Source of the DNA: Minisyncoccia bacterium
Lineage (GTDB): Bacteria > Patescibacteriota > Minisyncoccia > Phycocordibacterales > PALSA-1337
Assembly (NCBI GenBank): GCA_049997795.1
Contig: JBEKVT010000003.1
Location: forward strand, 1-58,465
Reading direction: 5' to 3'
DNA: 58,465 bases
Numbering within the stretch: position 1 is the first letter of the stretch; each line of letters starts with the position of its first letter. The notes below the pieces were generated by a model. It was given only the letters and a program-made list of their open reading frames with translations. It searched no databases and was not told where the DNA came from. The translations under genes were made by a program, and so were the position numbers. Positions 1-58,465 of this stretch are shown here, in pieces.

Positions 1-6
1 AGCTTG

Positions 7-93
7 CGGAAAGGGAGGGATTCGAACCCTCGAGGAGCTTGCGCCCCTGCCGCATTTCGAGTGCGGTGCCTTCGACCACTCAGCCACCTTTCC
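7..93 (-). tRNA. tRNA-Ser (anticodon CGA)
   Basis: Minus-strand cloverleaf read by eye. Acceptor GGAAAGG/CCTTTCC, anticodon stem CCGCA/TGCGG with loop CT-CGA-AA, long variable arm, T-arm GAGGG-TTCGAAT-CCCTC. CCA not encoded. Confidence 0.85.
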
Positions 94-154
94 GTGCGCT
101 ATACCATAGCATTTTTTGCGGGATTTTCAAAAAAATGATATCGTGTGCCAATCC

Positions 155-226
155 GGCCCTATCGTCTAACGGCTAGGACATGGGCTTTTCAAGCCCAGAA
201 TCGGGGTCCGACTCCCCGTAGGGCTA
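155..226 (+). tRNA. tRNA-Glu (anticodon UUC)
   Basis: Acceptor GGCCCTA/TAGGGCT, anticodon stem TGGGC/GCCCA with loop TT-TTC-AA, T-arm CGGGG-TCCGACT-CCCCG. Confidence 0.85.
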
Positions 227-267
227 AAGATTGAACTCACCGCTTTCCTGATTAAGAATGATTTAAC

Positions 268-297
268 AAAAAAGCCGCCGGTTGAACCGAGCGGCTT
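268..297 (-). terminator. intrinsic terminator of the 323-586 gene
   Basis: Hairpin AAGCCGC/GCGGCTT followed, in minus-strand sense, by a T-run (A-run 268-273 on the + strand). Confidence 0.6.
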
Positions 298-322
298 CGA
301 GAGATAAAAGCGACCAACATTG

Positions 323-586
323 TCAATCCATTGCTCGTACCAGATAGCCGAGGAGGAAAGCTATTGTGAGATAAGCTCCTTCACGGATCTCGTTGGTATA
401 ACTCGGAAAATGATTGAGGAGAATTGAGGCGCTACCACAGATCCAGAACACTATTATGACCCCAATGATGATGGCCGTGAGCACTTCCATCACATCAATG
501 CGCGATTGTTCATGTAAGAATCTTTTTAATGAGTCCATAGTTAAATCTTGTTCACTTGGAAAGCATAACTGCTGTCCATGTAACAA
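323..586 (-). CDS. small hypothetical membrane protein
   Basis: ORF with a hydrophobic core (VLTAIIIGVIIVFWICGSASILL). A consensus promoter lies upstream and a terminator downstream. Start is uncertain: TTG at 586 or the internal ATG giving MDSLKRF. AT-rich tract. Confidence 0.4.
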   Translation of the reverse strand: MLHGQQLCFPSEQDLTMDSLKRFLHEQSRIDVMEVLTAIIIGVIIVFWICGSASILLNHFPSYTNEIREGAYLTIAFLLGYLVRAMD

Positions 587-647
587 GATTCAACTATTCT
601 TCACGTAATAAGATTCAGCTATTCAAAGAACATATTTTTACCTTTAT

Positions 648-677
648 ATTATATACCATTTATATACTTATTGTCAA
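648..677 (-). promoter_or_regulatory. sigma70-type promoter (TTGACA-N18-TATAAT)
   Basis: The reverse complement of 648-677 reads TTGACA ataagtatataaatggta TATAAT and points toward the 323-586 ORF. Confidence 0.55.
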
Positions 678-842
678 GCTCTCACTTATCACATCATAAC
701 TAGAGTCAAGACAACCTAATCCGGTATAAAAGCCTTAAATGATACTATCTCCGCCATCAAACGGTTCTAATATGCGCTCACTTAAGCTACTGTGATTTCT
801 TTTGGGTTTCTGCTATAGTTTTACGCGTCCGCTTTTCAAAAC

Positions 843-915
843 GCGCGCTTAGCTCAGTTGGTAGAGCATTCCCTTGACGTGGGAAGGGTCATAGGTTCGA
901 GTCCTATAGCGCGCA
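843..915 (+). tRNA. tRNA-Val (anticodon GAC)
   Basis: Acceptor GCGCGCT/AGCGCGC, D-arm GCTC-AGTTGGTA-GAGC, anticodon stem TTCCC/GGGAA with loop TT-GAC-GT, T-arm ATAGG-TTCGAGT-CCTAT. Confidence 0.9.
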
Positions 916-924
916 CAGGATCAC

Positions 925-960
925 GGGAAAAACGAAAACCGCGAGACTTTCGTCCCGCGG
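925..960 (-). terminator. intrinsic terminator after tatA
   Basis: Hairpin CCGCGGGACGAAAGTCTCGCGG followed by TTTTCGTTTTT on the minus strand. Confidence 0.65.
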
Positions 961-982
961 CTTGTCGTAAATATGCGTCTGA

Positions 983-1177
983 TTATTTCTTCTTGGCGTC
1001 CGCCTTCCCCGCGTCCGCGACATCGCTCCCAGGCTCAACGTCCTTGAAGGCGCCTCGCAAGTGCCGGATGGCATCGACTAGGCTCTTGGCCAATTCGGGG
1101 ATCTTCCTCGAACCGAAAAGGAGCACGAGGATCACCGCGATTATTACTATCTCTTTGGTCCCGATTCCGCTGAACAT
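983..1177 (-). CDS. tatA: twin-arginine translocase subunit TatA/E
   Basis: 64 aa. N-terminal TM helix, then the hinge FGSRKIPELAKSLG-like motif and an amphipathic, charged tail. Typical TatA. Confidence 0.9.
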   Translation of the reverse strand: MFSGIGTKEIVIIAVILVLLFGSRKIPELAKSLVDAIRHLRGAFKDVEPGSDVADAGKADAKKK

Positions 1178-1284
1178 GTTTTTATTCGCTTAGTTGATAA
1201 TTATTGTAGCTAGTATGGAGTCAATGATAGAGCATGGTTGGGTATAAGTAAAGTGGAGAAAAACGGCCTGCGACGCCTCCCCTG

Positions 1285-2391
1285 TCAATTGCCTGTGGAC
1301 GTTGCGGTGCCGTCGCCAGAGGTCGATGTGCCGGTATCGATATTGGGCGTGGTCGTGGAGATATCCGTCGTCGTTTGGGCGGTATCCGTCGGCGAGGTGG
1401 TAGTCGCCGTCGTGCCGGTGTCCGGAGTGGTCGTGGCCGTCCCGCCGCCGGTCGAATCGGTAGAAGTGGCGGTCGAGCCGGTCTGATCGGTCGAGGTGGC
1501 TGTCGAACCAGTTTGGTTTGTCGAAGTAGCCGTAGAGCCACCTGAGTCGGTCGTCGTGGTAGTCGAGCCGCCGGTCTGGTCGGTAGAAGTCGCGGTAGAG
1601 CCGCCGGATGAAGTCGTCGTCGAAGTAGCGGCGGTGGTCGTGGCCAGATTGTTCGAGCCGGACGAGTTATTGGAATTGTTTGAACCGGTAGAGGCAGTCG
1701 AAGTGGCGGTCGAACTTGTGGTATCGTCGTTCGAGACGATGGCGACTCTGTGTTTGGAGAGCCAGTCAGCAATGGCCATCACCCCGGCGGACCATGAATC
1801 GTAAGGCCTGGTGGACGTGCCGGTATTGCCGATGTTCCCGGGGTTGGAAGTGCTCGCGCCGACGCCGACCGTGCCGAAGCCAGACTCCAGCTGCATTATG
1901 GCCATCAACAAACGGACATCCACGACGTAGCTTTGGGCGGCGGCCCAGACCATGTCCCCGGTCACGGGACTACCCGGATCAGCGGCCTGGATGTATTTAT
2001 CGACATCGGCCGCGGAGCTAATGGCGCCTATGTTGGAGAGAGTGTGGGTTATCTTGTCTATATATAAAGGGTCGGCCGCGTAGGTCGAGAGGTCGTAATG
2101 CAACAGGGGCGTCGTGTCGCCTGATCCGGAAGCGCTCGTCGAAGCGTCATTGTTCTGCGTCGAGTCTATGGCGTTCTTCATCGCCTCGGTCGTGGTGACG
2201 CCGGTAGCCACGGCGGCATTATTGACGTCATTCAACAGCCTGAGCTTGTACAAAGTATCTTGCACGCTGTTGATCTCGGTATCAAAGGCATTCACCCTAT
2301 CCAGATCGCCTGTGATATATGCCTGATCTTTCGACTGATTGAGCATATTCAGCCTGTTGGTGAGCACCTGTATAAGATAGTCTATGTTCAT
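1285..2391 (-). CDS. secreted/structural protein with an SLT-like (lytic transglycosylase/lysozyme-like) core and an S/T/G-rich tail
   Basis: 368 aa. N-terminal coiled-coil-like segment. Core VRLLMAIMQLESGFG resembles the catalytic E-S motif of the SLT/goose-lysozyme fold. C-terminal ~140 aa is S/T/G low complexity. Confidence 0.6.
   Translation of the reverse strand: MNIDYLIQVLTNRLNMLNQSKDQAYITGDLDRVNAFDTEINSVQDTLYKLRLLNDVNNAAVATGVTTTEAMKNAIDSTQNNDASTSASGSGDTTPLLHYDLSTYAADPLYIDKITHTLSNIGAISSAADVDKYIQAADPGSPVTGDMVWAAAQSYVVDVRLLMAIMQLESGFGTVGVGASTSNPGNIGNTGTSTRPYDSWSAGVMAIADWLSKHRVAIVSNDDTTSSTATSTASTGSNNSNNSSGSNNLATTTAATSTTTSSGGSTATSTDQTGGSTTTTTDSGGSTATSTNQTGSTATSTDQTGSTATSTDSTGGGTATTTPDTGTTATTTSPTDTAQTTTDISTTTPNIDTGTSTSGDGTATSTGN
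1288..1719 (-). repeat. coding low-complexity S/T-rich tandem repeats
   Basis: Peptide units GGSTATSTDQTG / GSTATSTNQTG / GSTATSTDSTG recur. The DNA shows matching imperfect ~33-36-bp periodicity. Confidence 0.7.
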
Positions 2392-2400
2392 GTCGTTTTA

Positions 2401-5400
2401 TTAATAGTAGAACAGGAGCTGTTTGAAGCATTCCAGGTTGAGATGGCGGTTCAACCAGAGATATCTCAAGCCATCCACCGTCGTGAAGATCTCCATGCGG
2501 TTCCCCACAGTCGTCGAGCCGGCCGCGTAAGGATACAGGCCCGCGCCGTGCACCCAGTTGGTTATGAGGTCGATGTAATAGACGCGCATGGTGAGGTCCT
2601 TGGTGAAGTAGAGCCTGTCGCCGCCGTCATAGGCGTACATGGAGCTTTGGCCCAAAGGCTCGAAGATCGGGGCGTAATGCATCATGGCCCACCTGTCGGT
2701 GGTCAGATCCAAGCGGTCGATGCCGGCCACGGCGGCTCCCCTCGCCGCGAAAAGATACTTACCGCGCTTGGTCACGTCGGACAGGCCGAAGGCCCATTGC
2801 AAGGTATGGCCGACGCCGTGAGTCGGAGCGGAGATGATCGAATATGAGGTGGCGTTGGCGGTCGGCGCGGAAGAAACCGCCGTACCCCACGTAATGGTCC
2901 CGGTAGCAGCAGCGGTCGCGCTGATCACATACGATTCCTGGGCAGAGCCGCCGCTCGACAGGAATTTGAGCTTCTTGCCCATCAAGGCGCTGGTGTTCCA
3001 GGCACATAAGATCAACGGAGTATTGACTGCGCCGGAATTGGCGACCGATACGGTGATGCTTGTAGAGCCGGCGCCGCCAGTGACTTGAGTGCCGACGTTG
3101 ATGCCGGCTCCAGCGGTTATATACCAGCCCGTCACGTTCGCCGGACAGGCGACAGGCAGAGTAAGGGTATTGGACTGCGCCGAGCCGGTACAGTTCGTAA
3201 CGGATGACCAGAAGGCGTTGGCGTCGATGACCGTCGTAGTCGTACCGCCCGTCGCCACGCCGCTGTAGTAAGTAGTGGTCGAGCCTTCGTTCGCGGCTCC
3301 GATGCAATCGCGCTTGGCGATCATGTATCTCGTAGTGCCCGCCACCATCGCTTGGGCGAAATTGGCAAGCGGGGTCAGAGAGTTGCCCGTGTTCGTAGTT
3401 ATCTGCATGCCTTGGCCGCTGGATTGACCTGTGGTCAGGGCCACAGCGCCATAATTGCCGTAGACCATGCAGTTGCCCCAAGGCGAGCTGAAAGTGACGG
3501 CGGCGTTGGTGGTGGCGGTGTTGACGACCGACATGACCAGGTTGGCGGTGCCGGCGCCGGAGACGACAGTCGCTCCGATGCCGATGCCTGTGCCAACCGC
3601 GTACCAGCCGTTGATGTAAGTGGGGGTCGGAGCGGACATCGTGACCAGCAACGAGCCGAGCGAGCCGGATGAAGCAGTGCCAGATGCCGCCGGCGCCCAG
3701 GCGTTGAAGGTGATGACGTTCCCCGAAGGTGAGCCGGTGTTGGGGACGGAGAGGGTGAGTGTCGTGGTGCCGGCCCCGGAGACGACCTGGCAGTAGGTGG
3801 AGCCCACGGTGCTGATGCCTGTCCCGGTCACGTACCAGCCGTTGATGTTCGAGGGGGTGTTCCCCGCGAAGGTGACGGTCGAGCCGGGATAGGCATCGCC
3901 GTTCGCCACCTGGCGGTGGTCCTTGGAGCCGTCATAGATGACAGCGACGCCCTGGGCGCCGACGCCGACGGCGTTGGCCCCGGCCGAAGCGGAGATGTTG
4001 TACGTGAATTGGTTCACGGCCGGAGAGCCGGTCGTCGTTATGGTCGTTATCTGCTGCAGGCCGTTGTAGTACTGGACGTCGCCTGAGGTCGTGGCTCCCC
4101 TTATGGAGACCCACTGGCCGACCAGGAGGTTGTGGGAGTTCACGGTCGTGACGGTGGCCACCGTGCCTGTCCTGGCGATCGTGGAGATGGCTATGGGCGG
4201 CTGCTCGTATATGACGTGGTTGGCGTCGCAGAGCATGGCGGCCATGGTGCAGGCCACGCCGGTGTCGAGGATACGGCCGTGGGAGACCTGGTCGAAGTCG
4301 CCGTTCTTGTACAGGAAGAGCTCGGCGCAGCCGGGGGCGGCCGTGGCCCAGGTGAAGTACATGTTGCTCGAGTCGCCCTGGATGACGTAGACGGAGTCGG
4401 TCGACGGCTGGACGTTCCAGTTGTTGTACAGGGTGAGGGTATCGGCAGTGTTCGAGAGGATGGACCGGAGCTGGCCCATGCCGGTGCCGGCCAGGATCCT
4501 CACGCCGAAATTGGCCCATTGGTTGGTGGTCCAGGTCTTGCCTGTCTGGGTCAGGGTGTTATAGAGGGAAGATGTCGAGGTGCCGGCTTCGAAGCCGATG
4601 ATCTCGTAGCGGGAGGTGGCATCGGGCGGGGTGGTTATCGAGGCGAAGGTCAGGGTGTTGGCCGTGTTCGAGGCTATCTTCGAGATCTGGCCACGGCCGG
4701 TGCCTGAGTATATGTATAGGTAATAGTTGGCCCATTGGTTGGCCACCCAATATTTTGTTTTGTCGATCAATACCATGTTGGTACCGGTGGCAGTTGAGAT
4801 GCTGTGAACGTAGATGGTTGATTCCTCCGTCACCCTTTCAAGACAGAGGTCGGTAGCGATATCAGGAAGCATGCCGCTTAAGACCGGTTTGGCGTACCAG
4901 ACATCAGCTAGGACGTCATAGTACTGCAAGGTAAAACCGTACGGATTGGCTTGAGTGGACAGGAGCCAGACGCCTCCCGACTGGATGACGTACCTCGATG
5001 TGTTATCGGGCTGAGTGTCCCAGGCTGTATCGACGGTCACGACCGAAGATTCTATCTGGTACATAGTGTCAGTCGAGGGATTCGTCGACCAGACGGTATT
5101 GCACCAAGGATCCTCCGCGTGCTTGTTGGCGTCGCCTATGGTGAGGACTGTGTCGGTGCTGTACATGATCTTGTGGACCTGCAAGAGACCGGTGCCGAAT
5201 GTCGTCCTCAGGGCATAGCCGACCCATTTGTTGAGACCTAACGTCGTTCCCACATATCCGGTAGTCCAAGTCTTTGTCGTGTCAGCCAAGGTCGTTGCGC
5301 TACCGCCTGTGGCGACACCGTAATCGGCGACCACCGGATCGGCGACAGAGGTAATGTACCGTTCCTGTCCGGCGCCCTTGCCGCTTATGATCGATATCTT

Positions 5401-5751
5401 GAAGCCCTTGGCGCTTCCGGCGAAGGTCAGACCGGTCGTTATGGTGGTGGCTCCGGAGACGATTACCCTGCCGAAATATCCCAGAGTACCGGCGAACCTC
5501 ATCGAGGCGACGGTGGCCGGGGCGTTGGGCGGCGTCGTCAACTGTTCGTACGTATCCGACCATGTGTCGTATCGCCAGAAGTTCGTCTCGGTCTTCATGA
5601 AATATACGTATCTGCCGCTCGTCACGTTAAAGCTGCCGCTATCCGAAGCGCAGGAACAGCCGACGGTCGTCGGAGTGATCTGGGCCATCCTGCACCATTC
5701 CCATACCGGGGAATCGACTTGCCTTTTCAGCTTATTGGTTAAGGGCGCCAT
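2401..5751 (-). CDS. very large repetitive beta-rich protein (Kelch-like termini, internal repeat modules), function unknown
   Basis: 1116-aa uninterrupted ORF. Three NGWY repeats (N[IV][NT]GWY..G.GI..G..V.GGAG...[LI].[LMV]SV). At least four copies of W..N.W......I.SG.G.GQ.R.I.SNT..TLT....S.Y.I-like modules. No obvious signal peptide. Confidence 0.75.
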   Translation of the reverse strand: MAPLTNKLKRQVDSPVWEWCRMAQITPTTVGCSCASDSGSFNVTSGRYVYFMKTETNFWRYDTWSDTYEQLTTPPNAPATVASMRFAGTLGYFGRVIVSGATTITTGLTFAGSAKGFKISIISGKGAGQERYITSVADPVVADYGVATGGSATTLADTTKTWTTGYVGTTLGLNKWVGYALRTTFGTGLLQVHKIMYSTDTVLTIGDANKHAEDPWCNTVWSTNPSTDTMYQIESSVVTVDTAWDTQPDNTSRYVIQSGGVWLLSTQANPYGFTLQYYDVLADVWYAKPVLSGMLPDIATDLCLERVTEESTIYVHSISTATGTNMVLIDKTKYWVANQWANYYLYIYSGTGRGQISKIASNTANTLTFASITTPPDATSRYEIIGFEAGTSTSSLYNTLTQTGKTWTTNQWANFGVRILAGTGMGQLRSILSNTADTLTLYNNWNVQPSTDSVYVIQGDSSNMYFTWATAAPGCAELFLYKNGDFDQVSHGRILDTGVACTMAAMLCDANHVIYEQPPIAISTIARTGTVATVTTVNSHNLLVGQWVSIRGATTSGDVQYYNGLQQITTITTTGSPAVNQFTYNISASAGANAVGVGAQGVAVIYDGSKDHRQVANGDAYPGSTVTFAGNTPSNINGWYVTGTGISTVGSTYCQVVSGAGTTTLTLSVPNTGSPSGNVITFNAWAPAASGTASSGSLGSLLVTMSAPTPTYINGWYAVGTGIGIGATVVSGAGTANLVMSVVNTATTNAAVTFSSPWGNCMVYGNYGAVALTTGQSSGQGMQITTNTGNSLTPLANFAQAMVAGTTRYMIAKRDCIGAANEGSTTTYYSGVATGGTTTTVIDANAFWSSVTNCTGSAQSNTLTLPVACPANVTGWYITAGAGINVGTQVTGGAGSTSITVSVANSGAVNTPLILCAWNTSALMGKKLKFLSSGGSAQESYVISATAAATGTITWGTAVSSAPTANATSYSIISAPTHGVGHTLQWAFGLSDVTKRGKYLFAARGAAVAGIDRLDLTTDRWAMMHYAPIFEPLGQSSMYAYDGGDRLYFTKDLTMRVYYIDLITNWVHGAGLYPYAAGSTTVGNRMEIFTTVDGLRYLWLNRHLNLECFKQLLFYY

Positions 5752-5835
5752 GTTCTCTAAGAGTAGGTCCTGATGGCCACAATTTTAGCATATAAGGCCG
5801 ACAGCTGGACATTGCGGATCGCGGATTGTGGATAT

Positions 5836-5868
5836 GCAAAACGCCCCGCTCTTAGCGGGGCGTTTTGC
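5836..5868 (-). terminator. hairpin terminator downstream of csp
   Basis: Perfect palindrome GCAAAACGCCCCGCT-CTT-AGCGGGGCGTTTTGC. A/T runs on both sides make it potentially bidirectional. Confidence 0.75.
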
Positions 5869-5878
5869 GAGACCGGCG

Positions 5879-6076
5879 TTAGACGCGGGTCACATTCTTG
5901 GCGTTCGGGCCCTTCTGGCTTTCGACGACTTCGAAGCTCACCTTGTCGCCGACCTTGAGCTCGTCAAAGGCGACGCCGGAGAGATCGTTGGAGTGGAAGA
6001 ACAGGTCCTTCGGCTCGCCTTCGCGAGCGATGAACCCGAATCCCTTGTCCGTCAGAGTCTTGATCGTTCCCGTCAT
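5879..6076 (-). CDS. cspA: cold-shock protein (CspA family)
   Basis: 65 aa with RNP1/RNP2 motifs KGFGFI and DLFFH. Confidence 0.95.
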   Translation of the reverse strand: MTGTIKTLTDKGFGFIAREGEPKDLFFHSNDLSGVAFDELKVGDKVSFEVVESQKGPNAKNVTRV

Positions 6077-6212
6077 GTTGTTGATTATTGGCTATTTAAC
6101 TTCAAAGAAATTCGACGCGGCTTTCTTGAACTGTGGATAGTAGCACAGTTGGGCGGGAATAGATAGGGCTGCCTGTGCCTTTGGGACCGGTTTCTGATAT
6201 CATGGGCCGGTC

Positions 6213-6425
6213 ATGGATGAAGACATCTCCATCGTATCCGGGGACGACTTGCCGGACCAGAAAGGGCTGATACACAAGCTGTGCGAGATAGACAAGATAT
6301 GCTACGGGGACATCGACCTCTTGAAAAGGAACTTCGATCCGGAGGTCATCTCGCGCGACGTCCATGGGCATCCTGTCATCCGCATCAGGGCCGACAGCGG
6401 CAAGCTGCCGTTATTCAAGGCCTGA
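6213..6425 (+). CDS. hypothetical small protein
   Basis: 70-aa ORF with protein-like composition. No clear SD and no recognised family. It competes with the antisense ORF 6102-6371. Confidence 0.3.
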   Translation: MDEDISIVSGDDLPDQKGLIHKLCEIDKICYGDIDLLKRNFDPEVISRDVHGHPVIRIRADSGKLPLFKA

Positions 6426-6428
6426 GGC

Positions 6429-6456
6429 TTGACATAAAAATACATAGGAGTATCAT
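6429..6456 (+). promoter_or_regulatory. sigma70-type promoter (TTGACA-N16-TATCAT)
   Basis: TTGACA at 6429-6434 and TATCAT at 6451-6456, directly upstream of a tract with no convincing ORF. Confidence 0.5.
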
Positions 6457-6462
6457 CCTCTA

Positions 6463-6916
6463 TCGAACGCCGCTCCTTTCGAAGAAAGAAACTCGATTCC
6501 CGGCAGTAACGGCCAGGGAACAGGCCAAATCTCTAAGTCCCCGGAAATGGGATAACTTAAGAGGAAACTACGCCGGTCACGGCGCAAGTCCGATTGAGCA
6601 ACGATGTTCACTTGGAGAGGTTGAAGGAACCCGCCACCCGGTCGAAACGCGACAGCGTGGCCGGCAGTATGCTACCTCGGCAGAGGGGCTAGAACGGGTG
6701 TCCTGAGTAGCCGAGCTATTAGAGATCGCGAACGAGATAGCTCAAGGCGAATCCGTCTGGCAATGGCTAGCCATCCGGGCTAGATGAAAATAAGCACCAA
6801 ACGCAAGCGTCGTTGCGAGACGCAGCTCTTCCGTCGAATGCGCGCCTATCAGAAGAGACCAAGCGTGTACGCTCTTGCCAGATAAGCCTAAATCGATCCG
6901 AACGAAGCGTTCCCCC
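6463..6916 (+). ncRNA. structured non-coding RNA, possibly a divergent RNase P RNA
   Basis: Bounded by a promoter and a strong terminator; the ORFs here look non-protein-like. Several short strings resemble bacterial type A RNase P RNA: GGCAGUAACGGCC (P8-like), CCCCGGAAAUGGG (P9-like), CCGCCACCCGG, GGCUAGAUGAA. The 5' GAACGC (6465-6470) can pair with the 3' GCGUUC (6907-6912). A canonical GAGGAAAGUCC / ACAGAA..CGGCUUA P4 was not found. Confidence 0.4.
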
Positions 6917-6955
6917 GGCCCTGCTTTCCTCACGGAAAGCAGGGCCCTATTTTTT
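6917..6955 (+). terminator. intrinsic terminator
   Basis: 13-bp stem GGCCCTGCTTTCC / GGAAAGCAGGGCC, loop TCAC, then CTATTTTTT. Confidence 0.85.
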
Positions 6956-7032
6956 CCACCGCTACTGACTAACGACCACCGTTAGCAGACATTGGAATCA
7001 AGTAAATAAGGCTTTTTCGCTTTTTCTCGATT

Positions 7033-7383
7033 CTATCGTCTAAGCATTGTGATCCAATGCAAAATAATCCCTATCACCAAATAACAGACTAGGTAAGGAA
7101 CTACGGTACAGACTGCATTAAAAAAATTGCTGACGAATATATCCGGACCCCACATCAATCCGATTTTAAGCAATGCCCCGAAATATATAGTGTTGTATAA
7201 CACACAGCCCCACATTCCCCATCGCTCCGTCATATCTTTCAGAGTGGCGAAAACGACCGTGAGAAAAATGACTACTGTTACGGCAATCCGATACTCAGTT
7301 AAAAATGACGTTAAAACAGACCAGTACAGTTGAATCAGTTGCTTTGTCCCGTCGTCAATGGCTTCCATAAATGTATTTGGCAT
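7033..7383 (-). CDS. hypothetical membrane protein (cassette 1)
   Basis: 116 aa with about three hydrophobic helices. No recognised family. Confidence 0.5.
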   Translation of the reverse strand: MPNTFMEAIDDGTKQLIQLYWSVLTSFLTEYRIAVTVVIFLTVVFATLKDMTERWGMWGCVLYNTIYFGALLKIGLMWGPDIFVSNFFNAVCTVVPYLVCYLVIGIILHWITMLRR

Positions 7384-7496
7384 TTCCTTGGAAACTATGT
7401 AGCAATAGATAAGACAATGATAGCTCTACCAGTGACCCAAATGATAACAAAAGATTCTTTTGAACTCTCTTCATGCTCTTATTTTACCACGATTCT

Positions 7497-7530
7497 GTGA
7501 CCCATATTAGTGGAGATTGGAAACGGATCA
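7497..7530 (-). repeat. cassette repeat R1 (diverged copy)
   Basis: GTGACCCATATTAGTGGAGATTGGAAACGGATCA aligns with R2 and R3. The -35 position next to it is degenerate (ATCGTG). Confidence 0.5.
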
Positions 7531-7560
7531 TTGACAGCATCAAGTATATTTATATTTTCA

Positions 7561-7599
7561 TATAACAAGAACCCGCCAGAGGTCCTACAACATGGCGGG
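7561..7599 (-). terminator. putative terminator after cassette 2 gene
   Basis: Stem CCCGCCA/TGGCGGG followed by a T-rich tract on the minus strand. Confidence 0.45.
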
Positions 7600-7622
7600 G
7601 AGATATTTCTATTTACAGAGAC

Positions 7623-8096
7623 TCAGTAGTATCCTGGAGGCGGTACGACCCAGTCGCCATGGAGATGCTTCTCAGCCTGCTCAACAGTCCAGGCACGATG
7701 CGCATAGCCAAGATTACTGAATGAAACGAATGATGCGCCGAAATAATCATGTGAAGTAAAGCCCGGACCCCTTAAGGGCGGGAGCTCGAATTCACGATAT
7801 TCCACTGCGCAAACGAGACCATCAATGATCCTCTTCAGATCAGCGAGAGTCCCTGTTCGGAAGTTCTGCTTGGGAGGATTCGCATCCGAAAACAAGAACA
7901 CTGGATATACCCTCGGACGAACCGGGCTCTGCGGCCAGCCTTTTTTCTTGAATACCTTGCGCATGGATCGGATCTCATCATCATAATCTTCCGCGCGCAC
8001 TGCTCCCGTCACACCGTTATGAGAGCAGACGTAGATCAACGGCCTCTGGGGATACAGATCCCAGAATCTCCTAAGCAACGATTTCAATGTGCTCAT
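7623..8096 (-). CDS. hypothetical protein (cassette 2)
   Basis: 157-aa ORF with protein-like composition. No recognised family. Confidence 0.55.
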   Translation of the reverse strand: MSTLKSLLRRFWDLYPQRPLIYVCSHNGVTGAVRAEDYDDEIRSMRKVFKKKGWPQSPVRPRVYPVFLFSDANPPKQNFRTGTLADLKRIIDGLVCAVEYREFELPPLRGPGFTSHDYFGASFVSFSNLGYAHRAWTVEQAEKHLHGDWVVPPPGYY

Positions 8097-8183
8097 GACT
8101 TACTCCTTAGACTGCCTCATTTATGTTCCCTTCCAACGCCATGTTGGGGAGTGGGTTAAAACAAGGGCTTACTGTCCAAACAG

Positions 8184-8212
8184 ACATTATCATATTTAAT
8201 ACATAATGTCAA
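8184..8212 (-). promoter_or_regulatory. sigma70-type promoter (TTGACA-N17-TAATGT)
   Basis: The reverse complement of 8207-8212 is TTGACA. The hexamer TAATGT lies 17 nt downstream. Confidence 0.55.
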
Positions 8213-8215
8213 TCT

Positions 8216-8244
8216 GTGACCCTCGTTAGTGAGAATTGGAATCA
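8216..8244 (-). repeat. cassette repeat R2
   Basis: GTGACCCTCGTTAGTGAGAATTGGAATCA. Matches R3 at 28 of 29 positions and lies 3 nt from the TTGACA box. Confidence 0.8.
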
Positions 8245-8290
8245 GTTGATATTACATCTGACAAATTTCAATGGCCAAATCTGATATATA

Positions 8291-8322
8291 GAAAAACCGC
8301 CCGAATCGCAAGACCGGGCGGT
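8291..8322 (-). terminator. intrinsic terminator after cassette 3 gene
   Basis: Stem ACCGCCCG/CGGGCGGT followed by TTTTTC on the minus strand. Confidence 0.6.
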
Positions 8323-8341
8323 CTTTTCGAATCGGGCGGAT

Positions 8342-8833
8342 CTAACCGAGCGCTCTTTGCATTAAGGCCTTGAGCTCTTGAGCTGCGGGTTGGCGCATTA
8401 TCTCCTCAAGACCATCGAGAGCTGCAGGCGTCAGGTATCCTGAGCCCCCTCCATTGATATCCATCCAAGAGCTTACAGTGTGGACGCCGTCGATCCCCAT
8501 CGCAGCAAGCTTTTCAGCAAGACAGCGCAGGTACCGGTGATAGGCGTAAAACTGTTCGGCCTTGAGCATGAATGACGGGCGAATCTCAATCTTATAATTC
8601 CGATCGGTCCATGCGGATTTGTCCCGCATTTCCACTTCGCCCATCCAACGTATGCTCGGAGCGATTTCTCCGCCGACATAGCGCGAAATCCACGGATAAT
8701 CCTTATCCACCTGCTTGACGAACAACCTAAGGGACTCAGGGTCAAGATGCGCATCGTCCATGACGCTGAAGCTTATGAATCCGCTCACGTTGAACTTCTG
8801 TTCGTTCCAGTGAGTCTGTTGGTTGGCCTCCAT
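8342..8833 (-). CDS. hypothetical protein (cassette 3)
   Basis: The ORF track extends to 8959. I place the start at the ATG at 8833 (MEANQQTHW) because AGGAGG lies 7 nt upstream and the extension covers a leader hairpin. Confidence 0.55.
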   Translation of the reverse strand: MEANQQTHWNEQKFNVSGFISFSVMDDAHLDPESLRLFVKQVDKDYPWISRYVGGEIAPSIRWMGEVEMRDKSAWTDRNYKIEIRPSFMLKAEQFYAYHRYLRCLAEKLAAMGIDGVHTVSSWMDINGGGSGYLTPAALDGLEEIMRQPAAQELKALMQRALG

Positions 8834-8958
8834 TGGAGAACCTCCTATATGTGAGGGGCGGAATTGCCACTCAGCAGTTATTTCTGCTTTCAAGAGGCAC
8901 TTGGCTGTATCCTGAAAGCAGAAATAACTGAATCCCAATATAAAAGAACTACCATACA

Positions 8959-8988
8959 ATTATAGCATATTTGATGCAATATTGTCAA
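8959..8988 (-). promoter_or_regulatory. sigma70-type promoter (TTGACA-N18-TATAAT)
   Basis: The reverse complement reads TTGACA atattgcatcaaatatgc TATAAT. Confidence 0.65.
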
Positions 8989-8991
8989 ATA

Positions 8992-9020
8992 GTGACCCTC
9001 GTTAGTGAAAATTGGAATCA
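8992..9020 (-). repeat. cassette repeat R3
   Basis: GTGACCCTCGTTAGTGAAAATTGGAATCA, 3 nt from the TTGACA box. Confidence 0.8.
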
Positions 9021-9071
9021 AATTATTAATGAAATAAAACTGTTTTCCTATTTTACTTAGGCATTCATGTT

Positions 9072-9108
9072 GAAAATAAATAACGGGCACCTCCTGCGAA
9101 GCGCCCGT
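9072..9108 (-). terminator. intrinsic terminator after cassette 4 gene
   Basis: Stem ACGGGC/GCCCGT followed by TATTTATTTT on the minus strand. Confidence 0.5.
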
Positions 9109-9138
9109 GTGAATTTGTTTGAGTGTCTGTTTACGGTC

Positions 9139-9798
9139 CTAGTTTGATGCAGTTCGACGCCCGACTTGTGACTTCATGAACGCAAAGCCATATGAGGGAT
9201 TCCAGATCCCCGTATCGACGTCAACGTCGACATAACCAGTCAACCCGAAGTTATTGAAGCCTGAGTCCATATCCACGCAGAGAAGACGGGGGTCGTTTGT
9301 AAGATGGTCTTCAGGAGGATGAATATATGGCTTGTGCATGACAACAATCCGCCAAAATCCCATCTCAACAATTTCCCGTGGCGTTAGCGCGTCCAATATC
9401 AGACAAGCCACCTCTTGATGGGGGGACATCAGACCACGTCGAGTCGCTTCAGCGATGATATTATTCGTGGTACGGTTTTTGTCCGTGAAAAGGCCCGGTG
9501 TGAGAACAGCGACCTCAGTCACGATTCCGAGCGTCGGCTTGAAATCTGGCGAACGAAGAACTGATTCAGCTTCATCATCCACTTTCAACTCCTTTTTCTT
9601 CAATCGTTCGACCCACTGCGAACCGGTTGTACCACCGGACGTAACCGAGAAGTAAATGACTCCTGCTCGATTCGTCCACGGAAAACCTAGTTCCGTTATT
9701 TTGAGCTTACCTCGGAGCAGTTTCCGCACCCCGTCCATGCCGCCAAGCCTGTTGACGACCGCCTCCATTGTCCCCAGATCTAATCGTGGGTATTTCAT
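9139..9798 (-). CDS. hypothetical protein (cassette 4)
   Basis: 219-aa ORF. An AAAGGA SD-like element lies upstream of the ATG. No recognised family. Confidence 0.6.
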   Translation of the reverse strand: MKYPRLDLGTMEAVVNRLGGMDGVRKLLRGKLKITELGFPWTNRAGVIYFSVTSGGTTGSQWVERLKKKELKVDDEAESVLRSPDFKPTLGIVTEVAVLTPGLFTDKNRTTNNIIAEATRRGLMSPHQEVACLILDALTPREIVEMGFWRIVVMHKPYIHPPEDHLTNDPRLLCVDMDSGFNNFGLTGYVDVDVDTGIWNPSYGFAFMKSQVGRRTASN

Positions 9799-9949
9799 AC
9801 ACTATCCTTTCATCAACTGTTAGTTGTGATCTATGCACCTCTGAGAGAGATGTATGCTAGGACAGTCAGTAGTCATAGCCAGAGAACACCGAAGTTTCAG
9901 TATCTTCTGGCTATGGCTACTGAATTGGTAAATTTAAAGAACTACGAAC

Positions 9950-9979
9950 ATAGTAGCATATGTTATGCGTATTTGTCAA
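9950..9979 (-). promoter_or_regulatory. sigma70-type promoter (TTGACA-N18-TACTAT) abutting the tRNA 3' end
   Basis: The reverse complement of 9974-9979 is TTGACA, 3 nt after the end of the GGGGTCAC string that terminates tRNA-Glu(CUC). Confidence 0.55.
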
Positions 9980-9983
9980 CTAG

Positions 9984-10058
9984 TGACCCCATCGGGATTT
10001 GAACCCGAGTTCCAGGATTGAGAATCCTGTGTCCTGGACCAGACTAGACGATAGGGCC
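9984..10058 (-). tRNA. tRNA-Glu (anticodon CUC)
   Basis: Acceptor GGCCCTA/TGGGGTC (two G-U pairs), anticodon stem CAGGA/TCCTG with loop TT-CTC-AA, T-arm TCGGG-TTCAAAT-CCCGA. The 5' base overlaps the murF stop codon. Confidence 0.85.
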
Positions 10059-11386
10059 TATGCTTTCTCGAGCCATTCCTTCTCCTGCCGCACAAGGAGT
10101 TTAGCGGCTTTGTGCGGCTCCCGCAAGAGCGCCTTGGAGACGCGCTCCATGCGCACGGACTGGGAGCCCTTGACCAGGATGACGTCGCCGACCTTGGCGA
10201 TCGAAGCGGCGTAAGCGGCGGCTTCGGCGGAAGAATCGAAAGAACGGACGGATTCAGCCTGAAGGCCGCTCTTCATGGCTTCTTCAGCGGTCAGACGCGA
10301 GCGCTGGCCGACCGTGATGAGCCGCGAGATAGCCCTTGCCGCTTCCCGACCGATCTTCCTGTGCTCTTCGGCGGAATATTTGCCGAGCTCCATCATGTCG
10401 CCGAGGATAGCTATCTTAGCGCCCTGACATTCAAGGCCTTTGAGCGTTTCCAAAGCGGCCATGGCCGCATCCGGCGAGGAATTATAGGAATCGTCTATGA
10501 GAGTCGAGCCGTTCAGACCGGGAAGGACGTTCATGCGGCCCTTCGGAGCTTCATAAGCCGTCAGGACGAGAGATCGGGCGATCTTGCCGGAAGCGATGCC
10601 GCACGCCTTCCCTACCGCCGCGGCGGCGAGGAGCGGGTACACGCACGATCGGCCGAGGACGCCGCGGACGGAAATCGGCGCAGCGGTATCATCCAGGCCA
10701 AGATTGAACGAGATGCCGACAGGCTGGCCTTCGTATATGACGCTCATATCCGAGCCTTTGGCCGCGGCTTTCTCATCCAGGCCGTAAGAAATTACGGAGA
10801 CATCACGGTCTTTCACCCGTTCGGCGAGACTGGCGGCTTTTTCGTCGTCGGCGTAGACGACCAGGGCGCCGCCCTTCTTCACCGCTCCGGCCAGGGCGGC
10901 TTTCTCCTCGAAGACCGCCTCAGGCGAGGCGAAGAACTCGACGTGCACCGGCATGTCGCTTATCTTGGTGATGACCGCCACGTCGGGACGGAGCCAGCGG
11001 ACCACGCGCCCGATGTCGCCGGGGTGGTCGGCGCCGATCTCCAAGACCAGGCAATCGGGGTAATCGGCCTCCGAGAAGACGAGCTTGAGGCCGGCCCAGA
11101 TGTTCTTCGCCCAGCCCGAGGGGCTGCGCCAGGCGTTCGGCCTTCCGATCAAGGCGAGCGGCAGGCCGATCTCGCTGTTCAGGCTCTTCTCGCTCTTCCG
11201 GACGAATCGGAACGGCCGTGGCGCGGCGGAATCTCCTTCCCTCGAGAGGAGCTCGTATATGGCGTCTTTGGTCGAAGTCTTGCCGACGCTTCCCGTTATG
11301 GCCACCACGAACGGCTTATATTTCCGGATTATCAAAAGGGATTCCAGAGTCAGAATCCCTACGAGCGATTTCTTTAATAGATTCAT
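10058..11386 (-). CDS. murF: UDP-N-acetylmuramoyl-tripeptide--D-alanyl-D-alanine ligase
   Basis: 442 aa. Mur ligase P-loop ITGSVGKTSTKD, overall MurF-like layout, dcw context. Confidence 0.9.
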   Translation of the reverse strand: MNLLKKSLVGILTLESLLIIRKYKPFVVAITGSVGKTSTKDAIYELLSREGDSAAPRPFRFVRKSEKSLNSEIGLPLALIGRPNAWRSPSGWAKNIWAGLKLVFSEADYPDCLVLEIGADHPGDIGRVVRWLRPDVAVITKISDMPVHVEFFASPEAVFEEKAALAGAVKKGGALVVYADDEKAASLAERVKDRDVSVISYGLDEKAAAKGSDMSVIYEGQPVGISFNLGLDDTAAPISVRGVLGRSCVYPLLAAAAVGKACGIASGKIARSLVLTAYEAPKGRMNVLPGLNGSTLIDDSYNSSPDAAMAALETLKGLECQGAKIAILGDMMELGKYSAEEHRKIGREAARAISRLITVGQRSRLTAEEAMKSGLQAESVRSFDSSAEAAAYAASIAKVGDVILVKGSQSVRMERVSKALLREPHKAAKLLVRQEKEWLEKA

Positions 11387-11391
11387 TTGGT

Positions 11392-13104
11392 TCAGCGGTC
11401 TGGCGGTATGTCATAGTAGTTTAGAAGAAAGGTCGTCAGTTCGTCAAACGGCCGGGTCAGGGTCTCCGAGGCATACTGCGCTCCCTTGGGATAGACCTGA
11501 TACAGGAAGACGATGAAGCGCGGCTCATAAGCCGGGAAGAAGCCGAAGAACGAGTGCAGGTAACGGTCGGTGTAATAGCCGCCGTGGACCGGGTCGGCGA
11601 TCTCGGCCGTGCCGGTCTTGGCCGCCACGGTGTAGTGGTCTCTCTTCAGGGTGCCGCCGGCCAGGGCGGTGTCCACCACCGTGACGAGCATGCTCCTGAC
11701 TTCGTCGGCCGTCTGCGGCTCCAACAAGGGGCCGGCTTTCGTCGAAGAGATCTTTCTCGTCGAGCCGTCGGAGTAGTCGATCTCCTTGACGAGGTGCGGC
11801 GTGACCAGATAGCCGCCGTTCGCCACGACCGAGAGGGCCCGGGTCATGCCGATCGGCGAGACGGCCAGGCCCTGGCCGTAAGAGGCCGTGGCTATGTCTA
11901 TGTCCTTGCCGTCTTTCAGGTTGTCGGTGATCGGCGCGGCCTCGCTGGGGAGGTCGATGCCGGTCTTCATGCCGAGGCCGAAACTGTAGAAATATTTGGC
12001 GAATCCGGCGGCTCCAGTTTTCAGGGCTATCGTGGCGGCTCCGATGTTCAGGGACTGGGAGAGGATCTGCTGCATGGGGATCACCCCGCGGGCCCGGCCG
12101 TCGAAGTTGCATATCTTCTTGCCGTCGAGCGTCATGCAGCCCACGTCATCGTAAGTCGAGGCCGGCGTCTCCGCTCCCGAATCGAGAGCGGCGGCCATGG
12201 TGAGAGGCTTCATGATCGAGCCCATCTCGTAGACATGCTCGACTAGCGGGTCGGAGAAGACCTTTATATCCTTTGCGGCGGCGGTGTTATTCGGGTCGAA
12301 GGTGGGCAAGGAAGCCATGGCGGCTATCTCCCCGGTCTCCGGATCCATGACGATGCCGCCGATCTCGTCGGCGTGCCAGGTAGCCTCGGTCTCGCCGAGG
12401 ATCTTGTCGAGATAGGTCTCCACCGTCGGCTCGATGGTGGTCACAATGTCCCCGTTCTCCGCCGAGCCGAAGACCGCGCCTTGAAGGCCGGAGAAGAGAT
12501 CCGCGAAGATGTTGCCGACGGAGCTTGCGCTCGGGCGCGACAAGACGGAGTCGTAATAGCGCTCCAGGCCGTAACGGCCGGAGACGGTGGACGAAGAAAC
12601 GTCCTCGCCGACCAGGCCGAGCTCATGGGCGGCCAAGCCGTCGCCAGGATAGATGCGCCACGCTTCCGGAGCCACGGCCACGCCCGGAAGGCCGAGGCCG
12701 GTGATCGAATCGGCAGTCGGCTGATCCACTCTATGAGCCAGCTCTTCATACGAGTCGTTCGGTTTTCCGGCCTTGGCGAGGAACGAGGACCGATCGAGAC
12801 TCAAATAGTGCGACAAGGCTTCGTACGTCCCGGCGGCGTCGCGCACGAGCTTCGGGTTCATGTATATGAGATAGCCGGTCCCCAGGGCGGCCGCGGCCGT
12901 TTTCGTGCCGTCCTTGCCGGAGAAGTATATGGCGCCGCGGTCGAAGAGCTCTACCGCGGGTTTCCCGTACTGGGCCTCGGCCTTGGCGGCGTATTCCTTG
13001 CCGTGGATGACGTCCGTCGAATATAAGGCGGCGGCGATCGCGCCGGCGCCAAGGAGAGCGCCGATCCCAGCGAGGCGCGTCCGCAGACGCTGTTTAGAGT
13101 TCAT
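11392..13104 (-). CDS. ftsI: class B penicillin-binding protein (FtsI-type transpeptidase)
   Basis: 570 aa. N-terminal TM helix plus the motifs SIMKP (SxxK), SQSLN (SxN) and KTGTA (KTG). dcw position. Confidence 0.9.
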   Translation of the reverse strand: MNSKQRLRTRLAGIGALLGAGAIAAALYSTDVIHGKEYAAKAEAQYGKPAVELFDRGAIYFSGKDGTKTAAAALGTGYLIYMNPKLVRDAAGTYEALSHYLSLDRSSFLAKAGKPNDSYEELAHRVDQPTADSITGLGLPGVAVAPEAWRIYPGDGLAAHELGLVGEDVSSSTVSGRYGLERYYDSVLSRPSASSVGNIFADLFSGLQGAVFGSAENGDIVTTIEPTVETYLDKILGETEATWHADEIGGIVMDPETGEIAAMASLPTFDPNNTAAAKDIKVFSDPLVEHVYEMGSIMKPLTMAAALDSGAETPASTYDDVGCMTLDGKKICNFDGRARGVIPMQQILSQSLNIGAATIALKTGAAGFAKYFYSFGLGMKTGIDLPSEAAPITDNLKDGKDIDIATASYGQGLAVSPIGMTRALSVVANGGYLVTPHLVKEIDYSDGSTRKISSTKAGPLLEPQTADEVRSMLVTVVDTALAGGTLKRDHYTVAAKTGTAEIADPVHGGYYTDRYLHSFFGFFPAYEPRFIVFLYQVYPKGAQYASETLTRPFDELTTFLLNYYDIPPDR

Positions 13105-13438
13105 GGCCGACGGAAGCCAAAGGACCGATAGAGGCGGTGGAGGCCGGACGCTCGATATAGGCGCTGACCTTGCCCTGGACCAGGCCGTGGGCTCCGAGCG
13201 AATCAGGGGTAAGAGCGCTCGACAATCCTAGATATTCGGCGTCGAGGGAAGCGACGGCGCTCCCCGCGGCAGCCGTTTCAGATTGGACACGGCTGAGAGC
13301 CACGGTACGCGAAACGACGGCGTACAGGTTGAAAGCATAGAAAAGGACGGCGGCCGCGGCAAGGACGATGAAGCATAGGGTCATGCGGGCCCTGTATTCG
13401 GCGGCTATATTATGGGTTTGTTCGATGATCTCTGTCAT
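13094..13438 (-). CDS. small bitopic membrane protein, FtsL-like by position
   Basis: 114 aa with a single TM helix, located between rsmH and ftsI. The assignment rests on position only. Confidence 0.55.
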   Translation of the reverse strand: MTEIIEQTHNIAAEYRARMTLCFIVLAAAAVLFYAFNLYAVVSRTVALSRVQSETAAAGSAVASLDAEYLGLSSALTPDSLGAHGLVQGKVSAYIERPASTASIGPLASVGHEL

Positions 13439-14358
13439 TTTTTCTCTAAGATCCTCAATCTTGCGCTCCTTGAGCGCGGATTATCCGAAATCTCTCGACT
13501 GGACGGCCTTATCGGTTTCTTCGTGACGACCCTCGCTCCTTCTCTTCCCTTTTCTCTGAAGAAATCCTTGACGATCCTGTCTTCGAGGCTGTGGAAGGAG
13601 ATGACGGCGAAGCGTCCGTTCAGGTTCAATCGCCCGTATCCCTTGGCGAGCCCGTCCCGTAGGGCGGCGAGCTCATCGTTCACGGCGATGCGCAGAGCCT
13701 GGAAAGTCTTGGTGGCCGGGTGGGTCTTCTGACGGCGATAGGCGGCGGGCACCGATCTCTTCACGATCTCCCCGAGCTCCTTGGAGGTCTCGATGGGCTT
13801 CTTCTCCCTGTAGACGACGATGCCTTTGGCGATCCTCCTCGCGTACCGTTCCTCTCCGTAAGCGAAGATGACGTTTCCGATGTCCGCTTCCCTCCATTCG
13901 TTGACTATGGATAGGGCCGTGAAGGGATAGGCATTCCAATCGCCGAAAGTCATGACCAAGGGCTCGTCTTTCTTGAATGAGAAGCCTCTGCCGGAATTCT
14001 CCAATTCGTCGGAAGAGACCCCGAGGTCGAGAAGGATGAGGTCGACTGCCCGGATGCGGTATTTGTCCAGAGCCTCGTCAAGATTGCGGAAGTCGCGGCA
14101 TTCGAGGATCAGTTGGTGCGTCTTCTTCTTGAGCAGCTCTCTGGCGCGTTCGACGGCTTCCGGGTCGCGATCAAAGCCGATCACGTTGATCTTGCCTTGG
14201 AGGGCTTCGGCGAGCGCCACGGCGTGTCCGGCGCCTCCTATGGTGCCGTCAAGATACCACGGGATCTTCCTTCGGCCATCGGACGGCGGCGCGCTCTTCG
14301 GGGTCGCGAGGCCTTCGACTACTTCATGTAAAAGAACCGGCTTGTGGACGGACGGCAT
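13435..14358 (-). CDS. rsmH: 16S rRNA (cytosine1402-N4)-methyltransferase
   Basis: 307 aa. HKPVLL start and the motifs DGTIGGAGH, DLGVSS and SFHSLEDR. Confidence 0.95.
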   Translation of the reverse strand: MPSVHKPVLLHEVVEGLATPKSAPPSDGRRKIPWYLDGTIGGAGHAVALAEALQGKINVIGFDRDPEAVERARELLKKKTHQLILECRDFRNLDEALDKYRIRAVDLILLDLGVSSDELENSGRGFSFKKDEPLVMTFGDWNAYPFTALSIVNEWREADIGNVIFAYGEERYARRIAKGIVVYREKKPIETSKELGEIVKRSVPAAYRRQKTHPATKTFQALRIAVNDELAALRDGLAKGYGRLNLNGRFAVISFHSLEDRIVKDFFREKGREGARVVTKKPIRPSSREISDNPRSRSARLRILEKK

Positions 14359-14362
14359 GCCA

Positions 14363-14803
14363 TTACTTCATCCCGGCGCTCCCGAGCTTCTCGGCGAGCC
14401 GATCGGCCTTGGCTTCGACGCCGCGGCGATACTCATCCCAGACGGCTTCGTCCCAGAGCTCGACCCGATCGCGGACGCCGATGAAGACTACGCTGGTCTT
14501 CAATCTCGCGCGCTCGCGCAGGTGCTCAGGGATGAGCATCCGGCCGACTGCATCAACCTCGGCTTCGACCGCCCCTCCGAGGAGGAAGCGGTTGAAGCCG
14601 CGGTTGTCCGCCTGCAGTATCGAGGACTCACCTGCCGACAAGTGCCCGGAGATACGTTCCCATTCCTTCACCGTGAAGATGAACAGGCAGGAATCGAGCC
14701 CGGGCGTGACCATGACCGTCTCCCCCATCTCCTTTCGGAATTTGGAGGGAAGCGACAAGCGGTTCTTGTCATCGATAGTGTGGCGGTATTCCCCGATGAG
14801 CAT
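14363..14803 (-). CDS. mraZ: transcriptional regulator MraZ
   Basis: 146 aa. Duplicated DxxxR-type SpoVT/AbrB halves (IDDKNRLSLP, VDAVGRMLIP). First gene of the dcw cluster. Confidence 0.95.
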   Translation of the reverse strand: MLIGEYRHTIDDKNRLSLPSKFRKEMGETVMVTPGLDSCLFIFTVKEWERISGHLSAGESSILQADNRGFNRFLLGGAVEAEVDAVGRMLIPEHLRERARLKTSVVFIGVRDRVELWDEAVWDEYRRGVEAKADRLAEKLGSAGMK

Positions 14804-14850
14804 GAATGATATGCCAGTAGGAGAGAGATGATGTTGGGGAGTTAATCCTT

Positions 14851-14933
14851 ACCACTTCTTCCCACTTAATGGGTATTCTACTCCACTCCTCCGTTTAAGG
14901 CATAATATACAAAGGTGGATAAGCTGTGGATAA
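14851..14933 (-). promoter_or_regulatory. mraZ upstream control region: MraZ-box-like direct repeats plus two DnaA-box-like 9-mers
   Basis: The minus strand reads AAGTGGG (14867-14861) and AAGTGGT (14857-14851), 10 nt apart. TTATCCACA (14933-14925) and TTATCCACC (14922-14914) sit just upstream of a TATTAT -10-like hexamer. Confidence 0.45.
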
Positions 14934-14943
14934 AAAAATACAT

Positions 14944-14970
14944 AAAAAGCCCCCGAATCGGATCGGGGGC
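14944..14970 (-). terminator. intrinsic terminator after the 14994-15428 gene
   Basis: Stem GCCCCCGA/TCGGGGGC followed by TTTTT on the minus strand. Confidence 0.7.
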
Positions 14971-14993
14971 TGAATGGCTTGGGATTACCGGGG

Positions 14994-15428
14994 TTATTTT
15001 TTCAGTTCCAGTAAGCCGTTGTGTCTCACGGCGATCTTGAACATCGCTTCGAACAGAGTTTGTTGGGATGCCAGTTCCGGAGGTATCAGGCCTACAGGAT
15101 ATTCCATGAGCCAACGGAATCTGCCTTCAAAGCAGGCTCCATAACTGGATAGACTGTAGATCACGCCCTGCATATCCGGATATGTCGGATAATGAGCATC
15201 CCAATCCGGCCGAGACAATGACGACAGCGGGCCGGGAAACTTCTCTCCGAGCTCCTTGTAAGTCTGGTAGAGGAAATTCCCCCACAAGTCCAGCCTGTCG
15301 AAGACGCCGGCAAAGCTCTTGACTCCCTTCTTCTTGGCGGCGTATTCGATGAATCCCACTACGAGTTCGAGGAAGCTGAAGGTCTTGGCGGCAGCCGGTT
15401 GCTCGGCTGTCACAGCGGTCGCGTTCAT
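14994..15428 (-). CDS. hypothetical protein
   Basis: 144-aa ORF with protein-like composition and its own terminator. No recognised family. Confidence 0.55.
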   Translation of the reverse strand: MNATAVTAEQPAAAKTFSFLELVVGFIEYAAKKKGVKSFAGVFDRLDLWGNFLYQTYKELGEKFPGPLSSLSRPDWDAHYPTYPDMQGVIYSLSSYGACFEGRFRWLMEYPVGLIPPELASQQTLFEAMFKIAVRHNGLLELKK

Positions 15429-15509
15429 TGATTTCTCCTGGTTGACTTTTGAAGTGCTCCAAACAAAAAACCTGCTATGCAGGCTACATCATAAGCCCGG
15501 GAGACGCAA

Positions 15510-16967
15510 TCAGCCCTTCTTCGGCCGCATGAGCGGGAACATCTGGGTCTCGCGCAGGGGCTTGTCAGCCAGGACGGCGAAAAGCCGGTCGCCGAAGCCG
15601 AAGCCGCAGGTGGGCGGCATGCCGTGCTCGAGCATCTCCACGAATTCCCAGTCGGGCATCATGGCCTCCTTGTCTCCGCCGGCGATCTGCTTCTTCTGTT
15701 CTTCGAACCGGGCGCGCTGGTCGACGGGGTCGTTCAGCTCCGAATAGCCCCTGCCCATCTCGCTCCCGGCGATTATCGGCTGGAACATCTGGACGGTCTT
15801 GCCGCCGGCAACGGCTTTCGCCAGGGGCGCTACCGTGATCGGATGATTGACTAGGAAGGCCGGGCCGGCGATCGACTTGCGGCAATGCTTCCAGAGCGAA
15901 TCCAGGAGGCGCTCCCGGTTGTCGCCGTTGAACTCCACCTTGAGCTCTTTCAACTTCTTCTCCATCTCCTTCTCCGAAGCCTTCATGATATCTATGCCTG
16001 TCTGCTCCTTCACCTCTTCGCCGTAATCTATGAGCGGCCACTCTAGGGCGAGATCGAACTTATGTCCTCGGACCGAGAACTTGGTGGTGCCGAAGACTTC
16101 TTCGGCAAGCGTCCGGTACAATTCTTCCACGAGCTTCATGCCGTCGTTGTAATCGGCGTAGCCCCAATAGAATTCCAGGTTGGTGAATTCCTGGGTGTGC
16201 TCGGGGCTCGTGCCCTCGTTCCTGTAAGCCCGGCCGATCTCGAAGGTCTTCGGGAAGCCGGCGGCGGTCAAACGCTTCTGCCAGAGCTCGCCCACGGAGA
16301 TACGTAAGAAGACATCCATGTCGTAATCGTTGTGATGAGTGACGAATGGCCTGGCCTCGGCGCCACCGGTCGTGACTTCGAGAGTCGGGGTCTCGACCTC
16401 GAGGAAGCCGCGGTCCTTGAAGAATTTCCTGGTCACGTCCCAGAACTTGGCCTTCTTCATGAAAAGGTCGCGCAGCTCCGGCTCCATGATGAAGTCAAGG
16501 TATCGCTTGCGGAGGCGCTCGTCGGGATCGACGAGGCCGTGCCACTTCTCGGGGAGAGGCAGGAGCGATTTGGCGGCCATCGTCCAGGCGGTGACGAGCA
16601 CGCTCTCTTCCCCTTTGTTCGTCTTGAAGAAGGTCCCGGTGACGCTAATGATGTCACCGATATCGACGGCATCGACGAGCAGGGAGAAGAGCTTCGGTTC
16701 GAGGACATCTTTCTTCGCCACGGCCTGAAAGGTGGCTATACCGTCGTCCAACACCAAGAATAGGATGGCGCCCTGGCCGCGGATGGCCATGACCCGGCCG
16801 GCGACCGAGTACGGCTTGCCGCTCTTCTCGATCTTGGCGAAATCCTTGCGGGCGTCGCCAAGGCAGGAATCGCGCGGCACTTTGGCCGGATACGGCTCCA
16901 TGCCGGCCTCCTCGAGAAGCTTCAGTTTGCGGAGCCTAGTCTCTCTGAGTTCTTCGGATGAAGCCAT
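15510..16967 (-). CDS. lysS: lysine--tRNA ligase (class II)
   Basis: 485 aa. N-terminal OB anticodon-binding region and class II motifs (FLEVETP, YRNEG, GFGFGDRL). Confidence 0.95.
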   Translation of the reverse strand: MASSEELRETRLRKLKLLEEAGMEPYPAKVPRDSCLGDARKDFAKIEKSGKPYSVAGRVMAIRGQGAILFLVLDDGIATFQAVAKKDVLEPKLFSLLVDAVDIGDIISVTGTFFKTNKGEESVLVTAWTMAAKSLLPLPEKWHGLVDPDERLRKRYLDFIMEPELRDLFMKKAKFWDVTRKFFKDRGFLEVETPTLEVTTGGAEARPFVTHHNDYDMDVFLRISVGELWQKRLTAAGFPKTFEIGRAYRNEGTSPEHTQEFTNLEFYWGYADYNDGMKLVEELYRTLAEEVFGTTKFSVRGHKFDLALEWPLIDYGEEVKEQTGIDIMKASEKEMEKKLKELKVEFNGDNRERLLDSLWKHCRKSIAGPAFLVNHPITVAPLAKAVAGGKTVQMFQPIIAGSEMGRGYSELNDPVDQRARFEEQKKQIAGGDKEAMMPDWEFVEMLEHGMPPTCGFGFGDRLFAVLADKPLRETQMFPLMRPKKG

Positions 16968-16983
16968 GGATGTAAAAAACGGC

Positions 16984-17457
16984 CTACTTTATGGCCGCGA
17001 TCGCGTACTTGGCGGTGCCCTTCGGGGTGGTCACCGAGACCTTATCGCCCTGTTTGTGGCCGAGAAGGGCCGAACCGAGAGGCGAGAGGTTCGAGACTTT
17101 GCCTTGCGACATGTCCGCCTCTTCCGAGCCGACGATGGTGATCAACATGGATTTATTGTCGCCTTCCTTCTCCAGCCTGACGGTCGAGCCGACGGCTACC
17201 ACGTCCTTCCTGCCCTTGCCGGCCTCGGCGATGGTGGCGCTCTTCAGCAGCTTTTCCAGGCGGACAATGCGGTCTTCCACTTCCGCCTGCTCTTCCCTGG
17301 CCTGATGGTATTCGGCGTTCTCCGTGAGATCGCCGAGCTTTTTCGAGTATTCAAGATGCTCGGCCACTTCCTTGCGGCGCTCGGTCTTCAGGTGTTCGAG
17401 CTCCTTCTCGAGCTCGGCGAATTTTTCGGTGGTGAGGTACTGGGTGTCGCTCGTCAT
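16984..17457 (-). CDS. greA: transcription elongation factor GreA
   Basis: 157 aa. N-terminal coiled coil with the DLTENAEY acidic tip, then a C-terminal FKBP-like domain. Confidence 0.95.
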   Translation of the reverse strand: MTSDTQYLTTEKFAELEKELEHLKTERRKEVAEHLEYSKKLGDLTENAEYHQAREEQAEVEDRIVRLEKLLKSATIAEAGKGRKDVVAVGSTVRLEKEGDNKSMLITIVGSEEADMSQGKVSNLSPLGSALLGHKQGDKVSVTTPKGTAKYAIAAIK

Positions 17458-17527
17458 GTGGAATATAAAACGATAAAGACGCTTAGATTGCTAAGTTAAG
17501 GCCATATCATTATAGCACCCCCTATCT

Positions 17528-19219
17528 TCATTTGAAATACTCCGGCGTATTCGCGTCCATCCACTCGAGCTCCGCTTTCATGGCCGCGGCGGCGCCTATC
17601 AGGTTGTGGACGGAGCCGTGCTCCAGGGTGACGGCGAAGGCGTAATGGGGATCGCTGTAAGGCCAGAAGCCGGTTATCCAGGAGTTGACGCTGGCTTTGG
17701 ACACGCCGAGCTCGGCGGTGCCCGACTTCCCCGCCACGGCGACGAACGGCTCGTTCAGGGCGCCGCTCGTGCCTATCTCTACGCCGAGGCGCATGCCTTT
17801 ATGCACGACGTCGAAATCGGCTTTGGGCAGATCGATCGTGCGCTCGACGTGCGGGCCATCGCCTGCGAGGATGGTCGGCACGAGGAGAGTCCCCTCGTTG
17901 GCTATGGCCCCCATGGCCCGGACGATCTGGACCGGCGTGACCTGGGTGCCGTATTGGCCGATGACCGTGTGATAAGTGTCGCCGAGGAACCACGGCTCGT
18001 TGAAGGTCGCCTGCTTCCAGGCCGGCGAAGAGACTAAGCCGGAGGGACCGGTCGTGAACGAGTCCGGGATGGCTTCGCCCAGACCGAACATGGCCAGGTA
18101 CTTGTCGATATTGGCGATGCCGAGGCCCTTCTGGTCCTTGTAGCCGCCGCCCACCGTGTAGAAATAGGCGTCCGAGGACATGGCGATGGCGTGGTAGAGG
18201 TCTAGCGGCCCGAGGTCGCTCCAGTCGCGGAAAACGTTCATGACCTTCGGGTCGTACGGATTGGGCACCGAAATGGAGCCGGTGGTGACGATGACGTCCG
18301 TCGGACTGATGATGTTCTCGTTAAGGACGCCCATGGCCACATAGGGCTTGACGATCGAGCCCGGCGTATAGAGGCCGCCGACGGCCCGGTCGAGGAAAGG
18401 CAGGTTCTTATTGGCAAGGGCCGCCCTGATCGCATTCTGGTCGGTCTTATCGGACATCACCTGCGAGCCGTATTCCGGATAGCTCGTCATGGCCAGGATC
18501 TCGCCGGTCTTGACATCCATGATGACGCCGGCCCCGCCGGTGAAGCCGTATTCGCTGGCGATCGCTCTTATGTTCTGGTAGAGGGCCGATTGGACCCGGC
18601 TGTCTATGGAGAGCTTGACGGTCTCCCCGGCTTGCGGCGGCTTGACGACATTCTGCGAGATGACGTCGCCGTGGGCGTCGACTTCCACGAGACGCGAGCC
18701 GTTCTCGCCGGTCAGCCGGTCATTGTAGTACTTCTCGACGCCGTCCACGCCCTCGAAGTCGTTCTGGTAATAGAAGCCGTTCTTGTCCTTCGAAGGATAT
18801 TGGACGTAGCCCAAGACGTGGGAGAGGCCCGTGGTGGTGGCGTATTCCCTTTGGGGCACGGAGTCTTCGACGAAGCCGGACGGGGTGCCGGTCGCGGGAG
18901 CTTCGGCCGGGGCGTTCCAGGCAAGCGGAACGCTGTTGCGGTCCAGGATCTCGCCGCGGCTCGAGAATATCGGCACGGGACGCAGGAGGTTGTTCTGGCT
19001 CTTCGTCAGATACTCGCCGCCGTGGACGACGTCCAGATTCAGGGCCTGGCCGAGGAAGACGAGAGCGAGCAGGACGAAGGATCCGCCGACCGCGTAGAGG
19101 GCGGCGCGGGAGATGGGCTTCTCCAGCCTGCCTTCGAGCTGATCCGTGTCGAAATTCGGCAGGTTGCTCGAGTCTATGAGCACTTCGTCCGGGTATATCT
19201 CGCGGCCCTTTTTCTTCAT
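17528..19219 (-). CDS. mrdA: class B penicillin-binding protein 2 (elongation-type transpeptidase)
   Basis: Start placed at MKKKGREIY (19219). The 165-codon upstream extension is R/G/H-rich and overlaps the divergent prsW-like gene. Motifs SIVKP, SSD and KSGTA. Confidence 0.85.
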   Translation of the reverse strand: MKKKGREIYPDEVLIDSSNLPNFDTDQLEGRLEKPISRAALYAVGGSFVLLALVFLGQALNLDVVHGGEYLTKSQNNLLRPVPIFSSRGEILDRNSVPLAWNAPAEAPATGTPSGFVEDSVPQREYATTTGLSHVLGYVQYPSKDKNGFYYQNDFEGVDGVEKYYNDRLTGENGSRLVEVDAHGDVISQNVVKPPQAGETVKLSIDSRVQSALYQNIRAIASEYGFTGGAGVIMDVKTGEILAMTSYPEYGSQVMSDKTDQNAIRAALANKNLPFLDRAVGGLYTPGSIVKPYVAMGVLNENIISPTDVIVTTGSISVPNPYDPKVMNVFRDWSDLGPLDLYHAIAMSSDAYFYTVGGGYKDQKGLGIANIDKYLAMFGLGEAIPDSFTTGPSGLVSSPAWKQATFNEPWFLGDTYHTVIGQYGTQVTPVQIVRAMGAIANEGTLLVPTILAGDGPHVERTIDLPKADFDVVHKGMRLGVEIGTSGALNEPFVAVAGKSGTAELGVSKASVNSWITGFWPYSDPHYAFAVTLEHGSVHNLIGAAAAMKAELEWMDANTPEYFK

Positions 19220-19276
19220 GGGCTGATGATACCATAAAGGCGGGAACGGACGGGCCTGTTCTGATATAATATCTCC

Positions 19277-19984
19277 ATGACAGTCACCGGATTCGTATAT
19301 GCCCTCATCGCCGGCGTGGTGCCGTCCTTGATCTGGCTCTTCTTCTGGACGAGGGAGGATACGGATCAGCCGGAGCCGCGTTCTCTCCTTATGGGCTGTT
19401 TCCTCGGCGGCATGTGCGCCGTCTTCCTGGCCATCCCGGCCGAAAAGTCCGCGGCCGCCCTCCTCAGCGGACCGTCTATGTACGCCTGGTGGGCGGGGAT
19501 CGAAGAGGTCCTGAAATTCGTGGCCGTGGCGGCGATCGCCCTGCATTCCCGCCATTATGACGAGCCGATCGACGCCATGATCTACACGATCGCCGTGGCC
19601 CTCGGCTTCGCCGCTCTGGAGAATACCCTGTTCGTCATGGGGCCCTTGACGAGCGGCAGCCTGTCCGTCAGCATAACGACCGGCAACATGCGCTTCATCG
19701 GCGCCACCCTGGTCCATGTGGTCTCCTCCGGGCTTATCGGCTTCTTCCTGGGCCTCGCCTTCTATCGCGGCCGCTTCGCCAAATTCCTGGCTTGGGCGGT
19801 CGGCCTAGCCGGAGCCATAGCCATCCATTCGGCTTTCAATATCGCCATCGTCGGGGCCGGGGTCATGGACACCTTGAAGGCTTTCGGCTGGATCTGGGGA
19901 GCGGTGGTCATCATGATCATCCTTTTCGAGGAAGTGAAAGCCGTGAAGCCGAGGCTGGCCAATCCGGCGGCGACGGAGGTATAA
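19277..19984 (+). CDS. PrsW-family intramembrane protease
   Basis: 235 aa, polytopic. Carries the EEvlKF and HsaFN motifs typical of the PrsW family. Confidence 0.75.
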   Translation: MTVTGFVYALIAGVVPSLIWLFFWTREDTDQPEPRSLLMGCFLGGMCAVFLAIPAEKSAAALLSGPSMYAWWAGIEEVLKFVAVAAIALHSRHYDEPIDAMIYTIAVALGFAALENTLFVMGPLTSGSLSVSITTGNMRFIGATLVHVVSSGLIGFFLGLAFYRGRFAKFLAWAVGLAGAIAIHSAFNIAIVGAGVMDTLKAFGWIWGAVVIMIILFEEVKAVKPRLANPAATEV

Positions 19985-20014
19985 TCAAGACCGATAAACC
20001 TAATCCAAACGAAC

Positions 20015-20506
20015 ATGAGCAAAGACAAAAGATCGTTCTTCGAGCGCCTGACCGGGGCGGTGCGCCTGGATGAAGACGAGGGAGGCGAACCGAGGCCTCT
20101 TTCCGTCGGCCCGAAGAACGGCCGGCACGCCGAGAACGGCGAGGCTTCCTCATGGATAGACGAGGAATCGGACAGGGACGCGGAGCTCACGGTGGACGTC
20201 TACCAGACACCGGACATGATCGTGGTCAAATCGATGATCGCGGGGGTGCGGCCGGAAGACCTGGACGTCTCCCTGACGAGAGATTCGGTGACGATCCGCG
20301 GCCGGCGCGAGGAAGAGAAGGCGGCCGAAGAAGACGATTACCTGATGCGCGAGCTCTATTGGGGCTCGTTCTCCAGGACGATATCGCTCCCCGAAGAGAT
20401 AGACGTGGATGAAGCGGAAGCCCTGGAGAAGCACGGCCTGCTCATCCTGAGATTGCCCTTGCTCGACAGGAAGCGCCAATCGAAGCTGAAAGTGAAGACC
20501 ATTTAA
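20015..20506 (+). CDS. Hsp20/alpha-crystallin family small heat-shock protein
   Basis: 163 aa. Alpha-crystallin domain (LTVDVYQTPD...GVRPEDLDVSL...GLLILRLP). Confidence 0.9.
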   Translation: MSKDKRSFFERLTGAVRLDEDEGGEPRPLSVGPKNGRHAENGEASSWIDEESDRDAELTVDVYQTPDMIVVKSMIAGVRPEDLDVSLTRDSVTIRGRREEEKAAEEDDYLMRELYWGSFSRTISLPEEIDVDEAEALEKHGLLILRLPLLDRKRQSKLKVKTI

Positions 20507-20633
20507 CGAGGAAGAGATACTTCATCCCTCGATACCCGGAAAAACCCCTGCAGGGGTTTTTCCTTATCCTCGACGATTTCCTGCTGGAAATCGTCTGCGG
20601 AGGTATCTCGGAACGAAGTATCTCTTCCTCGTT
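20505..20633. repeat. nested inverted-repeat element between convergent genes (includes a bidirectional terminator)
   Basis: Perfect 19-bp outer arms AACGAGGAAGAGATACTTC (20505-20523) and GAAGTATCTCTTCCTCGTT (20615-20633). They enclose the hairpins GGAAAAACCCCTGCAGGGGTTTTTCC and GACGATTTCC-TGCT-GGAAATCGTC. Confidence 0.7.
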
Positions 20634-20645
20634 AGTCCCGCCCTA

Positions 20646-22805
<2,160 letters not shown>

Positions 22806-22937
22806 TTAGAGCTTTTGCCCTTAAATCATAGCAGAAAATCGGTCAAAATGCACGCTTTAAAATCGCGAAAATGTGGCTACAAATATGGGCATTCTTGTGC
22901 ACATTGCGTCAGTCCCCGGTTTGTAAATATAAGTATA

Positions 22938-22965
22938 TTGACAATTACTATTAATATGTTACACT
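22938..22965 (+). promoter_or_regulatory. sigma70-type promoter with extended -10 (TTGACA-N16-TGtTACACT)
   Basis: TTGACA at 22938-22943, TG at 22957-22958, TACACT at 22960-22965. Confidence 0.55.
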
Positions 22966-22971
22966 AGAGTA

Positions 22972-23298
22972 CTCGTGATCGCGGGCCCTGAGTCAATCCG
23001 GGCCAGACGCGAGCACGAAATAGCTCATCAAAGTTTCGGCGCGCCTCGTCCCGTAAAGGAAGTGTGTAAGCCCGCCCCCAAAGGGCTGGAGCGCACTGGG
23101 ACCAGGATAAAAACAGGCTGCGCCGAACGTGCCGACCATGCTGTGATTAGTTACGCGCCGCCCGGGAAGAGACTCAACTGGCGCCAAATTAATCGGTCCA
23201 TTCCCAAAAGGGAATGCTTCTCCATCATGCAAATGGCGAAAGACGCCCAACCGTGAGACCCCATTGCAAAACGGGTCCCGAGAATACAGCAATCTAGT
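22972..23298 (+). ncRNA. unassigned structured non-coding RNA (~365 nt with its terminator)
   Basis: Lies between a strong promoter and a 10-bp-stem terminator. Only short, non-protein-like ORFs on both strands. Many local hairpins: GGCCC-UGAGUCAAUCC-GGGCC, CAUUCCC-AAAA-GGGAAUG, GGCG-AAAGA-CGCC, GACCC..GGGUC. Confidence 0.45.
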
Positions 23299-23337
23299 CC
23301 CGGCGCGAGACTGCCGATCGCGCCGGGCTATTTTTTT
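23299..23337 (+). terminator. intrinsic terminator
   Basis: Stem CCCGGCGCGA/TCGCGCCGGG (10 bp) followed by CTATTTTTTT. Confidence 0.85.
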
Positions 23338-23440
23338 ATCTTCCCGCAAAAGATTTGACGCGAACGACTCCGTCATGCTACCCTTACGCATTCACGTCAG
23401 TTCTTTCAGTAAAACATTCAACATCGAAGGAAATCAGACC

Positions 23441-23725
23441 ATGGCTAAGAGTAAGAAGAAATCGACCGACCCGTTCGCCGAATTAAAGAATGCGCATCGC
23501 CCGACCGTCGAAGACGTCAAGCGCGCTCTCCGCGAATGCGCCGAGTCCGGTGCGGCGATCGATGGCGACACGGTCAATCGGGTCATCGGGAATTTAAGGG
23601 TCATCAAAGTGCCTGACGCCCTCCACATGGCCGAGAGTGTCGGCAAGGGGATCGAGATCCAGGCCAGATTGAAGAACTTGCAGGGAGTGCTGGAGTACAA
23701 AAAAGTCTTGGACCGGGCATTGTGA
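23441..23725 (+). CDS. hypothetical small protein
   Basis: Start set at the ATG at 23441 (MAKSKKKSTD), with GAAGGAAA upstream. 94 aa, helical and charged. No recognised family. Confidence 0.5.
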   Translation: MAKSKKKSTDPFAELKNAHRPTVEDVKRALRECAESGAAIDGDTVNRVIGNLRVIKVPDALHMAESVGKGIEIQARLKNLQGVLEYKKVLDRAL

Positions 23726-23786
23726 GCGGTCGAACAAGGCCCCCACCCTGTCATGAGCCTTGCGCGCCATCGCGCCAGGCTCTTTT

Positions 23787-24998
23787 TTATATCCCTCTCT
23801 TGCCTAACGGTATCGAGATCAAAAGCACCACCAACCCTATAGCTACCAATCCTCCGCTCCCCAAAAGCGCCGCGGCTGGGCTGTAGGCCTGCCACAGCCA
23901 GCCTCCGGCGACGCCAGCGACGAGAGCTCCGAAGCCGACGGCTGCTTGGAACAAGCCGTAGGCGGCCCCGCGATGCTCGAAAGGCACCAACCGGCCGGTC
24001 CAGGCGCGCTCTGTCGCGTCCGTGGCGGCCGAGAAGACGCCCATCACGGCGAAGGCCGAGCCCAGGAAGACGGCGCTCTCGGCATAACCGAGCATCAAGT
24101 ACGAGACGAGCAGGAAGACATAGCCGTAGACGAGGACCTTGGCCGTGCCGACCGTGTCGCTCAACTTGCCGGCGCTGTAAGAAAAAGCGGCGTAGGCGAT
24201 GGAATAGATCATGTAGAAGAGCGGGATGTCGGCGATCATGAGGTGGATGGAAGTGGTCTTCAAGAGAGTCACAGCAGTGGGCAGGGTGCCGATCGACAGG
24301 AGGAATATGGCGGCGAGATAGACCCTGAAGCCGCGCGGCAATACGCGGAAGGCCGCGACCGACAAGACCGGCGCTCCGTTCGCATCTTTCCTGCCGACGA
24401 TGTCGGTCACGAAGAAGATGGTGGCTATGGCGAACAAGCCGATGACGGAAGCCGAGATGAAGATGACGGTGAAGCCGTTGGTTCCCAGCATGACCGGCCA
24501 ATGCAAGAGTATGAAGTACGCGGCGAGCGGCCCGACGATGGCCCCGGCGGTGTCCATGGCCCGGTGATAGCCGAACGACCGGCCGATCTCTTCCGGAGCG
24601 GCCGAAGCGGAGATGATGACGTCGCGCGGCGCTTCGCGGACGCCCTTGCCTATCCGGTCAGTGACGCGCAGGCCGAGAACGGCGGCCACGCTCCCCGCCA
24701 GGAGATAGAGCGGCCGGACGATGACTGACAGACCGTAGCCGGCGAACATGAAGACCCGGCGCCGCTGGATCTTGTCGGACAGACGGCCTGAATATATGCG
24801 CAGGAAGTTGGCCACCCCGTCGGCCACGCCTTCCACGAGGCCTAGCGACGCCGCCCCCGCCCGGAGGACCGACGTGAAGAAGGCCGGGAAGGCCGCCACG
24901 ATCATCTCATTCGAGAAGTCGTTGAAGAAGCTGGTGAGTCCCAGCATGAAGATGTTCTTCGGCAATCCCAGGATCTTGCGCGGCTGTTCCGGAGGCAT
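23787..24998 (-). CDS. MFS transporter
   Basis: 403 aa, about 12 predicted hydrophobic helices. MFS loop motif GRLSDKIQRRR between TM2 and TM3. Confidence 0.85.
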   Translation of the reverse strand: MPPEQPRKILGLPKNIFMLGLTSFFNDFSNEMIVAAFPAFFTSVLRAGAASLGLVEGVADGVANFLRIYSGRLSDKIQRRRVFMFAGYGLSVIVRPLYLLAGSVAAVLGLRVTDRIGKGVREAPRDVIISASAAPEEIGRSFGYHRAMDTAGAIVGPLAAYFILLHWPVMLGTNGFTVIFISASVIGLFAIATIFFVTDIVGRKDANGAPVLSVAAFRVLPRGFRVYLAAIFLLSIGTLPTAVTLLKTTSIHLMIADIPLFYMIYSIAYAAFSYSAGKLSDTVGTAKVLVYGYVFLLVSYLMLGYAESAVFLGSAFAVMGVFSAATDATERAWTGRLVPFEHRGAAYGLFQAAVGFGALVAGVAGGWLWQAYSPAAALLGSGGLVAIGLVVLLISIPLGKRGI

Positions 24999-25126
24999 TG
25001 AGGGAGATTATAGCACGCGGGAATAGAGAGATTTTGGTTTATTGACAAATATGCAGAAGGTGTGCTATATTGCATCACGAACAATCGTTTTTTGTCAGTG
25101 TAACCTCCAACCAAGGAAAGGGCTTT

Positions 25127-25564
25127 ATGTCGACCAAACGAATCATCACAGACGGTAGCCAGTTCCCTGTACAGCCTTGTGACATCCATATCGGCGAGGG
25201 CTTCAGGCGTTTCTGGGATGCCTTCGGCAACGCGGAAACCGAGATCTCGGCCTACTATGTCGTCAGGTTGTGCCAGAAACTCGGCGGCTGGATCCCGTTC
25301 ACCCGCGACGAGATCGAGTCCGTCTACCGAGAAGCCGGCCATCATGACGGCTTCCGCTTCAACCAGCTTGTCGATCAGGGAGAAAACGTGCTCAACGGTC
25401 CGGCGGTCCTCTTGGGCGCCATGCCCGAGACCGAGCCGGTCGGCGGCGGATGGATCGTCCTCGGCACCGACGACAAGTATCGCGTGACGGACGATTTCGT
25501 CATGCGGTGCTTCCGGACATCACCAGCCAGCAAAACGCTGGGGATGGCCGCGACTCTGGTCTGA
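25127..25564 (+). CDS. hypothetical protein
   Basis: Start set at the ATG at 25127 (MSTKRIITDG), with AAGGAAAGGG upstream. 145 aa. No recognised family. Confidence 0.5.
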   Translation: MSTKRIITDGSQFPVQPCDIHIGEGFRRFWDAFGNAETEISAYYVVRLCQKLGGWIPFTRDEIESVYREAGHHDGFRFNQLVDQGENVLNGPAVLLGAMPETEPVGGGWIVLGTDDKYRVTDDFVMRCFRTSPASKTLGMAATLV

Positions 25565-25775
25565 ATCGTGTCGTAATCCGTTCTGCACGAGAACCCGTTC
25601 TCCGCAGGACGGGTTTTATTTTGCTTCATCTCGAAAACAAAAAAGCGCGCGGAACCCTGGTTCCGCGCGCTTGTAGCCTGGATTCAGGCAGGCACAGCCA
25701 CCGCCTAGGAGGCATTGCGGAGGATCATAGCGTTATATAAAAAGGCGGGAGGATGCTCTCCCGCCATGGAGCTCG

Positions 25776-26684
25776 CTACAGGACCCACGAGCCGATGACC
25801 GACTCGAATTCATGGAGCCGGCTCCTGTGGATGACGATCGAAGGCGTCGCGAAGGACACGGCCTTCATCGAGGGGCGGAGCTCCCTTGCAAGCCAGCGCC
25901 CGTCGCCACCATCATGCGTGAGCCAGATGAAGCCGAGCCTTGCCGACATCCCCCACACGGGCAGGAGATCCCAGGGCTGCTGCACGCCCGCCTTCATGAC
26001 ATAGGCCCCGACTTCGCCTTTCCAGAGCCTGGCCATGCCTGTGCCGAGGCCGCCGCCGGACACTTCGATCTGCTTGAAGATGCCGCCGTGCTTCGTAGCT
26101 TGTGCGATCCGGCAGTAGATCTCCGGCAGGTCCCGGGGGTCGTCGCGCAAGAGCACGTACTGGTCCGAGAGCGGCCGGCCGGGATCGGGCGCCAGGCGCT
26201 CGTACCGGTGGTCGCCGAAGTTCAAGCGGTGGACCTTCGGGGAGCCCGGGCGATAGTAGTAGAGCTCCTTGGTCATGGCGTCCCCGACGAAAGAGGAGAC
26301 GACCTCGTCCGGCGTCGAGAGCGAGAGCATCGGCCCGAAACCGTGAGATTGCCGGCGCTCGAAAGCCTTGGTGCCGTCGAGCGGATCGACGGTGAAGAAG
26401 AGGCATGCGCCGGGAAGCGTGCACTCCCGTGCGAAGCCCTTCTCTTCGGCCACGATGCCGTATCCCGGGAAGCATTCGAGTATCTTGCGCAGAAGGATCT
26501 CCTGGGCGGCGAAATCGGCATCGGTCACCCGGTCCTTGGGGTCGGCCTTGTAGTCGACGATCTTCTCCTCGGCCGTGAAATCGACGCGCCGCTTCCAGAT
26601 CTCCTCCATGGCCCGGCGCATCATGTCCTTCAATATCACGCCGACGGCGTGCTCGTTGAGCGGTCCGTAATCTATGGTCTTCAC
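25776..26684 (-). CDS. inositol monophosphatase family protein
   Basis: 302 aa. Metal-binding motifs VAEE and VDPLDGTKAF, characteristic of the IMPase/FBPase-like fold. Confidence 0.8.
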   Translation of the reverse strand: MKTIDYGPLNEHAVGVILKDMMRRAMEEIWKRRVDFTAEEKIVDYKADPKDRVTDADFAAQEILLRKILECFPGYGIVAEEKGFARECTLPGACLFFTVDPLDGTKAFERRQSHGFGPMLSLSTPDEVVSSFVGDAMTKELYYYRPGSPKVHRLNFGDHRYERLAPDPGRPLSDQYVLLRDDPRDLPEIYCRIAQATKHGGIFKQIEVSGGGLGTGMARLWKGEVGAYVMKAGVQQPWDLLPVWGMSARLGFIWLTHDGGDGRWLARELRPSMKAVSFATPSIVIHRSRLHEFESVIGSWVL

Positions 26685-26878
26685 GATGTCCTTTCCTTTG
26701 TTTTTAGGTCTATTACGACAATACCACAGCGGAAGCCAAAAACAAGCACGGCACCTTTAGGGCCGATACCTACTTGACTTTATAATATATAATGTGTTAT
26801 AGTTGTCGCGTACCGCTCTTTGATGTTTTGAAGAGCCCAATTTCGATCAACGATCAACTTACAGAAACGGAGGCTTGA

Positions 26879-27169
26879 ATGCCCAACATCCTTATCGTCG
26901 GCTTCGATAAAAACGTAGTCGAGAACGTCTGGGTAAACGTCGCCGCCATCGTGTGCCAGCTCGGTCTGGGTGGCGATGCTATCGTCACGATCGTGCCGGC
27001 AGACACCAAATGGTGCGACAATCCTGTTCCGGCGCCTTATCTCGTCGTCAGAGACACCGACCTCGAGGGGGCGCGGAAGATCGCGAATGCTCTTCACCGG
27101 AGACTCAACCTAGACATCGAGTACGAGAAGATCGCCGGATTCCTGGCGGCCGTTCCGTCAGCGTCCTGA
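26879..27169 (+). CDS. hypothetical small protein
   Basis: 96 aa. GGAGG SD 6 nt upstream, hairpin plus T-run terminator downstream (about 27190-27228). Preferred over the antisense ORF 26780-27097. Confidence 0.5.
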   Translation: MPNILIVGFDKNVVENVWVNVAAIVCQLGLGGDAIVTIVPADTKWCDNPVPAPYLVVRDTDLEGARKIANALHRRLNLDIEYEKIAGFLAAVPSAS

Positions 27170-27231
27170 TCCGCCGTCCCTTCCGCCCGCGACCCGCGCT
27201 ACGTCCCAACCGTGCGCGGGTTTTTTATTCC

Positions 27232-27474
27232 CTATTTCCTTATGACCATAAGCTTCTCCGCGCGCGTCATGCGCTTCAGGGCCGCTTCCCTCTCGCGTGC
27301 CCGGGCGAGCGTCCGATGCGCCTCGCTCCAGACGAGAGAGACCGGCCGGCGGATCTTCGTATAATGAGCGCCCGACTTCGCATGGTTGTGCTCCCGCAGG
27401 CGCTTCTTGAGGTCGTTCGTACAGCCGACGTAGAGCGTGCCATCGGCGCATCGGAGGATGTAGGTGTGGTGCAT
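27232..27474 (-). CDS. GIY-YIG nuclease family protein
   Basis: Start at MHHTYILRC (27474). Carries the GIY-YIG hallmark [24 protein letters not shown]. About 80 aa. Confidence 0.85.
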
Positions 27475-27475
27475 A

Positions 27476-27793
27476 TCACCCAAGCTTGTAGACATCCATC
27501 GCCACTTCTTCGTACGGATGAACTTTCTTTATAGCTGCGATCACGCTGCTTACCACAGCATCATCGCGCGTCACTTCAATCCGCTCTTCCTCGACTTCTT
27601 CCAATTTCCCCGCTATGCCGATATACGGCCGCGCCCCTTCCTCCGGCTTGAATCGTCCGACGCCTCGCACCGAGAAACTGCAGAGTGAATACTTCCCCAG
27701 CTTTCCCCCGCCCGCCGCGCCGATCGCTTGGCGCACCACTTCGGCGTAAGTTAGAGGGACATAGACAACGATTTTTGAGCAGGGGGTGGGCAT
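27476..27793 (-). CDS. small PII-like domain protein (YqfO/NIF3-insert-like)
   Basis: 105 aa. Pattern KIVVYVP...A..V..A...AGAG..G.Y..C.F...G.G.F.P......P.IG....E.VEE.RIE resembles the standalone YqfO insert domain family. Confidence 0.55.
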
Positions 27794-27815
27794 GATCTAT
27801 GTTAATGAATTGTTA

Positions 27816-29504
27816 TTACCATTTATCTTTTTCCCCAAATATCCTCAACCTATCTTTAGGATGCTTCTGATTTAGCTTTCTTAAAATAGAGTTTGCGAGA
27901 GATCGAAAACCCTTCCAGCCGCCACCCTGTTGAGAAACGTAGGATCTACTGAACTTCATTCCTTTAAGAGGTTTCAAGTACTGTTCAAAATCAAGATCTG
28001 CTTTAGGATATTTTTCCATTATCCTTGATAAAACCAATAGTAAGGCATTTATACCAGCTGGTTTTAAAAGAGAATATTGTTTTATATTTTTCCATGGGTC
28101 TCTTCTTGGGCTTGTCTTTGTTGTATTTTTCTCAACCCCACCAAAATATCTACGTAAAAGATCCGACTGTTTTTTAAGAGAGCCCTGATTTTTTAAATTT
28201 TTCAACTGAGCCCTATCATTAAATGGAGCAAATTTAAATAGCACACCTTGATAATCATGTGCTTTCTTGTTAAATCCCAATAAGCCCTCCAAAAGACCAT
28301 ACCTAGCAAAGCTTGAAAGAGATATCGGTCTTCTCCCATCTAGTTCAGATATCTTTACCCTATCTTTGAACGATCCCTTCTTATTTAACTCTGATACAAG
28401 TAAACTTGGCCATGTGAGTTCATTAGTAAGGTCTGGCACTGATCTTGCTAAGTCGCACAAGAGGGTGGGGTCAATTTTCTTTTGGTTGTAGTTTATGCTA
28501 ACAAATGTTCGGTTCTGCATAACATCATCGAGTTTCCTAAAAGCCACAACAGGCAATTTAAATTCTTCTGCCGGATCATCAGGATCAGTGTCTTCAAACT
28601 TTGTACCTAGGAATCCAAATATCCGATGCTGTCCATCAATAATCCATGCGGAAGAATATATCTTTGGAAATTTCAAGATACCATTTGTATAGGATATCTT
28701 ACCCTGAATATCTTTATCATCATCAAATGCTAGAATGATCGCATTGGGCAAGATAGCTCCCTTCGACTTTATAAAATCAGAAACCTTTTTGATTCTATCT
28801 TTATTGAGAATACGCTGATAAGCCTCAGGTTTGCCCGAGGCTCTTCGAGAAACATAACCAATTTTTAATAAAACCGCAGGATAAACACCTAGTAGATACA
28901 TTTCCCAGTCACCCTGTCTTATCTGTACAGCCCCTTCTTTACATATCTGGCGCTCCTCAAAACTTATATTGAACTCTTTGTATAGCTCGTACTTAATCCA
29001 TTTTCCAAGCGTTCTACCAACCTTATTATAATAAATGACAGCATTATTATTCCAAGCGATAAAACCACGTCTTTGAAATGTCTTCGAAAGTGTGACGAAT
29101 TTCTCAACATCAAAATATTTCCCAAATACATAACATACTTTCACCTTATCTAAATTTTCAAGATCAGTTATCTTTATTTTATTATCCGCCGATGAAATCA
29201 GTTTTGACCTACCGCCTTGAATTTTTTGGATGTCTGCTTCCCAGGAACTAATTTCCTTATTTATTGAATCAAAATTTTTTCCTCCCTTACATTCAAATAT
29301 GAAAATAAACTTTTTACCTCTGTTTTTGCCATACATCACTACATCAGCAGAACGTTCCACTGTAAGATTTCCATCTTCCTCTTTATCCCCAGTAAAATTA
29401 AGAATAACCTCCTTGTCAGAAGAAATTTCACAGGTTGAGGCAATATCCTGAATCTTTCTTTTCAATCGTTTGTGCTCAACTGTCTCTTCGAGATTTGGGC
29501 TCAT
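27816..29504 (-). CDS. DGQHR-domain (DndB/ParB-like) protein with an N-terminal PD-(D/E)xK-like module
   Basis: 562 aa. Literal DGQHR motif (WIIDGQHRIFG), preceded by YQRILNKDRIKKVSDFI and followed by FVSINYNQKKIDP. The N-terminal ~190 aa carry SADVV...FIFIFECKG, a D...ExK nuclease-like signature. Confidence 0.8.
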   Translation of the reverse strand: MSPNLEETVEHKRLKRKIQDIASTCEISSDKEVILNFTGDKEEDGNLTVERSADVVMYGKNRGKKFIFIFECKGGKNFDSINKEISSWEADIQKIQGGRSKLISSADNKIKITDLENLDKVKVCYVFGKYFDVEKFVTLSKTFQRRGFIAWNNNAVIYYNKVGRTLGKWIKYELYKEFNISFEERQICKEGAVQIRQGDWEMYLLGVYPAVLLKIGYVSRRASGKPEAYQRILNKDRIKKVSDFIKSKGAILPNAIILAFDDDKDIQGKISYTNGILKFPKIYSSAWIIDGQHRIFGFLGTKFEDTDPDDPAEEFKLPVVAFRKLDDVMQNRTFVSINYNQKKIDPTLLCDLARSVPDLTNELTWPSLLVSELNKKGSFKDRVKISELDGRRPISLSSFARYGLLEGLLGFNKKAHDYQGVLFKFAPFNDRAQLKNLKNQGSLKKQSDLLRRYFGGVEKNTTKTSPRRDPWKNIKQYSLLKPAGINALLLVLSRIMEKYPKADLDFEQYLKPLKGMKFSRSYVSQQGGGWKGFRSLANSILRKLNQKHPKDRLRIFGEKDKW

Positions 29505-30415
29505 GGTAAATTCTTTATTCTCCTTAGACCAAAATTTAGGAACTTACTGTTCAATTCAATTCCAACAGAGTTCCTGTTTAACTTACCTGCGGCTACAGAG
29601 GTCGTAAATGTACCAGCAAAAGGATCTAATATAGTGTTGCCTTTATTACTACTGACTTTTATAAAGAGTTCTAGCAAGGCCAATGGTAGTTGGCAAGGAT
29701 GGTCTTTCCTTCTCAATTCAGCCAGTGAAGACACTGGTTTAAACTTACTATTTAAGTTTCTGAGACGGTCTTTTGAATTGTTTTTTAACAAATCGACGTC
29801 AATAACATCAACTAATCCTTTTTGTAATTCTATTAGGTCTAAAAACCGAAATAGATCATATGATGTTCTCCCTTTATGTCCCTGTGCGATTCTTTTTCTT
29901 ATGACAGGTGCTGTTGGATTTTTATAATGTTGAATCAGCTTCTCTCTATTAAAAGAATAGTTCTTTGTTTTTGTAAAAAACAATATGCTTCTTTGACTGC
30001 GTGTGTAATTTTTACTTGAATGGCCAATATTGGTAGGATAATGCCAGGTAATCCAACCGCGATAATTCAAGTTCAATTCATCCTCAAGAAAAGGAAGGAG
30101 GCGTGCACTGATTTCTGGATAACTAATTATATAAAAACTTCCTTTGTCGTTGAGTATTCTAGGAATATCCTTTAATCTACTTTTTAGCCACTTATAATAT
30201 TCTGACTGAGATCGCGAGTCATTAAACTTATCTCCATAATCAAGACCTTTATTGTATGGGGGGTCAGTGATAATAAGATCAATACTCCCTACAGGTAGAG
30301 ATTTTATAACTTCTTCACAATCTCCTTTAACTAGAAGATGTTTAGTGCGACCTTTTTTAATAAGATCTCTTTTAAAGCCGCCCCTTTTTACTGATTCAAT
30401 AATCTTCTGCATCAT
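29501..30415 (-). CDS. beta-class N4/N6 DNA methyltransferase
   Basis: 304 aa. Catalytic DPPY (IITDPPYNKG) precedes the SAM-binding DPFAGTFTT. This permuted order is typical of the N6_N4_Mtase family. Confidence 0.9.
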   Translation of the reverse strand: MMQKIIESVKRGGFKRDLIKKGRTKHLLVKGDCEEVIKSLPVGSIDLIITDPPYNKGLDYGDKFNDSRSQSEYYKWLKSRLKDIPRILNDKGSFYIISYPEISARLLPFLEDELNLNYRGWITWHYPTNIGHSSKNYTRSQRSILFFTKTKNYSFNREKLIQHYKNPTAPVIRKRIAQGHKGRTSYDLFRFLDLIELQKGLVDVIDVDLLKNNSKDRLRNLNSKFKPVSSLAELRRKDHPCQLPLALLELFIKVSSNKGNTILDPFAGTFTTSVAAGKLNRNSVGIELNSKFLNFGLRRIKNLP

Positions 30416-33400
30416 TATATTTTAACAATTTCCATAGTAATCTTTTCTGTTTCAACTAACACCGCAATTATTTTCTGATAGTGTTTAATCTCTTCACTAG
30501 TTAGCCTTTTCCCCTGCCGATCTTTCAACCACTTCTGTGCCGGCTGGTAGCCGCCTATATAGAAATTCCAGGCAGTCTCTGGCACACCGCCGAAATATTG
30601 CATTTTATTGATAAAGACTTTGTTGTCCTGATGCTTTGGATACTTCGCCTCGACAGTATCACTTCCGGATTCCGGGAATGTCGTTATGAGCGTATTCAGC
30701 TTCGGCGATTCCATGAGGTGAAGCTCGCGCAATTCCCTGCCCAAGGCCACAAGTAACTTGAATGATTCTGTATCTCTCGGATACGGCACGCGAGGATAAT
30801 CGATCTTAAGGAATTCCTTGTATTTCTCTCGATAAGTCGGAGAATATAAAACTGCGTAAATATAATCAAAAATGTCTTCAGGAAAAACCTCACCAACAAT
30901 TTTTTCTATTTGCTCAACAATTCCTTTTTGAAGATTTGGTAATTTCGAATTGTCATCGGCGTACAGGTAAAGTGGAAATACATATGTTTGATCACTTACG
31001 GCATGAATATCAGAAATATCCTTCGTGACAAGACTCCTATCAAAATCTTGAGTCGGTGGAATCATTCGGCTCGTAAGTAAAGACAGGTTGTCCTTACCAA
31101 CGATATTTTTATTTGTCTTTTCCCTTGGGTAAGCGATAAATCCTTTGGAATGACCCGTGTAGACTGTAAAACGCGTATCAAATGGTCTGTACTGAATTTT
31201 TTCAACCCTTGAACCATCCTGAAGATCTTTTTTTGCCCATTCAACTTTCCAATCTCGTCCATCTTCCGGTAGATGATATTTTTTACGAATTTCTTCAACT
31301 GGGAGATTTTGCATATCAACTGCAACAGTCTCAATATCTTCTTTGTCAAATCTTATGGTTAAATCATCACGCTTTGTCTGAATGCCAGAATTGTATTCAT
31401 TGAAAACCTCAATTACAGAGAACCCTTTCTTGTATTCACTCCCCGTACCAAAATCCTTCGGCACAAAGAAGTAATACGGCTCGGCATATTCGAGCTTGTT
31501 CCACTTCATCGTTGCCAGATCGCTTTTATTGAGCACTTCAAATTTGCTCTCGCGTTTTCCATATAATTCGGCGTGATACACAGTGCCCAGCTCTTTCTTT
31601 TTTCCTTCCTTTCGTACAAAGATTGAAATGGCTACGCCTTGCTGGATGTCAAAGACATTCTCATCTTTGCCGCCATTGGGCGCTTTCTCCTTCTTTTTGG
31701 AATTGCCGTGTAAATCAAGTATATAAATACTGTCGAAAGTTTCCAGTAAATGTTTCCTCATCTGCCGATGCGTAATGCCGTCAATGTACGAATTGTTGGT
31801 GATCATAGCCACGACACCACTCCCGTTCTTCTCGATAAAATGTTCCGAGAGGCGAAGGAATTTAATGTAATCATCGTCGAGGTTGATCTTGCGCTCGCCC
31901 AAATATTTTTTATAGACCTTGATAAGCTCTTGTATCCATTCACCTTTATTGGACGAGCTCACGCTATACGGCGGATTTCCCATAACCACCATGATTGGTG
32001 TTTCGTTCTTGATCTTGGCCGCGGCCTTGCTTTCATCGGTAATACTCTGCCCGAAACCGAATCCGAAGAGCGATTCTTCGACCTTAACTCCCTCCTCCAG
32101 CGAATTCGTCAGGTAAAACCCAAGGCGATGGTTGAAATCGGTGATGCCGCTGTCATGTAGAGTCATGGCAATCTTGAGGTGCGCAATAGTATATGGTGCC
32201 ATCATCAGTTCAAATCCATGCAAGCGCGGCAAAAGGTCGTTCTCGACATACGATTTCCATCTCCCTTCCTGATCTTTGAAACGCGCGAGGATATTTTTCA
32301 CCACTTCATTCAAGAAGGTGCCCGTCCCCATCGCCGGATCTAGAATCTGGACTTTATGAATAGATTCTTTACCGTTCTTACCTTGTTTAGTCGTCTTGAC
32401 TTCGATCTCTGTCGTATTGGAAAGCCCGCCGGCCAAGCCGAAGTCTTTTTCAAGGAGGTAATCGGTGGCACGGACGATGAATCGCACCACAGGTAAGGGT
32501 GTATAGAATGCTCCAAGCGCCTTGCGCTTCTCGGCATCGTACTCTTTCAGAAAATCCTCGTAGAAATGTATGACTGGATCAACCGACTCTTTGTCATCGG
32601 AGCCATGCAGACCTTTTTGCGTCACATAGGCGTTCATGAGGGCGTGGACATCAGCGTTCTTGAACACCTCGCACAGTTCATTGACAATGATGGCCAGGCG
32701 TATATCGAAATCCGCGCCAACGATATGATCAAAGAAACTGCGCAGGAACGGATTGGAATGCGGCACCAGGTCGCGTGCCTCGGCACGGGTGAAATTACCG
32801 GTAGTCTTATCTTCATATCGCGCTGCGAAGAGACCGTAGACCAGCGTCTGAGCATACATGTCAGCGAATTGATCTTCGGACAAGTCGTGAATCAAGATCT
32901 TTTTGAACGATTCATACATACGCCGAAGTTCCTCATTTCGTCCATGCGGATTAGACACATACTCGCTCACTTTAGAGCGAATACGCCGTGCCTTATCTCC
33001 CATGATTTTCGCCAGTTTAGTGCTTGAGGTAATTGCTTCAGTCTGTGTTAGAAAGGTCTTGATCGCATCCTCCAGATCAGCATATGCTTTTTCATTCGGC
33101 ACAATTTCATTGTTAACTAATTTCGCAACAATGATTGGCTCACCATATTTATTGCCATGCCGATAGAAGCGGAACTCCAGGTAGTTAGTAAGAATGAGCG
33201 AACCGTATTCGAGATACCGTTCCATCTGCTCACTCTTTTCAGTATCATCAAGATTCTCCTTCACATCCTTAGCTTCAGCATAGCCAGCGCTTAATTCTTT
33301 AGAACGCATCAAGGCGAAGTCTGGTGCGCCGTGCTCGGAATGCTTGGGATCGTTTATAGCCTGTAATCTCGGCACGACGGACTCAAAAAGTGCTTTCAGG

Positions 33401-33489
33401 GCAGGACGATAGGCGTGTTCAGTCGCCTGACCGCTCTTGAATTCAGCAATTATTGCGGAAATATAAACTTCAACCGGATTTTCTTTCAT
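30415..33489 (-). CDS. single-chain Type IIG/IIL-like restriction-modification enzyme (nuclease + gamma-class N6-adenine MTase + specificity domain)
   Basis: Start set at MKENPVEVY (33489). N-terminal GAPDFAL-x13-EAKD (PD..ExK). MTase motifs FYTP, DPAMGTGTF and NPPY. C-terminal YPRVPYP ... GGYQPAQKWLKDR as in type ISP / MmeI-like C-terminal domains. No helicase motifs. Confidence 0.8.
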   Translation of the reverse strand: MKENPVEVYISAIIAEFKSGQATEHAYRPALKALFESVVPRLQAINDPKHSEHGAPDFALMRSKELSAGYAEAKDVKENLDDTEKSEQMERYLEYGSLILTNYLEFRFYRHGNKYGEPIIVAKLVNNEIVPNEKAYADLEDAIKTFLTQTEAITSSTKLAKIMGDKARRIRSKVSEYVSNPHGRNEELRRMYESFKKILIHDLSEDQFADMYAQTLVYGLFAARYEDKTTGNFTRAEARDLVPHSNPFLRSFFDHIVGADFDIRLAIIVNELCEVFKNADVHALMNAYVTQKGLHGSDDKESVDPVIHFYEDFLKEYDAEKRKALGAFYTPLPVVRFIVRATDYLLEKDFGLAGGLSNTTEIEVKTTKQGKNGKESIHKVQILDPAMGTGTFLNEVVKNILARFKDQEGRWKSYVENDLLPRLHGFELMMAPYTIAHLKIAMTLHDSGITDFNHRLGFYLTNSLEEGVKVEESLFGFGFGQSITDESKAAAKIKNETPIMVVMGNPPYSVSSSNKGEWIQELIKVYKKYLGERKINLDDDYIKFLRLSEHFIEKNGSGVVAMITNNSYIDGITHRQMRKHLLETFDSIYILDLHGNSKKKEKAPNGGKDENVFDIQQGVAISIFVRKEGKKKELGTVYHAELYGKRESKFEVLNKSDLATMKWNKLEYAEPYYFFVPKDFGTGSEYKKGFSVIEVFNEYNSGIQTKRDDLTIRFDKEDIETVAVDMQNLPVEEIRKKYHLPEDGRDWKVEWAKKDLQDGSRVEKIQYRPFDTRFTVYTGHSKGFIAYPREKTNKNIVGKDNLSLLTSRMIPPTQDFDRSLVTKDISDIHAVSDQTYVFPLYLYADDNSKLPNLQKGIVEQIEKIVGEVFPEDIFDYIYAVLYSPTYREKYKEFLKIDYPRVPYPRDTESFKLLVALGRELRELHLMESPKLNTLITTFPESGSDTVEAKYPKHQDNKVFINKMQYFGGVPETAWNFYIGGYQPAQKWLKDRQGKRLTSEEIKHYQKIIAVLVETEKITMEIVKI

Positions 33490-33535
33490 TCGTACAATTC
33501 TAACACTTTTGAGAAAATTCGATACTTTAAGGAAA

Positions 33536-33931
33536 CTACTTCCCAAACTCTTCATCCTCGACATCCTTCTCGGCATCGGCCTTGGTCTTGTGGACCCGGC
33601 CGGCGATGTGATTGGCGGGGGCATAGACGGTGTAGAGCTTCATGGGAACGGCGCCGGTATTGACGATATTGTGCTCGGAGCCGGCGGGCACGAGAAGAGC
33701 GGAGCCGTCCTCGACGGGGTATTCCTTGCCGTCGATCACCGCCTTGCCGAGGCCGGCCTCGAAGCGGAAGAATTGGTCGACGTGGTGGACTTCGGCGCCG
33801 ATCTCTTCGCCGGGCAGGAGCGACATCAGGACGAGCTGGCTATGGGCCGCCGTGTAGAGGACCCGGCGGAAATCCGTGTTCTCCAAGGTGAGCTTCTCGA
33901 TGTCGGCGCTGTATGGTTTTAGGTCATTCAT
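33536..33931 (-). CDS. cupin domain protein
   Basis: 131 aa. Cupin motifs G.E...H.H....E (GEEIGAEVHHVDQFFRFEAG) and the second motif VPAGSEHNIVN. GC-rich like the backbone. Confidence 0.8.
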   Translation of the reverse strand: MNDLKPYSADIEKLTLENTDFRRVLYTAAHSQLVLMSLLPGEEIGAEVHHVDQFFRFEAGLGKAVIDGKEYPVEDGSALLVPAGSEHNIVNTGAVPMKLYTVYAPANHIAGRVHKTKADAEKDVEDEEFGK

Positions 33932-33938
33932 GATGCCT

Positions 33939-34469
33939 CTAGTGTAGCAGATCCTTGGTCAGTCTCAAGGTCAGCTTCGCTTTCAATGGCTTGCCCTGCG
34001 ATCTTGATTCGATGAATGTGAGGGCTTCATGCAGACCGTCGAGGCTTTCCTGGGATTTGGCAAGCGTGCGCCGGTTGAGGGCATAACTTTTGACCAGATA
34101 GTCGTGCAGGATCCTCGTCGCCCAGATGCGGAATTGAGTGGCTTTCTTGGAATTAATGCGATAACCGACAGCAATTATGACATCGAGATTATGAAATCTA
34201 GTGAGGTATTGCTTGCCGTCTTTGGCAGTTAGTAAGAAATCCTTACTAACTGAATTCTCATTGAGCTCTCTTGTCTTAAAGATATTTTTGAGATGCATAG
34301 TGACGTTAGGCCTTGATACTTGGAAAAGTCGCGCAATCTGCTCTTGCGTCGCCCACATCGTATCCTTCTCGACATCGGCGCGCAGTTCGACATTGCCGCG
34401 CTTGTCGGTGTAGAGAACGATCTTGTTATTGGGATCCTTGATAGTCTGGCTCGTCTTGATTTTAATCAT
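33939..34469 (-). CDS. RhuM-family (virulence-associated, Fic/DOC-neighbour type) protein, short form
   Basis: 176 aa. Pattern LYTDKRGNVELRADVEKDTMWATQEQIARLFQVSRPNVTMHLKNIF...FHNLDVIIAVGYRINSKKATQFRIWAT is typical of the RhuM N-terminal region. Full-length family members are usually about twice as long. Confidence 0.7.
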   Translation of the reverse strand: MIKIKTSQTIKDPNNKIVLYTDKRGNVELRADVEKDTMWATQEQIARLFQVSRPNVTMHLKNIFKTRELNENSVSKDFLLTAKDGKQYLTRFHNLDVIIAVGYRINSKKATQFRIWATRILHDYLVKSYALNRRTLAKSQESLDGLHEALTFIESRSQGKPLKAKLTLRLTKDLLH

Positions 34470-34610
34470 ATAGAATAATGACCAGTTATTAATCCCCGGA
34501 TCAAAAATCTGCCCACCTGTGTGAGCGACTTCCGATCATGGGGCATCACGACCGGCTGGCCGTGCATATAATGGGTTGATTATACTCCTATCCCCATTCC
34601 AGCGATACTA

Positions 34611-35075
34611 CTACACCCACCTCCTGACCTTCTTCTTGTACTCGAGGTAGCTTTCCCCGAACTTCCCCTCCAGGTACCGCTCCTCGCGGCGGATGACGCC
34701 GTAATGGATGACGAGGACGATAGGCACGAGGATCGCGAGGAGCCAGACCATGTCAAAGAAGAGGGCTATGCCGATATACAGGAGGACGAGCGAGAGGTAC
34801 AAGGGATTGCGGGTGTATCTGAAAGGGCCCGTGGAGACGATGGCCAGGGCCGGCTTGCGGACGTCGATATTCGTGCCGATCCTGTGCATGGCGCGGAAGC
34901 CCGAGAGGGCCAGGATGCCGCTTATGAGGGCTACGATCCAGCCGACGGTCTTCCAGGCGATCCCGGAAAATACATGGACCGGCAGGAGCCATTGAAGGAT
35001 CAATGCGATGAAAAATCCGCCGAGGAAAACGAACGGCGGGATGGCGACGACGTGCGGGGAGTCTGGTTCGGTCAT
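34611..35075 (-). CDS. isoprenylcysteine carboxyl methyltransferase (ICMT/PEMT-like) family membrane protein
   Basis: 154 aa, polytopic. Conserved GPFRYTRNPLYL and REERYLEGKFG motifs. Confidence 0.85.
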   Translation of the reverse strand: MTEPDSPHVVAIPPFVFLGGFFIALILQWLLPVHVFSGIAWKTVGWIVALISGILALSGFRAMHRIGTNIDVRKPALAIVSTGPFRYTRNPLYLSLVLLYIGIALFFDMVWLLAILVPIVLVIHYGVIRREERYLEGKFGESYLEYKKKVRRWV

Positions 35076-35106
35076 GGGATGATTATATCATCCCGGCTGC
35101 CGATCT

Positions 35107-36342
35107 TTACACGAACGTCAGGGCCTTGCCTTTCTTCCCCGCCCGGCCGGTGCGACCGATCCTGTGGACGTAGTCTTCGTAGGTAGCTGGGGTGTCGTAA
35201 TTGATGACGTGGGAGACGCCGGAGATGTCGAGGCCGCGGGCGGCCACGTCGGTGGCGCAAAGGATCTTCACATGATGGTCGGTGAAGAGCCTAAGGGCCT
35301 TGACCCGCTGGTTCTGATTCTTGTTGCCGTGGATGGACTCGGCGACGTGGCCGGCGGCGCAAAGGTTGCGGGCCAGGCGCTCCACGCCGTACTTGGTCTT
35401 GCCGAAGATGAGCACCTTGTCGAATTCCGGGTTGCGGAGGAGGGCGCAGAGGATCTCGAACTTGTTCTGGCCGACCGGCACGCGGACGACGTCCTGTTCC
35501 ACCTGTTCGGCCGTGTCGCCCGTCTTGACCGAGATCACGACCGGGTCCTTCAGGAATACCTTGATCAAGTTGTCGACTTCGCGCGAGGTCGTGGCCGCGA
35601 AGAAGAGCGTATGGCGGCAGGCCGGCATCTTCGACAGCATGAACTTCACGTCGCCGATGAATCCCATGTCGAGCATCCGGTCGGCCTCATCGAGGACCAC
35701 CGTGGCGAACTTCGAGAGGTCTATCTTGCCGCGCTCCATGAGGTCTTTCAAGCGTCCGGGTGTGCCGATAATGAATTGCGTCGGCTTGGAAAGCCATTTC
35801 ATCTGCAAGACTATAGAAGCACCGCCGACGCAGGAGACGGCGTGAAGGTTCATATGGGCCGAGAAGCCCTTGAACTCGCTCTCTATCTGAAGGGCCAGCT
35901 CCCTGGTCGGCACGACGATCAGAACTTTCTCCTTGGGAGACAGGAGCACTTTGTTGATGAGCGGGATAAGGAAGGCCGCGGTCTTGCCTGTGCCCGTATT
36001 GGCCAGGCCGACCAGGTCGGCGCCGCGCAGGATGTGCGGGATGGTCTTGTCCTGGATGGGGGTCGGCACGAAATATCCCTTGCTGGCGATATTCGTCTTC
36101 AGCCGGTTGTCTATCTGGAAATCCGTGAACGAGTGTTCGGGCACGAAATGGGCCGTCTTCTCGGTGATGGTCGCCTTGTTGATGAATTTGGAGACGTCGA
36201 TGTGACGGGCGAAACCGCCGCCCGGCGAGCGCCTGCCTGCTCCGCCGCGAAAACCGCCGTCTTTCCTGCCCGGCTTGCCTCGATAGTGGAATTGTCTTTG
36301 TGGGCCGCTAGGGCCTGCGTTCCTGAATCTTTTCTGATACAT
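35107..36342 (-). CDS. DEAD-box ATP-dependent RNA helicase
   Basis: 411 aa. RGG-rich N-terminus, Q motif, TGTGKTAAF, DEAD (VLDEADRM), AAT, HRIGRTGRAG. Confidence 0.93.
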   Translation of the reverse strand: MYQKRFRNAGPSGPQRQFHYRGKPGRKDGGFRGGAGRRSPGGGFARHIDVSKFINKATITEKTAHFVPEHSFTDFQIDNRLKTNIASKGYFVPTPIQDKTIPHILRGADLVGLANTGTGKTAAFLIPLINKVLLSPKEKVLIVVPTRELALQIESEFKGFSAHMNLHAVSCVGGASIVLQMKWLSKPTQFIIGTPGRLKDLMERGKIDLSKFATVVLDEADRMLDMGFIGDVKFMLSKMPACRHTLFFAATTSREVDNLIKVFLKDPVVISVKTGDTAEQVEQDVVRVPVGQNKFEILCALLRNPEFDKVLIFGKTKYGVERLARNLCAAGHVAESIHGNKNQNQRVKALRLFTDHHVKILCATDVAARGLDISGVSHVINYDTPATYEDYVHRIGRTGRAGKKGKALTFV

Positions 36343-36529
36343 GATTGCCCTGTTGTCGGGCGTTTATTCTTCCCAACAAGGCCTTTAGGGGACTATGGTG
36401 AGAGGTTACTGTGATCTGACTATATATCATCCCGGAAGAAAAGTCAAACCCTTATCCCCTGAACCCTTGTCTTGCCGCAATAAAAAGCCGCGCGGAAGCG
36501 CGGCTCGGTCTTTCACTTCTCTTGCTCCC

Positions 36530-37192
36530 TTATCGCATCCTCCTTTCGATGATCGGGATAGCCTTCTCGATAGCCCGCTCGCGGTGATTCAATTTGCCGG
36601 ATTTCTCTGCGGCAGGCAGACGGTGCAGGGCGCCGAGGAGCATGTTGTACTCCGGGACATAGAAGATCGGTTCGAACGGGAAGCCTTCGATGCGCATGGG
36701 ATCGGCGGTCTCCGTGATGCGGCCATCGAGCGAGCCCTCGACTGTGACAGGGACGCCTACCGAGCCGTGTTCGTCGACCGGGATCAGGCAGAGGACCGTT
36801 CTGAAGTGAGCATGGCGTTTCGAGCCCGTGAGCCCTTTCAGACGCTCCAAGGCATAGGAAATGATCTCCTCGTCGGTCATCTTGTGCCCTTTCCAGCGCC
36901 GGACGTGGATGCCCGGTTCGCCATCGAGGCCGTCTATGAAGACACCAGTGTCATCGGAGACGATGATGAATCTCTCTCCGCGCAGGCTCGGAGCCTTCGA
37001 TATGGCTGCAGCGTAAGCCCGAGCCTTGATGAGAACATTCTCGCCCAAGGTCTGGCCGTTCTCTTCCGGGTCGAGCTTGCCCGGCACGAAATCAGACAGC
37101 GGCGAGATTTTGAGGCCGTGGAGGCCGAGTTGCCGGCCGATCTCCACGATCTTGCCGGGATTCGAAGTAGCGTAGATAAGATGGGTTTTCAT
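36530..37192 (-). CDS. rdgB: non-canonical purine NTP pyrophosphatase (RdgB/HAM1 family)
   Basis: 220 aa. Carries ATSNPGKIVEI, the ENA/E..G motif region, and SDDTGVFIDGLDGEPG. Confidence 0.85.
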   Translation of the reverse strand: MKTHLIYATSNPGKIVEIGRQLGLHGLKISPLSDFVPGKLDPEENGQTLGENVLIKARAYAAAISKAPSLRGERFIIVSDDTGVFIDGLDGEPGIHVRRWKGHKMTDEEIISYALERLKGLTGSKRHAHFRTVLCLIPVDEHGSVGVPVTVEGSLDGRITETADPMRIEGFPFEPIFYVPEYNMLLGALHRLPAAEKSGKLNHRERAIEKAIPIIERRMR

Positions 37193-37242
37193 GGTATGTC
37201 TGAACCCAATGATACAGTCGAGGCCGGAGCTGTCAACCGGTT

Positions 37243-39174
37243 TTATCGTACTTCCCAGCCCTTCTCTTTCATCTCCGCGTAGATCTTTTCCATTATTTTA
37301 TTGGCCTCGCCGTCGGTCAGGGTCCTGTCCATCGACTGGAACACCATGCGGAAAGCGTACGAAGTTTTGCCGTCTTTCTTGAACGTGTCGAACAGCGAAT
37401 GGCGCGCCAATAATTCAGCCGCCTTGGCATTTTCAATCCCCTTTCCGATCGACTGCCAGACGGCGTCGGCTTGGACCGATTCAGGCACGAAAACGGCGAT
37501 GTCACGGACGATGAACGGGTATTGGGAGAACCTCTTATATCGGTTGGCAGAAGCAGCCGTGAATTTCAGATCGGCGTATGAAACGTTCGGGGGCAGTTTG
37601 AAAGATTTGAGGACTTCGTCGAGGCTGATCTCGCAGACAGAGTGAACGCCTTTGGAGATCGCTTTCGGCGCAGGAATATCTGATCCGAGGGCTGTGGCTA
37701 ATGATCTAACCGCCTCAGTCAGGATCGCCTCGCTCTTCAATCCTTTGACTTTTTTGACTTGTGCCGCGCCCAAAGAAAGCATCGCCGACTCGCCTTTCGA
37801 GGTGAAAACGTGGCCGATCTCGAATATTTTAATTGCATCAAGCCCCAGAAGATCGGCATTCAAGGCATTCTTCTCGACACAAGCCGTCATGCCGTCGGTC
37901 AGATTGGCGCGTGCGAATGCCTTATCTTTTGCCAGCGGATGCGCGGTCTCAATCTCCCCTTTCGAGACGAGGGTGTAAAGGCTGACTTCGGAGAATCCTT
38001 CGGCGACAAGGACGTTCTTGATCTTTTCGCAAAGGTAGAACATCGGCAGGACCGCGACCGGCTTATCCGCCTTCGGCGGCAGGATTCCTTTGACATGCTC
38101 ATAGCCGTAGATGCGGCCGATCTCCTCGACGATGTCTTCAGGGATCGCCAGATCCAAACGATTGAAAGGAATAGTGAGCTGCCACTTCTTGCCTTTTTCG
38201 GAGATGATGATGTTCATCCTCTCAAGGATGCCCTTCGCTTCGTCGAGCGGCACTTTGACGCCCAACCGCTCTTCGATCAGTGCAGGGTCTAATTCAATGG
38301 TCGTCTGCTTCGCCTCGTTCGGATAGACGTCGACGATCGGGCCGAACCTGGCTTCCGGAGACAGTTCTTTGATCAAGGCCGACACGTTGTCCATGCCTTC
38401 AGCCGTGAGCTCCGGCGTGAGCTCATTCTCGTAGCGCTTCGAGGACTCGCTCCTTATGTCGTGCCTAGCCGAAGTGCGGCGCACGGCGGTCGGCTCAAAA
38501 TTGGCCGATTCTATGATGAGATGCGTCGTCTTGTCCGAGACTTCGGCGCGCTTGCCGCCCTTGGCGCCTGCTACCACCAAAGGGCCTAGGTCGTCAGCGA
38601 TGACGTGGTCGGCCGAGGTCAATGTCAATTCACGGCCGTCGAGGAGGACGATCTTCTCACCCTCCTTTGCCGCGCGTATTTGGATGGCGCCCTTCACCTT
38701 GTCAGCGTCGAAGGCGTGGAGCGGCTGGCCGATGTCGTACATGACCAGATTGGTCGCATCTACGATCGGGCTTATAGCGCGCTGGCCGATGGCTTCCAAA
38801 AGACGGCTCGATCTGACATAGAACTTCTCTACCGGCCTGAGTTCGACATACCGGCCCATGTAGCGCCGGCAGAACTTCGGGTCTTCAATCTTGATGGTCG
38901 GCTTCGTATCGATCGAGGCTTGAGGGGATGGGGGGTTACGGCCGGCTTCAAACGGTTGTTTCGTCAGGACGGAGATCTCCCGCGCCACTCCTTCGTGCGA
39001 CAGGCAGTAGTGCGCGCGGTCCGGCAGGATCTTCACGTCCAGGACGTCGTCATCGCCGGCTTTCTCCAGGCCCTCGACTTCGAAAGAATGCAGGGTCAGG
39101 AGCTCCGCCAGCTCACCCGCCGGCGGGATAGGTTTGTCGAAATAGGATTGCAACCAATTGCGCGAGATCTTCAT
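37243..39174 (-). CDS. pheT: phenylalanine--tRNA ligase beta subunit (short form)
   Basis: 643 aa with B3/B4, B5 and FDX-ACB-like C-terminal regions. The N-terminal OB tRNA-binding module normally placed after the first ~40 aa appears absent. Confidence 0.88.
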   Translation of the reverse strand: MKISRNWLQSYFDKPIPPAGELAELLTLHSFEVEGLEKAGDDDVLDVKILPDRAHYCLSHEGVAREISVLTKQPFEAGRNPPSPQASIDTKPTIKIEDPKFCRRYMGRYVELRPVEKFYVRSSRLLEAIGQRAISPIVDATNLVMYDIGQPLHAFDADKVKGAIQIRAAKEGEKIVLLDGRELTLTSADHVIADDLGPLVVAGAKGGKRAEVSDKTTHLIIESANFEPTAVRRTSARHDIRSESSKRYENELTPELTAEGMDNVSALIKELSPEARFGPIVDVYPNEAKQTTIELDPALIEERLGVKVPLDEAKGILERMNIIISEKGKKWQLTIPFNRLDLAIPEDIVEEIGRIYGYEHVKGILPPKADKPVAVLPMFYLCEKIKNVLVAEGFSEVSLYTLVSKGEIETAHPLAKDKAFARANLTDGMTACVEKNALNADLLGLDAIKIFEIGHVFTSKGESAMLSLGAAQVKKVKGLKSEAILTEAVRSLATALGSDIPAPKAISKGVHSVCEISLDEVLKSFKLPPNVSYADLKFTAASANRYKRFSQYPFIVRDIAVFVPESVQADAVWQSIGKGIENAKAAELLARHSLFDTFKKDGKTSYAFRMVFQSMDRTLTDGEANKIMEKIYAEMKEKGWEVR

Positions 39175-39175
39175 A

Positions 39176-39907
39176 TTAGAATTGATCCACGAACCTGAGG
39201 TCGCCGCCGTAAAGGAGGCGGATGTCGTCTATGCCGTGCTTCAGCATGACCATGCGATCGATGCCGAAGGCGAAGGCCAGGCCTTGCCACTCGTCCGGAT
39301 CAAGGCCGCCCGCTCGGAGGACGTTCGGATGGACGAGGCCTGCTCCGACCATCTCGAGCCACTTGTCTCCGAACTTGGCCTCCACCTCCACGGACGGCTC
39401 GGTGAACGGGAAGAAGCTCGGCCGGAAGCGTATCTCGCACTTCTCGCCGTAGAGCTTCTTGAAGGCCTGCTCGAGGACGCCTTTCAAATGCGCCAGCGAG
39501 ACGTGCTTGTCGACCCAGAGCCCTTCCAACTGATAGAACTGGGCTTCGTGGGTGGCGTCGGTGGCTTCGTTCCGGAAGACCTTGCCGGGCACTAAGGTGC
39601 GGAACGGCGGCTTGTGCGTCTCCATATAGCGGATCTGGACCGCCGAAGTCTGGGTGGCAAGGAGCCTTCTGCCGAGCGGCCGGCCGTTTGGGCCCTTGTC
39701 GTCCTTCGGCTTCTCCTTGATCCAAAAGGTGTCCTGCATGTCGCGGGCCGGGTGGTCGGCCGGGATGTTCAGGGCATCGAAGTTGTAGTATTCGCGCTCC
39801 AATTCCGGGCCAAGGGCTATCTCGAAACCGAGGCCGTAAAACACCGAGTATATCTCCCTGATAGTCTGGGTGAGAGGATGCAGGTGGCCGTGCTTGTCCG
39901 GTTGCAT
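39176..39907 (-). CDS. pheS: phenylalanine--tRNA ligase alpha subunit (catalytic core only)
   Basis: Start set at MQPDKHGHLHP (39907) because the longer ORF would run into tRNA-Thr. Class II motifs HPARDMQDTF, FRNE and GAGLVHPNVL / GFAFGIDR. Confidence 0.85.
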   Translation of the reverse strand: MQPDKHGHLHPLTQTIREIYSVFYGLGFEIALGPELEREYYNFDALNIPADHPARDMQDTFWIKEKPKDDKGPNGRPLGRRLLATQTSAVQIRYMETHKPPFRTLVPGKVFRNEATDATHEAQFYQLEGLWVDKHVSLAHLKGVLEQAFKKLYGEKCEIRFRPSFFPFTEPSVEVEAKFGDKWLEMVGAGLVHPNVLRAGGLDPDEWQGLAFAFGIDRMVMLKHGIDDIRLLYGGDLRFVDQF

Positions 39908-39946
39908 GGCCTTAACTATAGCATCAAGGCCGTTATTCAGAAAATG

Positions 39947-40018
39947 AGCCGGGGAGAGGAATTGAACCTCCAACCCATCGCTTACAAAGCGATCGCTCTA
40001 CCATTGAGCTACCCCGGC
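39947..40018 (-). tRNA. tRNA-Thr (anticodon UGU)
   Basis: Acceptor GCCGGGG/CCCCGGC, D-arm GCTC-AATGGTA-GAGC, anticodon stem ATCGC/GCGAT with loop TT-TGT-AA, T-arm GGAGG-TTCAATT-CCTCT. Confidence 0.88.
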
Positions 40019-40075
40019 GAAAAATAAAAGCCCTCGCGGACTTAACTGTAAACCAATCGCTCCCGGCTGTAAACT

Positions 40076-40462
40076 CTATTTCTTCGGGGGATCAGCCGCG
40101 ATCCGGCGGAGATAGAACGAGACGCCGTGATCGGAGACCTCGCCGCGGCCCCGGACGGCGTCCAGGAGCTTCTTGCCCTGCGGATTGGCGATGAAACGCG
40201 ACTTGATCGAGATATAGATGTTCCGGATCCGAAGAAGGACATGGTAGGCGGCCCAGCTCGCTATAGCCGCGGCGGTCCGGCGATTAAGATACGACAGGTC
40301 GCGGCGCACGGCCGAGAAGACGGTCTGGAAGAAATGGTCGCTGCCGGCGCCCATCTTGGAGACGAGGCTCGGCACGCCGGTTTTGAGCTCGCGCCTCTTC
40401 AATAAGATCAGGGCGGCCATGCCGGCGATGGAGATGTAGAAGATTGCGATGGTGGTGTACAT
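40076..40462 (-). CDS. hypothetical membrane protein
   Basis: 128 aa with an N-terminal TM helix. No recognised family. Confidence 0.45.
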   Translation of the reverse strand: MYTTIAIFYISIAGMAALILLKRRELKTGVPSLVSKMGAGSDHFFQTVFSAVRRDLSYLNRRTAAAIASWAAYHVLLRIRNIYISIKSRFIANPQGKKLLDAVRGRGEVSDHGVSFYLRRIAADPPKK

Positions 40463-40487
40463 GTTGGCGCGGAAGCGCGCTGGCGCC

Positions 40488-41096
40488 CTAGCGTTCGAGG
40501 ATCTTGAACCGGGCGAAGCGGCCGACGGCGATCTTCTCGCCGAACTTCTGGGTGGCCGCGTCGAGTAACCCCTTGATGGTCGTGGTCTGGTCTTTGATGA
40601 ACGGCTGGTCGAGGAGGACCATCTCGGCTAGATAGGCGTTGAGCTTGCCTTCGAGGATCTTGGCGCTCATGGCAGCCGGCTTGCCCTGCCTGCCGGCAGG
40701 CAGGCTTTTGACTTCCGCCTCGAAGACTTCCTTGGCGGCCTTCTTGTCGGCCTCGGTGACGTCCTCCTTCTTCACGAACTTCGGGTTGGTGGCCGTGACG
40801 TGCATGGCGATGTCGCGGGCCAGGGCCTTGAACTCGTCGTTCCCCGACACGAAATCGCTCTCGCAGTCGAGCTCCACGATGGCCCCGACCTCTCCCGTGG
40901 CATGGATATAGGCCTCTACGGTGCCGGCCTTGAACGTCCTGTCGCCTTTCTTCCCTGCCGCGCCGCTACCCAATTTGCGCAGGATGACCAGGGCCTTCTC
41001 GCGGTCGCCCTTGGCCTCTTCCAGGGCCTTCTTGCACTGCATGACGGATATGCCCGTGGCGTCGCGCAACTCTTTGATCTGTTCGGTGGTGATCAT
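40488..41096 (-). CDS. tsf: translation elongation factor Ts (short form)
   Basis: 202 aa. UBA-like N-terminus TTEQIKELRDATGISVMQCKKALEE. Follows rpsB. Confidence 0.93.
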   Translation of the reverse strand: MITTEQIKELRDATGISVMQCKKALEEAKGDREKALVILRKLGSGAAGKKGDRTFKAGTVEAYIHATGEVGAIVELDCESDFVSGNDEFKALARDIAMHVTATNPKFVKKEDVTEADKKAAKEVFEAEVKSLPAGRQGKPAAMSAKILEGKLNAYLAEMVLLDQPFIKDQTTTIKGLLDAATQKFGEKIAVGRFARFKILER

Positions 41097-41099
41097 GTG

Positions 41100-41795
41100 T
41101 TAGGTGGCCTGCTTCTTGCCGTCCCGGTAGGACTTGACGATCTCGTCCATGAAGAACCGGATGCTGGTCCTGGAGGCGTCATTCCCCACGATCGGATAGG
41201 CGATGACTCTGATGTCGCAGTCGGAGCTTGAGAGAGCTACGACGGGGATCTTGGCGTGGGCGGCTTCGGCCACGGCGGTCTTCTCGCGGCGCGGGTCGAT
41301 GACGAACAGGGCGTCCGGCAATTTCTTCATCGGCACGATGCCCATGAACATCTTCTCGAGCGAAGCGATCTCCTTGTCGAGGAGCATGCGCTCGCGCTTG
41401 GTGTATTTGGCTAGCTCGCCCTTCTCGCGGTCGGAGACGAGCTTCTCGTAGCGCTCGATCCTGCGGCGGATCTGCGGGAAATTGGTGATAGTGCCGCCGA
41501 TCCAGCGCCCTTCGACGTACGGCATGCCGGCAGCCTGGGCACCCGCCTGGAGGGCCGCGCTGGCTTCTTTCTTGCCGCCCACGAAGAGGACTGTCTTGCC
41601 GTCCTTTGCCAGTTGGGCCATGAAAGCCTTGGCGGCCGTAAGCAAGGGGATGGTCTTCTCCAGGTCGAATATGTCGGTGCGGTTCCTGACGCCGAATATG
41701 TAAGATCTGATGGACGGATTCCGGCGCGAGCGTCCTAGGCCGAAGTGGGCTCCGGCGGAGAACATCTCCTCGATAGTCTTGGGGGCTTCGGCCAT
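41100..41795 (-). CDS. rpsB: 30S ribosomal protein S2
   Basis: Start set at MAEAPKTIEEMFSAGAHFG (41795). The upstream 62-codon extension is R-rich and overlaps the neighbouring gene end. Confidence 0.93.
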   Translation of the reverse strand: MAEAPKTIEEMFSAGAHFGLGRSRRNPSIRSYIFGVRNRTDIFDLEKTIPLLTAAKAFMAQLAKDGKTVLFVGGKKEASAALQAGAQAAGMPYVEGRWIGGTITNFPQIRRRIERYEKLVSDREKGELAKYTKRERMLLDKEIASLEKMFMGIVPMKKLPDALFVIDPRREKTAVAEAAHAKIPVVALSSSDCDIRVIAYPIVGNDASRTSIRFFMDEIVKSYRDGKKQAT

Positions 41796-41830
41796 ATGAG
41801 CAATAAAGGTATCAAAAAGAGGCCTTGAAG

Positions 41831-43054
41831 TCAACGCCGGCCGATGATATCGGCTATATCCTTGAGCGCCGTTTTGACGTCGCGCTCTTTTGTCCACCGG
41901 CCGAACGAGAATCTTATCGAGGTCTTGCTGTCGGCGCCAATCGATTTCAAGACGTACGACTCGTCTTCGTCGCGCAGGCACGAGCTTTTGGTGGAGACGG
42001 CCACGCCCGCGGCGTCAAGCTGGAGGACGAAGAATTCGTTGTCGATATTCGGGATGGAGACGTTCAGGATGTGCGGTGAGACCTCCCCGCCGGCCGCCGG
42101 ATTGACCGTGACGTCCGGTCGGATACCCTTCAATCCATCCAGAAAGTAAGCCCTCAATTCCGCAATGCGCTCGGTCTCCTTTTCGCGCTCCGCCGCAGCG
42201 ACATCCAGAGCCTTGGCGAAGCCCATGATCGACGGGATATTCTCGGTGCCGGAGCGCATTCCCTTTTCCTGGCCGCCGCCGTGCGTGATCGGTTCGATCG
42301 GCGTGTTCCTCTTCACGTAAAGCGCGCCCACGCCGCGCGGCCCGTAGACCTTGCCGCCGTCCAGAGTGAGCAGATCGACGCCGAGCCGTTCAACATTTAA
42401 ATCGTGATAAAGAGCGGCTTGGGCAGCGTCAGTGTGAAGCAGGGGGTATCGCGCCCGCAGGCGGGAGGAGGAGTCTCCCGTAATTTCGGAGCGAAGCGGA
42501 GAAATCGGAGGGAGAGCTCCTCCCGCCGAGAGGGCGCGTGCCTGTCTTACTACCTTCGCGATCTCACGGATCGGCTCTACTATCCCGATCTCGTTGTTCA
42601 CCGTCATTATCGAAACAAGGACCGTGTTCGGTTTGATCGCTTTTTTCAATTCATCGGTCGAGATCAGTCCTCTCCGGTCGACCGCGAGGCGCGTAAGTTC
42701 TGCGCCGTTCTTTTCCATGGCGGCTGCTGTTTCCATGACGGATGAATGCTCGATATTCGAGATGACGAGATGCGGTTTTTGGACGCCTCTCCTTCGCGCC
42801 GCAAGCAAGGCGCCTCCGATCGCTAGATTGTTCGCTTCCGTTCCGCCCGAGGTGAAGACGATCTCGTCGGCGTGGGCATGGATGAAATCGCCGGTCCTTT
42901 TTCGCGCGTCTTCAAGGGTTTTTTGGGCCGCTACGCCTTCACGGTAGATAGACGACGGGTTGGCATATCCCGCCGACGAGTACCTATCCATCTCGCGCAT
43001 GACGCACGGGTCTATAGGCGTGAGGGACGCGTAATCCAGATATATGCGCCTCAT
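41831..43054 (-). CDS. cysteine desulfurase (NifS/IscS-type class V aminotransferase) carrying an in-frame repeat insertion
   Basis: Motifs FTSGGTEANN, HTDAAQA and a C-terminal SSCL-type active-site Cys region (STKSSCL). Start at MRRIYLDYAS. Contains the inserted peptide [26 protein letters not shown]. Confidence 0.88.
   Translation of the reverse strand: MRRIYLDYASLTPIDPCVMREMDRYSSAGYANPSSIYREGVAAQKTLEDARKRTGDFIHAHADEIVFTSGGTEANNLAIGGALLAARRRGVQKPHLVISNIEHSSVMETAAAMEKNGAELTRLAVDRRGLISTDELKKAIKPNTVLVSIMTVNNEIGIVEPIREIAKVVRQARALSAGGALPPISPLRSEITGDSSSRLRARYPLLHTDAAQAALYHDLNVERLGVDLLTLDGGKVYGPRGVGALYVKRNTPIEPITHGGGQEKGMRSGTENIPSIMGFAKALDVAAAEREKETERIAELRAYFLDGLKGIRPDVTVNPAAGGEVSPHILNVSIPNIDNEFFVLQLDAAGVAVSTKSSCLRDEDESYVLKSIGADSKTSIRFSFGRWTKERDVKTALKDIADIIGRR
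42451..42538 (-). repeat. palindromic ~85-bp element, copy A (in frame within the cysteine desulfurase gene)
   Basis: Matches the reverse complement of 44576-44660 with 3 substitutions and one 3-nt indel. Its terminal arms are mutually complementary. Confidence 0.9.
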
Positions 43055-43145
43055 TACGTAAAGAATATAGCCCACCCGCTATCCATTGGCAATTCACGCC
43101 ACTCATTTAGTGCAATATCTGACGGCTGACGGTATAATTATCGTA

Positions 43146-43628
43146 ATGCAATCCCTCTATTCGGCCGATCCTCTTCTCGTGGGTTTCGTCATCCAGAGTG
43201 TCGTCACCCTGGCCCTCGTCGGCCTCGTCGTCTGGCTGTGGGTGAAGCTCCACCGCTTCCTGGTCGGCATCGATTCGAAGCATCTCGGCGATTCCCTGGA
43301 CTACGTGGCCGACGAGCTGGACGACCTGAAAGATTTCCGGACCGAGCTCGAAAGATACCTGACGACCGTGGAGAGGCGTCTGAAGAAGAGCATCCGGTCG
43401 GTCCGGACGGTGCGCTTCAATCCCTGGCGCGGCGCGGGCGAAGGCGGCGATCAGAGCTTCGCCACGGCTTTCATGAACGAGGAGGGCGACGGGGTGGTCA
43501 TCTCCTCGCTCTACGCCCGGGACCACGTCAGCATCTTCGGCAAGCCCTTGAAGAAGCACGGCAGCGAGCACGAGCTGTCGGACGAGGAGAAGAAGGCGGT
43601 CGAGGAGGCGAAAAAGGGGTTGGAATAA
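43146..43628 (+). CDS. DUF4446-like membrane-anchored protein
   Basis: Start at the ATG at 43146 (MQSLYSADP). N-terminal TM helix, coiled segment, then RFNPW...GDQSFA....E.GDG.V.SSL... as in the DUF4446 family. Confidence 0.65.
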   Translation: MQSLYSADPLLVGFVIQSVVTLALVGLVVWLWVKLHRFLVGIDSKHLGDSLDYVADELDDLKDFRTELERYLTTVERRLKKSIRSVRTVRFNPWRGAGEGGDQSFATAFMNEEGDGVVISSLYARDHVSIFGKPLKKHGSEHELSDEEKKAVEEAKKGLE

Positions 43629-43711
43629 AAGATCAGGGACATCGGTAAGCGATCAAAAATGGCTAGTCTGTTCAATCAGGCGTTTTTCTGATATAGTAAT
43701 CGCTCATCATC

Positions 43712-45301
43712 ATGCCCGCCAAAAACCAGCAAAACCTGGTCCGCCGTTCTCCCGTCGTGGTGGTCATGGGCCATATCGACCACGGCAAATCCACCCTGCT
43801 CGATTATATAAGGAAGACCAAGGTGGCGGCCGGCGAAGCCGGCGGCATCACCCAGCACGTCGGGGCTTATGAGGCCGAGTACGCGACGGCCGACGGCAAG
43901 AAGCACGTCCTGACATTCCTCGACACCCCCGGCCATGAGGCTTTCTGTTCCATCCGCGAGCGCGGCGCCCAGGCGGCCGACGTCGCTATCCTGGTCGTCT
44001 CGGCCGAGGACGGCGTCAAGCCGCAGACCCTCGAGGCCCTGAAGGAGATCAAAGCCGCCAAGATTCCCTACATCGTCGCCCTGAACAAGATAGACAAGCC
44101 GAACGCCAATATCGACAAGACCAAGACGAATCTCGGCGAGAATGAGATATATGTCGAAGGCTGGGGCGGCGAGGTTCCCTGCGTCTCCATCTCGGCCCTC
44201 GACGGCACCGGCGTTCCGGAGCTCCTGGATATGGTCAACCTGGTGGCCGAAATGGCCGACTTGAAGACCGACCCGGCGAAGACGGCCGAGGGCGTCGTCG
44301 TCGAAGCGGAGCTCGACACTCGCAAGGGCATCTCCGCCACTCTTCTCATCAAGAATGGAACGCTGGAGACGGGCTCGTTCGTCGTGGCCGGCGACGCCTA
44401 CGCCCCGATCCGATATATCGAAGATTTCAAGGGCCAAAAGATCGAAAGGGCCGCCGCCTCCATGCCCGTCCTCGTCGTTGGCTGGAACAAGATGCCGGAA
44501 TGCGGCGCAGCCTTCAGGATCGTAATGACCAAGAAGGAAGCCGAACGGTCATCGGTCGAATCTAGGGATGCCGCCCGCGCCCTCTCGGCGCGAGGAGCTC
44601 TCCCTCCGATTTCTCCGCTTCGCTCCGAAATTACGGGAGACTCCTCGCGCCTGCTGGCGCCCGAGGAAAAGAAGGAAGAACCTGAGATCGTCTCTATGCC
44701 GGTCATTGTCAAGGCCGATGCCGTCGGCTCGCTCGAGGGCGTCAAATACGAACTGGCGAAGATAAGGCACGACAGGGTCCGATTGAAGATCGTCTCCGAA
44801 GGCGTCGGCGAGATAAACGAGAACGACGTCAAGTCGGCCCAGGGCGACCCGTCGATCCTCATCCTCGGCTTCAACGAAGGGCCCGATAAGAAAGCCGCCG
44901 CCATGATTGAGCGCTCGCCCGTTCCACTTCAGGTGAAGACCTTTTCCATAATATATGAACTGGCCGAGTTCGTGGCCGCCGCCCTTCTCGCCAAGGTGCC
45001 GAAAGAATACGTCGAAGAGGTGATCGGCCGGGCCAAGATAAGCGCCTTGTTCTCCAAAGACAAGGACCGCCAGATCGTCGGCGGCAAGGTCCAGGAAGGC
45101 ATGCTCGAGACCGGGGCGGCCGTCCGGATCATGCGCCGCGAGGCCGAGATCGGCCGGGGCGTCATCCGAGAGCTGCAACAGCAGAAGAAGCGCGTCGGCG
45201 AGGTCCGCGAGGGCTATGAATTCGGGACGCTCGTCGAATCGAAGACCGAACTATTTCCCGGCGACAAGCTGGAGGCCGTCAAGACGGTCGAGAAGACATG
45301 A
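43712..45301 (+). CDS. infB: translation initiation factor IF-2 (short, starts at the G domain) carrying an in-frame repeat insertion
   Basis: 529 aa. Motifs [17 protein letters not shown] and NKID. The insertion [25 protein letters not shown] lies between domain II and the C-terminal domains. Confidence 0.93.
44576..44660 (+). repeat. palindromic ~85-bp element, copy B (in frame within infB)
   Basis: Inverted copy of 42451-42538. A 50-nt core is identical between the two copies. Confidence 0.9.
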
Positions 45302-45621
45302 GCATCAAAGAAGTCAAGCTGAAGGAGCTCGTCCGCACTCTGGCGGCGGAATACTTCTCGCGGCAGTCGAACGGGCAGTCTCTGATCACCGTGACTGGTG
45401 CGGAGATAAAAAGCAAGGGCGAGCGGGCCGTCATCCTGGTGACTATCATGCCGGAAGAGGAAGAGAAGGCGGCTCTCGGCTTCGTCCATCGGCAGTTATC
45501 CGGATTCCGGGAATACGTCATGGGGCGCGCCAGGATGAGGCGCATCCCCTATTTCGATGTCGAGATAGACAAGGGCGAGAAGAACCGCCAGCGATTAGAC
45601 GAAATAGCCGGAGCGGTATAG
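45298..45621 (+). CDS. rbfA: ribosome-binding factor A
   Basis: 107 aa. ATGA overlap with the infB stop, conserved infB-rbfA order, KH-like pattern. Confidence 0.85.
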   Translation: MSIKEVKLKELVRTLAAEYFSRQSNGQSLITVTGAEIKSKGERAVILVTIMPEEEEKAALGFVHRQLSGFREYVMGRARMRRIPYFDVEIDKGEKNRQRLDEIAGAV

Positions 45622-45632
45622 AATCTAGTGGC

Positions 45633-45704
45633 GGCCACGTAGAAAAGTGGTAATTCGGCGGTCTGCAAAACCGCTATACGCGGGTTCGATTCCCGCCGTG
45701 GCCT
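45633..45704 (+). tRNA. tRNA-Cys (anticodon GCA)
   Basis: Acceptor GGCCACG/CGTGGCC, anticodon stem GCGGT/ACCGC with loop CT-GCA-AA, T-arm GCGGG-TTCGATT-CCCGC. Confidence 0.88.
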
Positions 45705-45801
45705 CAATCGGGGTCCCGATCGCGGGCTGTTTTCGCGGTTATTCACAGTGCACCGAAAAATGGCCGGACGGGAGTATGTGATATAATAGCCCGGCAATCA
45801 G

Positions 45802-46188
45802 ATGCAACCCCCCAAGCCCTTTCACGAGGAGCGACCGTGGGGCGAATTCACGGAGTTCACGAGGAATAAGCCGTCCACGGTCAAGCTGATCACCGTAAGG
45901 CCGGGCGAGGCCTTGAGCCTCCAGTGCCATTCGATGAGGGACGAATTCTGGCGGGTGATCTCGGGAGAGGGCATCGCGGAGATCGGCAAGGTGCGGATGC
46001 CTGCCCAAGCCGGCGGAGAATTCTTCATCCCGCGAGGGACGTATCACAGGCTGGAAGGAGGAGCGTCGCCCTTGACGGTGCTCGAGATAGCGCTCGGCGC
46101 ATTCGATGACGACGATATCGTCCGGCTGGAAGACAGATACGGACGAGCCACTCCTCCGAAAAGCGCCGGCCCGGGACAAGGCAATTGA
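45802..46188 (+). CDS. cupin, type II phosphomannose isomerase C-terminal-domain-like
   Basis: 128 aa. RPWGEF..F, SLQCHSMRDEFW.VISGEG and IPRGTYHRLE match the mannose-6-phosphate isomerase type II cupin pattern. Confidence 0.75.
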   Translation: MQPPKPFHEERPWGEFTEFTRNKPSTVKLITVRPGEALSLQCHSMRDEFWRVISGEGIAEIGKVRMPAQAGGEFFIPRGTYHRLEGGASPLTVLEIALGAFDDDDIVRLEDRYGRATPPKSAGPGQGN

Positions 46189-46195
46189 ATAAAAA

Positions 46196-47332
46196 ATGGA
46201 CATGATCTTCATCATAACCCTCTCCTGCCTCATCCTCGCTCTCCTCCTCGTCGTCTGGGTCACTTTCTTCGGGCGCGGCGGCCGGGGGATGCGGCGCCGC
46301 CTGTACAGCCTGACCCGTCACGCTGACAATCCGCTCATCTCCCCCTCGACGCAAAGAGAGTGGGAATCGCAAGGGACTTTCAACCCAGGGGCGGTCAAGG
46401 ATGACGAAGGCCGCGTGCACCTCTTCTATCGCGCCATCGGCCGCGACGGCCTGTCGCGCATTGGCCACGCCGTCTCCAGAGACGGGCGCGGGATCGAGAG
46501 CCGTTCTCCTTACCCGGTCTATGAGCCGGTGAAGGGCTACGGCATGCCCGAACCGGACATGGCGAAAGGGCCCCATCGTTATGACCTTTCCGCATACGCT
46601 TCCGGCGGCGGCTGGGGCGGTGCCGAAGACCCGCGGACAGTGGCGATCGACGACCGCGTCTATATGACGTACACGGCCTTCGAGGGCTGGGAAAGCGTCA
46701 GGATCGCCGTCACCTCTATCTCCATGGAAGACATGAAGAAGGGCCGCTGGCGATGGAGAAGGCCTGTCCTGATCTCGCCGCCGCCGCCTCAGCCGAGGGC
46801 CAAGAATTGGGTGCTCTTCCCTGAGAGGATAAACGGCAAATACGCCATCCTGCACGGTATCGCCCCGAAGATCTTGATCGCTTACGTGGACAGCCCGGAG
46901 ATGCCGCCCCGGATCGACAGCCTGCCGGAGCACGGCGGCGGCGGCTATCGCGACAGGAGCCGGGAAGGCCGCTGGGACAATTGGGTCCGGGGCGCCGGCG
47001 CTCCGCCTATAAAGACCGACAAGGGCTGGCTCCTCCTCTATCACGCCCTGGATAAGCGGGATTCCAGGCACGTCATCGGCTACAAGGTCGGGGCCATGAT
47101 CCTCGACCTCAAGGATCCGACCAAGGTCCTGTACCGCTCGCCGGAACCGATCCTTTCGCCGGATATGTCCTATGAGAACGACGGCAAGCCCGGCGTGGTC
47201 TACGCTTCGGGCGCCGTAGTCAAGGACGGCAAGCTCCTCGTCTATTACGGCGGCGGCGACAAGCACACCTGCGTGGCCGAGACTCCCCTGAAGTCGCTCC
47301 TCGATTGGATGGTGAAGTACGGCAAGAGATGA
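46196..47332 (+). CDS. membrane-anchored GH130-family glycosidase/phosphorylase-like protein
   Basis: 378 aa. N-terminal TM helix. NPLISP...WES.GTFNPGAV, EDPR, and YYGGGD near the C-terminus are typical of the GH130/DUF377 5-bladed propeller. Confidence 0.8.
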   Translation: MDMIFIITLSCLILALLLVVWVTFFGRGGRGMRRRLYSLTRHADNPLISPSTQREWESQGTFNPGAVKDDEGRVHLFYRAIGRDGLSRIGHAVSRDGRGIESRSPYPVYEPVKGYGMPEPDMAKGPHRYDLSAYASGGGWGGAEDPRTVAIDDRVYMTYTAFEGWESVRIAVTSISMEDMKKGRWRWRRPVLISPPPPQPRAKNWVLFPERINGKYAILHGIAPKILIAYVDSPEMPPRIDSLPEHGGGGYRDRSREGRWDNWVRGAGAPPIKTDKGWLLLYHALDKRDSRHVIGYKVGAMILDLKDPTKVLYRSPEPILSPDMSYENDGKPGVVYASGAVVKDGKLLVYYGGGDKHTCVAETPLKSLLDWMVKYGKR

Positions 47333-47403
47333 CGGCGGAATGGACAGAGAACTGATAGGGCGGGGCGAGCGGCGGCTCGCCCGGCCCGTGCTACAATATT
47401 CCC

Positions 47404-49344
47404 ATGTTCACCGTCACCCGTTCCGAGAATAATCCGCTCATATCGCCGGTCAAACATCGCCCTTGGGAAGCGACGGCCACATTCAACGGCTGCCCCGTCG
47501 TCTCGGGCCTGAAGACCCACATGATCTACCGGGCCATGTCAGAACCGGATCTCCTGAGAGAGCCGCACCTCCCGACTTCGGTCGTGGCCTGCGCCACTTC
47601 GACCGACGGCGTCCGCTACGAGGATCGCCGCGTCCTCGTCTCACCCGATCGTGAATTCGACCTTTACGGCTGCGAGGACCCGCGGGTGACTAAGATCGGC
47701 GGCATGTACTACATCTTCTACACGGCCTTGGGCGGCTACCCCTTCACGGCCGACAACATCAAAGTGGCGGTAGCCCTGTCCAAGGATCTGAAGACGATCG
47801 AGGAGAAGCACCTCGTCACGCCTTTTAACGCCAAGGCTATGGCCTTGTTCCCGGAGAAGATCGGCGGCAAGATGGCCGCCCTTCTCACCATAAACACGGA
47901 CCGCAAGCCGTCGGACATCTGCTACGCCGAATTCGATTCGCCGGAAGAGATGTGGTCGGCGGCCTATTGGGAAGAGTGGCAGGAGGACGTGGAAGCCCAT
48001 AAGCTGCACATCAGGCGTCAGCCGGACGATCATCTGGAGCTGGGCGCGCCGCCCGTCGAGACCGACCAAGGCTGGCTCGTGGTGTACTCGCACATCCAGC
48101 GCTACGGCAAAGGGGACCAAGTCTTCGGCATCGAGGCCATCCTCTTGGATCACGACAACCCGCGGCTCATCGTCGGCCGGACCAAGGGCCCGTTCATGGT
48201 GCCTGAAGCCTATTATGAGGAGGTCGGGATGGTGCCGCACACCATATTCCCTTCCGGAGCCCTCGTCCGCGGCAAGCACTTGGCGGCCACCGGCGATCTC
48301 GTCCGCGGCAGGCGCCTGGAGATATATTACGGCGCCACCGATACTCATGTCGCCATGGCTTCCATCCCCCTGGATAACCTGCTCCGGAGCATCACCGGGG
48401 CCGAGAACAAGCATTTCAACAGGTTCCCCGGGAATCCCATCATCACTCCGAGGCCCGGCGTGCTCTGGGAATCGCGCGGCACCATCAATCCGGCCGCCAT
48501 ATACCTCGACGGCAAGACCCACATCCTGTATCGGGCCGTGGCCGACGGCAACGTCTCCACTCTGGGCTACGCCGCTTCGAGCGACGGCCTCGGCATCGAC
48601 TTCCTGGAGGACAAGCCGGCTTATTCTCCGCGGGCGCCTTTCGAGACGCGCTCCGACGGCAACAAGACGAATTACGGCTGCGAAGACCCGCGCCTGGTCA
48701 GGATAGGCGACCGGATCTACATGACCTACACCGCCTATGACGGCTCGACCCCTCGGGTGGCGGTCTCCAATATTGGCGTCGACGACTTCACGGCCCGCAA
48801 ATGGAGCGCCTGGTCGCCGCCCGAGGCCATCACTCCGCCGGGCGTCCCGGACAAGGACGCCGCCATCCTGCCAGAACCGGTGAGGGGCGGCTATCTCGTC
48901 TTCCACCGAGTCCACGACAGCGTCTGCGGCGACCTCATCGGCTCGCTCGACTTCGACGAGGAGCGCATCACCCAATGCATCGAAATCATCGGCCCGCGCC
49001 GCGGCATGTGGGATGGCGGCAAGGTCGGCATCTCGGCCCCGCCCATAAAGACCGAGAAGGGCTGGCTCCTCCTATATCACGGCGTGTCCTGGAGCACCAC
49101 TTACAGGGTCGGGGCCGTCCTCCTCGACCTTACGGACCCGACGACGGTCCTGGCCCGGACGGCCATCCCCTTGTTCGAGCCCGAGGAAGAATACGAGCGC
49201 AAGGGAGTGACGTCGAACGTGGTCTTCCCCTGCGGCCTGGTCTCGAAGGGCGGGATGGTTTACATGTATTACGGCGGCGCCGACAGCGTGGTCGGGGTCG
49301 CCACCATCAAGCTGTCGGTGCTCCTCACCATGCTCGAAACATGA
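47404..49344 (+). CDS. tandem double GH130-family domain protein
   Basis: 646 aa. Two full copies of the pattern: NPLISP..WEATATFN ... CEDPRV ... IYYGATD, and GNPIITP..WESRGTINPAA ... CEDPRL ... MYYGGAD. Confidence 0.8.
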   Translation: MFTVTRSENNPLISPVKHRPWEATATFNGCPVVSGLKTHMIYRAMSEPDLLREPHLPTSVVACATSTDGVRYEDRRVLVSPDREFDLYGCEDPRVTKIGGMYYIFYTALGGYPFTADNIKVAVALSKDLKTIEEKHLVTPFNAKAMALFPEKIGGKMAALLTINTDRKPSDICYAEFDSPEEMWSAAYWEEWQEDVEAHKLHIRRQPDDHLELGAPPVETDQGWLVVYSHIQRYGKGDQVFGIEAILLDHDNPRLIVGRTKGPFMVPEAYYEEVGMVPHTIFPSGALVRGKHLAATGDLVRGRRLEIYYGATDTHVAMASIPLDNLLRSITGAENKHFNRFPGNPIITPRPGVLWESRGTINPAAIYLDGKTHILYRAVADGNVSTLGYAASSDGLGIDFLEDKPAYSPRAPFETRSDGNKTNYGCEDPRLVRIGDRIYMTYTAYDGSTPRVAVSNIGVDDFTARKWSAWSPPEAITPPGVPDKDAAILPEPVRGGYLVFHRVHDSVCGDLIGSLDFDEERITQCIEIIGPRRGMWDGGKVGISAPPIKTEKGWLLLYHGVSWSTTYRVGAVLLDLTDPTTVLARTAIPLFEPEEEYERKGVTSNVVFPCGLVSKGGMVYMYYGGADSVVGVATIKLSVLLTMLET

Positions 49345-50108
49345 CCCTGGACGGGAAAGAACTCGTGGTCTTCGACCTCGACGGCACGCTCTCGCCGAGC
49401 AAGTTCCCCATGGAGCCGGACATGGCCCCGCTCATCGTCCGGCTCCTCGAGAAGAAGAAGGTCGCTGTCATCTCGGGGAGCGGCTATCCGATGTTCGAGA
49501 CCAATTTCCTGAACATCATGCCGCCGTCCTCCGAGAACTTCAGGAACCTGGTCCTTTTGCCGACTTCCGGCACCAGGCTCCTCACCTGGAGAGGCAACTG
49601 GTGCGAAGAATACGCCGAACATCTCTCCCTCGAGGCCAAAGGCAAGATCATGAACGCCTTGAATTACGCCCTCAAATCGACCGGATACGAGCGGCCGCAA
49701 AAGGTATACGGGGCGATCATCGAGGACCGCGGCTCGCAGATCACCTTCTCGGCCAACGGCCAGAACGCGCCCTTAGAGGTGAAGACCACCTGGGACCCGA
49801 CCCGGGAGAAGCGCGAGAAGATCGCGGCCGTCCTCCGGGACAAGCTGCCGGAGTTCGACATCCGGATAGGCGGCATGAATTCGATAGACGTGACCCCCCG
49901 CGGCGTCAACAAGGCCTACGGCATCCGGAAGCTCGAGGAATATTTCCATCTTCCCATTGAAAAGATCGTCTTCGTCGGGGACAAGCTCATGTACGGCGGC
50001 AACGATTATCCGGCCAAGACGACCGGGGTGGACTGCATAGAGGTCTCCGGACCGGAAGAGACGAAGGAGCTCATCCGGAGCTGGCTCGGATACATCGAAT
50101 ACCAATAG
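49341..50108 (+). CDS. HAD-IIB family hydrolase (phosphomannomutase/sugar-phosphatase-like)
   Basis: Start ATG at 49341 overlaps the upstream stop (ATGA). Motifs FDLDGTL, ISGSG, and VGDKLMYGGNDYP (the GDxxxxxND motif). Confidence 0.8.
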   Translation: MTLDGKELVVFDLDGTLSPSKFPMEPDMAPLIVRLLEKKKVAVISGSGYPMFETNFLNIMPPSSENFRNLVLLPTSGTRLLTWRGNWCEEYAEHLSLEAKGKIMNALNYALKSTGYERPQKVYGAIIEDRGSQITFSANGQNAPLEVKTTWDPTREKREKIAAVLRDKLPEFDIRIGGMNSIDVTPRGVNKAYGIRKLEEYFHLPIEKIVFVGDKLMYGGNDYPAKTTGVDCIEVSGPEETKELIRSWLGYIEYQ

Positions 50109-50115
50109 GCTGAAG

Positions 50116-51159
50116 TCATCCGCCGGCTGAAAGCATCGTCGAAACCCTGTCGATGAGAAGGCTTGTGTCGCGCGCCCGCTCCCCGTAAGAGCGCAGGATG
50201 ATGATGGCGATCGGGTGGCCGGCGATGTTCATAATGGTGAGCATGGTATCCAAAGCGGCGACGGTATGCCCGGTCTTGCCTCCCAGGAACCGCTTGTCAT
50301 TCACGAACGGGTGGATGTTCACGAATTCGTGGGCGTTGTGGGAAGTGGTCGTCGCCACGGAGGCGCGGACAGTGCGCGTTATCGCCAAGATATCCGGCCT
50401 GTCGAGGTAAAGATAGCGCGCCAGGGCGAAGAAATCGACGGCCGTGCCGGCGTTCCGATCGGACAGGCCGGTCGGATCGGCGAAGAACGCGTGGGGCATG
50501 CCGATCTCCCAGGCGTAGCTCGACATCGCTTCGAGGAAGTCTATGCGGCCGGTTGAGGAGGCCAAGGCCTCGGCGGCTACATTCGACGAATCCATGAGCA
50601 ACGGGTATAGAAGCTCCGATACCGTGAAGCTCTCGCCGGCTTTGAGATTGCTCCCGTCCGGCGGCACCTGCGTCTCCGGAGCGGTGATCTCTATGGTGGT
50701 GGTCGGAGAATATCTGTCGGTAGCCGCGATGGCGGTTATGAGCTTGGACATGGAAGCGACCGGCAGGACCATGTCGCCGTTCTTCTCGAGATAGATCTTG
50801 CCGGTTTGGACGTCGCCGACCAGGTAAGCTTCGGCGGTCACGGCGTCGGCCTGATTCACTGGCGCGACCATCGGCACGGCCATGGTCGAGGCCGCGACGG
50901 GGGTCGCTCCCGTCGTTGCCGCGGCCGGAGGTTCGGTCTTTCCGGACGGCAAGGAAGCGGCCGTCCTTCGATTCGCCGACGGGAAGAACGAGCTGTCGAT
51001 CGCGGGTGGTTCGAACGAGCCGGAAAGAGCCCGGGACGAAGAGGCCGCGAACGGCGGCACGGGCGACCCGAACAGCTCGACCATCCGGAGCCCCAGGGCC
51101 ACGACGACGAAGATGAGGCATGCCAGGGCGAAGGCGGCTACGCTCCTTTGGTTTAACAT
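50116..51159 (-). CDS. D-alanyl-D-alanine carboxypeptidase (S11 low-MW PBP)
   Basis: 347 aa. TM anchor and A/P/S-rich linker. Motifs ASMSKL (SxxK), DSSN (SxN) and KTGHT (KTG). Confidence 0.88.
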   Translation of the reverse strand: MLNQRSVAAFALACLIFVVVALGLRMVELFGSPVPPFAASSSRALSGSFEPPAIDSSFFPSANRRTAASLPSGKTEPPAAATTGATPVAASTMAVPMVAPVNQADAVTAEAYLVGDVQTGKIYLEKNGDMVLPVASMSKLITAIAATDRYSPTTTIEITAPETQVPPDGSNLKAGESFTVSELLYPLLMDSSNVAAEALASSTGRIDFLEAMSSYAWEIGMPHAFFADPTGLSDRNAGTAVDFFALARYLYLDRPDILAITRTVRASVATTTSHNAHEFVNIHPFVNDKRFLGGKTGHTVAALDTMLTIMNIAGHPIAIIILRSYGERARDTSLLIDRVSTMLSAGG

Positions 51160-51181
51160 CGTCCCGATACTTTATCACGAG

Positions 51182-51652
51182 TCAGCGCGTCACGGAAATC
51201 GTCGGCATGAGCTCGCCCGTCGAAGAGGCCGTGATCCGGCCGTTCCCCTCCTGGAAGACCTCATAGCCCGTGTCGTAATCGGTGGTGCTCGCGTAGTGGG
51301 CGCCCGGTATCCCTGGATCGAACGGCAGGGCGGAGAGGTAGTCCGTGACCAGGCAAGAAGCGATGTCGCCTTGGTACGCCGGGAATCCGCCGCCGTACTT
51401 TACGACGGAAGGGCTCGAGGGCAGCGTCCTTATGGTGCCGTTGCAGACGAACGAGCCGCGGTGTTCGGAGATGTTCTGGTGGATGGCGTTCAAAAGGGCG
51501 TTGACATTGGCCGTCCTTTGCGAATCTCGGGCCAGTTTGAACTGTCTGGCCGGATTGACGGCCACCAGGACGACGGCCGCCAAGATGGCGATGATACCGA
51601 TGACGACCAGGACTTCTATAAGAGTGAACCCTTTGTTGCAGTCGATATTCAT
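51182..51652 (-). CDS. type IV pilin-like protein (prepilin-type N-terminal cleavage/methylation domain)
   Basis: 156 aa. Class III signal MNIDCNKG|FTLIEVLVVIGIIAILAAV. Confidence 0.9.
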   Translation of the reverse strand: MNIDCNKGFTLIEVLVVIGIIAILAAVVLVAVNPARQFKLARDSQRTANVNALLNAIHQNISEHRGSFVCNGTIRTLPSSPSVVKYGGGFPAYQGDIASCLVTDYLSALPFDPGIPGAHYASTTDYDTGYEVFQEGNGRITASSTGELMPTISVTR

Positions 51653-51663
51653 GTAGTCGGAGA

Positions 51664-51930
51664 TTATATTGATAACGGGATCGTGCAGCCGAATTCCGGG
51701 AAATCCGCGATGCCGGCAGCGAACGCGTCTTTGGCCTTCAAGAGAGCCGCAGAATCTAGACAGGCTTTCTCGTTAAGAGCGGCCTGGATCCGCATCTCGC
51801 GCCGGAAGACGGCGTCGGCATAGAAAACGGACGAGCCGAGGGCCGCAAGAGACATCGCCAATACGCCGGCGGCCATGACTATGACGGCGATCGAGGCTCC
51901 GAGGCCCCGGTTACGCTTGTTCGGCTTCAT
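51664..51930 (-). CDS. hypothetical small membrane protein in the pilus locus
   Basis: 88 aa. Basic N-terminus followed by a hydrophobic helix. No canonical G|FTLxE motif. Confidence 0.45.
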   Translation of the reverse strand: MKPNKRNRGLGASIAVIVMAAGVLAMSLAALGSSVFYADAVFRREMRIQAALNEKACLDSAALLKAKDAFAAGIADFPEFGCTIPLSI

Positions 51931-52114
51931 TCACGAGATCGAGCAGACGTAGATCCTGCTCGCTTATCGAATAAGCATAGGGAATGAAGGCGGCGAGAAG
52001 AGATGATAGCAGGGCGATATATATGACCGTCTCGATGAGGGTGAAGCCGCGCTTATGACCTTCGGCTGTTGAATGTGATCTCATATATGACTGGGGCCGT
52101 GTGGGCCAATACAT
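51911..52114 (-). CDS. minor pseudopilin (prepilin-type N-terminal domain)
   Basis: Contains KRG|FTLIETVIYIALL. The start may be the internal ATG (MRSHSTAEG, 52084). Confidence 0.7.
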   Translation of the reverse strand: MYWPTRPQSYMRSHSTAEGHKRGFTLIETVIYIALLSSLLAAFIPYAYSISEQDLRLLDLVNEAEQA

Positions 52115-53510
52115 AGAGCTTGTCCCGGTCGCAAGTCATGGCTTGCGGAGCGACCGGCAACGGATAATAAGCGGCTGTGGTCGTAGACAGGGAGCGGTCG
52201 AAGACGGCGAGCTCTTCGTCGACGGTGCGGGTGGCCGCAAAGACGCGGCCACGATCGGCGACGATGCCGTAGATGCCGCCGGGGATGTCGAGCGATGACG
52301 AAGCCTTGGATGCTTCCGGAGACATCGAGAAGAGTTCATGGTCGGCCTGGATATCGAATCCTCCGGACGTGCGCCCGAAATAGAGCGAGTCCTCAAAATA
52401 AGAGGCGGACTTCCCTTCCTGGCGCTCGTAGCCTGACGGGCTGAATGAGGCGAGCAGCGCTGGGTGCACCTTGTCGCGTACGTCAACGGCGCGCAACTGG
52501 TCCTGGTCCGACGCCGCGACATACGCCGTGCCGTTCCGGACGAAGATGTCGTTCACCTTGCTGCCGGTCTCAAGGCCGCCGATCGCCGCTGGTTGCTCAG
52601 GATAGGAGACATCGATGACCTCAAGCTCGTTCCCGTCCCATTTCTCGGTGCCGAGATAGACGGTCCCGCGATCGTAGAAGATGGAGCTTGCTACAGGCAT
52701 GACGGAGCTCGCCTCGGGCGGCGGCAACTCCCATTTCTTGGCCAAGACCGGGGAATTCAGGGAGTCCAAGCGGATGACGTGCAGCTCCGCCGCGGCGCTT
52801 GCCGCCGCCGCAAACACGTACTTCCCGTCCAGGGCTATGGCAGCTATGCCGGGACCGGTGTTGATCGATGACAATACCGAGGGATGTTTCGGATCGGATA
52901 TATCGGCGATGACCATGTCCGGGTCGGAAGCTTTCGAAGAGTCGGCAGAGACGTAAGCGATGCCGCTTCTCACTTCTATGTCAGTGAGCGGCAAAAGAGG
53001 ATCGATCGGCAGGGTGATGGGTGTGATCATGGCGGGACGTGCCGGTCGTTGCGGGGATATGGATGCATACGAGCCGACGGGAGCATCGATGAGAAAATCG
53101 GCAGAACACAGCGGCGTCCCGGCGGCATCCGCCATGGCGGCGAACGGATAGGCCCTGACGGCGGCGAAAGCGATAGATTGCCCGGAGGATGACGCGGTTA
53201 TGTCAGTTTCGACGCGGTCATCGCCATACCATCTCGCCTCGGCTTCTATCGTCACGACGTCCGTCGTTGAGGCGACAGGGTATGAGCGTACAATCGATCC
53301 GTCCGGCAAAAGACCGCTGAAGTCTGCCGCATGCTCTTCATAGGCGTCAAGGATGGAAGACCGGACGCGGGCTCTGTCGAACGTGGCCTGCGCCTCGAGC
53401 GATGCGGCCGTCATGACGGAAGCGAGAGCCGCAACCAGGCCCAAGGCTAAAACGACGTCTAGGAGGATCATGCCGCCTCGGTCAGCGCTGGAGCGTCTTC
53501 GATATGTCAT
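52053..53510 (-). CDS. LVIVD-repeat-like beta-propeller protein with a prepilin-like N-terminus
   Basis: 485 aa. N-terminus MTYRRRSSADRGG|MILLDVVLALGLV resembles a class III signal with D in place of E+5. Repeats of the form V.V.D.S.P..P....S.......G.A..V...G..A.VA. Confidence 0.65.
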   Translation of the reverse strand: MTYRRRSSADRGGMILLDVVLALGLVAALASVMTAASLEAQATFDRARVRSSILDAYEEHAADFSGLLPDGSIVRSYPVASTTDVVTIEAEARWYGDDRVETDITASSSGQSIAFAAVRAYPFAAMADAAGTPLCSADFLIDAPVGSYASISPQRPARPAMITPITLPIDPLLPLTDIEVRSGIAYVSADSSKASDPDMVIADISDPKHPSVLSSINTGPGIAAIALDGKYVFAAAASAAAELHVIRLDSLNSPVLAKKWELPPPEASSVMPVASSIFYDRGTVYLGTEKWDGNELEVIDVSYPEQPAAIGGLETGSKVNDIFVRNGTAYVAASDQDQLRAVDVRDKVHPALLASFSPSGYERQEGKSASYFEDSLYFGRTSGGFDIQADHELFSMSPEASKASSSLDIPGGIYGIVADRGRVFAATRTVDEELAVFDRSLSTTTAAYYPLPVAPQAMTCDRDKLYVLAHTAPVIYEITFNSRRS

Positions 53511-54540
53511 AGATCGGCATCATGATGGATAAGGCGATCGAACCGACGATCGAGCCCACGCCGATCATCATGACCGGCTCGATCAAGGCTGTCAGGCGCT
53601 TCAAGCCGTGGTCGAGCTCTCGGTCGAGGAGATAAGCCGTGCGCAAGAGAGAGCGTCCCAGATTGCCGGAAGCTTCGCCCGCGGCGACCAAGGGCGCCAC
53701 ATAAGGAGGGACATTCTCCTTGAAGACCTCATGTATGGGTCCTCCGCGCATGATGGTCCTCGTCTTCTCTTCGAACGAGCGTCGAAGCGGGATGAGCCCG
53801 ATCGACGACGCGGCTTTCCCGTATGCGGCGCCGGAAGGCATGCCCGATTCCACCAGCGCCCCGAACGATTGGAAGAACAGAGCCAGAGCATAGCGGCTCA
53901 TGATGCCGCCGACTACGGGTACATGGATAGCGCAAAGATGCGTCAAGGCACGGACCGTGCGGTTCCTCCGGTAAGCTGCGACGAAGAGGGCCGGCAGGAG
54001 GATCGATACCGCCGCGAGATACGGCCAATAAGACATGAGCGCCCGAGACATAGCCATTACGATCTTAGTGACCATCGGCAGATCCCTGTGCAGGCCCGCA
54101 AGAAGAGGGATTATCTGCGGCATGATCACGAGTATCAGGCCGAGGGCGAGCGATACGGCCGCCAGACCGATGACCGAAGGATAAGTCATGGCGGACAGGC
54201 ACTTCTTTATGATCTCGTCTTCTCTTTCGAGGAGGGCGTGGCCTATCTTCAAGGTCTCAGCCAGGTTGCCAGACGATTCGCCGCAGGCGATGAGCCCGAC
54301 CACGGCCGGTGGCAACCTGACCTCGGAAGCAAGGACCGTCGATAGGGCCTGGCCGGATTCGACTGCTTGCCGCACCTTGTCCAAAGATTCCCGCTGCCTC
54401 TTCGGCGAAGCCTCTCCGGCCAGAGAGAGCGAGCAGGCTATCGGCAGGCCGGAGGAGATATACATCTCCAGCCGTTCGAGGAGCGCCAGCCTGCCTTTCC
54501 GGTTGAAACATCCCTTGAAACGCATGGGGCTCACGAGCAA
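53482..54540 (-). CDS. pilC: type II secretion / type IV pilus platform protein (GspF/PilC family)
   Basis: 352 aa. Duplicated T2SSF domain pattern with three TM segments, adjacent to the ATPase gene. Confidence 0.88.
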   Translation of the reverse strand: MLVSPMRFKGCFNRKGRLALLERLEMYISSGLPIACSLSLAGEASPKRQRESLDKVRQAVESGQALSTVLASEVRLPPAVVGLIACGESSGNLAETLKIGHALLEREDEIIKKCLSAMTYPSVIGLAAVSLALGLILVIMPQIIPLLAGLHRDLPMVTKIVMAMSRALMSYWPYLAAVSILLPALFVAAYRRNRTVRALTHLCAIHVPVVGGIMSRYALALFFQSFGALVESGMPSGAAYGKAASSIGLIPLRRSFEEKTRTIMRGGPIHEVFKENVPPYVAPLVAAGEASGNLGRSLLRTAYLLDRELDHGLKRLTALIEPVMMIGVGSIVGSIALSIMMPIYDISKTLQR

Positions 54541-55664
54541 AGAGCCCGCAGGACTTCTTCGTCGGTCGTGACGCCCCAGTCGACCTTCTCGACAGCGTCA
54601 TCAGTCATGGGCCGGAAGCCTCGCGAGAGGCAGTGCTCACGCAGGGCCTCGAGCGGTTCGCCTCTGCTGATCCGTTCGCGCAGGCCGGCATCGGCTTCGA
54701 TGGCTTCTGCGATCACCGAACGCCCGTTGAACCCCGCGCCACGGCAGGCAGCGCAGTCTAGGCCGGCCCCGTCACATAGCCGGCAGATGGTCCTCACCAG
54801 GCGCTGGCTGACGACGAGCCTCAAGGTAGCTCCGATAAGGTATCGTTCGACGCCCATGTCTTCTAGGCGCAGGATCGCCTCGAGAGCGGATGTCGTGTGC
54901 AGGGTCGAGAATACCAAGTGGCCGGTCAAGGCCGTGTGTATGGCCGTCCGGGCGGTCTCGCCGTCGCGGATCTCGCCGACCATGATGACGTCCGGATCCT
55001 GGCGCAGGGCCGAGCGCAGGCCGGAAGCGAAGGTGACGCCGTGCGTCTCGCGGATGTGGACGTGCCTCACCCCGGGCACCTCGTACTCGACCGGATCCTC
55101 CAGGGTCATGACGGAGAGCGGCTCGGACGCCTTCAAGCCGAGACAGACCCGCAAAGTGGTCGTCTTGCCGGAACCCGTCGGCCCGGTCACCAGGATGAGG
55201 CCGTTCGGGGCGGCCAGAGCCCGGCTTATCGACGCCACGTGCTCCGGCGTGAAGCCAAGGGCCGCGAACGAGTCTTGGCCGGCGGCTTTGGCCGGAAGAA
55301 GGCGCGCTACGGCGTTCTCGCCGCGGTACGTCGGCATGAATGAGACGCGGACGTTATACACGGCGCCGTCGAATATGGCCTGGAAGCGCCCGTCCTGCGG
55401 CACGGCATGAAGGTCGGTGCGCGCGCCGGAGAGGATCTTCAGGCGGGCGATCGTCTCTTCATGCAGACGCTCCGGTAGGATGCCCGCGGCCTCCAGCTGT
55501 CCGTCTATCCGGAAACGGACGAGAGTGTCGCCGGAACGGGGATCGAGGTGCGCGTCGGAAGCGCCCGCGGCCGCGGCCGATCGGAGCACGAGGTCGACCG
55601 CCTCCACGGCCCCGGCCGGTTCGCCATGGAACAATGTCCCGCTCTCCTGCCGCGTCTCATTCAT
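54531..55664 (-). CDS. pilB: type II/IV secretion ATPase (GspE/PilB family, short)
   Basis: 377 aa. Walker A GPTGSGKTTT, Asp box, Walker B IMVGEIRD, His box, C-terminal Cys cluster CRLCDG...CAACRG. Confidence 0.92.
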   Translation of the reverse strand: MNETRQESGTLFHGEPAGAVEAVDLVLRSAAAAGASDAHLDPRSGDTLVRFRIDGQLEAAGILPERLHEETIARLKILSGARTDLHAVPQDGRFQAIFDGAVYNVRVSFMPTYRGENAVARLLPAKAAGQDSFAALGFTPEHVASISRALAAPNGLILVTGPTGSGKTTTLRVCLGLKASEPLSVMTLEDPVEYEVPGVRHVHIRETHGVTFASGLRSALRQDPDVIMVGEIRDGETARTAIHTALTGHLVFSTLHTTSALEAILRLEDMGVERYLIGATLRLVVSQRLVRTICRLCDGAGLDCAACRGAGFNGRSVIAEAIEADAGLRERISRGEPLEALREHCLSRGFRPMTDDAVEKVDWGVTTDEEVLRALCS

Positions 55665-55869
55665 GGCGGCAGTCTAGCAGCAGACGATTCAAATATCCTT
55701 CAAGAAAAACTCAAATCCGCGTGAATTTTTGTTAAAATCCGCGTGAAGAAAGGTTCAAATCGGACGGGTCTTCACCGGAACTCGTATCAAGTTGACTTAA
55801 TATAGTTTTTTATGCTTTACTTGTGGCATCGAGCCTATCGGCTCTCCGCCGGACGGCGGATTTTCATTC

Positions 55870-57672
55870 ATGGAGATCAGGAATATAGCCATCATCGCTC
55901 ACGTCGACCACGGCAAGACCGCCTTGACCGACGCCATCATGGCCCAGTGCGGCCACGGCGCCGAGGGCTCGATGGATTCGAACGCGCTAGAACAAGAGCG
56001 CGGCATCACCATCTACGCCAAGAACACCTCGGTCGTCTACAAAGGCACGAAGATAAACATCGTCGACACTCCCGGTCACGCCGACTTCGGCTCCGAGGTC
56101 GAACGGGTCCTCCGGTCGATCGACGCCGTGATCCTGGTCGTCGACGCCCAGGAGGGGCCAATGCCTCAGACGCGCTTCGTCTTGAAGAAGTCCCTAGAAT
56201 TGGGCCTTTTGCCGATCGTCGTCATCAATAAGATAGACAAGCCGGCCGCCGACCCGAAGCGCGTCCACGACGAGATCCTCGAGCTCTTCATGGAATTGGG
56301 CGCTCATGACGCTCAGATCGACTTCCCTACCATTTACGCCGTCGGCCGAGAGGGTGTCGCCAAGAAGTCTTTGAGCGACGATTCCAAGGACCTGACTCCC
56401 CTTCTGGATACGATAATCGAGTACGTGCCGCCCGCGAATGCAACAGATCTTGAGGAGACTGCCATACCCGGAGCGTTGAAGGCCCAAGTCTTCAACCTCG
56501 GCTACGACGACTTCATCGGACGATTGGCTGTCGCCCGCATATATGAAGGCGTCATCAAAGACGGTTCAAACGTCTGGGTGAAGGACATCTCCGGTAAGTC
56601 ATTCACCGGCAAGATAACCAGGCTCTTCACTTTCGACGGCAAACGGCGCGTCGAGATCAAGGAGGCCGAGTCAGGCGACATTGTCACTATCGCCGGCATT
56701 CCTGACATCTACATCGGCGAGACGATCACCGACAGCGAGGAAGCTGGACCGTTGCCGGCCATCAAGGTCGACGAGCCGACCATTTCCCTGCAATTCCTTG
56801 TCAACAATTCCCCTTTCGCCGGCCGCGAAGGCACCTTCGTGACTGGCAGGCAGATCCGCGAGCGCCTGGAACGTGAACTGGAGACGAACGTCGGCCTAAA
56901 AGTCGATTTTTCCTCGAATGAATACATGACCGTCTACGGCCGCGGCGAGCTTCACATCGGCATCCTTCTCGAGAATATGCGCCGCGAAGGCTACGAACTC
57001 CAGGTCTCGCAGCCGAAAGTCATCATCAAAGAGGAGAGCGGGGTCCAGATGGAGCCTTTCGAGGAAGTGATCATCGACACGCCGCAAGAATACTCGGGAA
57101 CCATTATAGAAACGCTGGGCAAGCGCAAGGGCATCATGACGGGCATGAAGACGCACGGTAACCAAGCACGCATGATCTTCGAGATCCCCACCCGGGGCCT
57201 TTGGGGCTACCGGAACGCCTTCACCATCGACACCAAGGGCCTCGGCATCATGTCCTCGCGCGTCATAGGCTTCAGGCCGCACGCGGGCGACATAGAGAAG
57301 CGCGAGACCGGTTCGATGACTTCGATGATGGCCGGCAAGGCCCTGGGCTTCGCTCTCTGGAACCTCCAGGACCGCGGCCGCCTTTTCATCGGACCCGGCA
57401 CTGAGGTCTATGAGGGTATGGTCGTGGGCGACGTCTCCAAGGGCGACGACATGGACGTCAATCCGACCAAAGGCAAGCAGCTCACCAACATGCGCGCCTC
57501 CGGCTCCGACGAGGCCATCATGTTGACACCGCCGTTCGTCCTCTCCATCGAGCGCGGCCTCGAGCTCATGCGCGACGACGAATATCTAGAGATCACCCCG
57601 AAGTCCGTCCGCCTGCGCAAGAGATATCTCACCGAATTGGACCGGGCCAGGGCCAGGAGGAAGGACCTGTGA
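55870..57672 (+). CDS. typA: translational GTPase TypA/BipA
   Basis: 600 aa. Motifs AHVDHGKTAL, DTPGHADF and NKID, plus a BipA-specific C-terminal domain. Confidence 0.95.
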   Translation: MEIRNIAIIAHVDHGKTALTDAIMAQCGHGAEGSMDSNALEQERGITIYAKNTSVVYKGTKINIVDTPGHADFGSEVERVLRSIDAVILVVDAQEGPMPQTRFVLKKSLELGLLPIVVINKIDKPAADPKRVHDEILELFMELGAHDAQIDFPTIYAVGREGVAKKSLSDDSKDLTPLLDTIIEYVPPANATDLEETAIPGALKAQVFNLGYDDFIGRLAVARIYEGVIKDGSNVWVKDISGKSFTGKITRLFTFDGKRRVEIKEAESGDIVTIAGIPDIYIGETITDSEEAGPLPAIKVDEPTISLQFLVNNSPFAGREGTFVTGRQIRERLERELETNVGLKVDFSSNEYMTVYGRGELHIGILLENMRREGYELQVSQPKVIIKEESGVQMEPFEEVIIDTPQEYSGTIIETLGKRKGIMTGMKTHGNQARMIFEIPTRGLWGYRNAFTIDTKGLGIMSSRVIGFRPHAGDIEKRETGSMTSMMAGKALGFALWNLQDRGRLFIGPGTEVYEGMVVGDVSKGDDMDVNPTKGKQLTNMRASGSDEAIMLTPPFVLSIERGLELMRDDEYLEITPKSVRLRKRYLTELDRARARRKDL

Positions 57673-57676
57673 TAAG

Positions 57677-57708
57677 GAAGAGGGGCCCACCGGAGCGGGC
57701 CCCTCTTC
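57677..57708. terminator. bidirectional hairpin terminator between convergent genes
   Basis: 12-bp stem GAAGAGGGGCCC/GGGCCCCTCTTC with loop ACCGGAGC. Confidence 0.7.
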
Positions 57709-57731
57709 ATGCGAAATATCGTTGTCCGGCT

Positions 57732-58465
57732 TCAGATCTCGTGCTCCGAACCGGAGACCATATGCAGGGTGGCCGAGGAGGATTCGGTCGGATCGGCCGG
57801 ACCGCCGGTGCAAGTGATGGAGAAAGTATACGTCCCGACGGGGATATTCTGCGTCGTCTGGAGGCTCGCGCTGCCTGTCGAGTTCGGCGCGATCGAGGTG
57901 CCGGCCCAGGACGGGAATTGGCCGACAGGATTGGCGCTGCAAGAATAATCGGACGGATTGGCAAGGCCGGTGGTATCCCATCCTACGACGAATCCGTTGC
58001 CTTGGTTGACGGTAAGCGTCTTCCTGTGATTGGTCGCGATGTCGGCGCTGGTATTGCCGGCGTAGACATTGACCTGTCCCAGACCGGCGAAGACAGCGGG
58101 ACAAGATATCGAGGCGCTATGCTGCGGTGCCCAAGAATCTTTGACCGTCACGCTCGGTCCGGAACTGGTCGAGGAAGTCGAGGGGTACGTCACTTGGTCC
58201 GTTTGGGCCGTGCCGCCGTCAGTCCAGAGGTATGCGTACGGCGGCGTGCCCCCGGTCGGATTGGCCTTGAAGGCCGCCATCACGGAGCCGTCCGGGTTAT
58301 TCGACACGGCGGTTATCGAACAGCTGCTTCCTGAGACGGGGCCGCCGCCGGGAGGATACGTGCACGGCAGTGGGCCGCCGTAATTGGTGGCGCTTGAGTC
58401 TTCGCACCTCGTGCCGGGAGGATACGTGCACGGCAGTGGGCCGCCGTAATTGGTGGCGCTTGAGT
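57732..58465 (-). CDS. secreted repeat protein (SprB/PKD-like G..PPY.Y.W module), 5'-truncated by the window edge
   Basis: The reading frame stays open to the window end, so the GTG at 58307 in the ORF track is not necessarily the start. Contains GGTPPYAYLWTDGG and Cys-containing 22-aa repeats. Confidence 0.6.
   Translation of the reverse strand, partial: SSATNYGGPLPCTYPPGTRCEDSSATNYGGPLPCTYPPGGGPVSGSSCSITAVSNNPDGSVMAAFKANPTGGTPPYAYLWTDGGTAQTDQVTYPSTSSTSSGPSVTVKDSWAPQHSASISCPAVFAGLGQVNVYAGNTSADIATNHRKTLTVNQGNGFVVGWDTTGLANPSDYSCSANPVGQFPSWAGTSIAPNSTGSASLQTTQNIPVGTYTFSITCTGGPADPTESSSATLHMVSGSEHEI
58348..58465 (-). repeat. 66-bp in-frame tandem repeat (two copies visible, second cut by the window edge)
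   Basis: 52 nt CCGGGAGGATACGTGCACGGCAGTGGGCCGCCGTAATTGGTGGCGCTTGAGT is identical at 58348-58399 and 58414-58465. It encodes SSATNYGGPLPCTYPPG. Confidence 0.9.

Follow-up and report, generated by a model that had tools for sequence, protein, structure and literature searches.

The analysed window is a stretch of 58,465 nucleotides from a Patescibacteria genome of ~657 kb. Its tRNA-Glu(CUC) gene, called on the minus strand at 9983-10058 by both ARAGORN and Rfam, is followed by four low-GC units of ~0.5-1 kb, each carrying one gene and ending in a 28-nt repeat. Downstream of this conserved gene, the tRNA core and four repeat copies mark off four units in succession. The GC content is 0.46 across 6972-9982 compared with 0.58-0.60 in the flanks, in agreement with the AT richness described in a first-pass annotation of this DNA. 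The features are given below in order from the tRNA, where P and P' denote the presumed arms of an attachment site.

9983..10058, minus strand: tRNA-Glu(CUC), putative bacterial attachment site, shared core inside its last 8 nt GGGGTCAC (9990-9983)
9950..9982, minus strand: unit 1 left arm (P'), TAG, TTGACA (9979-9974), N18, TACTAT (9955-9950); opposite strand ...ICQL-VT
9866..9923, minus strand: leader hairpin of unit 1, 28-nt arms, 82% complementary
9139..9798, minus strand: cargo gene c1, 219 aa, or 209 aa in the gene call starting at 9768
9083..9108, minus strand: predicted terminator-like hairpin of unit 1
8992..9060, plus strand: repeat 1, P arm of 28 nt (8992-9019) and putative displaced integrase tail frame VTLVSENWNQIINEIKLFSYFT, stop
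8959..8991, minus strand: unit 2 left arm, TAT, TTGACA (8988-8983), N18, TATAAT (8964-8959); opposite strand ...YCQI-VT
8875..8930, minus strand: leader hairpin of unit 2, 21-nt arms, 95% complementary
8342..8833, minus strand: c2, 163 aa
8297..8339, minus strand: terminator hairpin of unit 2 (inverted repeat)
8216..8284, plus strand: repeat 2, P arm and putative tail frame VTLVSENWNQLILHLTNFNGQI, stop
8184..8215, minus strand: unit 3 left arm, AGA, TTGACA (8212-8207), N17, TAATGT (8189-8184); opposite strand stop-CQS-VT
7623..8096, minus strand: c3, 157 aa
7568..7586, minus strand: predicted terminator-like hairpin of unit 3
7497..7565, plus strand: repeat 3, P arm and putative tail frame VTHISGDWKRIIDSIKYIYIFI, stop; 6 mismatches in 7497-7524
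7033..7383, minus strand: c4, 116 aa, hydrophobic, without consensus promoter
6972..7043, plus strand: repeat 4, most decayed copy, the distal boundary of the array; 28-nt part 6972-6999 with 8 mismatches, ACG instead of GTG
6917..6946, plus strand: strong predicted hairpin in the native flank just outside the array

The four proteins are mutually unrelated. Pfam, PADLOC and PHROG returned no family for c1, c2, c3 or c4. Their earlier description as orphans is nevertheless incorrect for three of them: c1 and c2 have 58 and 5 homologues, respectively, and c3 has 44 homologue clusters. The c1 protein belongs to a ~200-aa Patescibacteria family, and its AlphaFold2 model (pLDDT 89) found no fold match in the PDB. 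The predicted model of c2 (pLDDT 75) adopts a generic ferredoxin-like alpha+beta fold, and all its fold matches are weak; c4 is probably a small membrane protein. The c1 and c2 families occupy unrelated loci in other genomes, an observation that was counted in favor of an accessory-cassette reading. Leader hairpins also precede c1 homologues at other loci. Of the hairpin terminators previously assigned to every unit, terminator-like hairpins are reported after units 1-3.

The tRNA-Glu(CUC) interval in related genomes

Synteny of murF and tRNA-Glu(CUC) is kept in 72 of 80 related loci. The gap between the tRNA and csp ranges from ~100 nt, when empty, up to 8.2 kb, with contents that are unrelated and often low in GC, and this interval is a hotspot. 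A comparison of the locus across relatives, as the first-pass annotation had advised, yielded a wide range of gap sizes but no presence/absence polymorphism within the source population, where the same array is found on 9 of 9 contigs. Multi-copy arrays are also present at L086-L089, L092, L105 and L106.

Repeats and their relation to the tRNA end

The 29-mers at 8992-9020 and 8216-8244 differ at a single position, end in GGGTCAC and keep a 3-nt gap to TTGACA, and the copy at 7497 is decayed, all as originally described. The original set of four repeat boundaries was incomplete, having overlooked a fifth, degenerate copy at 6972-6999; this copy closes the tract, so that the array is bounded on both sides. 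Mismatches grow with distance from the tRNA (0, 1, 6 and 8 for repeats 1-4). No further copy of the 29-mer with up to 3 mismatches occurs in the window, which holds 2 matches where 0 are expected. An nhmmer search over the 80 related loci placed every good match downstream of tRNA-Glu(CUC) in the same orientation, and among 13 metagenome stretches, all 7 that contain a tRNA-Glu gene (CUC or UUC) show the repeat downstream of it.

The core GGGTCAC is common to the tRNA end and repeats 1-3 and is degenerate in repeat 4. Contiguous identity between repeat and tRNA end is limited to these 7-8 nt, and no partial tRNA copy (last 16 nt, up to 2 mismatches) is present in the window. The repeat had been described as sharing the tRNA 3' terminus, which is correct for the core, but its identity as a displaced tRNA fragment was rejected. 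Each repeat looks like the arm of an element's attachment site nearest the integrase, with a displaced C-terminal integrase tail attached.

Large serine recombinases at the same tRNA

In at least 16 of 72 loci, a large serine recombinase (LSR) gene or its remnant lies directly beside tRNA-Glu(CUC), encoded on the opposite strand. Where intact, the LSR gene reads into the tRNA 3' end (...KSQL-VT-LPGVEPGLQP, stop). Resolvase and Recombinase domains are present in the LSRs of L002, L025, L048, L003 and L091, with Zn_ribbon_recom also in L025, L002 and L091. Among phage proteins, serine integrases of staphylococcal phages match best, at 25% identity. Remnants of two LSR families lie in tandem in L036, LSR 3' fragments are found in L024, L032, L045 and L049, and the L025 LSR has no start codon. 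In L024, a sequence similar to the tRNA-adjacent flank of L024 and several relatives, a flank identified as an LSR tail remnant, recurs past the terminal repeat. The LSR system is common in the source's Patescibacteria (Paceibacteria-like) lineage.

Within the window, no LSR gene or remnant was detected by regex scan, by tblastn (E≤1) or by Pfam on 30 of the larger ORFs outside the island, which bears out the earlier statement that no integrase is present. Accordingly, no unit of the window can be an autonomous LSR element; each must derive from, or depend on, such elements.

A tyrosine recombinase could also have built the array, in the manner of a classical tRNA island, tycheposon or integron. 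Such enzymes classically target tRNA 3' ends, and exact 19-21-nt copies of the tRNA end occur in ~16 relatives. However, these copies sit within LSR 3' ends or remnants, all recombinases found at tRNA-Glu(CUC) are LSRs, and a motif scan with a crude regex found no tyrosine recombinase in the window or the 106 loci. The repeats also show no attC-like dyad structure and the cassettes bear promoters, leaving a tyrosine system highly improbable.

A conserved frame, probably an integrase tail

On its opposite strand the repeat opens a conserved frame of ~22-30 codons (VT[LH]VSENWNQ...). In the frame that extends the L025 LSR frame, pN/pS is 0.27; of the five other frames, four give ~1.1-1.8 and the mirror antisense frame gives 0.39. 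Synonymous exchanges are seen at Leu, Arg, Gly and Ser codons. The tail frame is thus coding and under purifying selection. Its first 28 nt are conserved at third codon positions as well (entropy 0.63 versus 1.77), which points to an added constraint from a DNA site.

The 3358-bp LSR element of L025 has the tRNA at one end and, at its distal end, a repeat of the window's repeat family; the window copy closest to this distal tail is repeat 3. When the element is circularized in silico, the LSR frame runs on as ...KSQLVT-HIIRDWKQIVEYLTDFKRFIRLNDEDAL, stop, and its attL and attR have GGTCACCAATTG in common.

The short frame could instead be an independent small-protein gene in each cassette, for example for a maintenance or regulatory peptide, whose GTGACC start coincides with the tRNA end. 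The clear purifying selection would fit such a gene, as would the ~25 copies of the window repeat subtype, all free-standing with 22-33 codons and aligning with an amphipathic heptad-like pattern. However, no Shine-Dalgarno sequence or promoter was found for the frame, the sequence upstream of it varies from copy to copy, and conservation begins exactly at GTGACC, the base at which the genes of three LSR families enter the tRNA. When 5.8 billion proteins were searched with a profile of the short frame, the only matches were 3 short ORFs. In addition, the frame extends that of the LSR in L025, and the tail-coding unit of another LSR family ('flankA') behaves like the repeat tail. We consider an independent gene quite improbable and prefer the reading of the frame as an integrase tail.

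Several observations count against the LSR reading. No LSR was detected in the window, none of the ~25 copies of the window repeat subtype is fused to an LSR, excised forms were looked for and not found, and the array does not vary among the contigs of the source population. The repeats of L026 end in GGTCAC whereas its tRNA ends in GGGCTAC, and no convincing dyad symmetry was found around the core. In the repeats, a G-TTC-A-T motif is located 26 nt from the core end, compared with 21 nt in the tRNA; the second half-site lacks clear symmetry. This offset equals the 5-bp outward shift of zinc-ribbon motifs described for LSR attP relative to attB (PMC3783163), a match that was made post hoc.

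Left arms and promoters

The tRNA end GGGGTCAC is directly followed by TAG and TTGACA-N18-TACTAT. This arm and the one following repeat 1 share 81% identity over 36 nt. At repeat 1, GGGTCAC is followed by TAT and TTGACA-N18-TATAAT, a promoter matching the consensus at 12 of 12 positions, and past the 8216-8244 repeat GGGTCAC is followed by AGA and TTGACA-N17-TAATGT. The first-pass annotation assigned a promoter to each of the four single-gene units; the four units stand, but near-consensus promoters are present in units 1 and 2 only, the -10 element of unit 3 is weak and unit 4 has no consensus promoter. The cassette promoters are predicted to be active. Homology among units c1-c3 extends over the left arms but not the cargo, and in c1 and c2 the beginning of the leader is shared too.

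The P' arms of integrase-less cassettes retain KSQY-VT, KSQF-VT, ICQL-VT or YCQI-VT, compared with KSQL-VT in the LSRs, and the exact 3-nt gap to TTGAC arises because these arms keep the last integrase codons ([S/C]-Q-x). Integrase-less cassette heads of the form core, 3-4 nt and TTGAC are found in at least six other loci (L028, L081, L082, L086, L087/L093, L089 and L106).

The fixed spacing of the repeat directly upstream of the -35 box, in three window units and several other loci, would also be expected of a promoter-proximal regulatory site (an operator or UP-like element) of a local accessory regulon, with the tract arising by duplication rather than integration. Against this, a promoter is lacking behind many copies (L001, L024, L086, L088, L090, L092, L105 and window repeats 3 and 4), the repeat was never found away from tRNA-Glu genes, its variation tracks opposite-strand codons and the cargo genes share no relationship. 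A regulatory site is hence a very remote explanation. The 29-mer was not found to be a genome-wide promoter motif, nor the cassette genes to be syntenic core genes, the two outcomes named at first pass as counter-evidence to serial integration.

Proposed mechanism

The tract probably consists of four small integrative units in tandem that an LSR system added to the 3' end of tRNA-Glu(CUC). Serial integration at this tRNA end, as first proposed, is supported by the hotspot interval, the restriction of the repeat to tRNA-Glu genes and its decay with distance. Five results are taken here as established, namely the anatomy of the tract, the distribution of the repeat, the coding selection on the tail, the LSRs at the tRNA in relatives and the frame continuity in L025. 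For the array of the window specifically, we infer from sequence comparison that an LSR made it and that its cassettes move without an integrase of their own.

In the autonomous elements of relatives, the LSR gene is encoded opposite to the tRNA, with an ORF spanning attP. On integration, the reverse complement of the tRNA supplies the last LSR codons (...VT-LPGVEPGLQP, stop), and the original LSR tail of ~22-30 codons stays at the far end of the element. A window repeat would represent this far end, consisting of the 28-nt P arm of attP, the core GGGTCAC (GTG ACC in reverse complement, encoding Val-Thr) and the orphaned integrase tail. The sequence after the core (3 nt and TTGACA...) would be the P' arm, doubling as the sigma-70-type -35 box for the cargo gene. 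A window cassette is most likely non-autonomous, comprising P' arm and promoter, leader, one cargo gene, terminator and P arm, and the cassettes were most likely inserted serially, the newest beside the tRNA, with the integrase supplied in trans. The array may serve as a flexible accessory-gene islet. Canonical LSRs recombine attP with attB only (PMC3783163), so that insertion into an occupied site would need a less strict, SCC-like enzyme or homologous recombination between the conserved arms.

In an alternative scenario of decay in place, four full-size integrase-carrying elements each lost the LSR by deletion and the cassettes were never mobile without it. The LSR pseudogenes and fragments within the arrays of relatives described above, including the start-less LSR of L025, and the rise in repeat mismatches away from the tRNA are consistent with such decay. 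However, searches of the window island revealed no LSR fragment, the P'/promoter module of c1-c3 abuts the core each time, requiring independent deletions to share one stop point, and integrase-less heads recur at the other loci listed above. Decay in place is unlikely, and capture of integrase-less cassettes through an LSR remains the preferred explanation.

A broader reading that joins two elements is possible but tentative. In this reading, Patescibacteria LSRs swap their own C-terminal tail on integration, from a conserved amphipathic ~25-residue free form to a tRNA-encoded decapeptide, and the single-gene cassettes, which bear promoters and both att arms but no integrase, constitute an integron-like, LSR-run capture system at tRNA-Glu genes. 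If true, the tail swap could be a built-in switch of LSR directionality, activity or stability, and the attachment-site arm itself would provide the -35 box for the captured gene.

Comparison with known systems

The first-pass annotation regarded the layout as resembling neither classic genomic islands nor integrons, and our comparison leads to the same view. As to classical tRNA islands, whose boundaries are typically partial tRNA copies of 15 nt or more, no such boundary and, by motif scan, no tyrosine integrase was found in the window. The closest analogues appear to be SCC composite islands and tycheposon arrays.

Tandem accretion in SCC composite islands leaves several copies of the integration site, and many units have no recombinase genes (PMC3900703). 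The window array resembles SCC and psi-SCC elements (Ccr LSRs) in the presumed LSR-type enzyme, the 3' end of a conserved gene as target, the accessory cargo and the direct integration-site copies delimiting consecutive units. It differs in its target (tRNA-Glu rather than rlmH/orfX), in unit size (~0.5-1 kb with a single gene compared with 10-60 kb), in the site (a 28-nt arm and a displaced integrase-frame piece compared with 15 bp) and in its host, a CPR bacterium.

Among Prochlorococcus tycheposons, 27 of 937 elements use an LSR (10.1101/2020.12.28.424599). Here too, serial integration at a tRNA gene in a streamlined genome would displace older elements outward, and degenerate elements and repeat copies form a flexible island. 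In contrast, tycheposon boundaries are partial tRNA copies, mostly with tyrosine recombinases, whereas the window boundaries share 7-8 nt with the tRNA and the window units have no replication or integration module.

In mycobacteriophage BPs, attP lies inside the repressor gene and the viral form of the product exceeds that of the prophage by 33 residues (PMC4557955). An attP within coding sequence, with integration altering the C-terminus of the product, is common to both systems, but BPs involves a repressor and a tyrosine integrase, whereas here it would be the 3' end of the serine integrase's own gene.

With integrons, the array shares mostly single-gene cassettes at one site, a recombination site at the cassette 3' end and the newest cassette presumably nearest the insertion point. 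However, the window has no intI/attI/Pc platform, its repeats are not folded attC palindromes, its cassettes carry their own promoters (consensus in units 1-2) and the associated enzyme is a serine rather than a tyrosine recombinase.

CIMEs, which take part in accretion with streptococcal ICEs, are att-flanked, carry no recombination genes, lie in tandem at a tRNA-type site and are presumed to be mobilized in trans. They originate from ICEs, rely on tyrosine integrases and far exceed the window units in size; the latter are likewise att-flanked, recombinase-less and arranged in tandem at a tRNA.

Organization of the array behind tRNA-Glu(CUC)

The window belongs to a Patescibacteria genome (Paceibacteria/Parcubacteria-like) of ~60% GC, whose MurF shows no more than 66% identity to any species representative. 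The features that frame the array are as follows.

11386-10058, minus strand: murF, upstream of tRNA-Glu(CUC)
10058-9983, minus strand: tRNA-Glu(CUC), directly after murF
7497-7524: repeat 3, a copy with 6 mismatches
6972-6999: repeat 4, a copy with 8 mismatches that closes the tract and is absent from the first-pass annotation

The 3-kb tract beyond the tRNA gene has a GC content of 46%, compared with 58-60% in its flanks, and contains four co-oriented, mutually unrelated ORFs of 219 (209 as called), 163, 157, and 116 aa, designated c1 to c4 counting outward from the tRNA. Repeats 1 and 2 (8992-9020 and 8216-8244) have no other match with up to 3 mismatches in the window, with 0 expected by chance. 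The first-pass annotation, made from the sequence alone, had listed these two and a decayed copy at 7497, and all three are real, the first two being one base apart and the third being the 6-mismatch copy. A TTGACA hexamer lies exactly 3 nt after the tRNA end, repeat 1, and repeat 2, with a -10 box at 17-18 nt, and units 1-3 each end in a terminator-like hairpin. The proposal of one promoter per unit holds best for two of the predicted promoters, which are near-consensus (10-12 of 12 positions plus a TG extension); unit 3 has a weak -10 box, and unit 4 has no promoter. A promoter-like TTGACA-N16-TATTTT within the tail frame of repeat 3 (7531-7558, plus strand) is directed away from unit 3 and is probably due to chance.

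A second low-GC tract in the window (GC 34-41%) is a defence-type island, with the following content.

within 27816-34469, minus strand: DndB-like protein, 562 aa
within 27816-34469, minus strand: N6/N4 DNA methylase, 304 aa
within 27816-34469, minus strand: Type ISP/MmeI-like restriction-modification fusion, 1069 aa
within 27816-34469, minus strand: RhuM-family protein

For a 1116-aa ORF just past csp (2401-5751, minus strand), neither Pfam nor a tblastn comparison with the 80 related loci gave a match; the 368-aa ORF beside it carries a glucosaminidase domain.

Distribution of the repeat among relatives

For comparison, 80 related loci were fetched via MurF, and murF-tRNA-Glu(CUC) synteny is kept in 72 of them. 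Within this set, all good repeat matches (loci L001, L024, L025, L026, L031, and L071) lie downstream of tRNA-Glu(CUC) on the same strand, and the L001 copy has only 2 mismatches despite a MurF identity of just 66%. A pattern scan of metagenomes gave 13 further stretches with the repeat, several holding 2-3 copies; a tRNA-Glu gene (CUC or UUC isoacceptor) is found upstream in all seven that include one. No match occurs in the viral contigs scanned. The gap between tRNA-Glu(CUC) and csp ranges from ~100 nt (L007, L034) to 8.2 kb (L035), and its content, often of low GC, is unrelated from genome to genome. Every contig encoding the identical c1 protein has the same array. The first-pass annotation had weighed a promoter motif scattered genome-wide and a set of syntenic core genes as alternatives; the confinement of the repeat to tRNA-Glu loci speaks against the former and the unrelated gap content against the latter.

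The window has another low-GC spacer (227-842) between tRNA-Glu(UUC) (155-226) and tRNA-Val (843-916), containing a small hydrophobic ORF on the minus strand and a consensus-like promoter. This spacer contains no repeat, and its tRNA-Glu(UUC) ends in GGGCTA, not GGTCAC. The same interval spans 40 nt (L006) to 4.8 kb (L087) in relatives and hosts arrays of the window's repeat in other Paceibacteria (L086, L087, L093, L105).

Serine integrases at tRNA-Glu(CUC)

A motif scan of all loci revealed serine-recombinase genes of ~500 aa that sit right after tRNA-Glu(CUC) and are encoded on the other strand. Resolvase and Recombinase domains (Pfam) are present in 5/5 of the large serine recombinases (LSRs) tested and a zinc-ribbon domain in 3/5; solved structures of resolvases and of TP901-1 integrase match the N-terminal domain, and staphylococcal phage serine integrases show 25% identity over residues 3-475. 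At least three LSR families or their remnants adjoin tRNA-Glu(CUC) in at least 16 of 72 loci, which adds to the earlier statement that no integrase is present: the window has no integrase and no integrase fragment, yet its relatives do. The LSR reading frames extend into the tRNA gene, family A ending in ...KSQL-VT-LPGVEPGLQP-stop, where VT is GTG ACC, the complement of GGTCAC.

The 3358-bp element of L025 carries an LSR and has at its distal end a repeat of the window's family (VTHIIRDWKQIVEYLTDFKRFIRL...). Joining the element's ends in silico gives an unbroken 515-codon integrase frame, ...KSQLVT/HIIRDWKQ...EDAL-stop. L025 holds the one element that looks complete, yet its integrase frame (11351-12841) lacks a start codon and begins, right behind a stop, with the catalytic motif IYCRVSS; the element is probably already inactive. 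No relatives of this integrase were found in the viral contigs scanned.

In ~16 relatives the tRNA is followed by a unit of ~150 nt, closed off by 19-21 nt that copy the tRNA end exactly. The L051-type integrase reads through the partial tRNA copy into this unit, which is, at least in part, the tail-coding 3' remnant of such an integrase, and the L051-type family shares the tail behaviour of the L025 type. The partial copies are located as follows.

150-240 nt after tRNA-Glu(CUC): partial tRNA copies in L020-L024, L032, L038, L043, L045, L046, L050, L051, L056, L059, L077, and L083

These direct copies of the tRNA 3' end measure 16-21 nt, are exact in most loci, and match their own genome's variant (e.g. 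GGGCTAC or AGAGTCAC). The ~150-nt unit also has an inverted tRNA-3'-like arm broken by a hairpin and occurs as two tandem copies in L059 and L083; an Rfam search of the L024 copy ('flankA') returned nothing. A distant serine integrase in L091 (3-995; 22% identity to that of L025) passes through a GTGGGTCAC core with ~36 codons left to its stop and in another reading frame (C-D-P), its tail coming from the neighbouring cassette, and a window-type tail lies at 1801-1869, 0.8 kb beyond the integrase. This arrangement suggests one core common to different integrase families.

The repeat as a probable displaced integrase tail

On the opposite strand, every repeat copy contains a short open frame of 22-33 codons that starts from GTGACC and reads VT[LH]VSE[NY]W[NK]Q[LI].... 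Nine diverged copies vary in a codon-like manner (Leu CTC/TTA/TTG/CTA, Arg CGG/AGG/AGA, Gly GGG/GGA/GGT), with a pN/pS of 0.27 here and 0.39 in the mirror antisense frame, against 1.1-1.8 in the remaining four frames. Third codon positions are also conserved in the first 28 nt (entropy 0.63 versus 1.77), indicating a DNA-level constraint on top of coding. The frame lacks both a Shine-Dalgarno sequence and a promoter, and its conservation sets in precisely with GTGACC. Among 5.8 billion proteins, a profile search recovered three short ORFs only; with no copy having more than 68 open codons upstream, truncation of a long protein was rejected as the origin of the frame. Since the circularised L025 frame runs on into this tail, we infer that the apparent small ORF is the C-terminal tail that an integrase has in the excised element or with another unit to its left. 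Integration would sever the tail and leave it at the far end of the element.

Probable attachment-site arms and the promoter

Read on the integrase strand, the sequence past the core gives [S/C]-Q-x ahead of V-T. Integrases have KSQL/VT, the integrase-less cassettes of L087 and L089 have KSQY/VT and KSQF/VT, and the window has ICQL/VT, YCQI/VT, and CQS/VT. TTGAC(A/T) thus complements the codons (A/T)GT-CAA, and the 3-nt gap amounts to a single codon. The P' arm of the attachment site, just after the core GGGTCAC, seems to have become, or to double as, the -35 box. Although their cargo is unrelated, units 1-3 have homologous left arms, over a stretch of 35-75 nt, and this type of cassette head follows the tRNA or repeats in L028, L081, L082, L086, L087/L093, L089, and L106.

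The repeat and the tRNA have in common GGGTCAC and a nearby CG(N). Both also carry a G-TTC-A-T motif, whose distance from the core end is 26 nt in the repeat but 21 nt in the tRNA; there it corresponds to the T-loop. In serine integrases the zinc-ribbon motif is 5 bp further inward in attB than in attP (PMC3783163); the spacing fits this geometry, a match noticed post hoc that is suggestive only. Dyad symmetry at the reconstructed attP-like junctions, including the right-hand arm, has no consistent centre.

Cargo genes

Searches of the four cargo proteins against Pfam, PADLOC, and PHROGs gave no family and nothing usable. They are not all orphans as first proposed: c1 falls in a family of ~200-aa proteins whose 58 members are encoded at unrelated loci (behind csp, behind tRNA-His, and elsewhere), the 5 homologues of c2 likewise come from unrelated loci, and c3 has 44 homologue clusters; c4 is a small hydrophobic protein. 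The predicted model of c1 (pLDDT 89, confident) has no PDB fold match. That of c2 (pLDDT 75, moderate) has a generic ferredoxin-like fold with weak, unassignable matches that include SAM lyases, and structure prediction yielded no function for either protein. Residues ~80-150 of c3 (7623-8096) match a ~35-residue unit repeated 6-18 times in proteins of 573-1920 aa (P0087, P0096, P0109, P0110), and c3 may be a single-copy version of this repeat module. A flexible accessory-gene islet is the best description of the array.

In each genome examined, genes of the c1 family follow a long leader that contains one or two strong hairpins.

3670-4000: L094 leader
3740-4000: L096 leader
3835-4000: L097 leader
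9799-9982: window leader

The stem sequences differ from genome to genome, and the leader may represent a structured 5' UTR that is conserved. The L097 gene comes straight after tRNA-His, and CTGACA abuts the tRNA end. Rfam searches of the window and island at a relaxed threshold gave tRNA only, plus chance miRNA-like matches on leader hairpins.

Formation of the array

The first-pass proposal of serial integration at the tRNA 3' end is supported by the tRNA-bound repeat, the LSRs in relatives, and the mismatch gradient. Counted outward from the tRNA, the repeats have 0, 1, 6, and 8 mismatches, a gradient that fits the displacement pattern of tycheposons, in which newer elements displace older ones outward. 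The units were most likely inserted one after another, and each insertion would have taken place at the tRNA-proximal core. Canonical serine integrases recombine attP with attB only (PMC3783163), and an occupied site could therefore take up a further unit only through a less strict enzyme or through homologous recombination between the conserved arms of ~100 nt. That a less strict enzyme is possible is shown by composite SCC islands, which have 6-8 copies of the integration site and include psi-SCC units without ccr (PMC3900703).

Because the window units share both arms yet contain no integrase or fragment of one, we favour non-autonomous cassettes that would have been moved by an integrase acting in trans. 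The less favoured explanation is decay in place, by which the units lost their integrase through four independent precise deletions; such decay is evident in relatives (L036, L024, L032, L045, L049, and the start-less gene of L025), but the shared arms and the lack of any integrase fragment in the window argue against it here. Comparison with relatives explains both the identity of the repeat and that of the missing integrase.

Significance and relation to known systems

Mobile elements and gene-flow routes are poorly described in Patescibacteria/CPR, which have tiny genomes and are mostly uncultured. Our results suggest that tRNA-Glu genes are a hotspot throughout the lineage and that at least three serine-integrase families serve it, and the 28-mer, the VT...W tail, and integrase frames ending inside a tRNA provide a metagenome signature for elements and remnants. 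Should the cassettes prove mobile without an integrase of their own, no smaller LSR-dependent cargo units would be known, and an attachment-site arm would provide the promoter of each. Should the exchange of tails alter integrase behaviour, it would be a new mode of controlling LSR directionality, which is of interest to engineers of genome-insertion enzymes.

The reading frame of the BPs repressor spans attP, so that integration alters the C-terminus of its product (PMC4557955); likewise, an integrase frame spans attP here, with integration altering its C-terminus. A search of the literature, which was not exhaustive, found no description of an attP-spanning frame for a serine integrase. Integron attC, IS200/605-type ends, Xer/dif modules, RiPP precursor arrays, and type I toxins were all rejected on anatomical grounds, there being no palindromes, no 11-6-11 dyad site, and no Shine-Dalgarno sequence, and the peptide not being hydrophobic; the array is not an integron. 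Nor is it a member of the SCC islands, from which its target differs, or of the tycheposons, as the units in the window are not bounded by partial copies of the tRNA and a motif scan of the window and 106 loci found no tyrosine integrase. What the array shares with composite SCC islands and tycheposon arrays is site-specific serial accretion beside a conserved gene and units that lack a recombinase.

Follow-up and report, generated by a model that had tools for sequence, protein, structure and literature searches.

Introduction

Some genes are embedded within Type I restriction-modification loci: prrC, in EcoprrI, encodes an RNA nuclease and has no methylase, and the Campylobacter rlo genes lie in the interval running from hsdM or hsdR to hsdS. 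Enzymes of the GmrSD, BrxU and SspE kind are solitary; they join a DUF262 ParB-like NTPase to a DUF1524 HNH-type nuclease, and they attack modified DNA or sense phosphorothioate. A ParB-like COG1479 protein has been described in a Campylobacter Type I locus (PMC3632139). The ParB-fold relative DpdB, from the Dpd 7-deazaguanine system, is an ATPase (PMC10164549, PMC12839542), and a protein resembling DndB, from the Dnd phosphorothioation system, binds ATP and GTP (bioRxiv 10.1101/2025.10.10.680097).

Here we analyse a three-gene block in which a methyltransferase gene (B) and a gene for a fusion protein with a DGQHR domain (C) follow the gene for a single-chain restriction-modification enzyme (A). 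A preliminary description of the locus had proposed one composite, three-part defence system. Our analysis suggests that the block probably comprises two separate restriction-modification systems, one formed by A and the other by B and C, on a single transcript.

Results

The window (the whole stretch of DNA that was analysed, 58,465 nt from a Minisyncoccia bacterium) contains a block at positions 27794-33535 that is foreign in composition, with a G+C content of 0.399 against 0.585 in the remaining window by composition count. In rounded terms, the block spans 5.7 kb and has 40% G+C, against 58% in the backbone. The 1-kb windows outside the block have a mean G+C of 0.584 (sd 0.045, minimum 0.439), and the first four inside it lie at 0.356-0.384. 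The preliminary description was right that G+C drops abruptly at about 27800, but the recovery that it placed near 33535 is gradual, with values of 0.43-0.49 between about 31700 and 33500. Nor is the block compositionally uniform, since G+C is 0.44 in A, 0.343 in B and 0.361 in C. We looked for flanking repeats of the block and found none, and there were no promoter or terminator matches above chance.

The block carries three minus-strand open reading frames, at 30415-33624 (A), 29501-30415 (B) and 27816-29504 (C). The sequence and its translation place the stop codon of A and the start codon of B in a 1-nt overlap, TAATG (30413..30417), and the stop codon of B and the start codon of C in the overlap ATGA (29501..29504), so that the layout is as first described: three co-directional, overlapping minus-strand genes in an AT-rich block. 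These overlaps had also been taken to imply fixed stoichiometry; they show co-expression, and not a fixed-stoichiometry complex. Both of the flanking genes that had been pointed out are present, a GIY-YIG gene at 27232-27495 (E 2.5e-16) and a truncated RhuM gene at 33939-34469, the latter beyond a cupin gene at 33536-33931. Other flanking genes are housekeeping genes, encoding PheT, a DEAD-box helicase, an MFS transporter and inositol monophosphatase.

Judged by its domains, gene A (30415..33489, minus strand; 1024 aa) is an intact, stand-alone Type IIG/IIL restriction-modification enzyme of an ordinary and very large family, with at least 7950 members. It matches the PADLOC model REase_MTase_IIG (PDLC03610, E 8e-272) and the Pfam domains N6_Mtase, Eco57I, MmeI_Mtase and Type_ISP_C. 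Its start is most likely the ATG at 33489, because the closest homologue (P0122) is 1024 aa long and aligns over 100% of the 1024-aa version; longer versions (the open reading frame 30415-33624 and a 1046-aa gene call) would overrun the cupin gene. The single chain combines an N-terminal PD...(D/E)xK nuclease motif, P56-D57 ... E72-A73-K74 (33268..33324, minus strand), with a gamma-class N6-adenine methyltransferase domain of the NPPY type (residues 305-594, 31708..32577, minus strand; motif GNPPYS), over which N6_Mtase spans residues 305-583, Eco57I 483-594 and MmeI_Mtase 369-583, and with a C-terminal target-recognition domain (residues 694-1017, 30439..31410, minus strand), where Type_ISP_C matches with E 6e-83 over profile positions 1-339 of 342. 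These are the features by which Type IIG/IIL enzymes are recognized. Among solved relatives the best is 7lo5 (E 3e-46; residues 308-993), followed by LlaBIII and LlaGI. We take 7lo5 to be DrdV, although the depositors' own title is only 'adenine-specific DNA-methyltransferase'. The PD...ESK stretch of 7lo5 aligns to the nuclease motif of A, an alignment that is not significant for that stretch alone.

Homologues of A are called 'type ISP' by some sources. We rejected this assignment for A itself, which has no helicase, ResIII or SNF2 match and is 1024 aa long against 1406-1578 aa for LlaGI and LlaBIII, with only the methyltransferase and target-recognition part aligning. Assignment to BREX or DISARM was rejected too, the methylase domain of A giving only weak, sub-threshold matches to PglX and DrmMI. 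No PglZ, BrxC or DrmA/B gene lies in the block or the scanned flanks, and no dpdA/dpdC or dndCDE gene lies beside the three genes in those flanks, in agreement with the earlier view that the locus is not a Dnd, BREX or DISARM system. The scanned flanking open reading frames also include no Methylase_S gene, and the immediate neighbours of A are B and the cupin gene.

Gene B (29501..30415, minus strand) encodes a 304-aa beta-class N4/N6 DNA methyltransferase that matches Pfam N6_N4_Mtase (E 2e-46) and PADLOC MTase_II. Its nearest NCBIfam model, the adenine-specific methyltransferase PRK11524, is matched under the model's cut-off, and its solved relatives are MboIIA and RsrI. The translation has DPPY as motif IV at residues 51-54 and DPFAGTFTT near the C-terminus; the PF01555 match and a (D/S)PPY motif N-terminal to the AdoMet-binding motif are what define the beta class. 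Because the motif is DPPY, B probably methylates N6-adenine. The methyltransferases that accompany relatives of C carry DPPY as motif IV within the window's clade, and most other partners have (T)SPPY; identity drops to 28-35% for B where C holds 52-67%. Sequence comparison indicates that the partner methyltransferases of C are swapped between clades, as would be expected of a restriction-modification pair and not of a fixed three-part machine.

Gene C (27816..29504, minus strand) encodes a 562-aa protein, a rare fusion with about 140 full-length homologues at 34-67% identity, which we predict to act as the restriction component of B-C. The AlphaFold model of the whole protein has a mean pLDDT of 91.4, and a separate model of the N-terminal domain (residues 1-185, 28950..29504, minus strand) reaches 92.4. 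In Foldseek searches with this domain, the credible matches were solely PD-(D/E)xK nucleases: HamA (E 4.5e-4), FokI (1.1e-3) and VC1899 (1.6e-3), and further R2 endonuclease, MspJI, MUS81, Can2/Card1, EcoT38I and MunI, with modest TM-scores of 0.40-0.48 of the query. The putative catalytic residues are D54 and (E/Q)71-C72-K73. Across the family, D54 is conserved in 110 of 110 sequences, C72 in 107, K73 in 103 and E32 in 100, while position 71 is E or Q in 108 (E in 75, Q in 33). The invariance of D54, the near-invariance of K73 and the frequency of E32 argue for a live active site; the nuclease fold and the conserved catalytic residues are those expected of a Type II endonuclease, and C looks like an active nuclease. 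Q in place of E at position 71, in one third of the family, could mean weaker or changed catalysis. From sequences and models together we infer restriction activity for the C family.

The second domain of C is a DGQHR domain of the ParB/DndB/DpdB-like kind (residues 192-496, 28017..28931, minus strand), matched by TIGR03187 over its cut-off (E 6e-38). Its motifs D290-G-Q-H-R294, Q230-R231 and F334...N338 are invariant in 109-110 of 110 sequences, and given this invariant ParB-type motif a requirement for NTP is possible. The best named matches for residues 188-519 are DpdB models, but C was rejected as a DpdB or DndB protein, scoring 80 bits against a cut-off of 300 for DpdB and 70 bits against 450 for DGQHR_dnd_1. 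A weak DpdB match is also the sole PADLOC match, and no nuclease model recognizes C. We found no characterized or solved relative of C, restriction enzymes included; its nuclease domain has 76 cluster representatives in 1.84 billion proteins and is almost confined to the C family, and no full-length C relative was found on a viral contig. Much of the preliminary description of these proteins is thereby borne out. Profile HMM searches placed N6_Mtase and Type_ISP_C on A, N6_N4_Mtase on B and DGQHR on C; structure prediction and fold search upheld the PD-(D/E)xK-like module proposed for the N-terminus of C; and the 562-aa protein does lack a characterized restriction-enzyme homologue, models of known systems being blind to its nuclease.

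B and C are, by conservation across loci, a two-gene unit. Besides the window, full-length relatives of C are encoded at 25 distinct loci whose flanks could be used, and every one of these relatives has a beta-class, PF01555-type methyltransferase gene no more than about 3 kb away, usually right next to it; such linkage of methyltransferase and endonuclease is characteristic of Type II pairs. The linkage is seen in three gene orders, in both bacteria and archaea, and the paired genes often overlap or lie 1-2 nt apart. At three loci (L163, L165 and L166) the pair sits among housekeeping genes with upstream spacers of 200-290 nt. The window's clade is arranged differently: at five of its six loci B directly follows a gene of another restriction system on the same strand, and at the sixth a Type I system lies 1.6 kb away. 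The upstream partner varies by locus, being a Type I HsdM, a Type I-derived M+S fusion, a Type III-like Mod or the DrdV-like A. In two different Type I operons (L160 and L167) the pair lies between hsdM and hsdS with spacers of 1-5 nt, and in the window and at L084 it follows a system that is not Type I. Clustering by chance in defence islands may not be a full explanation of this nesting, which leaves room for a functional tie between B-C and the upstream system.

Our data do not support a functional link between B-C and gene A specifically. The trio is identical across all samples that carry it, and A is never separated from B-C by natural variation. However, a tblastn search with A gave no match in 159 related loci, and there was no A match among the open reading frames of the 34 loci with a full-length C relative (including L160-L172). 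Conversely, the three closest A homologues examined (L176, L177 and L178; 71-83% identity) have neither a second methyltransferase nor a C-like gene nearby, and the genes downstream of them are unrelated. Co-occurrence of the three families, which the preliminary description had called for, is thus absent on both sides. That description had itself named adjacency confined to this locus as grounds for giving up the composite reading, and for A this is what we found.

Discussion

We propose that A is self-sufficient, acting as a DrdV/MmeI-like enzyme that would methylate its own site and cut unmodified foreign DNA, and that B and C would follow a Type II-like logic in which B methylates host DNA, probably at N6-adenine, and the N-terminal PD-(D/E)xK domain of C cuts DNA that lacks B's mark. 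The most likely role of the rest of C, its DGQHR domain together with the helical C-terminus, would be to bind DNA and a nucleotide triphosphate and in this way to gate or position the nuclease. Loci of the window's clade leave no space for a separate B-C promoter, and the pair would there depend on the promoter of an upstream restriction operon, here that of A; the outcome would be two stacked barriers of different specificities. A more far-reaching possibility, which we regard as rather doubtful, is that B-C represents a new class of restriction-modification system, in which a ParB-type DGQHR nucleotide switch takes the role that a helicase-like motor has in Type I, Type III and Type ISP systems, and of which one clade is a promoterless cassette nested in restriction operons, conferring layered or backup immunity. 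NTP binding would in that case load or slide C on DNA, licensing its nuclease on unmethylated DNA.

It is unlikely that A, B and C form one composite system, for example one in which C would serve the Type IIG enzyme as an additional nuclease or sensor and B would methylate a second strand or a second site. Such a system would fit the overlapping stops and starts, the foreign composition of the whole block and a trio that does not vary between samples; and one part of the earlier proposal stands, in that B-C is repeatedly built into other restriction operons, the pair in the window's clade always lying beside another restriction system and inside its operon at five of six loci. The link to A fails nonetheless: the A family never adjoins a C relative, its closest homologues lack B-C, B-C type pairs are autonomous elsewhere, and A is 8-10 G+C points apart from B-C. 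Moreover, the upstream partner of B-C differs in kind from locus to locus, with no single protein interface conserved. The same variation counts against B-C as a nested backup whose nuclease, C, stays silent until a phage anti-restriction factor disables the upstream enzyme, as in the logic of PrrC and EcoprrI. Several points favour such a guard: two different Type I operons carry the pair between hsdM and hsdS, elsewhere it comes directly after the genes of other restriction systems, and ParB-like COG1479/DGQHR proteins inside Type I loci have been proposed to be cell-death modules (PMC3632139). C, however, always comes with its own methyltransferase, which a guard nuclease would not need, and the wider C family is mostly not nested; we consider this reading quite improbable.

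Two further readings deny C a role as the restriction partner of B. If B-C were a modification-only unit, the DGQHR protein would assist the methyltransferase as an NTPase, or regulate it, and the nuclease fold would only bind DNA. The DpdB matches over residues 188-519 point this way, as do the requirement for the DpdB ATPase in DNA modification (PMC10164549), the frequent fusion of phage ParB-fold domains to N6_N4 methyltransferases (bioRxiv 10.1101/2025.10.10.680097) and the 33 of 110 family members with Q at position 71. Against this, the conservation of D54, K73 and E32 argues for a live active site, the DpdB and DndB-type scores fall far below their cut-offs, and viral contigs yielded no full-length C relative, so that we give this reading little credence. 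We think it extremely unlikely that C acts as a Type IV, modification-dependent enzyme like GmrSD, BrxU or SspE, with B an unrelated neighbour. The architecture is analogous, a ParB-like DGQ(H/Q)R domain being joined to a nuclease (PMC4619093), but C is almost universally linked to a beta-class methyltransferase gene, often with overlap, the Pfam domains GmrSD_N and DUF1524 are absent from C, and both domain order and nuclease type differ.

The B-C pair is uncatalogued, and in PADLOC 2.0 output gene B would appear as a methyltransferase lacking a nuclease partner. Should C indeed prove to be an active endonuclease, it would bring a new architecture to restriction enzymes and offer a tractable case for the role of ParB-fold DGQHR domains in defence proteins, a question that extends to DndB and, past its ATPase activity, to DpdB. 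Embedded repeatedly in restriction operons of Type I and other kinds, B-C illustrates cleanly how defence genes stack at the level of the operon.

Comparison with known systems

A resembles the DrdV/MmeI-type Type IIL enzymes in length class (1024 aa against 1029 aa) and in domain order, from a PD...ExK nuclease through a gamma-class NPPY methyltransferase to a C-terminal recognition domain, but is strongly diverged from them, aligning significantly only over the methyltransferase and target-recognition part. It differs from the Type ISP enzymes LlaGI and LlaBIII in having no helicase-like motor. B-C resembles a classical Type II pair in its tight linkage, in combining a beta-class methyltransferase with a restriction-endonuclease fold bearing D...(E/Q)xK, and in the exchange of methyltransferase partners between clades. 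It differs in that C carries a ParB-like DGQHR module of about 370 residues, and may depend on nucleotide; we know of no characterized Type II enzyme with such a module. C shares a domain family (TIGR03187/PF14072) with DpdB and DndB, which lack its N-terminal nuclease domain. Compared with the GmrSD, BrxU and SspE enzymes, C has the reversed domain order and a PD-(D/E)xK fold, and it is always paired with a methyltransferase; having no GmrSD_N or DUF1524 match, it was rejected as a member of that group. Finally, the pairs at L160 and L167 resemble PrrC and the rlo genes in being embedded within a Type I operon, but what is embedded is itself a methylase-nuclease pair, as predicted from its domains, and one that also follows systems other than Type I.

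Results

The three genes occupy an AT-rich block (27794-33535) in a GC-rich backbone, as the preliminary description had recognised: G+C is 39.9% inside and 58.5% elsewhere in the window. The block is filled by three minus-strand open reading frames, with junctions exactly as that description had them (TAATG at 30413-30417 and ATGA at 29501-29504). Beyond the block, 1-kb windows have a mean G+C of 58.4% (sd 4.5, minimum 43.9%), and the opening four inside it range from 35.6% to 38.4%. The drop at about 27800 is sharp, and the climb towards 33500 is slow. One edge is set by a cupin gene (33536-33931) and the other by a G+C-rich gene for a 105-aa protein that opens 22 nt past the stop codon of gene C. 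The GIY-YIG and RhuM genes reported in the flanks are indeed there, the former encoding a small protein and the latter truncated, among largely housekeeping genes (PheT, a DEAD-box helicase, an MFS transporter and an inositol monophosphatase). A search for direct or inverted repeats around the block, as insertion scars, found none, and promoter and terminator scans returned the counts expected from shuffled sequence, and are thus uninformative on internal promoters. G+C is 0.44 in gene A (30415-33489; 0.475 in its 5' third and 0.39 in its recognition domain) versus 0.34-0.36 in genes B and C (27816-30415); it is possible that pieces differing in origin or age were joined here.

Other features of the window bear on its surroundings. 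The RhuM-family gene (33939-34469) is a fragment, its 176 aa matching only positions 1-83 of a 252-position profile, and lies within a local G+C dip (0.46 at 34000-34500). A second low-G+C stretch (6000-10000; 0.47-0.49, versus 0.58-0.61 around it) contains six open reading frames of 112-219 aa that lack Pfam matches and ends at a tRNA-Glu(ctc) gene (9983-10058); it may be a further acquired island. There are six tRNA genes in the window, including in the regions 1-1000, 39946-40018 and 45633-45705, and the window's proteins recur on a 657 kb contig; with the genes also tightly packed, a small genome is suggested.

For gene A the most probable start codon is the ATG at 33489; the resulting protein has 1024 aa, the same length as its nearest homologue, to which it aligns end to end. 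Automatic calls placed the start further upstream (33490-33624; 1046 or 1069 aa), but those versions overlap the cupin gene, and homologue lengths favour the ATG at 33489. The protein matches the PADLOC Type IIG model (E 8e-272), and contains the Pfam domains N6_Mtase, Eco57I, MmeI_Mtase and Type_ISP_C, along with a nuclease motif, PD...EAK, at residues 56-74 and an NPPY motif. Among solved structures the best relative is 7lo5 (E 3e-46), which we take to be the Type IIL enzyme DrdV, followed by LlaBIII and LlaGI. Although some sources name homologues Type ISP, we rejected that assignment because the helicase domain is absent. The family is very large, with at least 7950 matches below 1e-20, several assigned by name to Patescibacteria. 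Beside the three closest homologues examined (from L176-L178; identities of 83%, 76% and 71%) we looked for another methyltransferase gene or a DGQHR gene and found neither; the genes downstream are unrelated and lack Pfam matches. Given the Type IIG match, the intact motifs and homologues that lack B-C, we conclude that gene A encodes an ordinary, self-sufficient enzyme, a further representative of an established type. The uncharacterised genes that follow these homologues, overlapping or at near-zero spacing, differ from locus to locus (L176:3114-4692, L177:5255-6256, L178:8103-9726); those of L176 encode a 335-aa protein and a 192-aa one that resembles membrane proteins. The family seems to gather variable downstream cargo. 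We also looked for a natural variant without B-C among contigs with an identical A protein, but all were the same locus; an apparent difference in L174 was due to gene calling only.

Gene B (29501-30415, minus strand, 304 aa) encodes a beta-class N4/N6 methyltransferase whose motif IV is DPPY and which is closest to adenine methyltransferases. Protein C (27816-29504, minus strand, 562 aa) contains a DGQHR domain (residues 192-496; TIGR03187, E 6e-38), and its scores against the DpdB and DndB-type equivalogs fall far short of the model cut-offs. It has about 140 full-length homologues in bacteria and archaea, at 34-67% identity. In an alignment of 110 sequences, D290-G-Q-H-R294, Y229-Q-R231, F334 and N338 are invariant (109-110/110), as is D54 (110/110); position 71 is E in 75 and Q in 33, and C72 and K73 are conserved in 107 and 103. 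Searched by sequence against solved structures, whether singly or as a 25-sequence profile, C gave only noise. The AlphaFold model is confident, with a pLDDT of 91.4 (92.4 for residues 1-185), and as a multi-domain query it gave only weak fold matches (E 0.02 or worse). The fold search was repeated with the N-terminal domain alone, and the credible matches were all of the restriction-endonuclease fold: HamA (E 4.5e-4), FokI (1.1e-3) and VC1899 (1.6e-3), with R2 endonuclease, MspJI, MUS81, Can2, Card1, EcoT38I and MunI as further matches. This domain is rare: a search of 1.84 billion proteins gave 76 cluster representatives, and of these matches the longer are nearly all of about 540-580 aa and the shorter mostly fragment-like. 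In viral contigs we found only distant relatives of the DGQHR domain, with the nuclease domain absent.

Full-length relatives of C were collected at 34 loci (L001-L010, L080-L090, L160-L172), which collapse to 25 distinct loci besides the window whose flanks are usable. In 25/25, a PF01555-type methyltransferase gene lies within about 3 kb of the C relative, mostly adjacent to it, in either order or convergently, and the two genes commonly overlap or are 1-2 nt apart. An A-type gene was sought at these loci and found at none; here, the co-occurrence of all three families that the preliminary description suggested checking is not seen. At L163, L165 and L166 the pairs stand alone amid housekeeping genes, with their own upstream spacers of 200-290 nt. 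In the window's clade (the window, L160, L167, L170, L082 and L084), the methyltransferases have DPPY and are 60-74% identical to B; in other clades the partners mostly have (T)SPPY, the usual N4-cytosine signature of this family, and share 28-35% identity with B, against 52-67% identity for the C proteins that accompany them. Such partner swapping between clades is how a two-gene restriction-modification unit behaves, and on this comparison B-C is predicted to be one. Small proteins encoded upstream of B-C elsewhere, or downstream of A homologues, are unrelated to one another. One locus, L086, has an atypical layout: the full-length C relative is immediately preceded by a gene for another DGQHR-type protein, a shorter one of 399 aa (2360-3559), and the methyltransferase gene lies about 3 kb downstream.

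Discussion

The preliminary description proposed a single composite defence system. Part of that idea holds, since B-C is never solitary at the six loci of the window's clade and always lies beside another restriction system, but gene A is not supported as its specific partner. The pair sits between HsdM and HsdS of an HsdR-HsdM-[B-C]-HsdS operon at L160-162, and of a different one, followed by an Mrr_N protein, at L167-169; at L170/171 it follows a 772-aa nuclease-HsdM-half-HsdS fusion and a 57-aa open reading frame, and precedes the same Mrr_N protein; at L084 it follows a Type III-like set of an SF2-helicase/nuclease protein and a Mod-type methyltransferase; at L082 the surroundings are a defence island, where GmrSD lies upstream of the pair and a Type I system is 1.6 kb distant; and in the window it follows the DrdV-like gene A. 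In another clade, at the archaeal loci L010 and L087, the methyltransferase gene and C are followed by hsdM, hsdS and hsdR. Spacers are 0-5 nt in most of these loci, so the pair probably lacks its own promoter there. A guard-type relation of B-C to the host restriction system would be another way to account for the nesting, and we consider it improbable. The partner type varies by locus, and a search for common DNA at the B-upstream and C-downstream junctions of the six loci found none; we therefore read the nesting as operon-level hitch-hiking or stacking rather than as a defined multi-protein machine. The Mrr_N-domain protein that follows B-C (244-246 aa; L167:7784-8518 and L170:6798-7538) is shared between loci whose upstream restriction genes differ (E 3e-133), and its PADLOC match to Type IV methyl-directed systems is weak.

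We propose that two restriction-modification systems are stacked in the window. Gene A would act as DrdV and MmeI do. B would mark host DNA, probably at N6-adenine, and C would cleave unmarked DNA through its predicted PD-(D/E)xK nuclease domain. The DGQHR module of C probably binds DNA and nucleotide, judging by its relatives: the ParB-like protein DpdB is an ATPase (PMC10164549, PMC12839542), a DndB-like protein has been found to bind both ATP and GTP (bioRxiv 10.1101/2025.10.10.680097), and DGQ(H/Q)R is the counterpart of the motif that binds phosphate in the ParB/sulfiredoxin fold (PMC4619093).

We weighed Dnd, Dpd, BREX and DISARM as homes for C or for the trio, and membership failed in each case. 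PADLOC has no model that treats C as a nuclease, and the searchable papers on DGQHR, DndB-like or ParB-like proteins with methyltransferases do not describe the B-C pair. Set against known systems, gene A is ordinary, whereas B-C would keep the logic of restriction-modification with an endonuclease architecture that is new to the literature searched.
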